From assembly GCA_964016885.1 (NCBI GenBank), contig OZ024744.1, positions 125,984,001-126,048,000 of the forward strand: a stretch of DNA of 64,000 nt, given 5' to 3'. Shown here piece after piece: positions 1 to 64,000 of the stretch. Numbering within the stretch: the first letter of the stretch is position 1; each line of letters opens with the position of its first letter. A model generated the notes under the pieces. That model had not been told where the DNA came from. It did no database searches and saw only the letters and a program-made list of their open reading frames with translations. The translations under genes and the position numbers were made by a program. The DNA is from Eledone cirrhosa (lineage: Eukaryota).

Positions 1-200
1 AAAAGCACCCAGTCTACTCTGTAAAGTGGTCATGTAGGTGTCATGACAAATAGCACCCAGTCCACCCTGTAAAGTGTTCATGTAGGTGTCATGATGGAGA
101 GTAACCAGTCCACAATGTAAAGTAGCCATGTAGCTGTCACAACAAAGCACCCAGTCCACACTGTAAAGTGGTCATGTAGGTGTCATTTCAAAAAGCACCC
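1..200 (+). repeat. 48-bp minisatellite (end of array; full array at 48300-49070)
   Basis: Repeated aaagcacccagtccacactgtaaagtggtcatgtaggtgtcatgaca. Confidence 0.85.
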
Positions 201-279
201 AGGTCCATGGCTTGGCCTGCTAACCGACGCTATACCCAAGTCGGTCGCCATGCTTTCCAGCATAGAGTTACGTCTCTTT

Positions 280-432
280 ATGGTCTGAGTTCAAATCACG
301 CCGAGGTTAACTTTGCCTTTCATCCTTACGGGGTCGATAAAATAAAGCACCAGTAATGTACTGGGGTCGATTTAATCGACTTTCCCCTCCTCTGCCAAAT
401 GACACACACATGCATGGTTCGGGGGAACCTAC

Positions 433-484
<52 letters not shown>

Positions 485-590
485 GTAGGTCACTGGTTGA
501 GTCGGTATTAACCACAGTAACTAAGGTACTCAATACATATTAGATATAGGTGTCTTTCTAATTGCTGGCCTTGTTCATAAGGTATACACA
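280..590 (+). mobile_element. SINE (tRNA-related, cephalopod-like family) interrupted by (TA)n
   Basis: B-box-like gagttcaaatc followed by actttgcctttcatcc...ggggtcgataaa...accagt...actggggtcga. The same core recurs at ~11690, ~15100, ~23030 (-), ~23315 and ~44680 (-). Confidence 0.65.
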
Positions 591-1363
591 AGTATGATGT
601 GTGTCTGTTTAACTGTACGTGTGAAAACATCGCGAAATTGCGCCTTTTAATATTTGAATATAAACAGTTAAAAAATAATTATTTTAGTAATTTTTAAATA
701 TCGATAATGTGTATATAAATATTAGAAATCAATTTAATTAGTTCAGTAACATTACTCGGAGTTAAGATAAACCTTCATTTGAAGAAATTCGAGATTTGAC
801 CAAATAAATAGATTATGTGATCAATAAAAAAAATATGTATACGCGCTTGAACGACGGGTTGCAGACAGTCAGGCATACAGACACATATTTTAAAGCGTGC
901 GACGTTAAAAGTCTTACTCTCTCTCTTTTTAGATAGATAGACTTAATTAAAGCAGTTTCACTCTCTCTATATTTCATCAGCTCCCTCTCTCTTAAATTGA
1001 AAGATTCATTAAGGCTGAAATAATCTAAACAGTAACATCATTTTTCGCCAGCTCTAGCTTGCGTCCAGAGATATACACACACATATATATATATTTTTTT
1101 TGTTATCGAGTTGAGCTTTGCCAAGCATAGAATTCCAAATTTGACCATCTCCACTGAAAATGTTCGTGAAATAGTCTTTAAGAAGCAATTTAATTTTTTC
1201 CAACTGAAACTGTAAGTATTTTAAAATTTATTTCAACATGGTCTTAAAAGATTGTTGGCTTTTTTTAAATTCATAACTATTTACTATGAAATATAAATTA
1301 TTAAATCCAATTTATTTGATAACCATGATTTGATTTTATAATTACCTGAATCACGTTAACATG

Positions 1364-1408
<45 letters not shown>

Positions 1409-1659
1409 GTGTGTGTATATATATATATATATAATAATTGTTTCTACGTTACGCAGTGTATTACTGGTACTGTATTTTACGATATTAAATATTAAATATT
1501 AACTATTAGATATTAAATATTAAATATTAGATATTAGATATTAAATATTAAATATGATATCCCTGAAATATATATAATGAAATAAATATGGTTTTATAAA
1601 TGTAATTTCCATTTGTTTAATATCAAATATATATATATATATATATGTATTTATGTATA

Positions 1660-1703
<44 letters not shown>

Positions 1704-1929
1704 GCAGACACAGACACAGAATATCGTATATATCACACACACACAATTAAGACTTGACGTGTTGCAGACAGCCAGACATACAGAGAGATATTTTAAAGCG
1801 TGCGACCTTACATGCCTTACTCTTTCTCTTATCAAAAGAGAAAGAGTAATGCTAACACTTACGTCTACTTCACGCTCTCTTGAACCGTTACAGAAATTGC
1901 ATCACATCTAATTATAACTTTGTACGTTT

Positions 1930-2342
<413 letters not shown>

Positions 2343-2614
2343 TAATAATAATAATGAAATGATTGTGTACAGTGCTCAGGTGCACTACAACTCATCAAAG
2401 GTGCATGTATAGTACATAGAATAATGTACAAATGTCAGGAAAATAAACAGTGTATGAGTCATGATATAATAACAATAACAATAATGAAATATTGTGCACT
2501 GCCCAGGTGCACCACAACCCATCAAAAAAGTGCATGTACAGTACATAGGGCAATGCACAAACATCAGTAAAATGAACAGTGCACACATGTGTGCATGTGT
2601 ATGGAAGGGGCACA

Positions 2615-4570
2615 TCAGGTGTAGTTTTGGCGTATTTCGGGAAGCATGAGTGTCTTAAAGGATGCAGTGTCTCGGCAGCTAACAATTGACGCAGGCAGTT
2701 TGTTCCATGTTTCAGCAACTCTGAGCGTGAAAAAATGTCTGCGAAAGTCATGGGAGCTGTGCTGTTTTCTTATCTTGTAGGCATGTCCACGTGTGTTAGA
2801 CACATGGAGATCAAAGAGGCGCTCAGGGTTGCAGTTGGCGAGATGGTTAAAAACTTTGTGGGTATTCACCAAGTCCACTGCCAGATGTCGGAGCTTCAAT
2901 GAATCCATGCCCAGGGAAGCAAGGCGTTCAGAGTATGGTAGGTGTCTGATGGAGGGTATGCGCTTGGTTGCACGTCTCTGAACAGCTTCCAGGAGGTCAA
3001 TGTTCCGAGCAAGATAGGGGTTCCAGACTGATGATGCGAATTCCAAGTGTGGTCGCACCATAGCTGTATACAGTTTTAAATAGATGGCTGGAGAGCGGCT
3101 AACAAAGGTCTTGCTGAGTGATGCCAAGACACCCTCGGCCTTCTTGACAATCTTAGAGACATGCTTTGTCCAACGCAAATCGTTGCCGACAGTAATGCCC
3201 AGGTCACGTTCACAAGAGGACTTTTTGATGTCAGTGTTGTGGAGGGAGTATGTGGACGCTGGATTTTTCCTTCCAAAATGCATGGTGGTACACTTGTCCA
3301 CAGCCAGCTTCAGTTGCCAGTCTGTGATCCATTGCTGCATTGTGTCCAGGTCTGATTTTAGGAAAGAGTTGTAAATTTCAGGATCAGTCCTTTTGATTTC
3401 AAGGTACAGCTTGATGTCATCTGCATATTTTAGTACCGTGGCATTCTGTAAGTTGGCATCTATGTCATTAATATATGCCACAAACAAAAGAGGACCAAGA
3501 ACAGATCCCTGTGGTACACCAGATGACATCTCATATGGTGAAGAATGCTGTCCTAGAACCGTGACTACTTTCCTTCGGCTGAGAATGAAGGATTTCAGCC
3601 AGTCGAAAAGATCATCCCTCACACCCATTGCAGAGAGTTTTGCCATAAGTCTTTTGTGTGGCACAGAATTAAAAGCCTTAGCAAAGTCAAGGTAAACAAC
3701 ATCCACCCATGAGCCGCTGTCAGTGATCCGGGTGATGTCCTCAAGGAACTCGATAAGCTGATCACAGCAGCTGGAGTTAGGGATAAATCCAAACTGTGAG
3801 GGCCGGATGAGGCTGTGAGAGCTCCAGAAGTTCCAAAGTGTTTCTCTGACACAGGATTCCATCAGTTTGGCCATACAGCTAGTAAGACTGACTGGACGAT
3901 AGTTGACAGGTGACATGCGGTTGCCCTTTTTGAACAGGGGAATGACACTGGCAGTTTTCCACTGCTCCGGAGTAGCACCATTGCTGAGACAGTATTGAAA
4001 GAAAAAAGAAAGCTGGCGCAAAAGGAAATCCCCGCCACGTTTGAGAAGCAGGTATGTCACACCATCAAGACCAGGGGAGGCATAGTTGCGCTTATTCTTA
4101 AGGTGACGTCGCAACATTGCAGGTGTAAATTCCATAGTTGTTATGGAATTTGATGTTAGAGATGGTGGAGATGGTACATTCTGGTTTTCAACAGTAAAAA
4201 TACTTGCATAGCACTCAGCAATGAGTTCTGCGCATTCCTTGGGATCGTCAGTGATCTGGCTTGTGTGGGGATTGCGAAGAGGACCAACTGGAGAGTGAGG
4301 TCTCTGCTTTGAATGAACATATTTCCAGAACACCTTACTGTCAGGATTGGTTGCGATGCACTGTTCAAATTCAAGCACTGCCTTCTTTGTCACTTGCTTG
4401 AGATGGTTAGAAGATTTATTCCGCTTTTTTCTGTTGGCATCTGATCTATGCAGTTTATATTCCCGTTCAGCGTTCCGACGTTCTTTCCTGGCAAGTCGGA
4501 CTGCTGAAGTTTCCCAGATTGCACTTTTGGGGTGGTTATTTTTTCCGCTTCCGTGGCACTGATGCTGCAC
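2615..4570 (-). CDS. LINE ORF2 reverse transcriptase part (CR1-like)
   Basis: 651-aa ORF with PGLDG, NYRPVSLTS, SQFGF, YLDFAKAFNSVPH, GVPQGSVLGPLLF, YADD and a CR1-type C-terminus TRGH...RRHFFTLRVAETWNKLP. Confidence 0.95.
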   Translation of the reverse strand: MQHQCHGSGKNNHPKSAIWETSAVRLARKERRNAEREYKLHRSDANRKKRNKSSNHLKQVTKKAVLEFEQCIATNPDSKVFWKYVHSKQRPHSPVGPLRNPHTSQITDDPKECAELIAECYASIFTVENQNVPSPPSLTSNSITTMEFTPAMLRRHLKNKRNYASPGLDGVTYLLLKRGGDFLLRQLSFFFQYCLSNGATPEQWKTASVIPLFKKGNRMSPVNYRPVSLTSCMAKLMESCVRETLWNFWSSHSLIRPSQFGFIPNSSCCDQLIEFLEDITRITDSGSWVDVVYLDFAKAFNSVPHKRLMAKLSAMGVRDDLFDWLKSFILSRRKVVTVLGQHSSPYEMSSGVPQGSVLGPLLFVAYINDIDANLQNATVLKYADDIKLYLEIKRTDPEIYNSFLKSDLDTMQQWITDWQLKLAVDKCTTMHFGRKNPASTYSLHNTDIKKSSCERDLGITVGNDLRWTKHVSKIVKKAEGVLASLSKTFVSRSPAIYLKLYTAMVRPHLEFASSVWNPYLARNIDLLEAVQRRATKRIPSIRHLPYSERLASLGMDSLKLRHLAVDLVNTHKVFNHLANCNPERLFDLHVSNTRGHAYKIRKQHSSHDFRRHFFTLRVAETWNKLPASIVSCRDTASFKTLMLPEIRQNYT

Positions 4571-5381
4571 ACGCTATCCATATTGAGTCCAGGATGCTCT
4601 GGAGTATAGAGTTCACATCTCCAGAGTTATACATCTCATGCCAGTTTGGGCGCTGTAGCTCAGTGCAGTACAAGTTCCAATCCGCCCTCTTCCAATCAAA
4701 GCAAGCAGATTGGAGATGGCTCTGGTTTTTGTTGCTGCCCTCAAGTGCCAGATTGGCAATGATCATAGCATGATCAGAGTCGCCTAGAGGTTCCTCAGTA
4801 GTACAACTGATAACCACTTCAGGAGTAGTGGTGAAGATCAGGTCCAAAGTGTTGTCACCTCTTGTTGGAGAGGTGACTACTTGTGACCAGTTTGAGTCCA
4901 GCACTAGTTCAAGGAAATCGTTTGCACCCTGTGGCCAACGAAAGGTTTCCCAATCGATCTCAGGATGATTGAAGTCACCTGCAATAAACACATAAGTGGC
5001 TGTTTTCTTGGCAGCAACTCTGAGGATATCGCAAAGCTGTGTGTCCTGATGGTAGTTTGGGGGGCGATAAACAACACCAAGCAGAAGTGTTGACATGGTC
5101 ATACGTATGTCACAGAAAAAAACTTCTTCCTGTGATTCGTTCAAATCAACGCAAGGAATTACCGAAAAGTTTGAACGAACGTAGACCATCACACCACCAC
5201 CACGGCGGTTAATGCGGTCCTTGCGGAAAAGGTTGTACCCAGTAATGGTGAAAACCCCATCACAGAGTAAGGAATGTGCCCATGTTTCCGTGACTGTGAT
5301 GAAGTCAGGGTCGATGCTTCTGACGTAGGATTCGAACAGATGTATCTTGTTGCATAAACTGCGAGCATTTAAGGACAACAA
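4536..5381 (-). CDS. LINE ORF2 apurinic-like endonuclease part (one-base frameshift from the RT part)
   Basis: 281-aa ORF with LNARS, VTETW, RKDR..RRGGGV, VYRPP, GDFN, TRGDNTLDLIF, SDH motifs. Confidence 0.92.
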   Translation of the reverse strand: MLSLNARSLCNKIHLFESYVRSIDPDFITVTETWAHSLLCDGVFTITGYNLFRKDRINRRGGGVMVYVRSNFSVIPCVDLNESQEEVFFCDIRMTMSTLLLGVVYRPPNYHQDTQLCDILRVAAKKTATYVFIAGDFNHPEIDWETFRWPQGANDFLELVLDSNWSQVVTSPTRGDNTLDLIFTTTPEVVISCTTEEPLGDSDHAMIIANLALEGSNKNQSHLQSACFDWKRADWNLYCTELQRPNWHEMYNSGDVNSILQSILDSIWIACAASVPRKRKK

Positions 5382-5592
5382 TTTGTACCCTGCTCGCAGT
5401 CTATGATGGTGTGTAGAGGGTGGCAGGTTGTTCTGGTTTAGTTTCCCAGAGTTGTAGCAGTTTTTACATTGCCAGTTATTGTGGGTAGATCACACTCAGA
5501 CCAGCTGGTATCTCTCTTCCACGTTTCACCCGCCTTGACAAACCTCCAGATCTGCCCATCATCACGCAGACTGAAACTTTCATCTTGTGCTG

Positions 5593-5655
5593 TATATATA
5601 TATATATACACACGTGTGTGTGTATTTATGTATATATATATATATACACACACAC

Positions 5656-5697
<42 letters not shown>

Positions 5698-5814
5698 GTG
5701 TGTGTGTGTATATATATTTATATATATATACACACACGTGTGTGTGTATATATATATATATATATACACGTGTGTGTGTATTTATATATATATATATATA
5801 CACACACACGTGTG

Positions 5815-5845
<31 letters not shown>

Positions 5846-5866
5846 GTGTGTGTATATATATATATC
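5593..5866. repeat. Compound (TA)n/CACACGTGTG microsatellite, right part
   Basis: Same composition as 1930-2342. Confidence 0.9.
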
Positions 5867-5869
5867 TGT

Positions 5870-6234
5870 CTCTCTCCCTGTCTCTCACTCTCCCTCTATC
5901 CCCCCTCTCTCTCTCTGTCTCTCTCTCCCCCCCCCCTCTCTCTCTCTAGTAGTAGAGAGAGACAAAGAGAGAGAGATATAAACGTATAACCCTAACCAAA
6001 CCCTAACCCAACCCTAACCCCAACCCTAACCCTAACCTAACCCTAACCCATCTCTCTCTCTCTCTCACCCCCTCTCTCTCTCTCTAGTAGTAGAGAGAGA
6101 GACAAAGAGAGAGAGAGATATAAACGTATAACCCTAACCCAACCCTAACCTCTCTCTCTCTTCTCTCTCTCTCTCTCCCCTCTCTCTCTCTATTCCCCCC
6201 TCTCTATTCCCCCCCCCCCTCTCTCTCTAGTAGT

Positions 6235-6265
<31 letters not shown>

Positions 6266-6348
6266 TATAAACGTATAACCCTAACCCAACCCTAACCCTA
6301 ACCCAACCCCAACCCTAACCCATCTCTCTCTCTCTCTCTCTCTCTCTC
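5870..6348. repeat. Composite repeat: (CT)n-TAGTAGTA-(GA)n-TATAAACGTAT-(CCCTAA-like)n, 3 modules
   Basis: Modules start near 5940, 6075 and 6220, each ending in degenerate AACCCT repeats. Copy B has about 5 modules (51130-51820). Confidence 0.85.
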
Positions 6349-6489
6349 TTTGTTTTTAACATTGTTTTGTTTTTCTTTTCTTTTCTTATTCAGATGACAA
6401 ACGGCAGAGGATACAACAGAAGAAAAGAACAAAGATAATTATTATTATTATTACTATTATTATTTGTTTTATTATAATCAAAATATGCT

Positions 6490-7205
6490 GTTAGTTAGAT
6501 CTGCATTGCGTACATTTTATATAATTTATGCCAGTTCCTTTTCTGCATATCGAACATGGCCATTTCCCTGACGGAATAGAGTTTTGTCCTCTTTCGTGAC
6601 ACAAAGTACAGCCAGCGGCATCATTGCGGACAGACTTAATCCCGAATTGCACTGACACACTGCCTCGCAATACGGAACACCGCACGTCTTTGATCTTCTT
6701 CCCGTCGATCAGCCTCCTTGCCATGCTAAGTACACCTGACGTCTAGCTTCTCTCTTAGCGGCGGCTTTATATTCTTCTCTACTCCCACTAATTTTCCAAG
6801 CATTCCATGCTAGCCTTTAGTCTCCAATGGCCCGATCTACCGTGCTGTCCCACCACCATGTCACTCTCTGTCTGGTTGGAACTCTGATCCAGCCACAAGT
6901 TTAATCAGTAGCCTGCAATAAGTTGTCACATAAGAAAATCGAGTTCTCATGTATGTCATACGACTGTGAATCGTCTTCTTTTTCGTCATACACATATTGA
7001 AGGGCTTTCCTAAATTTCTATTTTAGTGAAATCTCTTTTAGCTTCCAGACCTTTCTTTTTTCCACATCTTCCTGTATGTCTCAATCATACCTGGAGCTGT
7101 CCAACATGACCATTGAAATCCCCTGCTAGCATAACGATGTCTCCGTCCTGTCATTGTGGCTGTTTGTAAAAATTGCTTGTAAATGAAGTCTTTCTTTTCT
7201 TTACC
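6490..7205 (-). mobile_element. Degraded RTE-clade LINE fragments
   Basis: Translation includes GKWPCSICRKG..INYIKCTQC, also seen in the RT-containing fragment at 14330-14540. Many stops/frameshifts. Confidence 0.7.
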
Positions 7206-7259
7206 TAGCAGAAGCAATTAACACTAACCCAACTGTAACACTAACCCTAACACTAACTT

Positions 7260-7545
7260 ATGCAGGCCTAGGTAAAGACAAGAAAGATAAAACAAGGAGT
7301 GATGCTTCTTGAATTTTGTGATGCAAGTGTTTTAACCATTTGCAAAACCAACTTCCACAAACCTGCCTCACTGCCGCCTAATAACCTACAAATCAGGCAA
7401 GCACAGAAGCCGGATTTCTCGGTAGTTAGGCAGCGAGACAGACAGATGGGGTGTGAAGTACCAGGGTGTGCCCCGGGGAGGAATGTTTCCCACAGCGTGG
7501 GTTGGTTGTTGGTGATGTCTCGGTTATCTTGAGACGGAGTGAGAC
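7260..7545 (+). mobile_element. RTE-clade LINE endonuclease fragment
   Basis: LLEFCDASVLTICKTNFHK resembles the RTE APE LLEFC...L.I.NT.F.K motif. Confidence 0.6.
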
Positions 7546-7924
7546 GTGCAGGAATACTCTCACGGAATCGCCAAATGAGGTTTATTTTTCAACATAGTCC
7601 CTGGAATGAAACAATGTGGTTATTAAGAAGAATTGAAATTAATGTAAGATTTCACAGATCTATGATCAATCCTTCACAGTCAGCTTACAAAGTTTTCAGC
7701 CAAACCTTGTGTATTTCCAACATTTCAAACCCTATCTAGGACTACATTATCTAATGTACAGTACAGTAGTTAGTATTAGTGGCTATCAGACATAGTGTAT
7801 CTAAATGCAACATTTTTAACATTGTTTTTTTTTTCTTTTCTTTTCTTTTCTTATTCAGATGACAGACGGCAGAGGATACAATAGAAGAAAAGAACAATGA
7901 TAATTATTATTATTATTATTGTTG

Positions 7925-8322
7925 TTATTCCTTGAATCTCAGTCATTGATGTTGGTTAACTGGAAAGTCCGTTGGAATGAATATCAAGCCACTACCTGCA
8001 GCCTCAGATATTCAGGACGTATCGGAGGGTTCTTGCTGTTCCAAGCAAGCATGCCTTTTGAAGCGTTCCAAAAAGCGTGAAGGGGCCGATTTTCTTTAAC
8101 CATCCCTGGAAACTTTTGGAGATGGACAAAAAACTGGAACACAATAGACCTGACCTGGTGGTTGTGGACAAAGAAAAAAGATCGTGTCTGATTGTGGATG
8201 TGGCCTGCCCGTTCAACACGAGAGTGCAAGAGAAGGAGAGGGAGAAAATTAACCGATACCAGGACCTAAAGTGGGAGGTGAAAAGGATTTGGAACTTCCA
8301 TGAAGTCAAAGTGATCCCGATT
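7925..8322 (-). mobile_element. R4/Dong-like RLE non-LTR retrotransposon 3' end with an inverted 5' segment, inserted in (TAA)n
   Basis: + strand ~8125-8322 encodes HNRPDLVVVDK...IVDVACP...EKINRYQDL (PD-(D/E)xK-type RLE). Minus strand ~8004-8125 encodes the C-terminal LQKACLLGTARTLRYVL. Flanked by (TTA)n on both sides. Confidence 0.8.
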
Positions 8323-8323
8323 G

Positions 8324-8361
<38 letters not shown>

Positions 8362-8389
8362 TATTATTTGTTTTATTATAATCAAAATA

Positions 8390-8925
8390 TGCTGTTAGTT
8401 AGATCTGCATTGTGTACATTTTATATAATTTATGCCAGTTCCTTTTCTACATATCGAACATGGCCATTTCCCTGACGGAATAGAGTTTTGTCCTCTTTTC
8501 TACTCATCAACACTCATTCGTGACACAAAGTACAGCCAGCGGCATCATTGCGGACAGACTTAATCCTGATTTGCACTGACACACTGCCTCGCAATACGGA
8601 ACACCGCACGTCTTTGATCTTCTTCCCGTCGATCAGCCTCCTTGCCATGCAAAGTACACCTGACGTCTAGCTTCTCTCTTAGCGGCGGCGGCTGTATATT
8701 CTTCTCTACTCCCACTAATTTTCCAAGCATTCCATGCTAGTCTTTAGTCTCCAATGGCCCGATCTACAGTTTCTGTCTCAACTCGTCTATGCTTGGTCGT
8801 TCCCGCACATTGACATTGCACATCCAACGGAGCATGCTTGCTTCATTTCTCTCCAGCCGTCGCATGTCCTCTGCAGTTGCTGCCCGTGTCTCACTACCAT
8901 GCAGCATCGCGCATCTAAACCTGGC
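8390..8925 (-). mobile_element. RTE-clade LINE fragments
   Basis: MLHGSET.A.TAEDMRRLERNEASMLRWMCNV is a typical RTE post-RT region. 8390-8768 duplicates 6490-6840. Confidence 0.8.
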
Positions 8926-8957
8926 CCTTACCCTAACCCCAACCTCTTTGGTTTTCG

Positions 8958-9795
8958 TTTTCTCGACGGCTAGCCGCATTTCGTGATCCGCCTTTCGATT
9001 GCGCTTCCGTCGCGGCAAAAGAATTGCCTTTCCAGACCGCCGTCGCCCGACCGGACCCATGATAGAAGACGTTCGTTACCGTTGGAGCAACGCAAATTAC
9101 TCCTCGGTTGACGCCAAAAACGAACGCCTTCCCGCCTCGCGCCGCCTTCTCCTCGCCGACCCTCGGCCTCGACGATTAGCCACTTTCCGTCACAGCAGTA
9201 GATACGCGTCCGTCGTAATAGCCGTCATTTTAACGCAGGAGAAACGCCTAATTGCCCTGCACCGCGTTTGACGGCGATCTACGACGGCGACGATGCGCGC
9301 ACTCTTCCTTGCTGCGACGAAGGTTTCGGCTTTTCGTCGTGGACCCGGTCAGGTCATGCCGCTGACCTCGCGTTACGGCGACGCGAGAAGACGTTCGTTA
9401 CCGCTGGAGCAACGCAAATTACTCCTCGGTTGACGCCAAAAACGAACGCCTCGCGCCGCCGCTTCCTCCTCGGCCTCGACGATTAGCCGCTTTCCGTCAC
9501 AGCAGTAGATACGCGTCCATCGTAATAGCCGTCATTTTAACGCAGGAGAAACGCCTTGACGACGATATACGACGGGTCGACGACGCGCGCACTCTTTCTG
9601 CTGCGACGAAGGTTTTGGCTTTTCGTTGTGGACCCGGTCGGGTCATGCCTCTGACCTTGCGTTGCGTCGCCACCGCCGCGGCGGGCTTGGGTTTAGCCGT
9701 AGCTACCCTCGTTTTGCCAACGGCGACGCGAGAAGATGTTCGTTACCGCTGGAGCAACGCAAATTACTCCTCGGATGAGGCCAAAAACGAACGCT
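8958..9795 (+). repeat. Diverged paralog of the 172-bp repeat and ETS-like leader, without 18S
   Basis: Shares ttctcgacggctagccgcatttcgtgatccg, gttcgttaccgctggagcaacgcaaattactcctcgg (x3) and ccgtcacagcagtag...gcgacgaagg blocks with 15911-17194. Confidence 0.85.
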
Positions 9796-9873
9796 GAAGA
9801 GATATTGTCCATGGATATCGGGAATTTTACCCGCCCTAGATAGATAGATAGATAGGGATGTATGTATGTATGT

Positions 9874-9915
<42 letters not shown>

Positions 9916-10294
9916 GTATGTATCTTTCTCATTCTCTCTGTATGTATGTATGTATGTATATATATATAATTATATATTTATAGACATCCTGAAAGCTTTT
10001 TAAATGTCTGAGAGATTGGCTAAATATGTTTTGCAGGTATGACCAGTAAGAGAGAGGTAAGTTATTTCAAAACAATTCTTTGACCATTATTTTAAGGTAC
10101 TATCTCAGTGTATTTTTAAATTGACCTCTTGATAGGATGAAATGACCTGTATAATTTTTTTCATATTTAGATGGAATAGAAGAAAAACAAGAAAAATGAA
10201 ATGAATTCAAACAGAAAATATACACCAATGCCAATGGAGGTATGATTTCAGTTTAATCTTAACCTAATGACCACTTTACAGAGTGTACTGGATA

Positions 10295-10377
<83 letters not shown>

Positions 10378-10829
10378 AGGAAGCTCCAACCGTTAAGGTT
10401 GTCTTTCCATTTATTAATATATTGTGTATTTACTCCACTAAACTGTTGAGTGCTTTATATCAGTTATAAAAAAATTTCAGCTTGTTGAATCCCAAAATAG
10501 TTGTTGAAACAGCCACAGCTCAGCCGTCGGGGTCCTGAATATTTATCATATATATATACGTATGAGTGTGTGTGTTTTGAGAATTAATAATTATATAAAC
10601 AAGTTTGTAATGAACAATTTATTTCTTATCAAAACTGTATAAACATGATATTATTTACAGTAAGAATAACAATAATAATGATGGTTTCTAGTAAAGGTGG
10701 AAGGCCAGTAATTTGGGGGAGGGGAAAGTTGATTAAATCGAAGAGAGAAAGAAAGAAAAAACAGAACGGGAAGGAGAGGGGATGGCAAGAGGTCCGGTGT
10801 CGCAGGAGAGAGGGGAGGGTGGTTGAGCT

Positions 10830-11320
10830 TTGAGTCTAGGGCAAGAGGGCAGAAATGCTGCGCCCCACGGATAAGACGGCAAAAATATTCTCGCGGACGA
10901 TGGCCAGAGATACCCAATGCAACAACCACCCAACCTCGCGGTGTTCCCTCCTCAGATGGGCTGCTGACTCTCCGATCTTTTGGAGGAGCTCGGCAGTACA
11001 AGGTCCAAGTACTCCTGGGGTCTCGACGTTGACTGGTGCAGAGAGGAAGTGGCCGGACAATCCTCGGTATTTGTTTATTTTACGTTCTTCTGCGAGGTGG
11101 GCTGCGATGCCGGGGTTTGTGACCGAAACGACTTGGAAACGAAGTTGTAGGCGGAGATTGTGTCGTAGCTGGTGGTGTCCCAGATGAGGGACCTACGTCC
11201 TTCGAATGGGAAGAGAGTGATTCCGTCGGGGCGCTTGCCATCTCCGGGACCTGTTGGCCCCAGTTGTGATGGGAAGCCAGCTGCGTCCAGGCTTCTTCTC
11301 AATATGTCGTTGACAACGAC
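10830..11320 (-). mobile_element. CRE-like RLE non-LTR retrotransposon 3' fragment
   Basis: Frameshifted pieces RRSLDAAGFPS...DGKRPDGITLFPFEGRRSLIWDTT and PVNVETPGVLGP...WVSLAIVREN match CRE-type endonuclease C-termini. Confidence 0.75.
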
Positions 11321-11864
11321 GTGTATCTATTCAATAATTATTTGAATATTGAAATTTTAGGTTTAACTACCTTTTAAACCAAATACATTAAGAAAGGCAT
11401 GACCAACACCACATCATTTTTATTTCTATTTTGAAAGTAGGTTTATAAGTATTAAATTTCAGTAGATTCTTATATCCTTCATGGTGGTCTGGTGGGAGAT
11501 ACGAGAGATGGTGGAGGTTCTGGTCTGGGGTTCAATCCTGCTCAGGAGATACTCTAAGGGGGTTCATACTAAACTTCTTCAGTGTTTCTTATCTCTAGAG
11601 ACAAATATATATACATAAGGTAATCTGGTAAAGTTGTTAGAACATCACATAGAATTCTTTGTAGTATTTTTTCCAGTTCTTCAATCTGAGTTCAACTTTA
11701 CTTTTCTTCCATTCGGGGTTGATAATAACGTACCAGTCAAATACTAGGGGTTAATTCTTCCTCTATATCTCTTTCTCACTCTCTGTCTGTTTTATTAAGA
11801 CCTGGAGAGGTGATGTACTCTACCAGGTTTTATAATGAGTGATGGGGTCATACCTGCCTGCTAC

Positions 11865-12190
11865 ACCTCTGTGTACTAAGTGTAGCATATTATATCCTTG
11901 TTCAGGGCCTTCCTGACATTACTGTGTACTAAGGGTAGCATTTTATATCCTTGTTCAGGGCCATCTTAACATTGCTGTGTACTAAGTGTAGCATATTATA
12001 TCCTTGTTCGGGGCCTTCCTGACATTAGTGTGTACTGAGTGTAGATTTTAACATCCTTGTTCTGGGCCTTCCTAACATTACTGTGTACTGAGTGTAGATT
12101 TTAACATCTTTGTTCAGAGCCTTCCTTACATTACTGTGTACTAAGTGTAGCATTTCATATACTTGTTCTGGGCCTTCCTAACGTTACTGT
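11865..12190 (+). repeat. ~53-bp minisatellite, ~6 copies
   Basis: Repeated ctgtgtactaagtgtagcatattatatccttgttcagggccttcctgacatta. Confidence 0.85.
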
Positions 12191-12965
12191 GGAAATAGTA
12201 GTTTATATCCAATATGTAATATAGATATGGATTCTACAGGACTAAAACTCATTAATATGAGGGGTATTAGTAGATTATATGCCATATTTAATAGAGAAAT
12301 GGCTTCTACAAGACTAAAACTCATTAATATGAGGGGTATTACAGTTTATATGCCATATTTAATACAGAAATGGCTTCTAAAGGACTAGAACTCTTTAAAT
12401 TGAATAAAATAGTAGTATATATCCTATGTTTAATACAGAAATGCCTTCTAAAGGACTCATTAATATGAGGGTATTAGTAGATTATATAACATATTTAATA
12501 CAGAAATGGCTTTTAAATTCAGGGACTCGTTAATTTGATGGAAATAGTAGTGTCTATGCAATATTTAATACAGAAATAGCTTCTACAGGACTAAAACTAA
12601 TTAATATGAGGGGTATTAGTAGTATATGCCATATTTAATACAGAGATGGCTTCTAAATGGAGGTATCTCATTAATTCGATTGAAATGGTAGTGTATATGC
12701 AATATTTAATACAGAAATAGCTTCTACAAGAATAAAACTCATTAATATGAAGGTTATTATTACATTATATGCCATATTTAATACAGAAATCGGTTCTAAA
12801 GGACTAGAACTCTTTAATTCAAATCAAATAGTAGTATAAAGCAATATTTACTACAGAAATGGCTTCTACAAGACTAAAAATCCTTAATATGAGGGGTATT
12901 GTTAGATTATATACCATATTTAATACAGAAATGGCTTCTAAATGAAGAAATCTCTTTAATTCGAT
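12190..12965 (+). repeat. ~71-bp AT-rich minisatellite, ~11 diverged copies
   Basis: Repeated atatttaatacagaaatggcttcta...attaatatgaggggtatt. Confidence 0.85.
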
Positions 12966-13621
12966 AGTAATAGTAATAATAATAATAGTAATAGTAATAA
13001 TACAGCCAATTTTCCACGCAATACTTTTAGTTAGCACCCCGAACGCATAATTGGGAATATAATCACTTATTTCCTAATGTTTGTTGAGTGAGTTGGGAAA
13101 AAAAACTTGGGAAATATATTTTCAGGGTCTCAAAATCTTAAAGAGAAAAAAAAGTCCTGTGGAAGGTAGCAAAACAATTAGGAAGAAAATGGTTTGAAGT
13201 TGGTTGGTGAGTATAAGATTACAGTATCTTGTTGATTTCTATAAAGTTTACTTTTAACTGAATTGGTAAAAATGGATAAATTAGAAGACACAATATAATA
13301 ACTAATATTGTCTTCTAAAACAGGGAATAAAAATATGTTGGTGTATTGGGGGGGGGGGGGGGTAAACATGTGAGTTAATGGGAATGTTTTTGTTTGTTTT
13401 TATTGAAACATATTCAATCTACAGATAGGTTGTTATAGTTATTTAGTCTCGGGTCTGCCATTATCTGCAGATTTATAATTGAGGGGTGTTCCAGGTGTGA
13501 CCACCCTACATTATTCCTAGAGATTGTTACTCCTTCATTCTTCAGTCATCTTGGTCTTCTTATGAGATGGTGGTGTAGTCTTATTTATTGTTAAGGTTAT
13601 GGTCTTCCTTTGTCCACACTC

Positions 13622-13659
<38 letters not shown>

Positions 13660-13899
13660 AAAGGCTTCCTTCTCTGGAAAAAGATGATTTAATATTCACA
13701 ACCATCTGTCTAATTGTTTTCTGATGAGAATAAAGTTAATCTTGCTTGTATGTCTACCTGATCAAATGACTGGCTGATATCTTGAAGTCATTTACACCAC
13801 AGAACTGTAGGAGTCTTGATCCCTCAAGCCATACCTCTAGCCATCATGTACTCCAAAAGAGTCTCACCTTGGTGCTACTCAACATGTCCATTAAATTTA

Positions 13900-14690
13900 G
13901 CAGCAAGGATGCCCTCTTCTTAGTGAGAGACAACTACAAGAGAGGTTCTTAGAGAAGAATAAGCCACTATAGTTAACTTTTGTTGACATAGAGAACCCCG
14001 ATCTGTCATCTGGTGGTCCTTAAGGAAACTAGGTGTAGGGGAATGGCTTGTGAGGACAGTGCAAGCTATGTACAAGGGTGCTGTCAGTAAAGTGAGAGGA
14101 GGAATTCCAGAAACAAAGTAGGTGTACATCAGGGTTCGGTCCTCAGTCCGCTCTTGTTCATTATAGTCCTCCCTCCCTCCCTCCCTCCCTCCCTCCAAGC
14201 CATAACAGAGGAGGAGTAGTTTAAGACTGGATGCCCATGGGAACTTCTCTATGCTGACGATCTGGTTCTTATAGCAGAATCAGTAGAGGAGCTAGCTAGA
14301 GAATAAATTCTGGCTATGGAAACAGCAGTAGTTGGAATCAAGAAGACTGAGAGTGAACCTAGCTAAGACAAAAGTGTTTATAAGTAGAAGAGAGGACAAA
14401 ACTCTGATTCTGTCAGGGAAATGGCCATGTTCGATATGTAGGAAAGGAGTTGGCATAAATTCTATGAAATGTAGTACGCAATGCAGATCTTGGCTACACA
14501 AGAGATGTAGTGGGATAGCAGGAAAACTGACTGACAGGTAGGGAGAAATACGTATGCAGTAGATGTACAGGGAAATTTGACAGAGATTGCAGTGATAGAC
14601 ACATTTTTCAAATGCAGGTGGGATCTATAGAGGGAGTTGATAGCTTCTGATACCTAGGTGATCAGATTAGTAAGGGAGGAGGGTGATATA
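13900..14690 (+). mobile_element. RTE-clade LINE RT fragment (decayed)
   Basis: ccatgggaacttctctatgctgacgatctg (PWELLYADDL) at ~14235, followed by LRVNLAKTK...GKWPCSICRKGVG. Confidence 0.85.
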
Positions 14691-15214
14691 AAATATATTG
14701 TTATCATGACTGTCTTTATTATTTAAATTACCTCTGTCTATTTACAGATTTTACAGAGTGTACTGGGTGCTTTTATGATGGGAGCAGCAACTCTATACGA
14801 TTTTACAGAGTGTACTTGGTGCTTTTATCATGGCACATGGCAGCAGCAGCAGCAGCAACTACGATTTTACAGAGTGTACTTGGTGCTTTTTACTCTGACA
14901 TCAGCACTGAGGAAGTTGTCATATTTTCAGCTAAATTAATGAGTAGAAAAACCAAGTTTCTGCTACAAAAAATTCTCAGATTCAAGGGAGACATTCAGTT
15001 TAAGTATGGTATACTGTCACTAAGGCAGCAAATTGGCAGAGTCGCTAGAATATCAGATAGCATTCTTTACATTATTTGTTTCAGCTCTCTGTTCTCTCAA
15101 TTCAAATCCTGCTCAGGTCAACTTTGCCTTTCATCCATACAAAATAGATTAATAAAAGTACCAGTGTATTACTGGGGTCAATTCTTCTTCTAACTCTTCT
15201 GCACTTCCATTCTC

Positions 15215-15257
<43 letters not shown>

Positions 15258-15499
15258 GCTTCTTTAGAACACATCTGCTGTATTCAGACCTGGAGCGGAG
15301 ATGGGCTCCACCAAGTTTTAAAAATTGCCCTTTAAGCGCTGTATGTCAATATGGTGCCCCTATGATTCCCTCCCTCAGGAGTTATGGGACCATAGATACT
15401 GTCAATTGTAAAGAATAACAGAGATATTCAGTGCTAGTGTGGTGTTCTGTCAGTTGTGGAGATTGATGAATCTAAACAGAAATATCAACAGCACTTTTC

Positions 15500-15680
15500 A
15501 TTTCTGAGTAACACATTTGTTACCAAGTGCTGCATGGCTGGAATGAAAATCAGTGCTGTGAAAACCAAGACATTCATCCTCTCAAGGAAGCTTGTGCAGT
15601 GCACTCTACATGTAAATGGAGTCCCACTGAAGCAGGTAGAAAAGTTCATGTATCTCGAAGCTGTGTTCACGAGTGATGAC
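15500..15680 (+). mobile_element. LINE RT C-terminal fragment (RTE-like)
   Basis: GMKISAVKTK...VNGVPLKQVEKFMYL resembles the GL.IS..KTK...VE.F.YLG thumb region. Confidence 0.55.
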
Positions 15681-15817
15681 AGAGACGGCAAAGGCACAAC
15701 ACACAACAGAAGAAAAGAACAATGACAATTATTATTATTATTATTATTATTATTTGTTTTATTAGTTTTATTATAATAAAAATTGTGCTGTTAGTTTGCT
15801 TGCTATACCATCATGTA

Positions 15818-15910
15818 CCCTAACCCTAAACCTAACCCCAACTCCAACTCTGACCCTAAACCTAACCCCAACCCCAACCCCAACCCTAACCCTAACCCTA
15901 ACCCTAACCC
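15818..15910 (-). repeat. Interstitial telomere-like (TTAGGG)n tract, degenerate distally and perfect proximally
   Basis: ccctaa/ccccaa/cctaa units ending in perfect ccctaaccctaaccctaaccctaaccc abutting the 172-bp array. Confidence 0.85.
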
Positions 15911-16836
15911 ACGATAGAAGACGTTCGTTACCGCTGGAGCAACGCAAATTACTCCTCGGTTGACGCCAAAAACGAACGCCTTCTCGACGGCTAGCCGCAT
16001 TTCGTGATCCGCCTTTCGATTGCGCTTCCGTCGCGGAAAAAGAATTGCCTTTATAGGCCGCCGCCGCCCGACCGGACCCACGATAGAAGACGTTCGTTAC
16101 CGCTGGAGCAACGCAAATTACTCCTCGGTTGACGCCAAAAACGAACGCCTTCTCGACGGCTAGCCGCATTTCGTGATCCGCCTTTCGATTGCGCTTCCGT
16201 CGCGGAAAAAGAATTGCCTTTATAGGCCGCCGCCGCCGCCCGACCGGACCCACGATAGAAGACGTTCGTTACCGCTGGAGCAACGCAAATTACTCCTCGG
16301 TTGACGCCAAAAACGAACGCCTTCTCGACGGCTAGCCGCATTTCGTGATCCGCCTTTCGATTGCGCTTCCGTCGCGGAAAAAGAATTGCCTTTATAGGCC
16401 GCCGCCGCCGCCCGACCGGACCCACGATAGAAGACGTTCGTTACCGCTGGAGCAACGCAAATTACTCCTCGGTTGACGCCAAAAACGAACGCCTTCTCGA
16501 CGGCTAGCCGCATTTCGTGATCCGCCTTTCGATTGCGCTTCCGTCGCGGAAAAAGAATTGCCTTTATAGGCCGCCTCCGCCGCCCGACCGGACCCACGAT
16601 AGAAGACGTTCGTTACCGCTGGAGCAACGCAAATTACTCCTCGGTTGACGCCAAAAACGAACGCCTTCTCGACGGCTAGCCGCATTTCGTGATCCGCCTT
16701 TCGATTGCGCTTCCGTCGCGGAAAAAGAATTGCCTTTATAGGCCGCCGCCGCCCGACCGGACCCACGATAGAAGACGTTCGTTACCGCTGGAGCAACGCA
16801 AATTACTCCTCGGTTGACGCCAAAAACGAACGCCTT
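15911..16836 (+). repeat. 169/172-bp GC-rich tandem repeat (5 full copies plus a partial), rDNA spacer/ETS-type subrepeat
   Basis: Unit starts acgatagaag at 15911, 16080, 16252, 16424, 16596 and 16765; units differ in (GCC)n length; lies ~360 bp upstream of the 18S 5' end. Confidence 0.9.
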
Positions 16837-17194
16837 CCGGTTCGGGCGACGTAAAAGTCTGTAGCCTTTTCGCCGATCCTCGACGATTATCCGCCTTCCG
16901 AACAACCGCCTTTCCGCCGTCACAGCAGTAGGTACTCGTCCGTCGTAATAGCCGTCATTTTAATGCAGGAGAAACGCCTAAATGCACTGCGATTGACGAC
17001 GATCTACGACGCGCTTACTCTTCCTTGCTGCGACGAAGGTTTCGTTCGGCTTTTCGTCGTGGACCCGGTCAGGTCATGCCGCTGATCTCGCGTTGCGTCG
17101 TTACCGCTGGAGCAACGCAAATTACTCCTCGTTTAACGCCAACATCGAACGCGCTTCGGTTCTCGGTCGTCGTTGTTTTGTTTCGTGCGGAAGA
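16837..17194 (+). other. 5' ETS-like leader
   Basis: GC/CpG-rich sequence immediately 5' of the 18S start; assignment is positional. Confidence 0.6.
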
Positions 17195-17380
17195 TACCTG
17201 GGTGATCCTGCCAGTAGTCATATGCTTGTCTCAAAGCTTAAGCCATGCAAGTGGAAGTTCATGCCGTAAACGAAAATGGTGAAACCGCGAATGGCTCAGG
17301 AACCGGATCTAATCCTCGGGACCGTATTCCTCACCGCGAGGAGAGGATAACTGTGGCAATTCTAGAGCTAATACATGCAA
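17195..17380 (+). pseudogene. 18S rRNA 5' end fragment
   Basis: TACCTGGgTGATCCTGCCAGTAGTCATATGCTTGTCTCAAAGcTTAAGCCATGCA...GGTGAAACCGCGAATGGCTCA...GGATAACTGTGGCAATTCTAGAGCTAATACATGC matches the conserved eukaryotic SSU start. Colinearity is lost after ~185 nt. Confidence 0.95.
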
Positions 17381-17384
17381 TTGA

Positions 17385-20300
17385 GATCGGAGAGGGAGCG
17401 ATCCGTCTGCTTGATTCCGATAACGAACGAGACATTCGTATCCGAAAGAACGTTTGTCTGGAAACTGGTGCAGTCAGTGAGTCGAAAAAAAAATATCTCG
17501 GTGGTAGTAGCAAATATTCGAACGAGACATTCGTATGCGAAAGAAAAATATCTCGGTGGTAGTAGCAAATATTCGAACGAGACATTCGTATGCGAAAGAA
17601 CGTTTGTCTGGAAGTGGCGATCCATGCCCGGTGGATAGTTGGTTCCGGGTTTTACTATGATTGTTGCAAAACAGAAACTTAAAGGGATTGACAGAATTTG
17701 CGATTCCGGAGAGAGGGCGATCCGTCTGCTTGATTCCGATAACGAACGAGACATTCGTATCCGAAAGAACGTTTGTCTGGAAACTGGTGAGTCAGTGAGT
17801 CGAAAAAAAAATATCTCGGTGGTAGTAGCAAATATTCGTATGCGAAAGAAAAGATCTCGGTGGTAGTAGCAAATATTCGAACGAGACATTCGTAGGCGAA
17901 AGAAAAATATCTCGGTGGTAGTAGCAAATATTCGAACGAGACATTCGTATGCGAAAGAACGTTTGTCGGTGGTTGTAGCAAATATTCGAACGAGACATTC
18001 GTATGCGAAAGAACGTTTGTCTGGAAGTGGCGATCCATGCCCGGTGGATAGTTGGTTCCGGGTTTTACTATGATTGTTGCAAAACAGAAACTTAAAGGGA
18101 TTGACAGAATTTGCGATTACGGAGAGGGGGCGATCCGTCTGCTTGATTCCGATAACGAACGAGACATTCGTATCCGAAAGAACGTTTGTCTGGAAACTGG
18201 TGAGTCAGTGAGTCGAAAAAAAAATATCTCGGTGGTAGTAGCAAATATTCGAACGAGACATTCGTATGCGAAAGAACGTTTGTCGGTGGTAGTAGCAAAT
18301 ATTCGAACGAGACATTCGTATGCGAAAGAACGTTTGTCTGGAAGTGGCGATCCATGCCCGGTGGATAGTTGGTTCCGGGTTTTACTATGATTGTTGCAAA
18401 ACAGAAACTTAAAGGGATTGACAGAATTTGCGATTACGGAGAGGGGGCGATCCGTCTGCTTGATTCCGATAACGAACGAGACATTCGTATCCGAAAGAAC
18501 GTTTGTCTGGAAACTGGTGAGTCAGTGAGTCGAAAAAAAAATATCTCGGTGGTAGTAGCAAATATTCGTATGCGAAAGAAAAGATCTCGGTGGTAGTAGC
18601 AAATATTCGAACGAGACATTCGTAGGCGAAAGAAAAATATCTCGGTGGTAGTAGCAAATATTCGAACGAGACATTCGTATGCGAAAGAACGTTTGTCGGT
18701 GGTAGTAGCAAATATTCGAACGAGACATTCGTATGCGAAAGAACGTTTGTCGGTGGTAGTAGCAAATATTCGAACGAGACATTCGTATGCGAAAGAACGT
18801 TTGTCTGGAAGTGGCGATCCATGCCCGGTGGATAGTTGGTTCCGGGTTTTACTATGATTGTTGCAAAACAAAAACTTAAAGGGATTGACAGAATTTGCGA
18901 TTCCGGAGAGAGGGCGATCCGTCTGCTTGATTCCGATAACGAACGAGACATTCGTATCCGAAAGAACGTTTGTCTGGAAACTGGTGAGTCAGTGAGTCGA
19001 AAAAAAAATATCTCGGTGGTAGTAGCAAATATTCGAACGAGACATTCGTATGCGAAAGAACGTTTGTCGGTGGTAGTAGCAAATATTCGAACGAGACATT
19101 CGTATGCGAAAGAACGTTTGTCTGGAAGTGGCGATCCATGCCCGGTGGATAGTTGGTTCCGGGTTTTACTATGATTGTTGCAAAACAGAAACTTAAAGGG
19201 ATTGACAGAATTTGCGATTCCGGAGAGAGGGCGATCCGTCTGCTTGATTCCGATAACGAACGAGACATTCGTATCCGAAAGAACGTTTGTCTGGAAACTG
19301 GTGAGTCAGTGAGTCGAAAAAAAAATATCTCGGTGGTAGTAGCAAATATTCGAACGAGACATTCGTATGCGAAAGAACGTTTGTCGGTGGTAGTAGCAAA
19401 TATTCGAACGAGACATTCGTATGCGAAAGAACGTTTGTCGGTGGTAGTAGCAAATATTCGAACGAGACATTCGTATGCGAAAGAACGTTTGTCTGGAAAC
19501 TGGTGAGTCAGTGAGTCGAAAAAAAAATATCTCGGTGGTAGTAGCAAATATTCGAACGAGACATTCGTATGCGAAAGAAAAATATCTCGGTGGTAGTAGC
19601 AAATATTCGAACGAGACATTCGTATGCGAAAGAACGTTTGTCTGGAAGTGGCGATCCATGCCCGGTGGATAGTTGGTTCCGGGTTTTACTATGATTGTTG
19701 CAAAACAGAAACTTAAAGGGATTGACAGAATTTGCGATTCCGGAGAGGGGGCGATCCGTCTGCTTGATTCCGATAACGAACGAGACATTCGTATCCGAAA
19801 GAACGTTTGTCTGGAAACTGGTGAGTCAGTGAGTCGAAAAAAAAAATATCTCGGTGGTAGTAGCAAATATTCGAACGAGACATTCGTATGCGAAAGAACG
19901 TTTGTCGGTGGTAGTAGCAAATATTCGAACGAGACATTCGTATGCGAAAGAACGTTTGTCGGTGGTAGTAGCAAATATTCGAACGAGACATTCGTATGCG
20001 AAAGAACGTTTGTCTGGAAGTGGCGATCCATGCCCGGTGGATAGTTGGTTCCGGGTTTTACTATGATTGTTGCAAAACAGAAACTTAAAGGGATTGACAG
20101 AATTTGCGATTCCGGAGAGAGGGCGATCCGTCTGCTTGATTCCGATAACGAACGAGACATTCGTATCCGAAAGAACGTTTGTCTGGAAACTGGTGAGTCA
20201 GTGAGTCGAAAAAAAAATATCTCGGTGGTAGTAGCAAATATTCGAACGAGACATTCGTATGCGAAAGAAAAATATCTCGGTGGTAGTAGCAAATATTCGA

Positions 20301-21775
20301 ACGAGACATTCGTATGCGAAAGAACGTTTGTCTGGAAGTGGCGATCCATGCCCGGTGGATAGTTGGTTCCGGGTTTTACTATGATTGTTGCAAAACAGAA
20401 ACTTAAAGGGATTGACAGAATTTGCCATTCCGGAGAGGGGGCGATCCGTCTGCTTGATTCCGATAACGAACGAGACATTCGTATCCGAAAGAACGTTTGT
20501 CTGGAAACTGGTGAGTCAGTGAGTCGAAAAAAAAATATCTCGGTGGTAGTAGCAAATATTCGTATGCGTAAGAAAAGATCTCGGTGGTAGTAGCAAATAT
20601 TCGAACGAGACATTCGTATTCGAAAGAACGTTTGTCTGGAAGTTGCGATCCATGCCCGGTGGATAGTTGGTTCCGGGCTTTACTATGATTGTTGCAAAAC
20701 AGAAACTTAAAGGGATTGACAGAATTTGCGATTCCGGAGAGGGGGCGATCCGTCTGCTTGATTTCGATAACGAACGAGACATTCGTATCCGAAAGAACGT
20801 TTGTCTGGAAACTGGTGAGTCAGTGAGTCGAAAAAAAAAATATCTCGGTGGTAGTAGCAAATATTCGAACGAGACATTCGTATGCGAAAGAACGTTTGTC
20901 GGTGGTAGTAGCAAATATTCGAACGAGACATTCGTATGCGAAAGAACGTTTGTCGGTGGTAGTAGCAAATATTCGAACGAGACATTCGTATGCGAAAGAA
21001 CGTTTGTCTGGAAGTGGCGATCCATGCCCGGTGGATAGTTGGTTCCGGGTTTTACTATGATTGTTGCAAAACAGAAACTTAAAGGGATTGACAGAATTTG
21101 CGATTCCAGAGAGAGGGCGATCCGTCTGCTTGATTCCGATAACGAACGAGACATTCGTATCCGAAAGAACGTTTGTCTGGAAACTGGTGAATCAGTGAGT
21201 CGAAAAAAAAATATCTCGGTGGTAGTAGCAAATATTCGAACGAGACATTCGTATGCGAAAGAACGTTTGTCGGTGGTAGTAGCAAATATTCGAACGAGAC
21301 ATTCGTATGCGAAAGAACGTTTGTCTGGAAGTGGCGATCCATGCCCGGTGGATAGTTGGTTCCGGGTTTTACTATGATTGTTGCAAAACAAAAACTTAAA
21401 GGGATTGACAGAATTTGCGATTCCGGAGAGGGGGCGATCCGTCTGCTTGATTCCGATAACGAACGAGACATTCGTATCCGAAAGAACGTTTGTCTGGAAA
21501 CTGGTGAGTCAGTGAGTCGAAAAAAAAATATCTCGGTGGTAGTAGCAAATATTCGTATGCGAAAGAAAAGATCTCGGTGGTAGTAGCAAATATTCGAACG
21601 AGACATTCGTATGCGAAAGAAAAATATCTCGGTGGTAGTAGCAAATATTCGAACGAGACATTCGTATTCGAAAGAACGTTTGTCTGGAAGTTGCGATCCA
21701 TGCCCGGTGGATAGTTGGTTCCGGGCTTTACTATGATTGTTGCAAAACAGAAACTTAAAGGAATTGACAGAATTT
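17385..21775 (+). repeat. rRNA-mosaic satellite: ~12 units of ~300-520 bp with a variable number of internal 54/55-bp subrepeats
   Basis: Units contain 18S motifs (cgattccggagag, ttccgataacgaacgagac, gaaacttaaagg(g/a)attgac) and the 28S motif atctcggtggtagtagcaaatattcgaacgaga. Unit markers at 17639, 18052, 18369, 18836, 19153, 19673, 20045, 20363, 20667, 21039, 21356 and ~21715. Confidence 0.92.
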
Positions 21776-21789
21776 TCGAATCGACATCA

Positions 21790-22165
21790 ACTCGGCTACG
21801 GCTATCCCGTCGAGTACGAGAGTATCGCGGGATCAGAGCAACGGTTTGCTAGGCTGCCTCTGAGCGATAACGGCTGAACGCCTCCTCTAAGCCGGAACCC
21901 TAGCCGGACCCGAGTTGTTTTTCGACAAGCGTCTCGACCTTCTTAAGGCCCATGCCTTAGTTTGGCGATTGCCGTCCGTTCGCCGACGGCGGCAGCGTCA
22001 GCGGAAATGCCATTCTGTGACGACTACGACGATTCGTCGTCGTCGTCGTCCATTCGATTTCCTGAAAGAGATAGAGACTAAAGTGATCAAATTGTTCGGA
22101 GTTACGTGCTTAGTAGAGCAGCTACCACACTGCAATCTATTGAGAGTTTTCTGACGAACGATACA
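21790..22165 (+). pseudogene. 28S rRNA 3' end fragment, including a sarcin-ricin-loop-like hairpin
   Basis: AGTACGAGAG in a paired stem at 21804-21833; ggctgaacgcct(cct)ctaagcc at ~21872; tagtagagcagctacc...ctgcaatctattgaga at 22111-22146, like the LSU 3' terminal helix. Confidence 0.85.
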
Positions 22166-22545
22166 ATCCGCCCACGTGGCGCCAGAAAGGGAGAAGAAAA
22201 GAAAAGTTAGACGCCGCCGATCGATCGGTTCGTTGTTTTACGTGTACACAGCTTGTGTGTGTGTCTGTATGTGATACAAGCCGCCTATCCGTCTTCCAAG
22301 TAAGTTTTGTGTGTAGACTGCGGAAAGAAATCCAATCCGCCGTCTAGGCGGTTCTGCCGCCGACCCATACTTTTGCGAGTCGCTCCCGGGAAAGACAGGC
22401 GGCAAGACGGCGTGTATACACGACGCCTTCCGTCTTCCGCCTCGAACCCGGGCAAACGTTCCTTTATTCGTCCACGCCTTCCCGCTTCGATCGCGAGAAA
22501 GTAATCAATCTGTTTTGTGTGTGTGTCTGTGTGTGATACAAATTT
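22165..22545 (+). other. 3' ETS/spacer-like GC-rich segment
   Basis: CpG-rich sequence directly downstream of the 28S 3' end, with duplicated tgtgtgtgtgtctgt.tgtgatacaa (~22254, ~22516). Positional assignment. Confidence 0.45.
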
Positions 22546-22699
22546 GTTTTCTTAATTTGATAACCATGAATTGTTTCAACACCGGCCCTTTTAAGGGCCA
22601 CTTATATTTTCAATAATCAGTTTAAATGGGTTGCACCGTAGCCACTTGGTAATACACTGCAAATCTCCCGTCAATCTATGAAGGTTTTGTAGTAGATTA

Positions 22700-23025
22700 G
22701 ATCAAAACACAATCAGCAAGACAGTAATGGAATGAATAATATAAACATTTGTTTATAATTAAAGCCTTAAGATGTCCCTCCCTCCCTCCCTTCCTCCCTT
22801 CCTTCCTTCCTTCCTTCCTTCCTTACGATATACACTTTAATAACATTGAAACTTATTTAATAAGTTTAAATTTTAAACACTTTTTATTCAGACGTACCGC
22901 GATAAGTAACTAGATATGTTCTAACGAATAATCCGCGATGTGGCGAGGATTACCGCGATAGGAAATTAGATACGTTCCAAAGAAATATCCGCGAAAAGTG
23001 AACCGCGATATAGCGGGTTCACCAG
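22700..23025. mobile_element. Possible Tigger/pogo-like MITE remnant
   Basis: Repeated ccgcga(t/a) motifs ending in gaaccgcgatatagcg, reminiscent of Tigger-type ends. No partner TIR found. Confidence 0.3.
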
Positions 23026-23580
23026 CCAGTGTATTACTGGTACTTTATTTTATCGACCCCCATAAGGATGAAAGGCAAAGTTAACTGTGCAATAACAAAG
23101 GGAGATAACCTCGTCTTTTTTTTTTTACGGAGTTATTTCCCTTTAAATTTTATCTATTACTTATGATGATACAATTTAATCAGTTCTTAGCTGTCGAGAC
23201 ACTGCATCCTTTAAAACCTCCATGGAACAAGCTACCTGCAACAGTTGTTAGCTGTCGAGACACTGCATCTTTTAAAACCTCCATGGAACAAACTACCTGC
23301 ATCAGTTGTTAGGGTCTGAGTTCAAATCACGCCGAGGAGGTTAACTTTGCCTTTCATCCTTACGGGGTCGGTCGGAAAACGAACCATTCCCGGTTCGCTT
23401 TCGAAGCGGGTTTCCGAAAACAGCGCTTCTCTCGACCGGGCCCGTCGTCCGCTCGGCGGTGGTTTTCATCGTCCCAGGCACGGCTAACAGGCGGAGACGG
23501 GACAAACGCGCGTGTTCCTTTTTTTATCAGCCGCAGCGCCGTTCGTATATATGCTTAGGTTGTTTTTTTTTTAAATATCC

Positions 23581-23810
23581 TAAGTTAAGTTGGGGCTAAG
23601 TTAAGTTGGGGCTAAGTTAAGTTGAGGTTAAGTTGAGTTGGGGTTAAGTTAAGTGGGGGTTAAGTTAAGCTGGGGTTAAGTTAAGTTGAGGTTAAGTTAA
23701 GTTGGGGTTAAGTCAAGTTGGGGTTAAGTTAAGTTGGGGTTAAGTTAGGTTGGGGTTAAGTTAGGTTGGGGTTAAGTTAAGTTGGGGTTAAGTTAGGTTG
23801 CGGTTAAGTT
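23581..23810 (+). repeat. G-rich 16-bp tandem repeat (GGGGTTAAGTTAAGTT)n, telomere-like, ~14 copies
   Basis: taagttaagttggggt(t/c) repeated, with ttagg variants. Confidence 0.9.
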
Positions 23811-26800
23811 ACATTCGCCGCCGGACTTCAGCTTCCTCATTTAGCATGGGCAGTTTTTCTTGAAAATCACACCACACACAGCAAATGTGTGTCCGCACAT
23901 GTACCAGTAATTACAGATCGATTCCGGTGAAAATTCACTGAAAACGGGCCATCCGGCCCTGTGCGTCGATCGTGGGCCGGCCGGATGTTGACGGATCGAT
24001 GTGTAATTAGAAGTACATGTGCGGACACTCATTGGCTGTGCGTGGTATGCATTTCAGCAAGATATCTCCGTAACATCAAGAGTTATGGCTGTGGAGGCAC
24101 ACCTAGTCAAACGTAAACAAGGTCTGGAGCGTTTACGCTTCGCGATTTTGTTTACGTTTGACTAGGTGTGCCTCCACAGCCACAACTCTTGATGTTACGG
24201 AGATATCTTGCTGAAATGCATACCGCGCACAGCCAATGAGTGTCCGCACATGTACTTCTAATTACACATCGATCCGTCAACATCCGGCCGGCCCACGATC
24301 GACGCACAGGGCCGGATGGCCCGTTTTCAGTGAATTTTCAACGGAATCGATCTGTAATTACTGGTACATGTGCGGAGACACATTTGCTGTGTGTGGTGTG
24401 ATTTTCAAGAAAAACTGCCCATGCTAAATGAGGAAGCTGAAGTCCGCCGGCGAATGGTGTGCTTCGAAGAAAACTAATTCGAAAATGACCGTTTGCAGGC
24501 GGAGTAACCTTTTCGATCGTGGGCCAGCCGCCCGTGGTGGGATCCATCTGTAATTACTGGTACATGTGCGGACATACATTTGCTGTGTGTGGTGTGATTT
24601 TCAAGAAGAACTGCCCATGCTAAATGAGGAAGCTGAAGTCCGCCGGCGAATGGTGTGCTTCGAAGAAAACTAATTCGAAAATGACCGTTTGCAGGCGGGG
24701 TAACCTTTTCGATCGTGGGCCAGCCGCCCGTGGTGGGATCCATCTGTAATTACTGGTACATGTGCGGACACACATTTGCTGTGTGTGGTGTGATTTTCGA
24801 GAAAGACTGCCCATGCTAAATGAGGAAGCTGAAGTCCGCCGGCGAATGGTGTGCTTCGAAGAAAACTAATTCGAAAATGACTATTTGCCGGCGGAATCAC
24901 CTTTTCGGTCCTGGTCCGGCCGGATCTTGCCGGATCGATCGGAAATTTGTGGACCATGTTCGGAAGGCCATTGTGCATGTGTGGTGAAAAAAATTTGTGT
25001 CGAAATCTTCTCGGAAAATAACGGATCGCCGGCGGAGATTGCCATTTCGATCGTGGGCCGGCCGGATCTTGTCGGATCGATTCGGACATATGTGCATCGT
25101 GTTCGCAAGGCCCTTGTCTATGTGTGGTGTGATTTTCATAAAGAAATTCCGAAAAACCCAGTTTTAAATCTGATTTCGCCAAAGAATTTTGGCTATCAGA
25201 TCGGGTTGAAAGGTATGGTTTCAGGTCGATCTGAAAGTCTAAAATGGAATTCACTCGGTTAGCTAACTATTGATATATCGGAGATATCTTTCTGAAAATC
25301 ACACCACACACTCCCAATGAGTGTCTGCACATGTACCAGTAATTACAGATGGATCCCACCACGGGCGGCCGGCCCACGATCGAAAAGGTTACTCCGAAGC
25401 ACACCATTCGCCGGCGGAATTCATTTAGCATGGGCAGTTTTTCTCGAAAATCACACCACACACAGCCAATGAGTGTCCGCACATGTACCAGTAATTACAG
25501 ATGGATCCCACCACGGGCGGCTGGCCCACGATCGAAAAGGTTACTCCGCCTGCAAACGGTCATTTTCGAATTAGTTTTCTTCGAAGCACACCATTCGCCG
25601 GCGGACTTCAGCTTCCTCATTTAGCATGGGCAGTTTTTCTCGAAAATCACACCACACACAGCAAATGTGTGTCCGCACATGTACCAGTAATTACAGATCG
25701 ATTCCGGTGAAAATTCACTGAAAACGGGCCATTCTGCCCTGTGCGTCGATCGTGGGCCGGCCGGATGTTGACGGATCGATGTGTAATTAGAAGTACATGT
25801 GCGGACACTCATTGGCTGTGCGTGGTATGCATTTCAGCAAGATATCTCCGTAACATCAAGAGTTATGGCTGTGGAGGCACACTTAGTCAAACGTAAACAA
25901 GCTCTGGAGCGTATACGCTTCGCGATTTTGTTTACGTTTGACTAGGTGTGCCTCCACAGCCACAACTCTTGATGTTACGGAGATATCTTGCTGAAATGCA
26001 TACCACGCACAGCCAATGAGTGTCCGCACATGTACTTCTAATTACACATCGATCCGTCAACATCCGGCCGGCCCACGATCGACGCACAGGGCCGGATGGC
26101 CCGTTTTCAGTGAATTTTCACCGGAATCGATCTGTAATTACTGGTACATGTGCGGACACACATTTGCTGTGTGTGGTGTGATTTTCACGAAAAACTGCCC
26201 ATGCTAAATGAGGAAGCTGAAGTCCGCCGGCGAATGGTGTGCTTCGAAGAAAACTAATTCGAAAATGACCGTTTGCAGGCGGAGTAACCTTTTCGATCGT
26301 GGGCCAGCCGCCCGTGGTGGGATACATCTGTAATTACTGGTACATGTGCGGACACACATTTGCTGTGTGTGGTGTGATTTTCGAGAAAGACTGCCCATGC
26401 TAAATGAGGAAGCTGAAGTCCGCCGGCGAATGGTGTGCTTCGAAGAAAACTAATTCGAAAATGACTATTTGCCGGCGGAATCACCTTTTCGGTCCTGGTC
26501 CGGCCGGATCTTGCCGGATCGATCGGAAATTTGTGGACCATGTTCGGAAGGCCATTGTGCATGTGTGGTGAAAAAAATTTGTGTCGAAATCTTCTCGGAA
26601 AATAACGGATCGCCGGCGGAGATTGCCATTTCGATCGTGGGCCGGCCGGATCTTGTCGGATCGATTCGGACATATGTGCATCGTGTTCGCAAGGCCCTTG
26701 TCTATGTGTGGTGTGATTTTCATAAAGAAATTCCGAAAAACCCAGTTTTAAATCTGATTTCGCCAAAGAATTTTGGCTATCAGATCGGGTTGAAAGGTAT

Positions 26801-29800
26801 GGTTTCAGGTCGATCTGAAAGTCTAAAATGGAATTCACTCGGTTAGCTAACTATTGATATATCGGAGATATCTTTCTGAAAATCACACCACACACTCCCA
26901 ATGAGTGTCTGCACATGTACCAGTAATTACAGATGGATCCCACCACGGGCGGCCGGCCCACGATCGAAAAGGTTACTCCGAAGCACACCATTCGCCGGCG
27001 GAATTCATTTAGCATGGGCAGTTTTTCTCGAAAATCACACCACACACAGCCAAAGAGTGTCCGCACATGTACCAGTAATTACAGATGGATCCCACCACGG
27101 GCGGCTGGCCCACGATCGAAAAGGTTACTCCGCCTGCAAACGGTCATTTTCGAATTAGTTTTCTTCGAAGCACACCATTCGCCGGCGGACTTCAGCTTCC
27201 TCATTTAGCATGGGCAGTTTTTCTCGAAAATCACACCACACACAGCAAATGTGTGTCCGCACATGTACCAGTAATTACAGATCGATTCCGGTGAAAATTC
27301 ACTGAAAACGGGCCATTCTGCCCTGTGCGTCGATCGTGGGCCGGCCGGATGTTGACGGATCGATGTGTAATTAGAAGTACATGTGCGGACACTCATTGGC
27401 TGTGCGTGGTATGCATTTCAGCAAGATATCTCCGTAACATCAAGAGTTATGGCTGTGGAGGCACACCTAGTCAAACGTAAACAAGCTCTGGAGCGTATAC
27501 GCTTCGCGATTTTGTTTACGTTTGACTAGGTGTGCCTCCACAGCCACAACTCTTGATGTTACGGAGATATCTTGCTGAAATGCATACCACGCACAGCCAA
27601 TGAGTGTCCGCACATGTACTTCTAATTACACATCGATCCGTCAACATCCGGCCGGCCCACGATCGACGCACAGGGCCGGATGGCCCGTTTTCAGTGAATT
27701 TTCACCGGAATCGATCTGTAATTACTGGTACATGTGCGGACACACATTTGCTGTGTGTGGTGTGATTTTCACGAAAAACTGCCCATGCTAAATGAGGAAG
27801 CTGAAGTCCGCCGGCGAATGGTGTGCTTCGAAGAAAACTAATTCGAAAATGACCGTTTGCAGGCGGAGTAACCTTTTCGATCGTGGGCCAGCCGCCCGTG
27901 GTGGGATCCATCTGTAATTACTGGTACATGTGCGGACACACATTTGCTGTGTGTGGTGTGATTTTCGAGAAAGACTGCCCATGCTAAATGAGGAAGCTGA
28001 AGTCCGCCGGCGAATGGTGTGCTTGGAAGAAAACTAATTCGAAAATGACTATTTGCCGGCGGAATCACCTTTTCGGTCCTGGTCCGGCCGGATCTTGCCG
28101 GATCGATCGGAAATTTGTGGACCATGTTCGGAAGGCCATTGTGCATGTGTGGTGAAAAAAATTTGTGTCGAAATCTTCTCGGAAAATAACGGATCGCCGG
28201 CGGAGATTGCCATTTCGATCGTGGGCCGGCCGGATCTTGTCGGATCGATTCGGACATATGTGCATCGTGTTCGCAAGGCCCTTGTCTATGTGTGGTGTGA
28301 TTTTCATAAAGAAATTCCGAAAAACCCAGTTTTAAATCTGATTTCGCCAAAGAATTTTGGCTATCAGATCGGGTTGAAAGGTATGGTTTCAGGTCGATCT
28401 GAAAGTCTAAAATGGAATTCACTCGGTTAGCTAACTATTGATATTTCGGAGATATCTTTCTGAAAATCACACCACACACTCCCAATGAGTGTCTGCACAT
28501 GTACCAGTAATTACAGATGGATCCCACCAAGGGCGGCCGGCCCACGATCGAAAAGGTTACTCCGAAGCACACCATTCGCCGGCCGAATTCATTTAGCATG
28601 GGCAGTTTTTCTCGAAAATCACACCACACACAGCCAATGAGTGTCCGCACATGTACCAGTAATTACAGATGGATCCCACCACGGGCGGCTGGCCCACGAT
28701 CGAAAAGGTTACTCCGCCTGCAAACGGTCATTTTCGAATTCGTTTTCTTCGAAGCACACGATTCGCCGGCGGACTTCAGCTGCCTCATTTAGCATGGGCA
28801 GTTTTTCTCGAAAATCACACCACACACAGCAAATGTGTGTCCGCACATGTACCAGTAATTACAGATCGATTCCGGTGAAAATTCACTGAAAACGGGCCAT
28901 TCGGCCCTGTGCGTCGATCGTGGGCCGGCCGGATGTTGACGGATCGATGTGTAATTAGAAGTACATGTGCGGACACTCATTGGCTGTGCGTGGTATGCAT
29001 TTCAGCAAGATATCTCCGTAACATCAAGAGTTATGGCTGTGGAGGCACACCTAGTCAAACGTAAACAAGCTCTGGAGCGTATACGCTTCGCGATTTTGTT
29101 TACGTTTGACTAGGTGTGCCTCCACAGCCACAACTCTTGATGTTACGGAGATATCTTGCTGAAATGCATACCACGCACAGCCAATGAGTGTCCGCACATG
29201 TACTTCTAATTACACATCGATCCGTCAACATCCGGCCGGCCCACGATCGACGCACAGGGCCGGATGGCCCGTTTTCAGTGAATTTTCACCGGAATCGATC
29301 TGTAATTACTGGTACATGTGCGGACACACATTTGCTGTGTGTGGTGTGATTTTCACGAAAAACTGCCCATGCTAAATGAGGAAGCTGAAGTCCGCCGGCG
29401 AATGGTGTGCTTCGAAGAAAACTAATTCGAAAATGACCGTTTGCAGGCGGAGTAACCTTTTCGATCGTGGGCCAGCCGCCCGTGGTGGGATACATCTGTA
29501 ATTACTGGTACATGTGCGGACACACATTTGCTGTGTGTGGTGTGATTTTCGAGAAAGACTGCCCATGCTAAATGAGGAAGCTGAAGTCCGCCGGCGAATG
29601 GTGTGCTTCGAAGAAAACTAATTCGAAAATGACTATTTGCCGGCGGAATCACCTTTTCGGTCCTGGTCCGGCCGGATCTTGCCGGATCGATCGGAAATTT
29701 GTGGACCATGTTCGGAAGGCCATTGTGCATGTGTGATGAAAAAAATTTGTGTCGAAATCTTCTCGGAAAATAACGGATCGCCGGCGGAGATTGCCATTTC

Positions 29801-32800
29801 GATCGTGGGCCGGCCGGATCTTGTCGGATCGATTCGGACATATGTGCATCGTGTTCGCAAGGCCCTTGTCTATGTGTGGTGTGATTTTCATAAAGAAATT
29901 CCGAAAAACCCAGTTTTAAATCTGATTTCGCCAAAGAATTTTGGCTATCAGATCGGGTTGAAAGGTATGGTTTCAGGTCGATCTGAAAGTCTAAAATGGA
30001 ATTCACTCGGTTAGCTAACTTTTGATATATCGGAGATATCTTTCTGAAAATCACACCACACACTCCCAATGAGTGTCTGCACATGTACCAGTAATTACAG
30101 ATGGATCCCACCACGGGCGGCCGGCCCACGATCGAAAAGGTTACTCCGAAGCACACCATTCGCCGGCGGAATTCATTTAGCATGGGCAGTTTTTCTCGAA
30201 AATCACACCACACACAGCCAATGAGTGTCCGCACATGTACCAGTAATTACAGATGGATCCCACCACGGGCGGCTGGCCCACGATCGAAAAGGTTACTCCG
30301 CCTGCAAACGGTCATTTTCGAATTAGTTTTCTTCGAAGCACACCATTCGCCGGCGGACTTCAGCTTCCTCATTTAGCATGGGCAGTTTTTCTTGAAAATC
30401 ACACCACACACAGCAAATGTGTGTCCGCACATGTACCAGTAATTACAGATCGATTCCGGTGAAAATTCACTGAAAACGGGCCATTCGGCCCTGTGCGTCG
30501 ATCGTGGGCCGGCCGGATGTTGACGGATCGATGTGTAATTAGAAGTACATGTGCGGACACTCATTGGCTGTGCGCGGTATGCATTTCAGCAAGATATCTC
30601 CGTAACATCAAGAGTTATGGCTGTGGAGGCACACCTAGTCAAACGTAAACAAGGTCTGGAGCGTTTACGCTTCGCGATTTTGTTTACGTTTGACTAGGTG
30701 TGCCTCCACAGCCACAACTCTTGATGTTACGGAGATATCTTGCTGAAATGCATACCGCGCACAGCCAATGAGTGTCCGCACATGTACTTCTAATTACACA
30801 TCGATCCGTCAACATCCGGCCGGCCCACGATCTACGCACAGGGCCGGATGGCCCGTTTTCAGTGAATTCTCACCGGAATCGATCTGTAATTACTGGTACA
30901 TGTGCGGAGACACATTTGCTGTGTGTGGTGTGATTTTCAAGAAAAACTGCCCATGCTAAATGAGGAAGCTGAAGTCCGCCGGCGAATGGTGTGCTTCGAA
31001 GAAAACTAATTCGAAAATGACCGTTTGCAGGCGGAGTAACCTTTTCGATCGTGGGCCAGCCGCCCGTGGTGGGATCCATCTGTAATTACTGGTACATGTG
31101 CGGACATACATTTGCTGTGTGCGGTGTGATTTTCAAGAAGAACTGCCCATGCTAAATGAGGAAGCTGAAGTCCGCCGGCGAATGGTGTGCTTCGAAGAAA
31201 ACTAATTCGAAAATGACCGTTTGCAGGCGGGGTAACCTTTTCGATCGTGGGCCAGCCGCCCGTGGTGGGATCCATCTGTAATTACTGGTACATGTGCGGA
31301 CACACATTTGCTGTGTGTGGTGTGATTTTCGAGAAAGACTGCCCATGCTAAATGAGGAAGCTGAAGTCCGCCGGCGAATGGTGTGCTTCGAAGAAAACTA
31401 ATTCGAAAATGACTATTTGCCGGCGGAATCACCTTTTCGGTCCTGGTCCGGCCGGATCTTGCCGGATCGATCGGAAATTTGTGGACCATGTTCGGAAGGC
31501 CATTGTGCATGTGTGGTGAAAAAAATTTGTGTCGAAATCTTCTCGGAAAATAACGGATCGCCGGCGGAGATTGCCATTTCGATCGTGGGCCGGCCGGATC
31601 TTGTCGGATCGATTCGGACATATGTGCATCGTGTTCGCAAGGCCCTTGTCTATGTGTGGTGTGATTTTCATAAAGAAATTCCGAAAAACCCAGTTTTAAA
31701 TCTGATTTCGCCAAAGAATTTTGGCTATCAGATCGGGTTGAAAGGTATGGTTTCAGGTCGATCTGAAAGTCTAAAATGGAATTCATTCGGTTAGCTAACT
31801 ATTGATATATCGGAGATATCTTTCTGAAAATCACACCACACACTCCCAATGAGTGTCTGCACATGTACCAGTAATTACAGATGGATCCCACCACGGGCGG
31901 CCGGCCCACGATCGAAAAGGTTACTCCGAAGCACACCATTCGCCGGCGGAATTCATTTAGCATGGGCAGTTTTTCTCGAAAATCACACCACACACAGCCA
32001 ATGAGTGTCCGCACATGTACCAGTAATTACAGATGGATCCCACCACGGGCGGCTGGCCCACGATCGAAAAGGTTACTCCGCCTGCAAACGGTCATTTTCG
32101 AATTCGTTTTCTTCGAAGCACACGATTCGCCGGCGGACTTCAGCTGCCTCATTTAGCATGGGCAGTTTTTCTCGAAAATCACACCACACACAGCAAATGT
32201 GTGTCCGCACATGTACCAGTAATTACAGATCGATTCCGGTGAAAATTCACTGAAAACGGGCCATTCGGCCCTGTGCGTCGATCGTGGGCCGGCCGGATGT
32301 TGACGGATCGATGTGTAATTAGAAGTACATGTGCGGACACTCATTGGCTGTGCGTGGTATGCATTTCAGCAAGATATCTCCGTAACATCAAGAGTTATGG
32401 CTGTGGAGGCACACCTAGTCAAACGTAAACAAGCTCTGGAGCGTATACGCTTCGCGATTTTGTTTACGTTTGACTAGGTGTGCCTCCACAGCCACAACTC
32501 TTGATGTTACGGAGATATCTTGCTGAAATGCATACCACGCACAGCCAATGAGTGTCCGCACATGTACTTCTAATTACACATCGATCCGTCAACATCCGGC
32601 CGGCCCACGATCGACGCACAGGGCCGGATGGCCCGTTTTCAGTGAATTTTCACCGGAATCGATCTGTAATTACTGGTACATGTGCGGACACACATTTGCT
32701 GTGTGTGGTGTGATTTTCACGAAAAACTGCCCATGCTAAATGAGGAAGCTGAAGTCCGCCGGCGAATGGTGTGCTTCGAAGAAAACTAATTCGAAAATGA

Positions 32801-35800
32801 CCGTTTGCAGGCGGAGTAACCTTTTCGATCGTGGGCCAGCCGCCCGTGGTGGGATACATCTGTAATTACTGGTACATGTGCGGACCCACATTTGCTGTGT
32901 GTGGTGTGATTTTCGAGAAAGACTGCCCATGCTAAATGAGGAAGCTGAAGTCCGCCGGCGAATGGTGTGCTTCGAAGAAAACTAATTCGAAAATGACTAT
33001 TTGCCGGCGGAATCACCTTTTCGGTCCTGGTCCGGCCGGATCTTGCCGGATCGATCGGAAATTTGTGGACCATGTTCGGAAGGCCATTGTGCATGTGTGA
33101 TGAAAAAAATTTGTGTCGAAATCTTCTCGGAAAATAACGGATCGCCGGCGGAGATTGCCATTTCGATCGTGGGCCGGCCGGATCTTGTCGGATCGATTCG
33201 GACATATGTGCATCGTGTTCGCAAGGCCCTTGTCTATGTGTGGTGTGATTTTCATAAAGAAATTCCGAAAAACCCAGTTTTAAATCTGATTTCGCCAAAG
33301 AATTTTGGGTATCAGATCGGGTTGAAAGGTATGGTTTCAGGTCGATCTGAAAGTCTAAAATGGAATTCACTCGGTTAGCTAACTTTTGATATATCGGAGA
33401 TATCTTTCTGAAAATCACACCACACACTCCCAATGAGTGTCTGCACATGTACCAGTAATTACAGATGGATCCCACCACGGGCGGCCGGCCCACGATCGAA
33501 AAGGTTACTCCGAAGCACACCATTCGCCGGCGGAATTCATTTAGCATGGGCAGTTTTTCTCGAAAATCACACCACACACAGCCAAAGAGTGTCCGCACAT
33601 GTACCAGTAATTACAGATGGATCCCACCACGGGCGGCTGGCCCACGATCGAAAAGGTTACTCCGCCTGCAAACGGTCATTTTCGAATTAGTTTTCTTCGA
33701 AGCACACCATTCGCCGGCGGACTTCAGCTTCCTCATTTAGCATGGGCAGTTTTTCTCGAAAATCACACCACACACAGCAAATGTGTGTCCGCACATGTAC
33801 CAGTAATTACAGATCGATTCCGGTGAAAATTCACTGAAAACGGGCCATTCTGCCCTGTGCGTCGATCGTGGGCCGGCCGGATGTTGACGGATCGATGTGT
33901 AATTAGAAGTACATGTGCGGACACTCATTGGCTGTGCGTGGTATGCATTTCAGCAAGATATCTCCGTAACATCAAGAGTTATGGCTGTGGAGGCACACCT
34001 AGTCAAACGTAAACAAGCTCTGGAGCGTATACGCTTCGCGATTTTGTTTACGTTTGACTAGGTGTGCCTCCACAGCCACAACTCTTGATGTTACGGAGAT
34101 ATCTTGCTGAAATGCATACCACGCACAGCCAATGAGTGTCCGCACATGTACTTCTAATTACACATCGATCCGTCAACATCCGGCCGGCCCACGATCGACG
34201 CACAGGGCCGGATGGCCCGTTTTCAGTGAATTTTCACCGGAATCGATCTGTAATTACTGGTACATGTGCGGACACACATTTGCTGTGTGTGGTGTGATTT
34301 TCACGAAAAACTGCCCATGCTAAATGAGGAAGCTGAAGTCCGCCGGCGAATGGTGTGCTTCGAAGAAAACTAATTCGAAAATGACCGTTTGCAGGCGGAG
34401 TAACCTTTTCGATCGTGGGCCAGCCGCCCGTGGTGGGATCCATCTGTAATTACTGGTACATGTGCGGACACACATTTGCTGTGTGTGGTGTGATTTTCGA
34501 GAAAGACTGCCCATGCTAAATGAGGAAGCTGAAGTCCGCCGGCGAATGGTGTGCTTGGAAGAAAACTAATTCGAAAATGACTATTTGCCGGCGGAATCAC
34601 CTTTTCGGTCCTGGTCCGGCCGGATCTTGCCGGATCGATCGGAAATTTGTGGACCATGTTCGGAAGGCCATTGTGCATGTGTGGTGAAAAAAATTTGTGT
34701 CGAAATCTTCTCGGAAAATAACGGATCGCCGGCGGAGATTGCCATTTCGATCGTGGGCCGGCCGGATCTTGTCGGATCGATTCGGACATATGTGCATCGT
34801 GTTCGCAAGGCCCTTGTCTATGTGTGGTGTGATTTTCATAAAGAAATTCCGAAAAACCCAGTTTTAAATCTGATTTCGCCAAAGAATTTTGGCTATCAGA
34901 TCGGGTTGAAAGGTATGGTTTCAGGTCGATCTGAAAGTCTAAAATGGAATTCACTCGGTTAGCTAACTATTGATATTTCGGAGATATCTTTCTGAAAATC
35001 ACACCACACACTCCCAATGAGTGTCTGCACATGTACCAGTAATTACAGATGGATCCCACCACGGGCGGCCGGCCCACGATCGAAAAGGTTACTCCGAAGC
35101 ACACCATTCGCCGGCCGAATTCATTTAGCATGGGCAGTTTTTCTCGAAAATCACACCACACACAGCCAATGAGTGTCCGCACATGTACCAGTAATTACAG
35201 ATGGATCCCACCACGGGCGGCTGGCCCACGATCGAAAAGGTTACTCCGCCTGCAAACGGTCATTTTCGAATTCGTTTTCTTCGAAGCACACGATTCGCCG
35301 GCGGACTTCAGCTGCCTCATTTAGCATGGGCAGTTTTTCTCGAAAATCACACCACACACAGCAAATGTGTGTCCGCACATGTACCAGTAATTACAGATCG
35401 ATTCCGGTGAAAATTCACTGAAAACGGGCCATTCGGCCCTGTGCGTCGATCGTGGGCCGGCCGGATGTTGACGGATCGATGTGTAATTAGAAGTACATGT
35501 GCGGACACTCATTGGCTGTGCGTGGTATGCATTTCAGCAAGATATCTCCGTAACATCAAGAGTTATGGCTGTGGAGGCACACCTAGTCAAACGTAAACAA
35601 GCTCTGGAGCGTATACGCTTCGCGATTTTGTTTACGTTTGACTAGGTGTGCCTCCACAGCCACAACTCTTGATGTTACGGAGATATCTTGCTGAAATGCA
35701 TACCACGCACAGCCAATGAGTGTCCGCACATGTACTTCTAATTACACATCGATCCGTCAACATCCGGCCGGCCCACGATCGACGCACAGGGCCGGATGGC

Positions 35801-38800
35801 CCGTTTTCAGTGAATTTTCACCGGAATCGATCTGTAATTACTGGTACATGTGCGGACACACATTTGCTGTGTGTGGTGTGATTTTCACGAAAAACTGCCC
35901 ATGCTAAATGAGGAAGCTGAATTCCGCCGGCGAATGGTGTGCTTCGAAGAAAACTAATTCGAAAATGACCGTTTGCAGGCGGAGTAACCTTTTCGATCGT
36001 GGGCCAGCCGCCCGTGGTGGGATACATCTGTAATTACTGGTACATGTGCGGACACACATTTGCTGTGTGTGGTGTGATTTTCGAGAAAGACTGCCCATGC
36101 TAAATGAGGAAGCTGAAGTCCGCCGGCGAATGGTGTGCTTCGAAGAAAACTAATTCGAAAATGACTATTTGCCGGCGGAATCACCTTTTCGGTCCTGGTC
36201 CGGCCGGATCTTGCCGGATCGATCGGAAATTTGTGGACCATGTTCGGAAGGCCATTGTGCATGTGTGATGAAAAAAATTTGTGTCGAAATCTTCTCGGAA
36301 AATAACGGATCGCCGGCGGAGATTGCCATTTCGATCGTGGGCCGGCCGGATCTTGTCGGATCGATTCGGACATATGTGCATCGTGTTCGCAAGGCCCTTG
36401 TCTATGTGTGGTGTGATTTTCATAAAGAAATTCCGAAAAACCCAGTTTTAAATCTGATTTCGCCAAAGAATTTTGGCTATCAGATCGGGTTGAAAGGTAT
36501 GGTTTCAGGTCGATCTGAAAGTCTAAAATGGAATTCACTCGGTTAGCTAACTATTGATATTTCGGAGATATCTTTCTGAAAATCACACCACACACTCCCA
36601 ATGAGTGTCTGCACATGTACCAGTAATTACAGATGGATCCCACCACGGGCGGCCGGCCCACGATCGAAAAGGTTACTCCGAAGCACACCATTCGCCGGCG
36701 GAATTCATTTAGCATGGGCAGTTTTTCTCGAAAATCACACCACACACAGCCAATGAGTGTCCGCACATGTACCAGTAATTACAGATGGATCCCACCACGG
36801 GCGGCTGGCCCACGATCGAAAAGGTTACTCCGCCTGCAAACGGTCATTTTCGAATTCGTTTTCTTCGAAGCACACGATTCGCCGGCGGACTTCAGCTGCC
36901 TCATTTAGCATGGGCAGTTTTTCTCGAAAATCACACCACACACAGCAAATGTGTGTCCGCACATGTACCAGTAATTACAGATCGATTCCGGTGAAAATTC
37001 ACTGAAAACGGGCCATTCGGCCCTGTGCGTCGATCGTGGGCCGGCCGGATGTTGACGGATCGATGTGTAATTAGAAGTACATGTGTGGACACTCATTGGC
37101 TGTGCGTGGTATGCATTTCAGCAAGATATCTCCGTAACATCAAGAGTTATGGCTGTGGAGGCACACCTAGTCAAACGTAAACAAGCTCTGGAGCGTATAC
37201 GCTTCGCGATTTTGTTTACGTTTGACTAGGTGTGCCTCCACAGCCACAACTCTTGATGTTACGGAGATATCTTGCTGAAATGCATACCACGCACAGCCAA
37301 TGAGTGTCCGCACATGTACTTCTAATTACACATCGATCCGTCAACATCCGGCCGGCCCACGATCGACGCACAGGGCCGGATGGCCCGTTTTCAGTGAATT
37401 TTCACCGGAATCGATCTGTAATTACTGGTACATGTGCGGACACACATTTGCTGTGTGTGGTGTGATTTTCACGAAAAACTGCCCATGCTAAATGAGGAAG
37501 CTGAAGTCCGCCGGCGAATGGTGTGCTTCGAAGAAAACTAATTCGAAAATGACCGTTTGCAGGCGGAGTAACCTTTTCGATCGTGGGCCAGCCGCCCGTG
37601 GTGGGATACATCTGTAATTACTGGTACATGTGCGGACACACATTTGCTGTGTGTGGTGTGATTTTCGAGAAAGACTGCCCATGCTAAATGAGGAAGCTGA
37701 AGTCCGCCGGCGAATGGTGTGCTTCGAAGAAAACTAATTCGAAAATGACTATTTGCCGGCGGAATCACCTTTTCGGTCCTGGTCCGGCCGGATCTTGCCG
37801 GATCGATCGGAAATTTGTGGACCATGTTCGGAAGGCCATTGTGCATGTGTGATGAAAAAAATTTGTGTCGAAATCTTCTCGGAAAATAACGGATCGCCGG
37901 CGGAGATTGCCATTTCGATCGTGGGCCGGCCGGATCTTGTCGGATCGATTCGGACATATGTGCATCGTGTTCGCAAGGCCCTTGTCTATGTGTGGTGTGA
38001 TTTTCATAAAGAAATTCCGAAAAACCCAGTTTTAAATCTGATTTCGCCAAAGAATTTTGGCTATCAGATCGGGTTGAAAGGTATGGTTTCAGGTCGATCT
38101 GAAAGTCTAAAATGGAATTCACTCGGTTAGCTAACTTTTGATATATCGGAGATATCTTTCTGAAAATCACACCACACACTCCCAATGAGTGTCTGCACAT
38201 GTACCAGTAATTACAGATGGATCCCACCACGGGCGGCCGGCCCACGATCGAAAAGGTTACTCCGAAGCACACCATTCGCCGGCGGAATTCATTTAGCATG
38301 GGCAGTTTTTCTCGAAAATCACACCACACACAGCCAATGAGTGTCCGCACATGTACCAGTAATTACAGATGGATCCCACCACGGGCGGCTGGCCCACGAT
38401 CGAAAAGGTTACTCCGCCTGCAAACGGTCATTTTCGAATTAGTTTTCTTCGAAGCACACCATTCGCCGGCGGACTTCAGCTTCCTCATTTAGCATGGGCA
38501 GTTTTTCTTGAAAATCACACCACACACAGCAAATGTGTGTCCGCACATGTACCAGTAATTACAGATCGATTCCGGTGAAAATTCACTGAAAACGGGCCAT
38601 TCGGCCCTGTGCGTCGATCGTGGGCCGGCCGGATGTTGACGGATCGATGTGTAATTAGAAGTACATGTGCGGACACTCATTGGCTGTGCGCGGTATGCAT
38701 TTCAGCAAGATATCTCCGTAACATCAAGAGTTATGGCTGTGGAGGCACACCTAGTCAAACGTAAACAAGGTCTGGAGCGTTTACGCTTCGCGATTTTGTT

Positions 38801-41800
38801 TACGTTTGACTAGGTGTGCCTCCACAGCCACAACTCTTGATGTTACGGAGATATCTTGCTGAAATGCATACCGCGCACAGCCAATGAGTGTCCGCACATG
38901 TACTTCTAATTACACATCGATCCGTCAACATCCGGCCGGCCCACGATCTACGCACAGGGCCGGATGGCCCGTTTTCAGTGAATTCTCACCGGAATCGATC
39001 TGTAATTACTGGTACATGTGCGGAGACACATTTGCTGTGTGTGGTGTGATTTTCAAGAAAAACTGCCCATGCTAAATGAGGAAGCTGAAGTCCGCCGGCG
39101 AATGGTGTGCTTCGAAGAAAACTAATTCGAAAATGACCGTTTGCAGGCGGAGTAACCTTTTCGATCGTGGGCCAGCCGCCCGTGGTGGGATCCATCTGTA
39201 ATTACTGGTACATGTGCGGACATACATTTGCTGTGTGCGGTGTGATTTTCAAGAAGAACTGCCCATGCTAAATGAGGAAGCTGAAGTCCGCCGGCGAATG
39301 GTGTGCTTCGAAGAAAACTAATTCGAAAATGACCGTTTGCAGGCGGGGTAACCTTTTCGATCGTGGGCCAGCCGCCCGTGGTGGGATCCATCTGTAATTA
39401 CTGGTACATGTGCGGACACACATTTGCTGTGTGTGGTGTGATTTTCGAGAAAGACTGCCCATGCTAAATGAGGAAGCTGAAGTCCGCCGGCGAATGGTGT
39501 GCTTCGAAGAAAACTAATTCGAAAATGACTATTTGCCGGCGGAATCACCTTTTCGGTCCTGGTCCGGCCGGATCTTGCCGGATCGATCGGAAATTTGTGG
39601 ACCATGTTCGGAAGGCCATTGTGCATGTGTGGTGAAAATAATTTGTGTCGAAATCTTCTCGGAAAATAACGGATCGCCGGCGGAGATTGCCATTTCGATC
39701 GTGGGCCGGCCGGATCTTGTCGGATCGATTCGGACATATGTGCATCGTGTTCGCAAGGCCCTTGTCTATGTGTGGTGTGATTTTCATAAAGAAATTCCGA
39801 AAAACCCAGTTTTAAATCTGATTTCGCCAAAGAATTTTGGCTATCAGATCGGGTTGAAAGGTATGGTTTCAGGTCGATCTGAAAGTCTAAAATGGAATTC
39901 ATTCGGTTAGCTAACTATTGATATATCGGAGATATCTTTCTGAAAATCACACCACACACTCCCAATGAGTGTCTGCACATGTACCAGTAATTACAGATGG
40001 ATCCCACCACGGGCGGCCGGCCCACGATCGAAAAGGTTACTCCGAAGCACACCATTCGCCGGCGGAATTCATTTAGCATGGGCAGTTTTTCTCGAAAATC
40101 ACACCACACACAGCCAATGAGTGTCCGCACATGTACCAGTAATTACAGATGGATCCCACCACGGGCGGCTGGCCCACGATCGAAAAGGTTACTCCGCCTG
40201 CAAACGGTCATTTTCGAATTCGTTTTCTTCGAAGCACACGATTCGCCGGCGGACTTCAGCTGCCTCATTTAGCATGGGCAGTTTTTCTCGAAAATCACAC
40301 CACACACAGCAAATGTGTGTCCGCACATGTACCAGTAATTACAGATCGATTCCGGTGAAAATTCACTGAAAACGGGCCATTCGGCCCTGTGCGTCGATCG
40401 TGGGCCGGCCGGATGTTGACGGATCGATGTGTAATTAGAAGTACATGTGCGGACACTCATTGGCTGTGCGTGGTATGCATTTCAGCAAGATATCTCCGTA
40501 ACATCAAGAGTTATGGCTGTGGAGGCACACCTAGTCAAACGTAAACAAGCTCTGGAGCGTATACGCTTCGCGATTTTGTTTACGTTTGACTAGGTGTGCC
40601 TCCACAGCCACAACTCTTGATGTTACGGAGATATCTTGCTGAAATGCATACCACGCACAGCCAATGAGTGTCCGCACATGTACTTCTAATTACACATCGA
40701 TCCGTCAACATCCGGCCGGCCCACGATCGACGCACAGGGCCGGATGGCCCGTTTTCAGTGAATTTTCACCGGAATCGATCTGTAATTACTGGTACATGTG
40801 CGGACACACATTTGCTGTGTGTGGTGTGATTTTCACGAAAAACTGCCCATGCTAAATGAGGAAGCTGAAGTCCGCCGGCGAATGGTGTGCTTCGAAGAAA
40901 ACTAATTCGAAAATGACCGTTTGCAGGCGGAGTAACCTTTTCGATCGTGGGCCAGCCGCCCGTGGTGGGATACATCTGTAATTACTGGTACATGTGCGGA
41001 CCCACATTTGCTGTGTGTGGTGTGATTTTCGAGAAAGACTGCCCATGCTAAATGAGGAAGCTGAAGTCCGCCGGCGAATGGTGTGCTTCGAAGAAAACTA
41101 ATTCGAAAATGACTATTTGCCGGCGGAATCACCTTTTCGGTCCTGGTCCGGCCGGATCTTGCCGGATCGATCGGAAATTTGTGGACCATGTTCGGAAGGC
41201 CATTGTGCATGTGTGATGAAAAAAATTTGTGTCGAAATCTTCTCGGAAAATAACGGATCGCCGGCGGAGATTGCCATTTCGATCGTGGGCCGGCCGGATC
41301 TTGTCGGATCGATTCGGACATATGTGCATCGTGTTCGCAAGGCCCTTGTCTATGTGTGGTGTGATTTTCATAAAGAAATTCCGAAAAACCCAGTTTTAAA
41401 TCTGATTTCGCCAAAGAATTTTGGGTATCAGATCGGGTTGAAAGGTATGGTTTCAGGTCGATCTGAAAGTCTAAAATGGAATTCACTCGGTTAGCTAACT
41501 TTTGATATATCGGAGATATCTTTCTGAAAATCACACCACACACTCCCAATGAGTGTCTGCACATGTACCAGTAATTACAGATGGATCCCACCACGGGCGG
41601 CCGGCCCACGATCGAAAAGGTTACTCCGAAGCACACCATTCGCCGGCGGAATTCATTTAGCATGGGCAGTTTTTCTCGAAAATCACACCACACACAGCCA
41701 ATGAGTGTCCGCACATGTACCAGTAATTACAGATGGATCCCACCACGGGCGGCTGGCCCACGATCGAAAAGGTTACTCCGCCTGCAAACGGTCATTTTCG

Positions 41801-43872
41801 AATTAGTTTTCTTCGAAGCACACCATTCGCCGGCGGACTTCAGCTTCCTCATTTAGCATGGGCAGTTTTTCTCGAAAATCACACCACACACAGCAAATGT
41901 GTGTCCGCACATGTACCAGTAATTACAGATCGATTCCGGTGAAAATTCACTGAAAACGGGCCATTCTGCCCTGTGCGTCGATCGTGGGCCGGCCGGATGT
42001 TGACGGATCGATGTGTAATTAGAAGTACATGTGCGGACACTCATTGGCTGTGCGTGGTATGCATTTCAGCAAGATATCTCCGTAACATCAAGAGTTATGG
42101 CTGTGGAGGCACACCTAGTCAAACGTAAACAAGCTCTGGAGCGTATACGCTTCGCGATTTTGTTTACGTTTGACTAGGTGTGCCTCCACAGCCACAACTC
42201 TTGATGTTACGGAGATATCTTGCTGAAATGCATACCACGCACAGCCAATGAGTGTCCGCACATGTACTTCTAATTACACATCGATCCGTCAACATCCGGC
42301 CGGCCCACGATCGACGCACAGGGCCGGATGGCCCGTTTTCAGTGAATTTTCACCGGAATCGATCTGTAATTACTGGTACATGTGCGGACACACATTTGCT
42401 GTGTGTGGTGTGATTTTCACGAAAAACTGCCCATGCTAAATGAGGAAGCTGAAGTCCGCCGGCGAATGGTGTGCTTCGAAGAAAACTAATTCGAAAATGA
42501 CCGTTTGCAGGCGGAGTAACCTTTTCGATCGTGGGCCAGCCGCCCGTGGTGGGATACATCTGTAATTACTGGTACATGTGCGGACACACATTTGCTGTGT
42601 GTGGTGTGATTTTCGAGAAAGACTGCCCATGCTAAATGAGGAAGCTGAAGTCCGCCGGCGAATGGTGTGCTTCGAAGAAAACTAATTCGAAAATGACTAT
42701 TTGCCGGCGGAATCACCTTTTCGGTCCTGGTCCGGCCGGATCTTGCCGGATCGATCGGAAATTTGTGGACCATGTTCGGAAGGCCATTGTGCATGTGTGG
42801 TGAAAAAAATTTGTGTCGAAATCTTCTCGGAAAATAACGGATCGCCGGCGGAGATTGCCATTTCGATCGTGGGCCGGCCGGATCTTGTCGGATCGATTCG
42901 GACATATGTGCATCGTGTTCGCAAGGCCCTTGTCTATGTGTGGTGTGATTTTCATAAAGAAATTCCGAAAAACCCAGTTTTAAATCTGATTTCGCCAAAG
43001 AATTTTGGCTATCAGATCGGGTTGAAAGGTATGGTTTCAGGTCGATCTGAAAGTCTAAAATGGAATTCACTCGGTTAGCTAACTTTTGATATATCGGAGA
43101 TATCTTTCTGAAAATCACACCACACACTCCCAATGAGTGTCTGCACATGTACCAGTAATTACAGATGGATCCCACCACGGGCGGCCGGCCCACGATCGAA
43201 AAGGTTACTCCGAAGCACACCATTCGCCGGCGGAATTCATTTAGCATGGGCAGTTTTTCTCGAAAATCACACCACACACAGCCAATGAGTGTCCGCACAT
43301 GTACCAGTAATTACAGATGGATCCCACCACGGGCGGCTGGCCCACGATCGAAAAGGTTACTCCGCCTGCAAACGGTCATTTTCGAATTAGTTTTCTTCGA
43401 AGCACACCATTCGCCGGCGGACTTCAGCTTCCTCATTTAGCATGGGCAGTTTTTCTTGAAAATCACACCACACACAGCAAATGTGTGTCCGCACATGTAC
43501 CAGTAATTACAGATCGATTCCGGTGAAAATTCACTGAAAACGGGCCATTCGGCCCTGTGCGTCGATCGTGGGCCGGCCGGATGTTGACGGATCGATGTGT
43601 AATTAGAAGTACATGTGCGGACACTCATTGGCTGTGCGTGGTATGCATTTCACTAAGATATCTCCGTAACATCAAGAGTTATGGCTGTGGAGGCACACCT
43701 AGTCAAACGTAAACAAGGTCTGGAGCGTTTACGCTTCGCGATTTTGTTTACGTTTGACTAGGTGTGCCTCCACAGCGACAACTCTTGATGTTACGGAGAT
43801 ATCTTGCTGAAATTCATACCACGCACAGCCAATGAGTGTCCGCACATGTACCTGTAATTACACATCGATCCG
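23811..43872. repeat. ~20-kb satellite of 1584/1780-bp foldback units with 13 palindrome centres
   Basis: The marker ORF recurs at 23841, 25621, 27205, 28789, 30373, 32153, 33737, 35321, 36905, 38489, 40269, 41853 and 43437. Mirror ORFs are symmetric about each centre (25501/26327 and 25621/26207 about 25914). Arms are built from 196- and 152-bp subrepeats. Confidence 0.97.
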
Positions 43873-43960
43873 ACGACGGACAGAGTATTCGGTTTATTTT
43901 CTTGACATATTTCTTTACATATTGTCCAGGCATGCACTTTTTCCATGATTAGTTCTGTTG

Positions 43961-44014
43961 ACGGCCCGCTTTCCAAAATACCTTATCCTGTGCAACGCCG
44001 GGTACCACTGCTAG
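43961..44014 (+). mobile_element. Helitron-type 3' terminus
   Basis: GC-rich imperfect hairpin cctgtgcaacgccggg, then taccactgCTAG followed by T and (TA)n. Confidence 0.7.
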
Positions 44015-44409
44015 TATATATATGTGTATGTATATATATATATATATATTGGTAAACGGAATAGAAAATTGTGACAAATTGTTCACAGTGAAAAATAGTT
44101 TAATTAGGAATAAGTGATAATTAGTAATAGTATTGGTTAGTATTAAGTTTTGGTTTTAAGTTTTACCGGTTGCGCATTTCTAATGCTTTTCAAAAATAAT
44201 TTTGAGATAGAGCGTCCGTGATGTTTGCTCTGATCTGTATATATATATATATATATATAGACAAACAGTAGAAAGGAAAAAGATTTTTTCAGTAGAAATT
44301 GCTGAAGAGATTCTTTCAGTGTAATTTCAAAACATTAATTTATTTATAAAGTGGATATTTCCACATTTAATAATGGCACTGGGTTCAGCATTATATACAT
44401 TGTCAATTG

Positions 44410-44745
44410 TGGATTCTACTTTTGGCACAAGGGCTGCAATTATCCAGTACATTACTGGTACTTTATTATTTATACAAATAATAATTGTTTCTACTTTTGG
44501 CACAAGGGCAGCAATTACCCAGTACATTACTGGTACTTTATTATTTATACAAATAATAATTGTTTCTACTTTAGGCACAAGGTCAGCAATTACCCAGTAC
44601 ATTACTGGTACTTTATTATTTATACAAATAATAATTGTTTCTACTTTAGGCACAAGGTCAGCAATTACCCCAGTACTTTATTTTATCGACCCCGTAAGGA
44701 TGAAAGAAAAGTTAACCTCAACGGGATTTGAACTCAGTCTGTAAA
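44410..44745 (-). repeat. 75-bp minisatellite (~3.5 copies) derived from an adjoining SINE
   Basis: ttctactt..ggcacaagg at 44414, 44489, 44564 and 44639, running into the SINE core tttatcgaccccgtaaggatgaaag. Confidence 0.8.
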
Positions 44746-45339
44746 GGGAGGTAACTGCTGGATTAATTTGGTTAATTAAGTTAACAGAAATTATGAACCG
44801 GTTTCTACAGAGCCTTCTGGACATTTAACCCTTTAGCATTTAAACCAGCCATACCTAGCCAGAATACTCTCACATCTTTCTGTTCAAACCAGCCATAACT
44901 GGCCACTCATACTGACGTTAAGGTATTGTTCTCAATATAAATAATATCAAAATCTCATAGATTCGATATTATATGAGATAATTATGTAAGATAAAGCCTT
45001 TACCACAAAAATACAATAGTATATATAGAGTAATAAAAATGCTAAAGGGTAAAAGTAGCTTATTATTTTGTGAGCTCTTGCTACTTATTGCTCTTGTGCA
45101 TCAAGAACATACACAGCTTACATTTTGTTGCTAATCTCACTGAGATCCAACTACATCTCTTGTTTATCCATAGTTTGGAATTTCTACCTACTCCTTTCCT
45201 TTAGAATGATCAAGGCCATTTTCTTGTGGGGATCTAGGCCCTGTTTTCCTTTCTATTTTGCCAAGTTATCTTACATCACTTTCATTCTAGACCATGCTTC
45301 CAGGTTTGGAATTTCTCCTCTAATTTTACCACAGATTAA

Positions 45340-46960
45340 GTGACAAGGGTTCAATCATGTGCATACAGGAGTTCCCATGGACAGCCAGTAATATGTAATA
45401 GCCTGCAGGATGATAATAAACAGAAGAGGGTTAATTACAGAGCCCTGATAGAGGGTTAATAACAGAGCCCTGATAGACTTGTTCACTCAACTCCTCACTA
45501 TAGCCATCATTACTTTTAACCTTACTGACTGCTCCTCCATACATGGCTTTTACTGCTCTCACAAGCCACTCATATACCCCTAGTTTTCTAAGTTATACAC
45601 CAGATTAGGGAAGGGGGAAGTCTCACAGAAGCTCTCTCTGGGTCAACAAATGCCAAGTAGAGGGGCTTATTTTAGCTAGGTACTACTCTTGCAGTTGCCA
45701 CACAAGGAAGAGGACATCAGTGGTACTTTTACCTGGCACAAATCCAAACTTCATCTCATCTAGGTTAACTTGGTCCCTAATCAGCTGTGTTATAAATCTA
45801 ACACCTTCATGAAGTGGTCCATCTAATATCTCTATAGTTTTCTAGCTCTAGTACATCTCCTTTGCCCTTGTAGCAGTTGATGATGATGATACTACACCAT
45901 TTATTTGGTATGACACCATTTTGTATTACATGCTGTACGATACCAGTGGTTAAGATGTGACCCACCATCCCAGATACTTTCAGTATCTCAGCAACTATCA
46001 CCAATGGACAAGATACTTTCTCTGTCTTCATATCCTTAATTACCTTACTTCATATCCTTAATTACCTTACTGCTTACTTGTATGGCTGGACCCTCTGTTG
46101 GGCCCACTTTCCGTAGACTATCTTCCTCCCATGCATTCTCCTCATTCAGTAATCTTTCATAAAGGCATTTCCATGTTACAAAGGTTGGCTGAAAAGTTCA
46201 TAGACTATCAATGATAGCATGATGCTAGAGCTGTGAAATCTTGCCTGCATTAATTTCAACTCTTCTTATTAATAACTGCATTGTTTCCTTCCAGGGACTA
46301 TGTTGAAAAATAAACCTCATTTGGTCATTCCATGAGTGTATCTTGGTCTGCCTATGAACTTTTCAGCTGACCCTATTCAGCATCAGTGAGCCCAAATGCC
46401 CCATTATCATCCTGGACACACTTTACCCCAACATCACAATTTGCCCTCACACACTGCCTCACAATCCTGAACATCTCATGTATTTCATCCTCACATCATA
46501 AAACCAACTGAAATTATATATTCTCTGCTTCCCTCCTTGCAAAGAATACTTCTTGCCTAGCTTCCTGTAGTGTACCCTCCAGCTGCCTCCATTCTGCCAT
46601 TATTCCATGCCTGTCTCTTGGCCTTAACTGTCTCATCTACCCTAGTGTTTCACCACCAAGATACTCTCCTCTCTGAAGCCCTGCTCCAGCCACAGATCTA
46701 GTTTGACACCTTCAGCAAAGGTTCTTTAAGGAACTCCCACTGTTCCCCTATATTGTATGTTTCTATTTGTTCTTCCTTACTGTTGTAAAGATCAAACAAA
46801 ATATCTCTAAATTTGGAACTGGCTGAGGGGTCCTTTAACTTCCATATCCTTCTCCTCCAAGTTGCCCTCAGTCTTCAAGTTCATCTAAGTCTATGAAATC
46901 ACTAACTACTGGGTTATGTTGGGAGGTGCATTCTTCCCCAGGGGGTGGGGATTGTGTGTT
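45340..46960 (-). mobile_element. Decayed RTE-clade LINE
   Basis: IVAEILK...VIPNKWCSIIIINCYKGKGDVLELENYRDI (RT N-terminus) at 45807-46031; tcccatggacagcc (GCPWE antisense) at ~45375. Confidence 0.75.
46177..46376 (+). mobile_element. Mariner-derived MITE nested in the RTE
   Basis: Terminal inverted repeats aggttggctgaaaagttcatag / ctatgaacttttcagctgaccct, with internal gggactatgttgaaaaataa (GDYVEK*, a mariner transposase C-terminus). Confidence 0.7.
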
Positions 46961-47090
46961 TACAAATGTCAATATCTCATCTTCTGGTGAGGATAAAAAT
47001 CTGACTGGCATGCTCCTCTGACCAATAGGTGTTGAAGTGGTTGTCGGGTAAACGTTAAGACCCTCTGATATACATATATATATATATATA

Positions 47091-47310
47091 CTAGCAGTGG
47101 TACCCGGCGTTGCACGGGATAACGTATTTCGGAACGCGGGCCGCCATCTTCCACTTCAGCCGGTCGCCCTAAAGTGTTGGCTATTCAGTCTACTTGAGGC
47201 CAGTTGGTGAGGGGGGGTAAAGCTTTCAGTGTGCTACTACCCTCACGGTCAAATAGAAAGGGAGAGGAAGAAAAGTCAGCGTTAATATCGTGCTACACGT
47301 TTGAAAGGTT
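47091..47310 (-). mobile_element. Helitron-type non-autonomous element 3' end, opposite orientation to 43961-44014
   Basis: (TA)n-CTAGcagtggtacccggcgttgcacgggataacgtatttcggaacgcgggccg is the near reverse complement of 43961-44014. The far boundary is uncertain. Confidence 0.65.
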
Positions 47311-47479
47311 GGATGACCTTAGAGTTCACCAGGGTGGGGGGTTCTAAAAGTATCTATCTTGGTATTTTATCTTAGAAGTAATCATTACAGAGTGTACTGG
47401 GTGTATTTTAGTGGGCAGTAATTCCATAAAGAACACAGTATAATCTGTGGACACAAGCCTTGCAGTGTGATTACAGGCA

Positions 47480-48270
47480 GGTTAATGGGAAAGATAGATT
47501 ATATATGTGACATGATGTACATGAGAAGTGAGGACACAGACCACACATGAAATAGATTCCTACAACTGTCAGGGAGGCTCCCTAGAATTACAGATGACAT
47601 ATTTCAATATCTCGGTGATCAAGTTAGCAGTGGAGGAAGAATCTCTAAAAGTGTAATACCCAGGATAAGGACAGGCTGGAAGAAGTTTAGAGTACTGTTC
47701 CATCTGTTGACAACAAAGGGCTTCTCTCTCAGAATGGAGGCTAGACTGCTTGATACTTATGTGTGGTCTGCAATCTACACCCCAGCCATGCCCCTTCCAC
47801 TACCACTCCTTAGCTATTTCTCTCCATTAATACTCCTCACATTTCAAGCAGTTTTCTCATCTCAATGAAAGAAAAATATTGGGCTCAAGAGAAGTCTTCA
47901 GTTATGCCATGGTGTGGCAACCTCCCTAGGGTTGGGCAGAGTGTAAATGAGAGTGAAATTAGGTATGAGAGGGATCATATGCAGTATACAAGAGAGTAGA
48001 TTACATTGGTATGGTCATGTGATGGGTATAAAGGATGACAGCTGTATAAAAATGTGCTGGGCAATCAAAGTTGATGGAAGTTATGAAGGCGGAAGACCCA
48101 GGATGACCTGGGATGAGGTGATAAAAGATGACTTTGCACAATTGCAACTCTCAAAGACAATGACACAGGATAGAGATCTTGAGATGTATGCAGCAATACA
48201 GAAGGCCTGCTTTCCAATGTGCACGGACTCAAACATACATCTAGTAGGCCCCTCCTAACCACTATACTCC
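47480..48270 (+). mobile_element. RTE-clade LINE 3' fragment
   Basis: IQESRLHWYGHVM...GRPRMTWDEVIKDD is a classic RTE C-terminus. Confidence 0.85.
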
Positions 48271-48299
48271 TTTCCAAACTCCCACACTCCCACTTCTGT

Positions 48300-49070
48300 A
48301 CACACCACCTTTAGACTGTAAAGTGGTAGTGTACAAGTCACAACAAAAGCACCCAGTCCACTCTGTAAAGTTGATGTGTTGGTGTCATAACAAAAGGCAC
48401 TCAGTCCACTCTGTAAAGAGGTTGTGTAAGTGTCACAACAAAGACATCTAGTCCACACTGTAAAGTGGTCATGTAGGTGTCACAACAAAAAGTACCAGTC
48501 ATTATTGTAAAGTGGTTGTATAGGTGTCATAACAAAAAGCACCCAGTCGACACTGTAAAGTGGTTGTGTAGGTGTCAGAACCAAAAGCACCCAGTCCACA
48601 CTGTAAAGTGGTTGTGTAGGTGTCATGACAAAAAGCACTCAGTCTACATTGTAATGAGGTTGTGTAGGTGTCATGACAAAAAGCACCTAGTCCACACTGT
48701 AAAGTGGTCATGCAGGTGTCATGACAAAAAGCACCCAGTCCTCACTGTAAAGTGGTCATGTAGGTGTCATGTCAAAAAGCACCCAGTCCACCCTGTAAAG
48801 TGGTTGTGTAGGTGTCATGATAAAAAGCACCCAGTCCACACAGTAAAGTGGTCATGTAGGTGTCACTAAAAAAGCACCCAGTCTACTCTGTAAAGTGGTC
48901 ATGTAGGTGTCATGACAAATAGCACCCAGTCCACCCTGTAAAGTGTTCATGTAGGTGTCATGATGGAGAGTAACCAGTCCACAATGTAAAGTAGCCATGT
49001 AGCTGTCACAACAAAGCACCCAGTCCACACTGTAAAGTGGTCATGTAGGTGTCATTTCAAAAAGCACCCA
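48300..49070 (+). repeat. 48-bp minisatellite, ~16 copies
   Basis: Period 48 (acccag at 48541 and 48589); the 16-aa repeat in ORF 48477-48869 reflects this. Confidence 0.9.
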
Positions 49071-49301
49071 GGTCCATGGCTTGGCCTGCTAACCGACGCT
49101 ATACCCAAGTCGGTCGCCATGCTTTCCAGCATAGAGTTACGTCTCTTTATGGTCTGAGTTCAAATCACGCCGAGGTTAACTTTGCCTTTCATCCTTACGG
49201 GGTCGATAAAATAAAGCACCAGTAATGTACTGGGGTCGATTTAATCGACTTTCCCCTCCTCTGCCAAATGACACACACATGCATGGTTCGGGGGAACCTA
49301 C

Positions 49302-49363
<62 letters not shown>

Positions 49364-50242
49364 GTAGGTCACTGGTTGAGTCGGTATTAACCACAGTAAC
49401 TAAGGTACTCAATACATATTAGATATAGGTGTCTTTCTAATTGCTGGCCTTGTTCATAAGGTATACACAAGTATGATGTGTGTCTGTTTAACTGTACGTG
49501 TGAAAACATCGCGAAATTGCGCCTTTTAATATTTGAATATAAACAGTTAAAAAATAATTATTTTAGTAATTTTTAAATATCGATAATGTGTATATAAATA
49601 TTAGAAATCAATTTAATTAGTTCAGTAACATTACTCGGAGTTAAGATAAACCTTCATTTGAAGAAATTCGAGATTTGACCAAATAAATAGATTATGTGAT
49701 CAATAAAAAAAATATGTATACGCGCTTGAACGACGGGTTGCAGACAGTCAGGCATACAGACACATATTTTAAAGCGTGCGACGTTAAAAGTCTTACTCTC
49801 TCTCTTTTTAGATAGATAGACTTAATTAAAGCAGTTTCACTCTCTCTATATTTCATCAGCTCCCTCTCTCTTAAATTGAAAGATTCATTAAGGCTGAAAT
49901 AATCTAAACAGTAACATCATTTTTCGCCAGCTCTAGCTTGCGTCCAGAGATATACACACACATATATATATATTTTTTTTGTTATCGAGTTGAGCTTTGC
50001 CAAGCATAGAATTCCAAATTTGACCATCTCCACTGAAAATGTTCGTGAAATAGTCTTTAAGAAGCAATTTAATTTTTTCCAACTGAAACTGTAAGTATTT
50101 TAAAATTTATTTCAACATGGTCTTAAAAGATTGTTGGCTTTTTTTAAATTCATAACTATTTACTATGAAATATAAATTATTAAATCCAATTTATTTGATA
50201 ACCATGATTTGATTTTATAATTACCTGAATCACGTTAACATG

Positions 50243-50287
<45 letters not shown>

Positions 50288-50541
50288 GTGTGTGTATATA
50301 TATATATATATAATAATTGTTTCTACGTTACGCAGTGTATTACTGGTACTGTATTTTACGATATTAAATATTAAATATTAACTATTAGATATTAAATATT
50401 AAATATTAGATATTAGATATTAAATATTAAATATGATATCCCTGAAATATATATAATGAAATAAATATGGTTTTATAAATGTAATTTCCATTTGTTTAAT
50501 ATCAAATATATATATATATATATATATGTATTTATGTATAT

Positions 50542-50608
<67 letters not shown>

Positions 50609-50835
50609 GCAGACACAGACACAGAATATCGTATATATCACACACACACAATTAAGACTTGACGTGTTGCAGACAGCCAGACATACAGAGAGATATTTTA
50701 AAGCGTGCGACCTTAAATTTCTTACTCTTTCTCTTATCAAAAGAGAAAGAGTAATGCTAACACTTACGTCTACTTCACGCTCTCTTGAACCGTTACAGAA
50801 ATTGCATCACATCTAATTATAACTTTGTACGTTTG

Positions 50836-50912
<77 letters not shown>

Positions 50913-50918
50913 GCACAC

Positions 50919-50949
<31 letters not shown>

Positions 50950-50952
50950 CAC

Positions 50953-51004
<52 letters not shown>

Positions 51005-51071
51005 GTGTGTGTGTGTATATATATACACACACACGTGTATATATATATATATATATACACACACACGTGTG

Positions 51072-51104
<33 letters not shown>

Positions 51105-51126
51105 GTGTGTGTATATATATATATAT
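50836..51126. repeat. Compound (TA)n/CACACGTGTG microsatellite, empty site for the CR1 LINE
   Basis: Same flanks as 1930 (ctttgtacgtttg) and 5866 (tctgtctctctccctg) with no LINE between them. Confidence 0.92.
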
Positions 51127-51129
51127 CTG

Positions 51130-51469
51130 TCTCTCTCCCTGTCTCTCACTCTGCCTCTATCCCCCCTCTCTCTCTCTGTCTCTCCCCCCCCCCCTCTCTC
51201 TCTCTAGTAGTAGAGAGAGAGAGAGATATAAACGTATAACCCTAAACCTAACCCATCTCTCTCACTCTCTCTCTCCCCCTCTCTCTCTCTTCTCTCTCTC
51301 ACTCTCCCTCTACCCCTCCCTCTCTCTATTTCTCTCTCTCTCTCTCCAGTAGTAGAGAGAGACAAAGAGAGAGAGAGATATAAACGTATAACCCTAACCA
51401 AACCCTAACCCAACTCTAACCCAACCCTAACCCTAACCCCAACCCTAACTCTAACCTAACCCTAACCCA

Positions 51470-51502
<33 letters not shown>

Positions 51503-51820
51503 ACCCCCTCTCTCTCTCTCTAGTAGTAGAGAGAGAGACAAAGAGAGAGAGAGAGATATAAACGTATAACCCTAACCCATCTCTCTCTCTCTATTTCTCC
51601 CCCCCTCTCTCTCTCTCTAGTAGTAGAGAGAGAGAGACAAAGAGAGAGAGAGATATAAACGTATAAACCTAACCCAACCCTAACCTCTCTCTCTCCCCCC
51701 TCTCTCTCTCTATTCCCCCCCTCTCTCTCTCTCTCTAGTAGTAGAGAGAGAGAGAGATAGATATAAACGTATAACCCTAACCCAACCCTAACCCATCTCT
51801 CTCTCTCTCTCTCTCTCTCT
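51130..51820. repeat. Composite (CT)n/(GA)n/CCCTAA-like repeat, ~5 modules (copy B)
   Basis: Counterpart of 5870-6348 with more modules. Confidence 0.85.
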
Positions 51821-53398
51821 TTGTTTTTAACATTGTTTTGTTTTTCTTTTCTTTTCTTATTCAGATGACAAACGGCAGAGGATACAACAGAAGAAAAGAA
51901 CAAAGATAATTATTATTATTATTACTATTATTATTTGTTTTATTATAATCAAAATATGCTGTTAGTTAGATCTGCATTGCGTACATTTTATATAATTTAT
52001 GCCAGTTCCTTTTCTGCATATCGAACATGGCCATTTCCCTGACGGAATAGAGTTTTGTCCTCTTTCGTGACACAAAGTACAGCCAGCGGCATCATTGCGG
52101 ACAGACTTAATCCCGAATTGCACTGACACACTGCCTCGCAATACGGAACACCGCACGTCTTTGATCTTCTTCCCGTCGATCAGCCTCCTTGCCATGCTAA
52201 GTACACCTGACGTCTAGCTTCTCTCTTAGCGGCGGCTTTATATTCTTCTCTACTCCCACTAATTTTCCAAGCATTCCATGCTAGCCTTTAGTCTCCAATG
52301 GCCCGATCTACCGTGCTGTCCCACCACCATGTCACTCTCTGTCTGGTTGGAACTCTGATCCAGCCACAAGTTTAATCAGTAGCCTGCAATAAGTTGTCAC
52401 ATAAGAAAATCGAGGAGTTCTCATGTATGTCATACGACTGTGAATCGTCTTCTTTTTCGTCATACACATATTGAAGGGCTTTCCTAAATTTCTATTTTAG
52501 TGAAATCTCTTTTAGCTTCCAGACCTTTCTTTTTTCCACATCTTCCTGTATGTCTCAATCATACCTGGAGCTGTCCAACATGACCATTGAAATCCCCTGC
52601 TAGCATAACGATGTCTCCGTCCTGTCATTGTGGCTGTTTGTAAAAATTGCTTGTAAATGAAGTCTTTCTTTTCTTTACCTAGCAGAAGCAATTAACACTA
52701 ACCCAACTGTAACACTAACCCTAACACTAACTTATGCAGGCCTAGGTAAAGACAAGAAAGATAAAACAAGGAGTGATGCTTCTTGAATTTTGTGATGCAA
52801 GTGTTTTAACCATTTGCAAAACCAACTTCCACAAACCTGCCTCACTGCCGCCTAATAACCTACAAATCAGGCAAGCACAGAAGCCGGATTTCTCGGTAGT
52901 TAGGCAGCGAGACAGACAGATGGGGTGTGAAGTACCAGGGTGTGCCCCGGGGAGGAATGTTTCCCACAGCGTGGGTTGGTTGTTGGTGATGTCTCGGTTA
53001 TCTTGAGACGGAGTGAGACGTGCAGGAATACTCTCACGGAATCGCCAAATGAGGTTTATTTTTCAACATAGTCCCTGGAATGAAACAATGTGGTTATTAA
53101 GAAGAATTGAAATTAATGTAAGATTTCACAGATCTATGATCAATCCTTCACAGTCAGCTTACAAAGTTTTCAGCCAAACCTTGTGTATTTCCAACATTTC
53201 AAACCCTATCTAGGACTACATTATCTAATGTACAGTACAGTAGTTAGTATTAGTGGCTATCAGACATAGTGTATCTAAATGCAACATTTTTAACATTGTT
53301 TTTTTTTTCTTTTCTTTTCTTTTCTTATTCAGATGACAGACGGCAGAGGATACAATAGAAGAAAAGAACAATGATAATTATTATTATTATTATTGTTG

Positions 53399-53797
53399 TT
53401 ATTCCTTGAATCTCAGTCATTGATGTTGGTTAACTGGAAAGTCCGTTGGAATGAATATCAAGCCACTACCTGCAGCCTCAGATATTCAGGACGTATCGGA
53501 GGGTTCTTGCTGTTCCAAGCAAGCATGCCTTTTGAAGCGTTCCAAAAAGCGTGAAGGGGCCGATTTTCTTTAACCATCCCTGGAAACTTTTGGAGATGGA
53601 CAAAAAACTGGAACACAATAGACCTGACCTGGTGGTTGTGGACAAAGAAAAAAGATCGTGTCTGATTGTGGATGTGGCCTGCCCGTTCAACACGAGAGTG
53701 CAAGAGAAGGAGAGGGAGAAAATTAACCGATACCAGGACCTAAAGTGGGAGGTGAAAAGGATTTGGAACTTCCATGAAGTCAAAGTGATCCCGATTG
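53399..53797 (-). mobile_element. R4/Dong-like RLE fragment with inversion (copy B)
   Basis: ORFs 53478-53783 and 53551-53952 match copy A. Confidence 0.8.
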
Positions 53798-53838
<41 letters not shown>

Positions 53839-54434
53839 TATTATTTGTTTTATTATAATCAAAATATGCTGTTAGTTAGATCTGCATTGTGTACATTTTA
53901 TATAATTTATGCCAGTTCCTTTTCTACATATCGAACATGGCCATTTCCCTGACGGAATAGAGTTTTGTCCTCTTTTCTACTCATCAACACTCATTCGTGA
54001 CACAAAGTACAGCCAGCGGCATCATTGCGGACAGACTTAATCCTGATTTGCACTGACACACTGCCTCGCAATACGGAACACCGCACGTCTTTGATCTTCT
54101 TCCCGTCGATCAGCCTCCTTGCCATGCAAAGTACACCTGACGTCTAGCTTCTCTCTTAGCGGCGGCGGCTGTATATTCTTCTCTACTCCCACTAATTTTC
54201 CAAGCATTCCATGCTAGTCTTTAGTCTCCAATGGCCCGATCTACAGTTTCTGTCTCAACTCGTCTATGCTTGGTCGTTCCCGCACATTGACATTGCACAT
54301 CCAACGGAGCATGCTTGCTTCATTTCTCTCCAGCCGTCGCATGTCCTCTGCAGTTGCTGCCCGTGTCTCACTACCATGCAGCATCGCGCATCTAAACCTG
54401 GCCCTTACCCTAACCCCAACCTCTTTGGTTTTCG

Positions 54435-55272
54435 TTTTCTCGACGGCTAGCCGCATTTCGTGATCCGCCTTTCGATTGCGCTTCCGTCGCGGCAAAAGAA
54501 TTGCCTTTCCAGACCGCCGTCGCCCGACCGGACCCATGATAGAAGACGTTCGTTACCGTTGGAGCAACGCAAATTACTCCTCGGTTGACGCCAAAAACGA
54601 ACGCCTTCCCGCCTCGCGCCGCCTTCTCCTCGCCGACCCTCAGCCTCGACGATTAGCCACTTTCCGTCACAGCAGTAGATACGCGTCCGTCGTAATAGCC
54701 GTCATTTTAACGCAGGAGAAACGCCTAATTGCCCTGCACCGCGTTTGACGGCGATCTACGACGGCGACGATGCGCGCACTCTTCCTTGCTGCGACGAAGG
54801 TTTCGGCTTTTCGTCGTGGACCCGGTCAGGTCATGCCGCTGACCTCGCGTTACGGCGACGCGAGAAGACGTTCGTTACCGCTGGAGCAACGCAAATTACT
54901 CCTCGGTTGACGCCAAAAACGAACGCCTCGCGCCGCCGCTTCCTCCTCGGCCTCGACGATTAGCCGCTTTCCGTCACAGCAGTAGATACGCGTCCATCGT
55001 AATAGCCGTCATTTTAACGCAGGAGAAACGCCTTGACGACGATATACGACGGGTCGACGACGCGCGCACTCTTTCTGCTGCGACGAAGGTTTTGGCTTTT
55101 CGTTGTGGACCCGGTCGGGTCATGCCTCTGACCTCGCGTTGCGTCGCCACCGCCGCGGCGGGCTTGGGTTTAGCCGTAGCTACCCTCGTTTTGCCAACGG
55201 CGACGCGAGAAGACGTTCGTTACCGCTGGAGCAACGCAAATTACTCCTCGGATGAGGCCAAAAACGAACGCT
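54435..55272 (+). repeat. Diverged ETS/172-bp-repeat paralog (copy B)
   Basis: Counterpart of 8958-9795. Confidence 0.85.
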
Positions 55273-55350
55273 GAAGAGATATTGTCCATGGATATCGGGA
55301 ATTTTACCCGCCCTAGATAGATAGATAGATAGGGATGTATGTATGTATGT

Positions 55351-55390
<40 letters not shown>

Positions 55391-55769
55391 GTATGTATCT
55401 TTCTCATTCTCTCTGTATGTATGTATGTATGTATATATATATAATTATATATTTATAGACATCCTGAAAGCTTTTTAAATGTCTGAGAGATTGGCTAAAT
55501 ATGTTTTGCAGGTATGACCAGTAAGAGAGAGGTAAGTTATTTCAAAACAATTCTTTGACCATTATTTTAAGGTACTATCTCAGTGTATTTTTAAATTGAC
55601 CTCTTGATAGGATGAAATGACCTGTATAATTTTTTTCATATTTAGATGGAATAGAAGAAAAACAAGAAAAATGAAATGAATTCAAACAGAAAATATACAC
55701 CAATGCCAATGGAGGTATGATTTCAGTTTAATCTTAACCTAATGACCACTTTACAGAGTGTACTGGATA

Positions 55770-55852
<83 letters not shown>

Positions 55853-56304
55853 AGGAAGCTCCAACCGTTAAGGTTGTCTTTCCATTTATTAATATATTGT
55901 GTATTTACTCCACTAAACTGTTGAGTGCTTTATATCAGTTATAAAAAAATTTCAGCTTGTTGAATCCCAAAATAGTTGTTGAAACAGCCACAGCTCAGCC
56001 GTCGGGGTCCTGAATATTTATCATATATATATACGTATGAGTGTGTGTGTTTTGAGAATTAATAATTATATAAACAAGTTTGTAATGAACAATTTATTTC
56101 TTATCAAAACTGTATAAACATGATATTATTTACAGTAAGAATAACAATAATAATGATGGTTTCTAGTAAAGGTGGAAGGCCAGTAATTTGGGGGAGGGGA
56201 AAGTTGATTAAATCGAAGAGAGAAAGAAAGAAAAAACAGAACGGGAAGGAGAGGGGATGGCAAGAGGTCCGGTGTCGCAGGAGAGAGGGGAGGGTGGTTG
56301 AGCT

Positions 56305-56795
56305 TTGAGTCTAGGGCAAGAGGGCAGAAATGCTGCGCCCCACGGATAAGACGGCAAAAATATTCTCGCGGACGATGGCCAGAGATACCCAATGCAACAA
56401 CCACCCAACCTCGCGGTGTTCCCTCCTCAGATGGGCTGCTGACTCTCCGATCTTTTGGAGGAGCTCGGCAGTACAAGGTCCAAGTACTCCTGGGGTCTCG
56501 ACGTTGACTGGTGCAGAGAGGAAGTGGCCGGACAATCCTCGGTATTTGTTTATTTTACGTTCTTCTGCGAGGTGGGCTGCGATGCCGGGGTTTGTGACCG
56601 AAACGACTTGGAAACGAAGTTGTAGGCGGAGATTGTGTCGTAGCTGGTGGTGTCCCAGATGAGGGACCTACGTCCTTCGAATGGGAAGAGAGTGATTCCG
56701 TCGGGGCGCTTGCCATCTCCGGGACCTGTTGGCCCCAGTTGTGATGGGAAGCCAGCTGCGTCCAGGCTTCTTCTCAATATGTCGTTGACAACGAC
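56305..56795 (-). mobile_element. CRE-like RLE fragment (copy B)
   Basis: ORFs 56311-56535 and 56550-56777 are identical to copy A. Confidence 0.75.
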
Positions 56796-57339
56796 GTGTA
56801 TCTATTCAATAATTATTTGAATATTGAAATTTTAGGTTTAACTACCTTTTAAACCAAATACATTAAGAAAGGCATGACCAACACCACATCATTTTTATTT
56901 CTATTTTGAAAGTAGGTTTATAAGTATTAAATTTCAGTAGATTCTTATATCCTTCATGGTGGTCTGGTGGGAGATACGAGAGATGGTGGAGGTTCTGGTC
57001 TGGGGTTCAATCCTGCTCAGGAGATACTCTAAGGGGGTTCATACTAAACTTCTTCAGTGTTTCTTATCTCTAGAGACAAATATATATACATAAGGTAATC
57101 TGGTAAAGTTGTTAGAACATCACATAGAATTCTTTGTAGTATTTTTTCCAGTTCTTCAATCTGAGTTCAACTTTACTTTTCTTCCATTCGGGGTTGATAA
57201 TAACGTACCAGTCAAATACTAGGGGTTAATTCTTCCTCTATATCTCTTTCTCACTCTCTGTCTGTTTTATTAAGACCTGGAGAGGTGATGTACTCTACCA
57301 GGTTTTATAATGAGTGATGGGGTCATACCTGCCTGCTAC

Positions 57340-58442
57340 ACCTCTGTGTACTAAGTGTAGCATATTATATCCTTGTTCAGGGCCTTCCTGACATTACTGT
57401 GTACTAAGGGTAGCATTTTATATCCTTGTTCAGGGCCATCTTAACATTGCTGTGTACTAAGTGTAGCATATTATATCCTTGTTCGGGGCCTTCCTGACAT
57501 TAGTGTGTACTGAGTGTAGATTTTAACATCCTTGTTCTGGGCCTTCCTAACATTACTGTGTACTGAGTGTAGATTTTAACATCTTTGTTCAGAGCCTTCC
57601 TTACATTACTGTGTACTAAGTGTAGCATTTCATATACTTGTTCTGGGCCTTCCTAACGTTACTGTGGAAATAGTAGTTTATATCCAATATGTAATATAGA
57701 TATGGATTCTACAGGACTAAAACTCATTAATATGAGGGGTATTAGTAGATTATATGCCATATTTAATAGAGAAATGGCTTCTACAAGACTAAAACTCATT
57801 AATATGAGGGGTATTACAGTTTATATGCCATATTTAATACAGAAATGGCTTCTAAAGGACTAGAACTCTTTAAATTGAATAAAATAGTAGTATATATCCT
57901 ATGTTTAATACAGAAATGCCTTCTAAAGGACTCATTAATATGAGGGTATTAGTAGATTATATAACATATTTAATACAGAAATGGCTTTTAAATTCAGGGA
58001 CTCGTTAATTTGATGGAAATAGTAGTGTCTATGCAATATTTAATACAGAAATAGCTTCTACAGGACTAAAACTAATTAATATGAGGGGTATTAGTAGTAT
58101 ATGTGCCATATTTAATACAGAGATGGCTTCTAAATGGAGGTATCTCATTAATTCGATTGAAATGGTAGTGTATATGCAATATTTAATACAGAAATAGCTT
58201 CTACAAGAATAAAACTCATTAATATGAAGGTTATTATTACATTATATGCCATATTTAATACAGAAATCGGTTCTAAAGGACTAGAACTCTTTAATTCAAA
58301 TCAAATAGTAGTATAAAGCAATATTTACTACAGAAATGGCTTCTACAAGACTAAAAATCCTTAATATGAGGGGTATTGTTAGATTATATACCATATTTAA
58401 TACAGAAATGGCTTCTAAATGAAGAAATCTCTTTAATTCGAT
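57340..58442 (+). repeat. 53-bp and 71-bp minisatellites (copy B)
   Basis: Counterparts of 11865-12965. Confidence 0.85.
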
Positions 58443-59098
58443 AGTAATAGTAATAATAATAATAGTAATAGTAATAATACAGCCAATTTTCCACGCAATA
58501 CTTTTAGTTAGCACCCCGAACGCATAATTGGGAATATAATCACTTATTTCCTAATGTTTGTTGAGTGAGTTGGGAAAAAAAACTTGGGAAATATATTTTC
58601 AGGGTCTCAAAATCTTAAAGAGAAAAAAAAGTCCTGTGGAAGGTAGCAAAACAATTAGGAAGAAAATGGTTTGAAGTTGGTTGGTGAGTATAAGATTACA
58701 GTATCTTGTTGATTTCTATAAAGTTTACTTTTAACTGAATTGGTAAAAATGGATAAATTAGAAGACACAATATAATAACTAATATTGTCTTCTAAAACAG
58801 GGAATAAAAATATGTTGGTGTATTGGGGGGGGGGGGGGGTAAACATGTGAGTTAATGGGAATGTTTTTGTTTGTTTTTATTGAAACATATTCAATCTACA
58901 GATAGGTTGTTATAGTTATTTAGTCTCGGGTCTGCCATTATCTGCAGATTTATAATTGAGGGGTGTTCCAGGTGTGACCACCCTACATTATTCCTAGAGA
59001 TTGTTACTCCTTCATTCTTCAGTCATCTTGGTCTTCTTATGAGATGGTGGTGTAGTCTTATTTATTGTTAAGGTTATGGTCTTCCTTTGTCCACACTC

Positions 59099-59136
<38 letters not shown>

Positions 59137-59376
59137 AAAGGCTTCCTTCTCTGGAAAAAGATGATTTAATATTCACAACCATCTGTCTAATTGTTTTCTG
59201 ATGAGAATAAAGTTAATCTTGCTTGTATGTCTACCTGATCAAATGACTGGCTGATATCTTGAAGTCATTTACACCACAGAACTGTAGGAGTCTTGATCCC
59301 TCAAGCCATACCTCTAGCCATCATGTACTCCAAAAGAGTCTCACCTTGGTGCTACTCAACATGTCCATTAAATTTA

Positions 59377-60170
59377 GCAGCAAGGATGCCCTCTTCTTAG
59401 TGAGAGACAACTACAAGAGAGGTTCTTAGAGAAGAATAAGCCACTATAGTTAACTTTTGTTGACATAGAGAACCCCGATCTGTCATCTGGTGGTCCTTAA
59501 GGAAACTAGGTGTAGGGGAATGGCTTGTGAGGACAGTGCAAGCTATGTACAAGGGTGCTGTCAGTAAAGTGAGAGGAGGAATTCCAGAAACAAAGTAGGT
59601 GTACATCAGGGTTCGGTCCTCAGTCCGCTCTTGTTCATTATAGTCCTCCCTCCCTCCCTCCCTCCCTCCCTCCCTCCAAGCCATAACAGAGGAGGAGTAG
59701 TTTAAGACTGGATGCCCATGGGAACTTCTCTATGCTGACGATCTGGTTCTTATAGCAGAATCAGTAGAGGAGCTAGCTAGAGAATAAATTCTGGCTATGG
59801 AAACAGCAGTAGTTGGAATCAAGAAGACTGAGAGTGAACCTAGCTAAGACAAAAGTGTTTATAAGTAGAAGAGAGGACAAAACTCTGATTCTGTCAGGGA
59901 AATGGCCATGTTCGATATGTAGGAAAGGAGTTGGCATAAATTCTATGAAATGTAGTACGCAATGCAGATCTTGGCTACACAAGAGATGTAGTGGGATAGC
60001 AGGAAAACTGACTGACAGGTAGGGAGAAATACGTATGCAGTAGATGTACAGGGAAATTTGACAGAGATTGCAGTGATAGACACATTTTTCAAATGCAGGT
60101 GGGATCTATAGAGGGAGTTGATAGCTTCTGATACCTAGGTGATCAGATTAGTAAGGGAGGAGGGTGATAT
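59377..60170 (+). mobile_element. RTE-clade RT fragment (copy B)
   Basis: Counterpart of 13900-14690. Confidence 0.85.
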
Positions 60171-60695
60171 AAAATATATTGTTATCATGACTGTCTTTAT
60201 TATTTAAATTACCTCTGTCTATTTACAGATTTTACAGAGTGTACTGGGTGCTTTTATGATGGGAGCAGCAACTCTATACGATTTTACAGAGTGTACTTGG
60301 TGCTTTTATCATGGCACATGGCAGCAGCAGCAGCAGCAACTACGATTTTACAGAGTGTACTTGGTGCTTTTTACTCTGACATCAGCACTGAGGAAGTTGT
60401 CATATTTTCAGCTAAATTAATGAGTAGAAAAACCAAGTTTCTGCTACAAAAAATTCTCAGATTCAAGGGAGACATTCAGTTTAAGTATGGTATACTGTCA
60501 CTAAGGCAGCAAATTGGCAGAGTCGCTAGAATATCAGATAGCATTCTTTACATTATTTGTTTCAGCTCTCTGTTCTCTCAATTCAAATCCTGCTCAGGTC
60601 AACTTTGCCTTTCATCCATACAAAATAGATTAATAAAAGTACCAGTGTATTACTGGGGTCAATTCTTCTTCTAACTCTTCTGCACTTCCATTCTC

Positions 60696-60732
<37 letters not shown>

Positions 60733-61292
60733 GCTTCTTTAGAACACATCTGCTGTATTCAGACCTGGAGCGGAGATGGGCTCCACCAAGTTTTAAAAAT
60801 TGCCCTTTAAGCGCTGTATGTCAATATGGTGCCCCTATGATTCCCTCCCTCAGGAGTTATGGGACCATAGATACTGTCAATTGTAAAGAATAACAGAGAT
60901 ATTCAGTGCTAGTGTGGTGTTCTGTCAGTTGTGGAGATTGATGAATCTAAACAGAAATATCAACAGCACTTTTCATTTCTGAGTAACACATTTGTTACCA
61001 AGTGCTGCATGGCTGGAATGAAAATCAGTGCTGTGAAAACCAAGACATTCATCCTCTCAAGGAAGCTTGTGCAGTGCACTCTACATGTAAATGGAGTCCC
61101 ACTGAAGCAGGTAGAAAAGTTCATGTATCTCGAAGCTGTGTTCACGAGTGATGACAGAGACGGCAAAGGCACAACACACAACAGAAGAAAAGAACAATGA
61201 CAATTATTATTATTATTATTATTATTATTTGTTTTATTAGTTTTATTATAATAAAAATTGTGCTGTTAGTTTGCTTGCTATACCATCATGTA

Positions 61293-61385
61293 CCCTAACC
61301 CTAAACCTAACCCCAACTCCAACTCTGACCCTAAACCTAACCCCAACCCCAACCCCAACCCTAACCCTAACCCTAACCCTAACCC
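61293..61385 (-). repeat. Interstitial telomere-like tract (copy B)
   Basis: Matches 15818-15910. Confidence 0.85.
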
Positions 61386-62483
61386 ACGATAGAAGACGTT
61401 CGTTACCGCTGGAGCAACGCAAATTACTCCTCGGTTGACGCCAAAAACGAACGCCTTCTCGACGGCTAGCCGCATTTCGTGATCCGCCTTTCGATTGCGC
61501 TTCCGTCGCGGAAAAAGAATTGCCTTTATAGGCCGCCGCCGCCCGACCGGACCCACGATAGAAGACGTTCGTTACCGCTGGAGCAACGCAAATTACTCCT
61601 CGGTTGACGCCAAAAACGAACGCCTTCTCGACGGCTAGCCGCATTTCGTGATCCGCCTTTCGATTGCGCTTCCGTCGCGGAAAAAGAATTGCCTTTATAG
61701 GCCGCCGCCGCCCGACCGGACCCACGATAGAAGACGTTCGTTACCGCTGGAGCAACGCAAATTACTCCTCGGTTGACGCCAAAAACGAACGCCTTCTCGA
61801 CGGCTAGCCGCATTTCGTGATCCGCCTTTCGATTGCGCTTCCGTCGCGGAAAAAGAATTGCCTTTATAGGCCGCCGCCGCCGCCCGACCGGACCCACGAT
61901 AGAAGACGTTCGTTACCGCTGGAGCAACGCAAATTACTCCTCGGTTGACGCCAAAAACGAACGCCTTCTCGACGGCTAGCCGCATTTCGTGATCCGCCTT
62001 TCGATTGCGCTTCCGTCGCGGAAAAAGAATTGCCTTTATAGGCCGCCGCCGCCGCCCGACCGGACCCACGATAGAAGACGTTCGTTACCGCTGGAGCAAC
62101 GCAAATTACTCCTCGGTTGACGCCAAAAACGAACGCCTTCTCGACGGCTAGCCGCATTTCGTGATCCGCCTTTCGATTGCGCTTCCGTCGCGGAAAAAGA
62201 ATTGCCTTTATAGGCCGCCGCCGCCGCCCGACCGGACCCACGATAGAAGACGTTCGTTACCGCTGGAGCAACGCAAATTACTCCTCGGTTGACGCCAAAA
62301 ACGAACGCCTTCTCGACGGCTAGCCGCATTTCGTGATCCGCCTTTCGATTGCGCTTCCGTCGCGGAAAAAGAATTGCCTTTATAGGCCGCCGCCGCCGCC
62401 CGACCGGACCCACGATAGAAGACGTTCGTTACCGCTGGAGCAACGCAAATTACTCCTCGGTTGACGCCAAAAACGAACGCCTT
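61386..62483 (+). repeat. 169/172-bp tandem repeat, 6 full copies plus a partial (copy B)
   Basis: Starts at 61386, 61555, 61724, 61896, 62068, 62240 and 62412. Confidence 0.9.
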
Positions 62484-62841
62484 CCGGTTCGGGCGACGTA
62501 AAAGTCTGTAGCCTTTTCGCCGATCCTCGACGATTATCCGCCTTCCGAACAACCGCCTTTCCGCCGTCACAGCAGTAGGTACTCGTCCGTCGTAATAGCC
62601 GTCATTTTAATGCAGGAGAAACGCCTAAATGCACTGCGATTGACGACGATCTACGACGCGCTTACTCTTCCTTGCTGCGACGAAGGTTTCGTTCGGCTTT
62701 TCGTCGTGGACCCGGTCAGGTCATGCCGCTGATCTCGCGTTGCGTCGTTACCGCTGGAGCAACGCAAATTACTCCTCGTTTAACGCCAACATCGAACGCG
62801 CTTCGGTTCTCGGTCGTCGTTGTTTTGTTTCGTGCGGAAGA

Positions 62842-63027
62842 TACCTGGGTGATCCTGCCAGTAGTCATATGCTTGTCTCAAAGCTTAAGCCATGCAAGTG
62901 GAAGTTCATGCCGTAAACGAAAATGGTGAAACCGCGAATGGCTCAGGAACCGGATCTAATCCTCGGGACCGTATTCCTCACCGCGAGGAGAGGATAACTG
63001 TGGCAATTCTAGAGCTAATACATGCAA
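62842..63027 (+). pseudogene. 18S rRNA 5' end fragment (copy B)
   Basis: Same as 17195-17380, including the same non-canonical bases. Confidence 0.95.
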
Positions 63028-63031
63028 TTGA

Positions 63032-64000
63032 GATCGGAGAGGGAGCGATCCGTCTGCTTGATTCCGATAACGAACGAGACATTCGTATCCGAAAGAACGT
63101 TTGTCTGGAAACTGGTGCAGTCAGTGAGTCGAAAAAAAAATATCTCGGTGGTAGTAGCAAATATTCGAACGAGACATTCGTATGCGAAAGAACGTTTGTC
63201 TGGAAGTGGCGATCCATGCCCGGTGGATAGTTGGTTCCGGGTTTTACTATGATTGTTGCAAAACAGAAACTTAAAGGGATTGACAGAATTTGCGATTCCG
63301 GAGAGGGGGCGATCCGTCTGCTTGATTCCGATAACGAACGAGACATTCGTATCCGAAAGAACGTTTGTCTGGAAACTGGTGAGTCAGTGAGTCGAAAAAA
63401 AAAATATCTCGGTGGTAGTAGCAAATATTCGAACGAGACATTCGTATGCGAAAGAACGTTTGTCGGTGGTAGTAGCAAATATTCGAACGAGACATTCGTA
63501 TGCGAAAGAACGTTTGTCTGGAAGTGGCGATCCATGCCCGGTGGATAGTTGGTTCCGGGTTTTACTATGATTGTTGCAAAACAGAAACTTAAAGGGATTG
63601 ACAGAATTTGCGATTCCGGAGAGAGGGCGATCCGTCTGCTTGATTCCGATAACGAACGAGACATTCGTATCCGAAAGAACGTTTGTCTGGAAACTGGTGA
63701 GTCAGTGAGTCGAAAAAAAAATATCTCGGTGGTAGTAGCAAATATTCGTATGCGAAAGAAAAGATCTCGGTGGTAGTAGCAAATATTCGAACGAGACATT
63801 CGTAGGCGAAAGAAAAATATCTCGGTGGTAGTAGCAAATATTCGAACGAGACATTCGTATGCGAAAGAACGTTTGTCGGTGGTAGTAGCAAATATTCGAA
63901 CGAGACATTCGTATGCGAAAGAACGTTTGTCGGTGGTAGTAGCAAATATTCGAACGAGACATTCGTATGCGAAAGAACGTTTGTCTGGAAGTGGCGATCC
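63032..64000 (+). repeat. rRNA-mosaic satellite (copy B, cut by the window end)
   Basis: Same 18S/28S mosaic units with a different subrepeat arrangement. Confidence 0.92.

Follow-up and report, generated by a model that had tools for sequence, protein, structure and literature searches.

Architecture of the element

The window, meaning the whole stretch of 64,000 nucleotides of Eledone cirrhosa DNA that was analysed, holds an rDNA-derived element in the order leader, 18S rRNA nt 1–191, 4.4-kb mosaic, last ~460 nt of the 28S rRNA and spacer (Table 1). The intact rDNA units of the same genome (on C12, C25, C4 and C6, found by BLAST) were taken as the reference, together with one rDNA unit with an uninterrupted R2 site, and donor positions were numbered on the species' own genes, the 18S being 2,876 nt long. 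In most of the assembled 28S copies the R2 site is occupied by an element, and it is uninterrupted in one 28S copy of the assembly. Rfam matches to a ribozyme in the R2-site insertion did not go beyond chance level.

Table 1. Positions in the window of the element, its parts and the neighbouring features.
Feature	Position	Strand	Remarks
Second rDNA island of the macro-unit, rearranged 5′ ETS pieces	8959..9794	+	after a short telomere-like tract
Telomere-like (ACCCTA)n tract	15817..15910	+	TRF; at the place of the promoter region, abuts the leader directly
172-bp tandem repeat, 5.4 copies	15907..16837	+	amplified from likely 5′ ETS
Remaining leader	16838..17195	+	match to intact ETS
18S rRNA nt 1–191	17196..17385	+	4 substitutions/188, two 2-nt indels
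Mosaic satellite	17386..21783	+	11 units of ~317–480 bp, TRF
18S 581–592 joined to 18S 2042–2080	17388..17433	+	5-nt overlap at joint
ITS1 289–307	17435..17453	+	19 nt exact
Stretch without assignable rDNA donor, 41 nt	17454..17494	+	ends in an A-run
28S 2083–2116	17495..17528	+	34 nt exact
28S 1392–1413, 18S 1843–1900, 18S 575–587, in that order	17612..17713	+	donor match
28S 3′ end (last ~460 nt)	21784..22172	+	31 substitutions/385 (8%)
3′ ETS/spacer pieces	22173..22542	+	collinear match, then 33-nt backward piece
Half of a dispersed fold-back repeat with histone H4 3′ stem-loop	22543..22623	+	Rfam Histone3, 36.6 bits
Third rDNA island, ~200 nt of interior 28S (23376–23581)	23376..23811	+	then 16-bp G-rich telomere-like repeat
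Next copy of the element, its start	61292..64000	+	45.6 kb downstream, 5′ junction 63021, next macro-unit

Comparison by BLAST with the intact units and the unit with the uninterrupted R2 site agreed with the original prediction of an outer 45S frame in the right order, opened by the first nucleotides of the 18S (191, close to the ~185 expected) and closed by the 28S 3′ end. Apart from these two pieces, complete 18S, 5.8S and 28S genes in order were absent. The 5.8S and the ITS had both been reported as missing, which held for the 5.8S (longest shared word, 11 nt) but not for the ITS, because the exact ITS1 piece is present. Upstream, the ETS match reaches back to 15907, adjoining the telomere-like tract, and the leader is made up of an ETS piece at 16878–17100, an extra copy of the ETS repeat at 17098–17157 and the final ~45 nt of the ETS, with ~840 nt of the intact ETS missing. 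The 172-bp repeats, which differ from the intact rDNA by 7 substitutions in 175 positions, had been described as spacer-type; since they match sequence that in the intact unit follows the last TATATAGGG-type motif, with the repeat starting ~220 nt 3′ of this motif, they are instead likely to be 5′ ETS. This array is rich in CpG (o/e 1.79), and it also carries a TATA-like change. At the other end, 78 nt of the 28S are missing through five deletions (1, 26, 33, 15 and 3 nt), and the collinear 3′ match stops ~100 nt 5′ of the next TATATAGGG-type motif. Overall, the frame differs from the intact rDNA by 2–8%, with no CpG-type changes at the 75 CpGs of the 5′ part. Substitutions in the 18S piece (4/188) and the leader (21/442) did not differ significantly (Fisher P = 0.18), in a test with little power in which the trend was towards fewer changes in the 18S. 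Rfam matches on the element were limited to the rRNA ends and the histone stem-loop.

The interior measures 4,404 nt in 11 units, in line with the ~4.4 kb of sense tandem units originally predicted, and consists of tandem scraps of 12–60 bases from 18S, ITS1 and 28S, out of order and all on the sense strand. The four motifs that had been assigned to 18S or 28S were mapped in sense to 18S 575–592, 18S 1843–1900 (6 substitutions and 4 nt inserted), 18S 2042–2080 and 28S 2083–2116, while a fifth rRNA piece, 28S 1392–1413, scored 32 against a shuffle maximum for donor scores of 25–26. A donor in rDNA was assigned for 251 of the 315 bases of the first unit; for the 41-nt stretch the best scores were 18, inside the shuffle range. 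Six of the seven mosaic pieces come from rRNA and not from spacer, the 18S 575–587 piece being exact over 13 nt, and the ITS1 piece stands after 18S and 28S pieces. Moreover, each unit holds two to five copies of a ~54-bp subunit of 28S and ITS1, and the last 10 nt of the 28S piece (28S 2107–2116) are a word shared with 18S 2071–2080.

Overlaps of 5, 10, 4 and 6 nt were found in 4 of 13 joint readings, for which donors were chosen post hoc, one row having a mis-assigned donor and four being blurred by nearby changes; the 6-nt joint is equally readable as one substitution. Between random pairs, the overlap reached 4, 5 and 10 nt at frequencies of 0.022, 0.007 and 0.00014, respectively. Four joints had one or two extra bases in place of an overlap. 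Two short matches, one of 9 nt between the 3′ joint and 28S 1900 and one of 11 nt to 18S 1976, were discarded as being at chance level or accounted for by one substitution. Furthermore, a mosaic unit folded no better than its shuffles (z = −0.23). Protein coding of the mosaic was rejected, the long open frames being stop-to-stop frames in repeats, and a scan of eight other open frames gave LINE domains only. A role as decoy for R2-site elements was likewise rejected, no word of 8 nt or longer being shared between the element and either flank of the R2 site, as were C/D snoRNA-like antisense guides, none of which was seen by eye directly 5′ of box D or matched in Rfam.

Copies and macrosatellite

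At least 59 copies of the element were found through exact 5′ junctions on eight contigs, the exact junction counts in the assembly being 59 and 61. A total of 43 of the 5′ junctions belong to one array with a ~38-kb period on C28, which extends over at least 1.78 Mb between two assembly gaps of 200 N; among the matches listed, no intact-type 18S or 5.8S match fell on C28. Repetition is thus nested at three levels (~54 bp, ~320–480 bp and ~38 kb). The 5′ frame (567 nt) had no mismatch in 31 of 39 other copies and one mismatch in the remaining 8, whereas interior length ranged from 739 to 19,025 nt (26-fold) in 57 paired copies. Parsing into units covered 40 of the 59 copies and gave 527 head-to-tail units, identical blocks being 344 of 481 and 453 of 569, with unit patterns that differ from copy to copy; copy L070 was left out of the counts, as its 3′ junction lay beyond the fetched stretch. 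The gene loss, copy number and near-identical frames all support the earlier view of an rDNA derivative that makes no ribosomes and has been amplified and homogenised.

The copies examined, including that on C18, share macro-unit flanks and are not dispersed at unrelated sites. DNA derived from rDNA makes up the minor share of each macro-unit, which also holds retroelement debris and a 196-bp satellite flanking the relic. In the C28 copies a histone-type stem-loop above the Rfam cut-off stands ~35 nt beyond the rDNA end on the same strand, with no histone ORF at 22543..22623. Its fold-back repeat, compared across contexts on C2, C7 and C18, is cut ~14 nt downstream, and the C18 copy has no stem-loop. 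One 28S word occurs 2,278 times without mismatch in the assembly, the intact type being seen in only 18 of the first 100 listed.

An assembly artefact would fit with the two gaps flanking the array and with a true rDNA array so poorly assembled that one uninterrupted R2 site is found in it. However, unit patterns vary among copies on eight contigs, and the original prediction had named independent data as the check: mosaic junctions were present in contigs of all four public runs examined, where one X1 contig spans the 3′ junction and one X4 contig spans four pieces, both without difference. An artefact is therefore largely refuted and highly improbable.

The sequence was carried by 20 runs in 17 studies under 17 organism labels, none on record as RNA; the four runs examined are contigs without a library record. 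The absence of RNA runs is no evidence either way on expression. In three runs with other organism labels (X4, X12 and X17) the pieces had a depth of 2–19, reaching ~70–90 at most for the short subunit, and matched the common letters of E. cirrhosa, with one flank contig showing no difference. Conservation across species was accordingly rejected; with 4 of the 20 runs examined, the low depth and the match to this genome's common letters are read as traces of DNA from E. cirrhosa itself or from a species very near to it.

Promoter, origin and possible activity

The start site of the intact unit was placed by a motif resembling the arthropod consensus, which it fits only in part (PMC2590618, as far as the available text goes). 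Motifs of the TATATAGGG type numbered 29 in the C12 stretch and 0 in the window, and the likely core promoter region had no match in the window at word size 7 and E ≤ 1, contrary to the Pol I promoter on whose retention the predicted transcription had depended. The element looks to lack its likely Pol I promoter, because it begins 3′ of the motif at the likely Pol I start and stops short of the next such motif. In addition, the ~710-bp spacer-promoter repeats, likely enhancer equivalents, are represented in it by one partial piece.

Both ends of the element lie just inside this promoter-free interval, from which all three rDNA islands derive in sense. The element is probably a collapsed rDNA unit that has lost the likely Pol I promoter, with scraps of rRNA amplified in a ~38-kb macrosatellite, and a likely inert passenger. 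The short pieces would have been fused by a series of deletions assisted by microhomology, or by template switching during replication, between rDNA units lying head to tail; all of them would be in sense because a 'backward' joint from 28S to 18S in a tandem array would amount to a forward deletion that reaches the following unit. Slippage and unequal exchange would then have expanded the junction region, for which the shared 10-nt word may have served as a ready direct repeat, and further unequal exchange would have multiplied relic, retroelement debris and 196-bp satellite as one block. Without a promoter, the relic would make no pre-rRNA and would evolve free of rRNA constraint.

An origin within the promoter-free interval also fits selection against promoter-bearing copies, or an RNA template. 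Non-LTR reverse transcriptases can jump between templates, and an enzyme moving between fragments of pre-rRNA or rRNA could have yielded a chimeric cDNA that was inserted and amplified into an inert satellite. Such an origin would account for an element covering almost exactly the interval from +220 to −100, for the sense orientation of every island and for the extra bases at four joints, in a genome where most assembled 28S copies hold an R2-site element. Nevertheless, neither a TSD nor a poly(A) or retroelement tail was seen on reading the ends of the element, although such hallmarks, if old, could have been lost, and the element takes in spacer that lies 2 kb past the end of the 28S. DNA end joining, too, typically leaves overlaps of 5–10 nt and extra bases, and an RNA-templated origin is unlikely.

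The collapsed, likely inert unit may still show some Pol II firing, which is possible because the 172-bp array is CpG-rich and has the TATA-like change. Transcription in a fuller sense, by Pol II from these repeats or by read-through, would give RNA with rRNA core motifs, or small RNAs acting on rRNA or rDNA, and the repeat RNA would perhaps be cut at the captured histone stem-loop. The sense orientation of all pieces, the predominance of rRNA among them, the position and strand of the stem-loop in the C28 copies and the retained CpGs are consistent with this, but the Pol I promoter is not recognisable, the stem-loop belongs to a dispersed, truncated repeat and was lost from the C18 copy, folding gave no signal and length varies 26-fold among copies, and such transcription seems quite improbable.

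A natural pseudo-NOR, or another chromosomal structure of non-transcribed rDNA-like DNA to which UBF and Pol I factors bind or by which the chromosome is anchored at the nucleolus, would need no promoter, and at the level of motifs the array appears to have none. Synthetic pseudo-NORs are described, in the text available, as promoterless and untranscribed, formed from an array of 1.4 Mb, with UBF binding widely over rDNA repeats (PMC3923965). The array here is at least 1.78 Mb long, and the depth in run X1 was 4,103–4,171 for contigs identical to the relic 28S tail against 3,373–3,594 for those with intact-28S letters, a rough hint that is no copy number. Against such a structure, the spacer-promoter repeats are gone save the one piece and rDNA is the smaller share of the macro-unit, and it is judged quite improbable.

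Relation to known rDNA-derived repeats

The element is an rDNA-derived satellite, forming head-to-tail arrays of a monomer with rDNA homology that has been amplified apart and has diverged. It does not belong with the IGS-derived subtype, as its monomer comes from 18S, ITS1 and 28S and its 172-bp repeat from likely 5′ ETS, nor with retroposed rRNA copies (SINE28-like or processed chimeras), which call for a TSD or 3′ tail and dispersed copies. The 5S rRNA gene is a Pol III gene. Satellites derived from it, namely PcP190 in frogs and a centromeric one in Hoplias (by titles cited in PMC12692304), also have an rRNA-gene monomer, but from one small donor gene and not from three regions of the 45S unit. 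The IGS-derived satellites of tomato, potato, Vicia and Phaseolus (excerpts of PMC2679016 and PMC12692304) likewise go back to a decayed 45S unit and owe their spread to recombination, followed by homogenisation; however, there a spacer subrepeat was amplified and rRNA coding sequence eliminated, whereas the monomer of the element is made of rRNA-coding scraps and it is the spacer-promoter repeats that were lost. Mobilised 28S/18S fragments of Bembidion beetles (bioRxiv 10.1101/2020.01.03.894527) resemble the element in that coding pieces were amplified far above the functional rDNA, outside the NOR, and diverge, although they were recognised by peaks of copy number and by FISH signal across many chromosomes, and the portion available describes no scrambled multi-donor monomer, frame or macrosatellite. 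The Capsicum 'mega-satellite' (Grabiele et al. 2018, as cited in PMC13655049) is a big repeat that also takes in parts of the coding region and internal spacers, with larger fragments by that description, in contrast to 12–60-nt pieces out of order in a nested periodicity. Human rDNA pseudogenes (PMC5381670, in part) are displaced and decaying units too, but they decay in place, while the element was scrambled internally and then re-amplified to near identity. Finally, synthetic XEn arrays (PMC3923965, in part) are megabase promoterless arrays with rDNA-related sequence as well, composed of enhancer UBF-binding sites and with UBF binding shown, whereas the comparison made here is one of sequence and the spacer repeats are mostly gone.

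The claim that no satellite of this build had been described met no contradiction in the papers searched, which gave no monomer of out-of-order rRNA-coding pieces (satellite catalogues in paper supplements could hold a similar one). Satellites derived from rDNA as such are known, coding-region ones included. In the best reading, the scrambled build is new within a class already known, and for a likely inert satellite it is unusual.

It appears improbable that a dead rDNA unit was recycled as a chromosome-scale decoy, as pseudo-NOR or as an rRNA-mimic RNA closed by the H4 stem-loop that would titrate nucleolar factors or seed small RNAs. If this were true, the RNA would be multivalent and the small RNAs would tune rDNA dosage; in the array one conserved 28S motif occurs more than 2,200 times, while the real genes in the assembly number a few dozen. 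Counts of rDNA copies, FISH and primer-based assays would be misled by the element, given the exact matches of one 28S word and the small share of the intact type among those first listed. The locus is a base-resolved record of the change from rDNA unit to satellite, in which donors, joints and three levels are readable with the parent in the same genome, and it offers a natural test case, in an animal, for UBF binding and nucleolar association of rDNA-like arrays that have no promoter.

Frame and mosaic interior of the element

The collapsed unit was compared with intact rDNA taken from four chromosomes of the 3.0-Gb assembly, using the gene coordinates of contig C12, whose intact unit had an 18S of 2,876 nt, one 5.8S and one long 28S according to Rfam. 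Alignment to the genome's own rDNA bore out the original prediction of an rDNA outer frame with a scrambled 18S/28S interior, since the element was collinear with intact units through the leader, 18S 1-191, the last ~460 nt of the 28S and the spacer. As most assembled units were interrupted at the R2 site, the comparison was redone on the sole uninterrupted unit, and the outcome was unchanged. The interior (4,404 nt) was composed of sense-strand pieces, with donors assigned for 251 of the 315 bases of the first mosaic unit and none found in rDNA for a 41-nt stretch of it. No 5.8S sequence was found in the element, as had been claimed, while the claimed absence of ITS did not hold, an ITS1 piece being present in the mosaic.

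Coordinates of the mosaic donor pieces and associated features (window positions unless a contig is named; G000, this assembly; L015, a stretch fetched from C12)
Feature	Location	Strand
Mosaic donor piece	18S 575-592	sense
Mosaic donor piece	18S 2042-2080	sense
Mosaic donor piece	ITS1 289-307	sense
Mosaic donor piece	28S 2083-2116	sense
Mosaic donor piece	28S 1392-1413	sense
Mosaic donor piece	18S 1843-1900	sense
Telomere-like repeats at rDNA islands	8929-8958, 15817-15910, 23581-23811	
Telomere-like tract apart from rDNA	5987-6322	
Fold-back repeat	22543-22623; G000:C18:4.9-12.7 Mb, C2, C7, C17, C19	
LINE	2618-5489	minus
Array of 1,584-bp unit	23812-43872	
196-bp satellite, further array	C1, 279.70 Mb	
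R2-site insertion	L015:957-2208 (C12); C25, C4, C6	
Macro-unit repeat	6038-16837 and 51567-62312	
Main junction cluster	C28, 124.72-126.45 Mb	
Outlying macro-unit copy	G000:C18:6.67-6.76 Mb	

Overlaps of 5, 10, 4 and 6 nt were found in four of 13 joint readings, the 6-nt one being explicable also as a single substitution, and of 3 nt in one more. Random pairs overlapped by ≥4 nt in 2.2% of draws and by 10 nt in 0.014%, a comparison in which the donors were picked post hoc. Four of the 13 readings were blurred, and 1-2 extra bases appeared at four, one with a mis-assigned donor and another giving a second way to read the 10+4 joint. The clearest joint was a 10-nt word common to 18S 2071-2080 and 28S 2107-2116, which in the mosaic leads into the same ITS1 piece. 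Moreover, three distinct joints ran backwards along the rDNA unit; each would correspond to a forward deletion into the next unit of a head-to-tail array, which would explain why all pieces are in sense. The element is probably a promoterless, functionless relic, in which an rDNA unit would have collapsed through microhomology-assisted joins between tandem units, slippage and unequal exchange later driving its expansion at levels of ~54 bp, ~320-480 bp and ~38 kb.

Regarding the other rDNA loci, an insertion of 1.18-1.24 kb sat precisely at the R2 target site in five of the seven 28S copies examined, and the remaining two began alike, the 5′ start being nearly common to all seven. Its longest frame was 137 aa, no ribozyme in it matched Rfam, and we take it to resemble a non-autonomous R2-type element; only one R2 site in the assembly was uninterrupted. 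Units were scattered over C1-C25 (28 above-cut-off 5.8S matches on nine chromosomes, most of them isolated or in clusters of ≤3), and the main rDNA array appears to be unassembled.

Promoter region and functional readings

In intact units, the TATTATATAGGG motif occurred once per ~710-bp spacer repeat, the final copy lying 2.2 kb upstream of the 18S. It fits in part the arthropod start-site consensus and the spacer-promoter motif of PMC2590618, and from this partial fit the motif is a putative mark of the Pol I start. The element began ~220 nt downstream of the last motif, with the match to the spacer stopping ~100 nt short of the next. Neither the motif (zero in the 64-kb window) nor its ~250-nt surroundings (BLAST, word size 7) had a match in the window, so that the kept Pol I promoter considered in the original prediction was not recovered, with the start placed by the motif. 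As the element starts past the last motif and the promoter region is missing, the 172-bp repeats, previously read as spacer-type, are likely amplified 5′ ETS. The close fit to the promoter-free interval would suit an RNA-templated origin, which nevertheless lacks the hallmarks of retroposition and is considered unlikely. A natural pseudo-NOR would not require a promoter, according to the accessible part of PMC3923965, and is judged slightly less likely still.

A putative functional repeat RNA is equally doubtful. The 18S piece had 4/188 substitutions vs 21/442 in the leader (p = 0.18, a test with little power), giving no clear sign of constraint, and a mosaic unit folded no better than its shuffles. 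One substitution fell at 18S position 8, presumably a near-invariant site. CpG decay was minimal in the element, so long-term methylation is not indicated.

A histone-type stem-loop lay 35 nt beyond the element's end, being half of a dispersed fold-back repeat whose 3′ sequence is common with an H4 gene; it was truncated at the element and missing from the C18 copy. The fold-back repeat comprised two opposed H4 3′ stem-loop copies, 70 bp apart, with no gene, and 137 exact stem-loop matches were found genome-wide, many on C18. On the other side, a telomere-like tract directly abutted the 172-bp repeats. All three rDNA islands of the macro-unit adjoined such repeats, C-rich 5′ and G-rich 3′, the polarity expected for capped broken ends; since a comparable tract occurs apart from rDNA, this may be coincidence.

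Amplification of the macro-unit and public sequencing runs

The window held most of one macro-unit and the beginning of the next, the repeated stretch showing 99.0% identity. Its interspersed repeats appear octopus-like. Exact matches to the 5′ and 3′ junctions numbered 59 and 61, of which 43 and 44 lay in the C28 cluster and the remainder on C18 and unplaced contigs, with a median spacing of 37.8 kb. The array (1.78 Mb) was flanked by two 200-N gaps, so its size and copy counts are lower bounds. Interiors of 57 paired copies ranged from 739 to 19,025 nt (sum, 332 kb), and 527 mosaic units were found in the parsed copies (40/59). Among the 39 other copies, the 5′ frame was free of mismatches in 31 and had a single one in 8, while the 3′ frame had ≤1 mismatch in 34/35, the exception being the rearranged C18 copy; inside the mosaic, 344/481 and 453/569 blocks were identical. 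The element had thus been rightly described as amplified and homogenised. Relative to intact rDNA, the leader and 18S had diverged by 2-4% and the 28S tail by 8%, and these values, set against the near-identical copies, indicate a founding event much older than the latest homogenisation. Furthermore, an intact-type 18S word had 23 matches in the assembly, and a 28S word of the short subunit had 2,278, the intact type making up 18 among the first 100 matches listed.

The outlying C18 copy was single and rearranged, its main parts 94-99.8% identical, with the element truncated within the 28S tail. The LINE, whose two frames encode endonuclease and reverse transcriptase domains, was missing from the second macro-unit, so that the macro-units differ by its insertion. 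The ~20 kb of 1,584-bp unit, containing a long internal palindrome, were made of a 196-bp satellite in either orientation, for which 4,571 exact word matches were counted, and represent a candidate centromere array.

Between 30 and 76% of sampled mosaic words were present in 20 public runs (17 studies), and mosaic joints were recovered in contigs of all four runs examined, which argues against the assembly artefact raised as a check; the structure is real and well defined. In run X1, possibly the source sample and hence not independent evidence, depth was 4,103-4,171 for contigs that matched the relic's tail and the flank beyond without a difference, and 3,373-3,594 for those carrying the intact-28S letters. 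The even depth continuing into the flank suggests that the signal is DNA, and the similar depths, which are not a copy number, hint at a roughly equal abundance of the relic and real rDNA. The other three runs had it at low depth.

Relation to known rDNA-derived repeats

In the accessible parts of the sources, satellites derived from the spacer or from 5S rDNA are well documented (PMC12692304; PMC2679016), amplified pieces of rDNA coding regions are found in Bembidion (bioRxiv 10.1101/2020.01.03.894527, 10.1101/2020.05.22.111252) and the Capsicum mega-satellite (PMC13655049), degraded units occur in human (PMC5381670) and SINE28 carries 28S pieces (PMC10946416). A build like the relic's is not described in those of PMC10257491 and PMC7348932, and no scrambled multi-donor rDNA monomer was found in the literature searched, whose scope left out most subscription papers and supplements. 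The element is an rDNA-derived satellite DNA of a new variant build, probably devoid of function.

Follow-up and report, generated by a model that had tools for sequence, protein, structure and literature searches.

Thirteen tandem 1-kb palindromes beside an rDNA remnant in Eledone cirrhosa: a non-coding array with foldback-like monomers

The window analysed here is a 64,000-nucleotide stretch of the Eledone cirrhosa genome (assembly GCA_964016885.1, contig OZ024744.1, positions 125,984,001 to 126,048,000, forward strand), and all coordinates are counted from its first letter. It holds an rDNA remnant, a long array of palindromes, Helitron-like ends around that array, and part of a second copy of a large repeated block:

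15907..16837, plus strand: tandem repeats of 172 bp preceding the 18S remnant, in the position of rDNA spacer repeats, a role they may have had
17195..17381, plus strand: remnant 5' end of a eukaryotic 18S rRNA gene (Rfam RF01960, 77.9 bits, E 6e-21)
17388..21782, plus strand: tandem mosaic with 54- and 317-bp periods that stands in place of the rRNA body and contains short conserved pieces of 18S and 28S
21786..22168, plus strand: remnant 3' end of a eukaryotic 28S rRNA gene (Rfam RF02543, 61.6 bits, E 1e-12)
23578..23811, plus strand: candidate Helitron 5' end (A/TC at 23,578, weak) and a 16-bp minisatellite of 14.4 copies, abutting the array
23812..43872, no strand: head-to-tail array with 13 palindrome centres, 12 complete loop-to-loop monomers and a partial monomer at each edge
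23812..24456, no strand: unit 1, left arm 309 bp, without microhomology to the flank
24628..25420, plus strand: long spacer type, 793 bp, with one extra 196-bp module; its occurrences delimit higher-order blocks of 4 and 5 units
25421..26407, no strand: palindrome example (unit 2), 480-bp arms, 10 mismatches, centre 25901-25927
25901..25927, plus strand: centre example, an imperfect extension of the palindromic arms that closes in a 4-nt apex, in one orientation in 13/13 units and in two linked variants
25928..27484, no strand: foldback-like monomer example, 1,557 bp, self-inverted
31160-31952 and 39276-40068: further copies of the long spacer type
43588..43872, no strand: unit 13, right arm 129 bp, several private variants
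43959..44014, plus strand: Helitron-type 3' end, a 16-nt GC-rich imperfect hairpin, 8 nt, CTAG/T, then a TA run
47091..47146, minus strand: another 3' end from this Helitron-like family; the two agree at 89% over 79 bp, TA run included, but differ in the sequence upstream
51772..64000, plus strand: second copy of the block starting at 6,299, with a period of ~45.5 kb; the window ends before the second array position

The array is real, and the original prediction of thirteen tandem palindromes of about 1 kb over 20 kb is confirmed with a start one base away from that claimed: 13 centres, each with a 27-bp loop, lie at 23,812-43,872, spaced by 1,584 bp (nine times) or 1,780 bp (three times). 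Two ungapped 480-bp arms, 97.5-98% complementary and with 9-12 mismatches each, are present in 11 of the 13 palindromes; the arm pair proposed at 25421-25900 and 25928-26407 proved exact, and the first and last palindromes do have one short arm each, as had been noticed. The predicted RNA fold of one palindrome reaches -972.5 kcal/mol versus -299 +/- 8 for 20 shuffles (z -87), and the longest perfect arm is 35 versus 8-10 in 5 shuffles, a control that halts at the first mismatch and thus understates the signal. Loops (13/13) and spacers (12/12) are uniform in orientation, left arms and right arms separate in a tree by one change with support of 92/92, and left/right asymmetry is fixed at arm position 36 in 13/13 units and at positions 429 and 434 in 12/12 left arms. 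At the same time, non-adjacent units can be near-identical over 1,584 columns, with no differences between units 6 and 11 and one difference each between 5 and 10 and between 3 and 7. Taken together, the uniform orientation, the separate arm groups and the near-identity of distant units indicate that one ancestral palindrome was amplified in tandem, and that the array is neither a read artefact nor a chain of inversions. A hairpin-ended replicon or breakage-fusion concatemer was likewise rejected, with 0/13 loops and 0/12 spacers inverted. The array had no match among plasmids and phages (blastn E 1e-3), and the 26-nt module motif had 0 matches in prokaryotic genome contigs.

The internal anatomy differs in several respects from what had been described. 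The 27-bp loop has the length given for it, and its mini-palindrome with AT and TT variants was found (TT in units 1, 5, 10 and 13), the two variants differing at 2 positions; it is not an unpaired loop, however, but mostly paired, and so represents a decayed continuation of the palindrome. The 196- and 152-bp modules are present, the 152-bp variant only on the left side, at the outer edge of the arm. The spacer does keep a single direction, but it measures 597 bp from one 480-bp arm to the next (793 bp in 3/12), not about 400 bp, and it is no unrelated sequence between modules, being composed largely of degenerate modules that form a ~71% inverted repeat over ~1 kb. Loop and spacer are both decayed palindrome centres. 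Each arm carries an additional inverted module copy beside a ~36-bp unique tip, and in the example monomer one ~120-196-bp module recurs eight times, some copies being inverted, with four orientation switches and a single module family throughout. Its self-inversion is 94-100% over the outer 450 bp and about 30-80% inside, and near-perfect symmetry ends abruptly at 480 bp. Such an abrupt drop in identity is also expected from a later snap-back duplication.

Variation among units records how the array has been homogenised. Arms diverge from their partner arms by 2.2% and from the same arm of other units by 0.8-1.0%, and a private variant at arm position 78 occurs in both arms of units 5 and 10 and in the right arm only of unit 1. 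Arm-to-arm copying has occurred at least once, and it is slower than tandem homogenisation. Similarity across the loop is weak (mean 10.7 versus 11.2 differences), and its significance (permutation p 0.017) is exaggerated by the duplicate units 5 and 10. The 33 distinct arm mismatches comprise 8 that form G:U on the plus strand, 6 that do so on the minus strand and 19 that pair on neither; variants among units include 20 transversions versus 13 transitions, and 5 are singletons. The CpG observed/expected ratio is 1.16 in the array versus 0.17-0.20 in the flanks. Methylation decay was rejected, CpG-type changes making up only 3/33 variant alleles despite 107 CpG per unit.

On the array's right side, 142 bp past its last base, lies the Helitron-type 3' end at 44,014. 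Helitron 3' ends are defined by CTRR/T preceded by a GC-rich hairpin of 16-20 nt (PMC2817418), and this arrangement is found here with an imperfect hairpin; of the 59 CTAGT sites in the window, only two follow a GC-rich hairpin at a distance of 6-10 nt, and these are homologous to each other. The candidate 5' end sits at the minisatellite start, is 1 of 3 ATC sites within 23371-23600, is not common to the second 3'-end copy, and is unlike the Box 4 of oyster (Crassostrea gigas) Helitrons. Those satellite-carrying Helitrons (PMC8268682) have a similar order (a short repeat or microsatellite tract, a central tandem array, and a conserved 3' box with hairpin and CTAGT) and a similar hairpin-CTAGT spacing, but their arrays average about six short direct monomers, as against 20 kb of palindromic 1.6-kb units. 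The notion that each unit is its own Helitron was ruled out, since CTAGT sites within the array lack a GC-rich hairpin.

The array starts 1.64 kb downstream of the 28S remnant end, in a block whose copies differ by only 6 substitutions in 10,556 columns and are nearly identical upstream of the 28S end. Array diversity, up to 19 of 987, is far above this divergence, and the array may therefore have been inherited as a component of that block. The rDNA unit itself is non-coding wreckage, with a spacer littered with mobile-element fragments. Rfam returned only chance snoRNA matches on the mosaic alone, and a scan of 15,500-27,600 at E<=1 gave no match inside the array; no tRNA was found in the window. 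An rRNA origin of the array was rejected, its best match to two reference rDNAs spanning no more than 12 bp, as expected by chance, and the array shows no similarity to the 172-bp repeats beyond E 0.66. As a separate observation, the best matches of a LINE reverse transcriptase in the window are 84% over half the query and 63% near full length, named bird or reptile matches are at 33-39%, and a second fragment has no candidate. The SINEs in the window, for their part, suggest an octopus.

Overall, we lean toward an array that is a selfish non-coding tandem repeat, with a ~1.56-kb foldback-type element as its monomer, and rate this as slightly better than an even bet. The 1,557-bp loop-to-loop segment has the anatomy of a foldback transposon: long terminal inverted repeats whose symmetry peaks at the ends and decays inward, tandem modules inside them that vary in number (an extra one in 3/12 monomers), and a degenerate non-coding middle, the 3/3 longer array ORFs scanned yielding 0 Pfam families at E 0.1. 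The monomers stand head-to-tail with one junction type, as do tandem transposons of the Bari1/hobo type, and they are equally complex tandem monomers with long inverted subunits, as in inverted-subunit satellites. Tandem foldback elements with long modular inverted ends, one reading in the original prediction, thus fit best, but no TSD was found at junctions or at array edges, which cut inside arms without duplication, and the search for solo copies with TSDs gave none in the other 44 kb of the window, where the array unit has no match at E<1. A TSD of 2-4 bp may still be hidden at the apex. Transposon membership is for these reasons unproven. The outermost ~13 bp of the supposed monomer ends are their least symmetric part, and we know of no transposon terminal signature that these ends match.

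The history that we envisage runs as follows. With modular inverted-end monomers arranged head-to-tail, the right end of one meets the left end of the next, and this is what forms each 1-kb palindrome; the sequence shows that all 13 copies derive from a single such junction, and that along the way blocks of 4-5 units were duplicated and the 196-bp module was gained or lost. Beyond this, the monomer would be a non-autonomous foldback DNA transposon, its modules perhaps once transposase-binding repeats, and the first dimer could have arisen by double insertion or from a circle junction. Unequal exchange or rolling-circle copying may have enlarged the array, which would then have been cut inside two arms. 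Its probable vehicle is a non-autonomous Helitron of ~20.4 kb (23,578-44,014), lodged in the spacer of the collapsed rDNA macro-repeat. Its persistence may be due to the imperfect 27-bp centre and the ~2% mismatches, which would reduce cruciform extrusion; hairpins on the lagging strand are likely even so, and might promote rearrangement locally. Every feature observed can be explained without a function for the host.

Among known systems, the closest kinds appear from sequence organisation to be the palindromic satellites of the Tribolium brevicornis type and tandem arrays of the Bari1 type; none of the literature titles searched describes a cephalopod palindromic satellite. The T. brevicornis arms are much less alike than those of the array. 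The 1,061-bp T. brevicornis satellite and T. madens TmSat2, as described in PMC13081366, share with the array a tandem monomer of long inversely oriented subunits, with arms of ~470 bp versus 480 bp here. The array differs in its 97.5-98% complementarity, in symmetry nested at four points per monomer, and in its setting, with 13 copies next to an rDNA remnant instead of a major (peri)centromeric satellite. The foldback transposon Tetris of Drosophila virilis (PMC4079207) has a like monomer (long inverted ends with an outer flanking domain, a non-coding middle) and a varying number of ~200-bp modules (3 versus 4; here one extra 196-mer in 3/12), but it has TSDs of 8-10 bp and its internal module alone became a satellite, whereas here the whole element is in tandem and no TSD was found. 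The likeness to Tetris is one of described anatomy. Bari1, hobo and the P-element have short inverted ends. According to the part of PMC5932611 at hand, their arrays resemble ours in whole elements placed head-to-tail with identical junctions, and Bari1 also in a partial element at the array edge and no TSD; their interiors are coding, whereas our monomer is non-coding, and with short ends and coding interiors their junctions do not form 1-kb palindromes.

A palindrome born within a satellite, with no transposon ancestry, is a possible but rather unlikely alternative. Here a ~120-196-bp satellite module would have been inverted repeatedly, snap-back primed at a short central hairpin would have given the 480-bp arms, and the resulting complex monomer would then have been amplified, like the Tribolium satellites with their inversely oriented subunits; the downstream history would be identical to that of the preferred explanation. 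The four orientation switches within one module family, the abrupt stop of near-perfect symmetry and the missing TSD all suit it, large palindromes can be seeded by short inverted repeats (PMC7999016), and the monomers of T. brevicornis and TmSat2 (PMC13081366) are precedents. A unique tip outside the modules, followed by a subterminal zone built of modules and then by a degenerate middle, is nonetheless the foldback-transposon order, and only 13 copies are seen in the window. We think it quite improbable that the array is instead a structural element of the macro-repeat or chromosome retained because of its dyad symmetry, be it as a fork barrier, as a stimulator of recombination or as centromere-like non-B DNA. 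In other eukaryotes, fork barriers lie downstream of the 28S end, as the array does, and its diversity contrasts with the near-uniform macro-repeat; dyad symmetries are also proposed, not shown, to matter at Tribolium centromeres (PMC13081366). Yet the rDNA unit is wreckage with mobile-element fragments throughout its spacer, and the array resembles neither the 172-bp repeats nor the two reference rDNAs. An artefact of sequencing or assembly, by fold-back reads or a collapsed or over-expanded repeat, is extremely unlikely. Palindromes are a known artefact class, and the 5 singletons could be errors, but read fold-back does not give fixed arm asymmetries or two linked loop types, and it leaves haplotypes common to non-adjacent units and module copy-number variants unexplained; the window contains no N, although copy number could still be misassembled.

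The suggestion of a hairpin-RNA/siRNA source holds as far as a predicted capacity to fold into long duplexes goes, but finds no support in the arm mismatches, which show neither G:U nor strand bias. A functional cluster seems to us a long shot; it would be transcribed, perhaps through read-through out of the rDNA-derived unit before it, into thirteen duplexes of ~480 bp that Dicer cuts or ADAR edits, and would silence relatives of the element dispersed elsewhere. In its favour are the very stable fold, the position 1.64 kb past a 28S end that is preceded by sequence almost unchanged between macro-repeat copies, and a CpG ratio that suggests little germline methylation or young age. Like Drosophila hp-CG4068 and hp-tHMG, the array consists of tandem inverted repeats of variable copy number, and hpRNA clusters of 9-20 copies exist, one with 13 copies in ~27 kb, but the Drosophila loci have demonstrated transcripts, Dcr-2-dependent siRNAs and gene targets, whereas the array is known from sequence alone (PMC10317233, in the part available). 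Against it, besides the mismatches, stand the excess of transversions among unit variants, the truncation of both terminal hairpins, and the lack of an arm-complementary target in the window, in Pfam (0/3 array ORFs) or in two reference rDNAs. Equally doubtful is a bolder form, in which the ~45.5-kb block is a selfish rDNA mimic and Pol I-driven dsRNA factory, a Dicer or ADAR substrate or sink: it would have kept the rDNA upstream region, turned the 18S-28S body into a mosaic of the most conserved rRNA snippets, and sent RNA polymerase I by read-through into a 20-kb battery of thirteen 480-bp hairpins.

Nothing in the sequence points to the production of regulatory RNA, and the array looks like an amplified selfish repeat whose palindromes are unusually long and clean. 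The ~470-bp inverted segments of T. brevicornis and TmSat2 were presented in 2026 (PMC13081366) as the most prominent dyad symmetry so far described within a satellite monomer; the array equals that length at ~98% identity, thirteen times over. A 12-bp palindrome spacer stalls eukaryotic forks and a 52-bp spacer does not (PMC7999016), and since the partly paired 27-bp centre falls between these, the array offers a natural test of how central asymmetry affects palindrome survival in the germline, with unit haplotypes serving as a clock for arm-to-arm copying versus tandem exchange. If transcribed from the rDNA remnant, the array would be a large source of dsRNA. The octopus lineage, in which such a factory would then sit, is known for extreme A-to-I editing. 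In the context of the preferred explanation, the array may capture a foldback element in the course of becoming a satellite inside a Helitron.

Self-BLAST of the window recovers thirteen strong local inversions at 23,812-43,872, where the original prediction had placed a palindrome array, together with twelve weaker inversions midway between them (about 71% over ~1 kb). Anchoring on the palindrome centres yields thirteen loops of 27 bp each, spaced in order by 1,780, 1,584 (three times), 1,780, 1,584 (four times), 1,780 and 1,584 (twice) bp. Ungapped 480-bp arms with 9-12 mismatches are present in 11 of the 13 palindromes, and the predicted shortening at the two ends is borne out by the left arm of unit 1 (309 bp) and the right arm of unit 13 (129 bp). 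The loop has the size first proposed and is mostly base-paired with a 4-nt apex in both RNA and DNA folds. The gap between neighbouring palindromes' arms, put earlier at ~400 bp, is 597 or 793 bp. The RNA fold of one palindrome reaches -972.5 kcal/mol (z -87 versus 20 shuffles).

Taken from loop to loop, the monomer (1,557 bp) matches its own reverse complement, at 94-100% over the outer 450 bp (50-bp bins) and about 30-80% in the interior. Its first half runs from a ~36-bp unique tip through one inverted module (the subrepeat that builds the arms), two 196-bp modules and two degenerate modules to a ~100-bp centre, after which the modules run the other way, one of them the 152-bp deletion variant, up to a mirror tip; both subrepeat forms had been anticipated. 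Eight module copies per monomer can be aligned as one family, and each monomer contains four changes of orientation. No Pfam family matches any of three array ORFs (130-274 aa), and Rfam gives no match in the array's first 3.8 kb (E<=1) or in the array by whole-window scan at gathering level.

Overall, we believe the best account of this sequence would be a foldback-type monomer that joined head-to-tail and was then amplified in tandem in its joined form, the palindromes being junction products of head-to-tail monomers. The monomer has the same anatomy as Tetris, and the array the same form as Bari1, as described in PMC4079207 and PMC5932611. We do not class the monomer as a transposon, because no target site duplication was found at the array edges and no solo copy in the rest of the window, and because symmetry is lowest at its extreme tips. 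As the main rival, the palindrome may have been born within a satellite by snap-back, for which Tribolium (PMC13081366) offers a precedent. Palindrome stability is lower with longer, more similar arms and shorter spacers, and eukaryotic forks are stalled by 12-bp spacers, not by 52-bp ones (PMC7999016); the array may owe its survival to the imperfect 27-bp centre.

Orientation is uniform for 13 of 13 loops and 12 of 12 spacers. With the two truncated arms left out, the arm tree splits 12 left from 12 right arms by one change (support 92/92). Per 480 bp, two left arms differ on average at 3.8 positions, two right arms at 4.9, and the left and right arms of one palindrome at 10.7; thus a single palindrome was amplified once its arms were already diverging. 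Among units 2-12, with the extra 196-bp module trimmed, units 6 and 11 show zero differences over 1,584 columns and pairs 5/10 and 3/7 one each, which, given that units 1, 5 and 10 are those with the long spacer, indicates block duplication. These shared haplotypes, and the fixed arm asymmetries, argue against a read artefact, copy number excepted. The variant at arm position 78 is shared by the two arms in units 5 and 10 and confined to one arm in unit 1, a pattern suggestive of one arm-to-arm copying event; inverted arms are known to be homogenised by template switching (PMC8604942). The excess of similarity across the loop is small (10.7 versus 11.2; p 0.017, on data that are not independent). 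Variants comprise 13 transitions and 20 transversions, three of CpG type, and CpG observed/expected is 1.16 in the array versus 0.17-0.20 in the flanks.

That the thirteen palindromes form an hpRNA cluster, a source of hairpin RNA, is a less probable reading, which we keep because Drosophila does have tandem hpRNA clusters (PMC10317233). Against it, 8 of the distinct arm mismatches (33 in all) are G:U on the plus strand, 6 are G:U on the minus and 19 pair on neither, which gives no hint that an RNA duplex has been under selection, albeit at low power in so young an array, and no target of the arms was found in the rest of the window, in Pfam (three array ORFs) or on two reference rDNA contigs.

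The array's surroundings include LINE, SINE and microsatellite sequence, which points to an animal, possibly an octopus by its SINE:

6299-21800 versus 51772-64000: wider extent of the repeated block (window self-comparison)
15907-16837 (5.4 copies) and 61382-62484 (6.4 copies): 172-bp repeats upstream of the 18S remnant
8960-9800: diverged partial copy of the 172-bp repeat and leader, ~7 kb farther upstream
17195-22168, again in the next block at 62842-64000: collapsed rDNA unit (18S 5' end, mosaic, 28S 3' end)
43959-44037 (plus) and 47068-47146 (minus): two homologous, facing Helitron-type 3' ends, each followed by a TA run
2615-5489 (minus): LINE, endonuclease and reverse-transcriptase ORFs in different frames
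22579-22623: histone 3' stem-loop match, Rfam 36.6 bits, above gathering score
22890-23030: CpG-rich stretch adjoining SINE fragments in both orientations
11869-12975, 44414-44680, 48315-49076: other minisatellites, periods 53, 71/142, 75 and 48 bp

Of the block copies, only the first contains the LINE, which lies between CA/TA microsatellites. No ATG ORF of at least 50 aa lies upstream of the histone stem-loop match, which is probably an orphan or chance. The CpG-rich stretch presumably resembles a pogo/Tigger-type inverted-repeat fragment, as a candidate, and the 75-mer minisatellite derives from a SINE tail.

Both array edges are cuts inside an arm, and inspection of the junctions revealed no microhomology or duplication at either. 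A 4-bp-stem mini-hairpin across the right edge (43869-43880) could be a hairpin-capping scar or chance. The left flank is a 16-bp minisatellite starting just past A|TC at 23,578; on the right, 142 bp beyond the array, a GC-rich imperfect hairpin is followed after 8 nt by CTAG|T at 44,014. Only 2 of the window's 59 CTAGT sites have this hairpin context, the second being at 47,091 (minus strand), whose last ~55 bp are homologous to the 44,014 end; 3.1 kb of CpG-depleted sequence separates the two. The 44,014 end matches the Helitron 3' definition in PMC2817418, and the flanks are laid out like the satellite-carrying Helitrons of Crassostrea gigas (PMC8268682). As a structure, a Helitron-type 3' end at 44,014 is well supported; that it belongs with the array, with 23,578 as the 5' end of a candidate Helitron wrapper, we rate at close to even odds.

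The array starts 1.64 kb past the 28S end of the rDNA remnant, within a ~45.5-kb block whose copies differ by 6 substitutions in 10,556 columns (6,299-16,837 versus 51,772-62,312) and, in another part (1-2,237 versus 48,870-51,126), are 97% identical (differences ~1-3%). Rfam scores the 18S 5' end at 77.9 bits and the 28S 3' end at 61.6 bits; between them lies a 4.4-kb tandem mosaic of 12-35-nt rRNA snippets in scrambled order, drawn from three far-apart 18S positions and one 28S position. Two complete eukaryotic rDNA contigs, of 40 loci, served as reference, and the array itself shows no rRNA similarity to them. The partial copy at 8960-9800 looks like a spacer promoter, a role we infer. A C-rich telomere-like hexamer tract (15817-15910) and a G-rich 16-bp minisatellite (23581-23811) bracket the remnant, whether as chance, element tails or the relic of a linear rDNA piece. 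Eukaryotic 18S-5.8S-28S rDNA also occurs on contigs filed in bacterial genome records (L005:576-5845, L015:356-6687), pointing to contamination, and about 240 stretches of the searched collection match the 28S motif.

Each ingredient of the array has precedent. In the open-access text searched, no description joins arms of 480 bp that are ~98% complementary to nested symmetry, tandem amplification of the whole monomer, a Helitron-type end and a host block of collapsed rDNA. Since two units can differ at as many as 19 of 987 bases, a divergence well above that between the block copies, the array was either inherited with the block or came as a multi-unit piece already diverse. Either origin predicts a further array elsewhere; if the array is part of the block, a second palindrome array would be expected near 69.5 kb.
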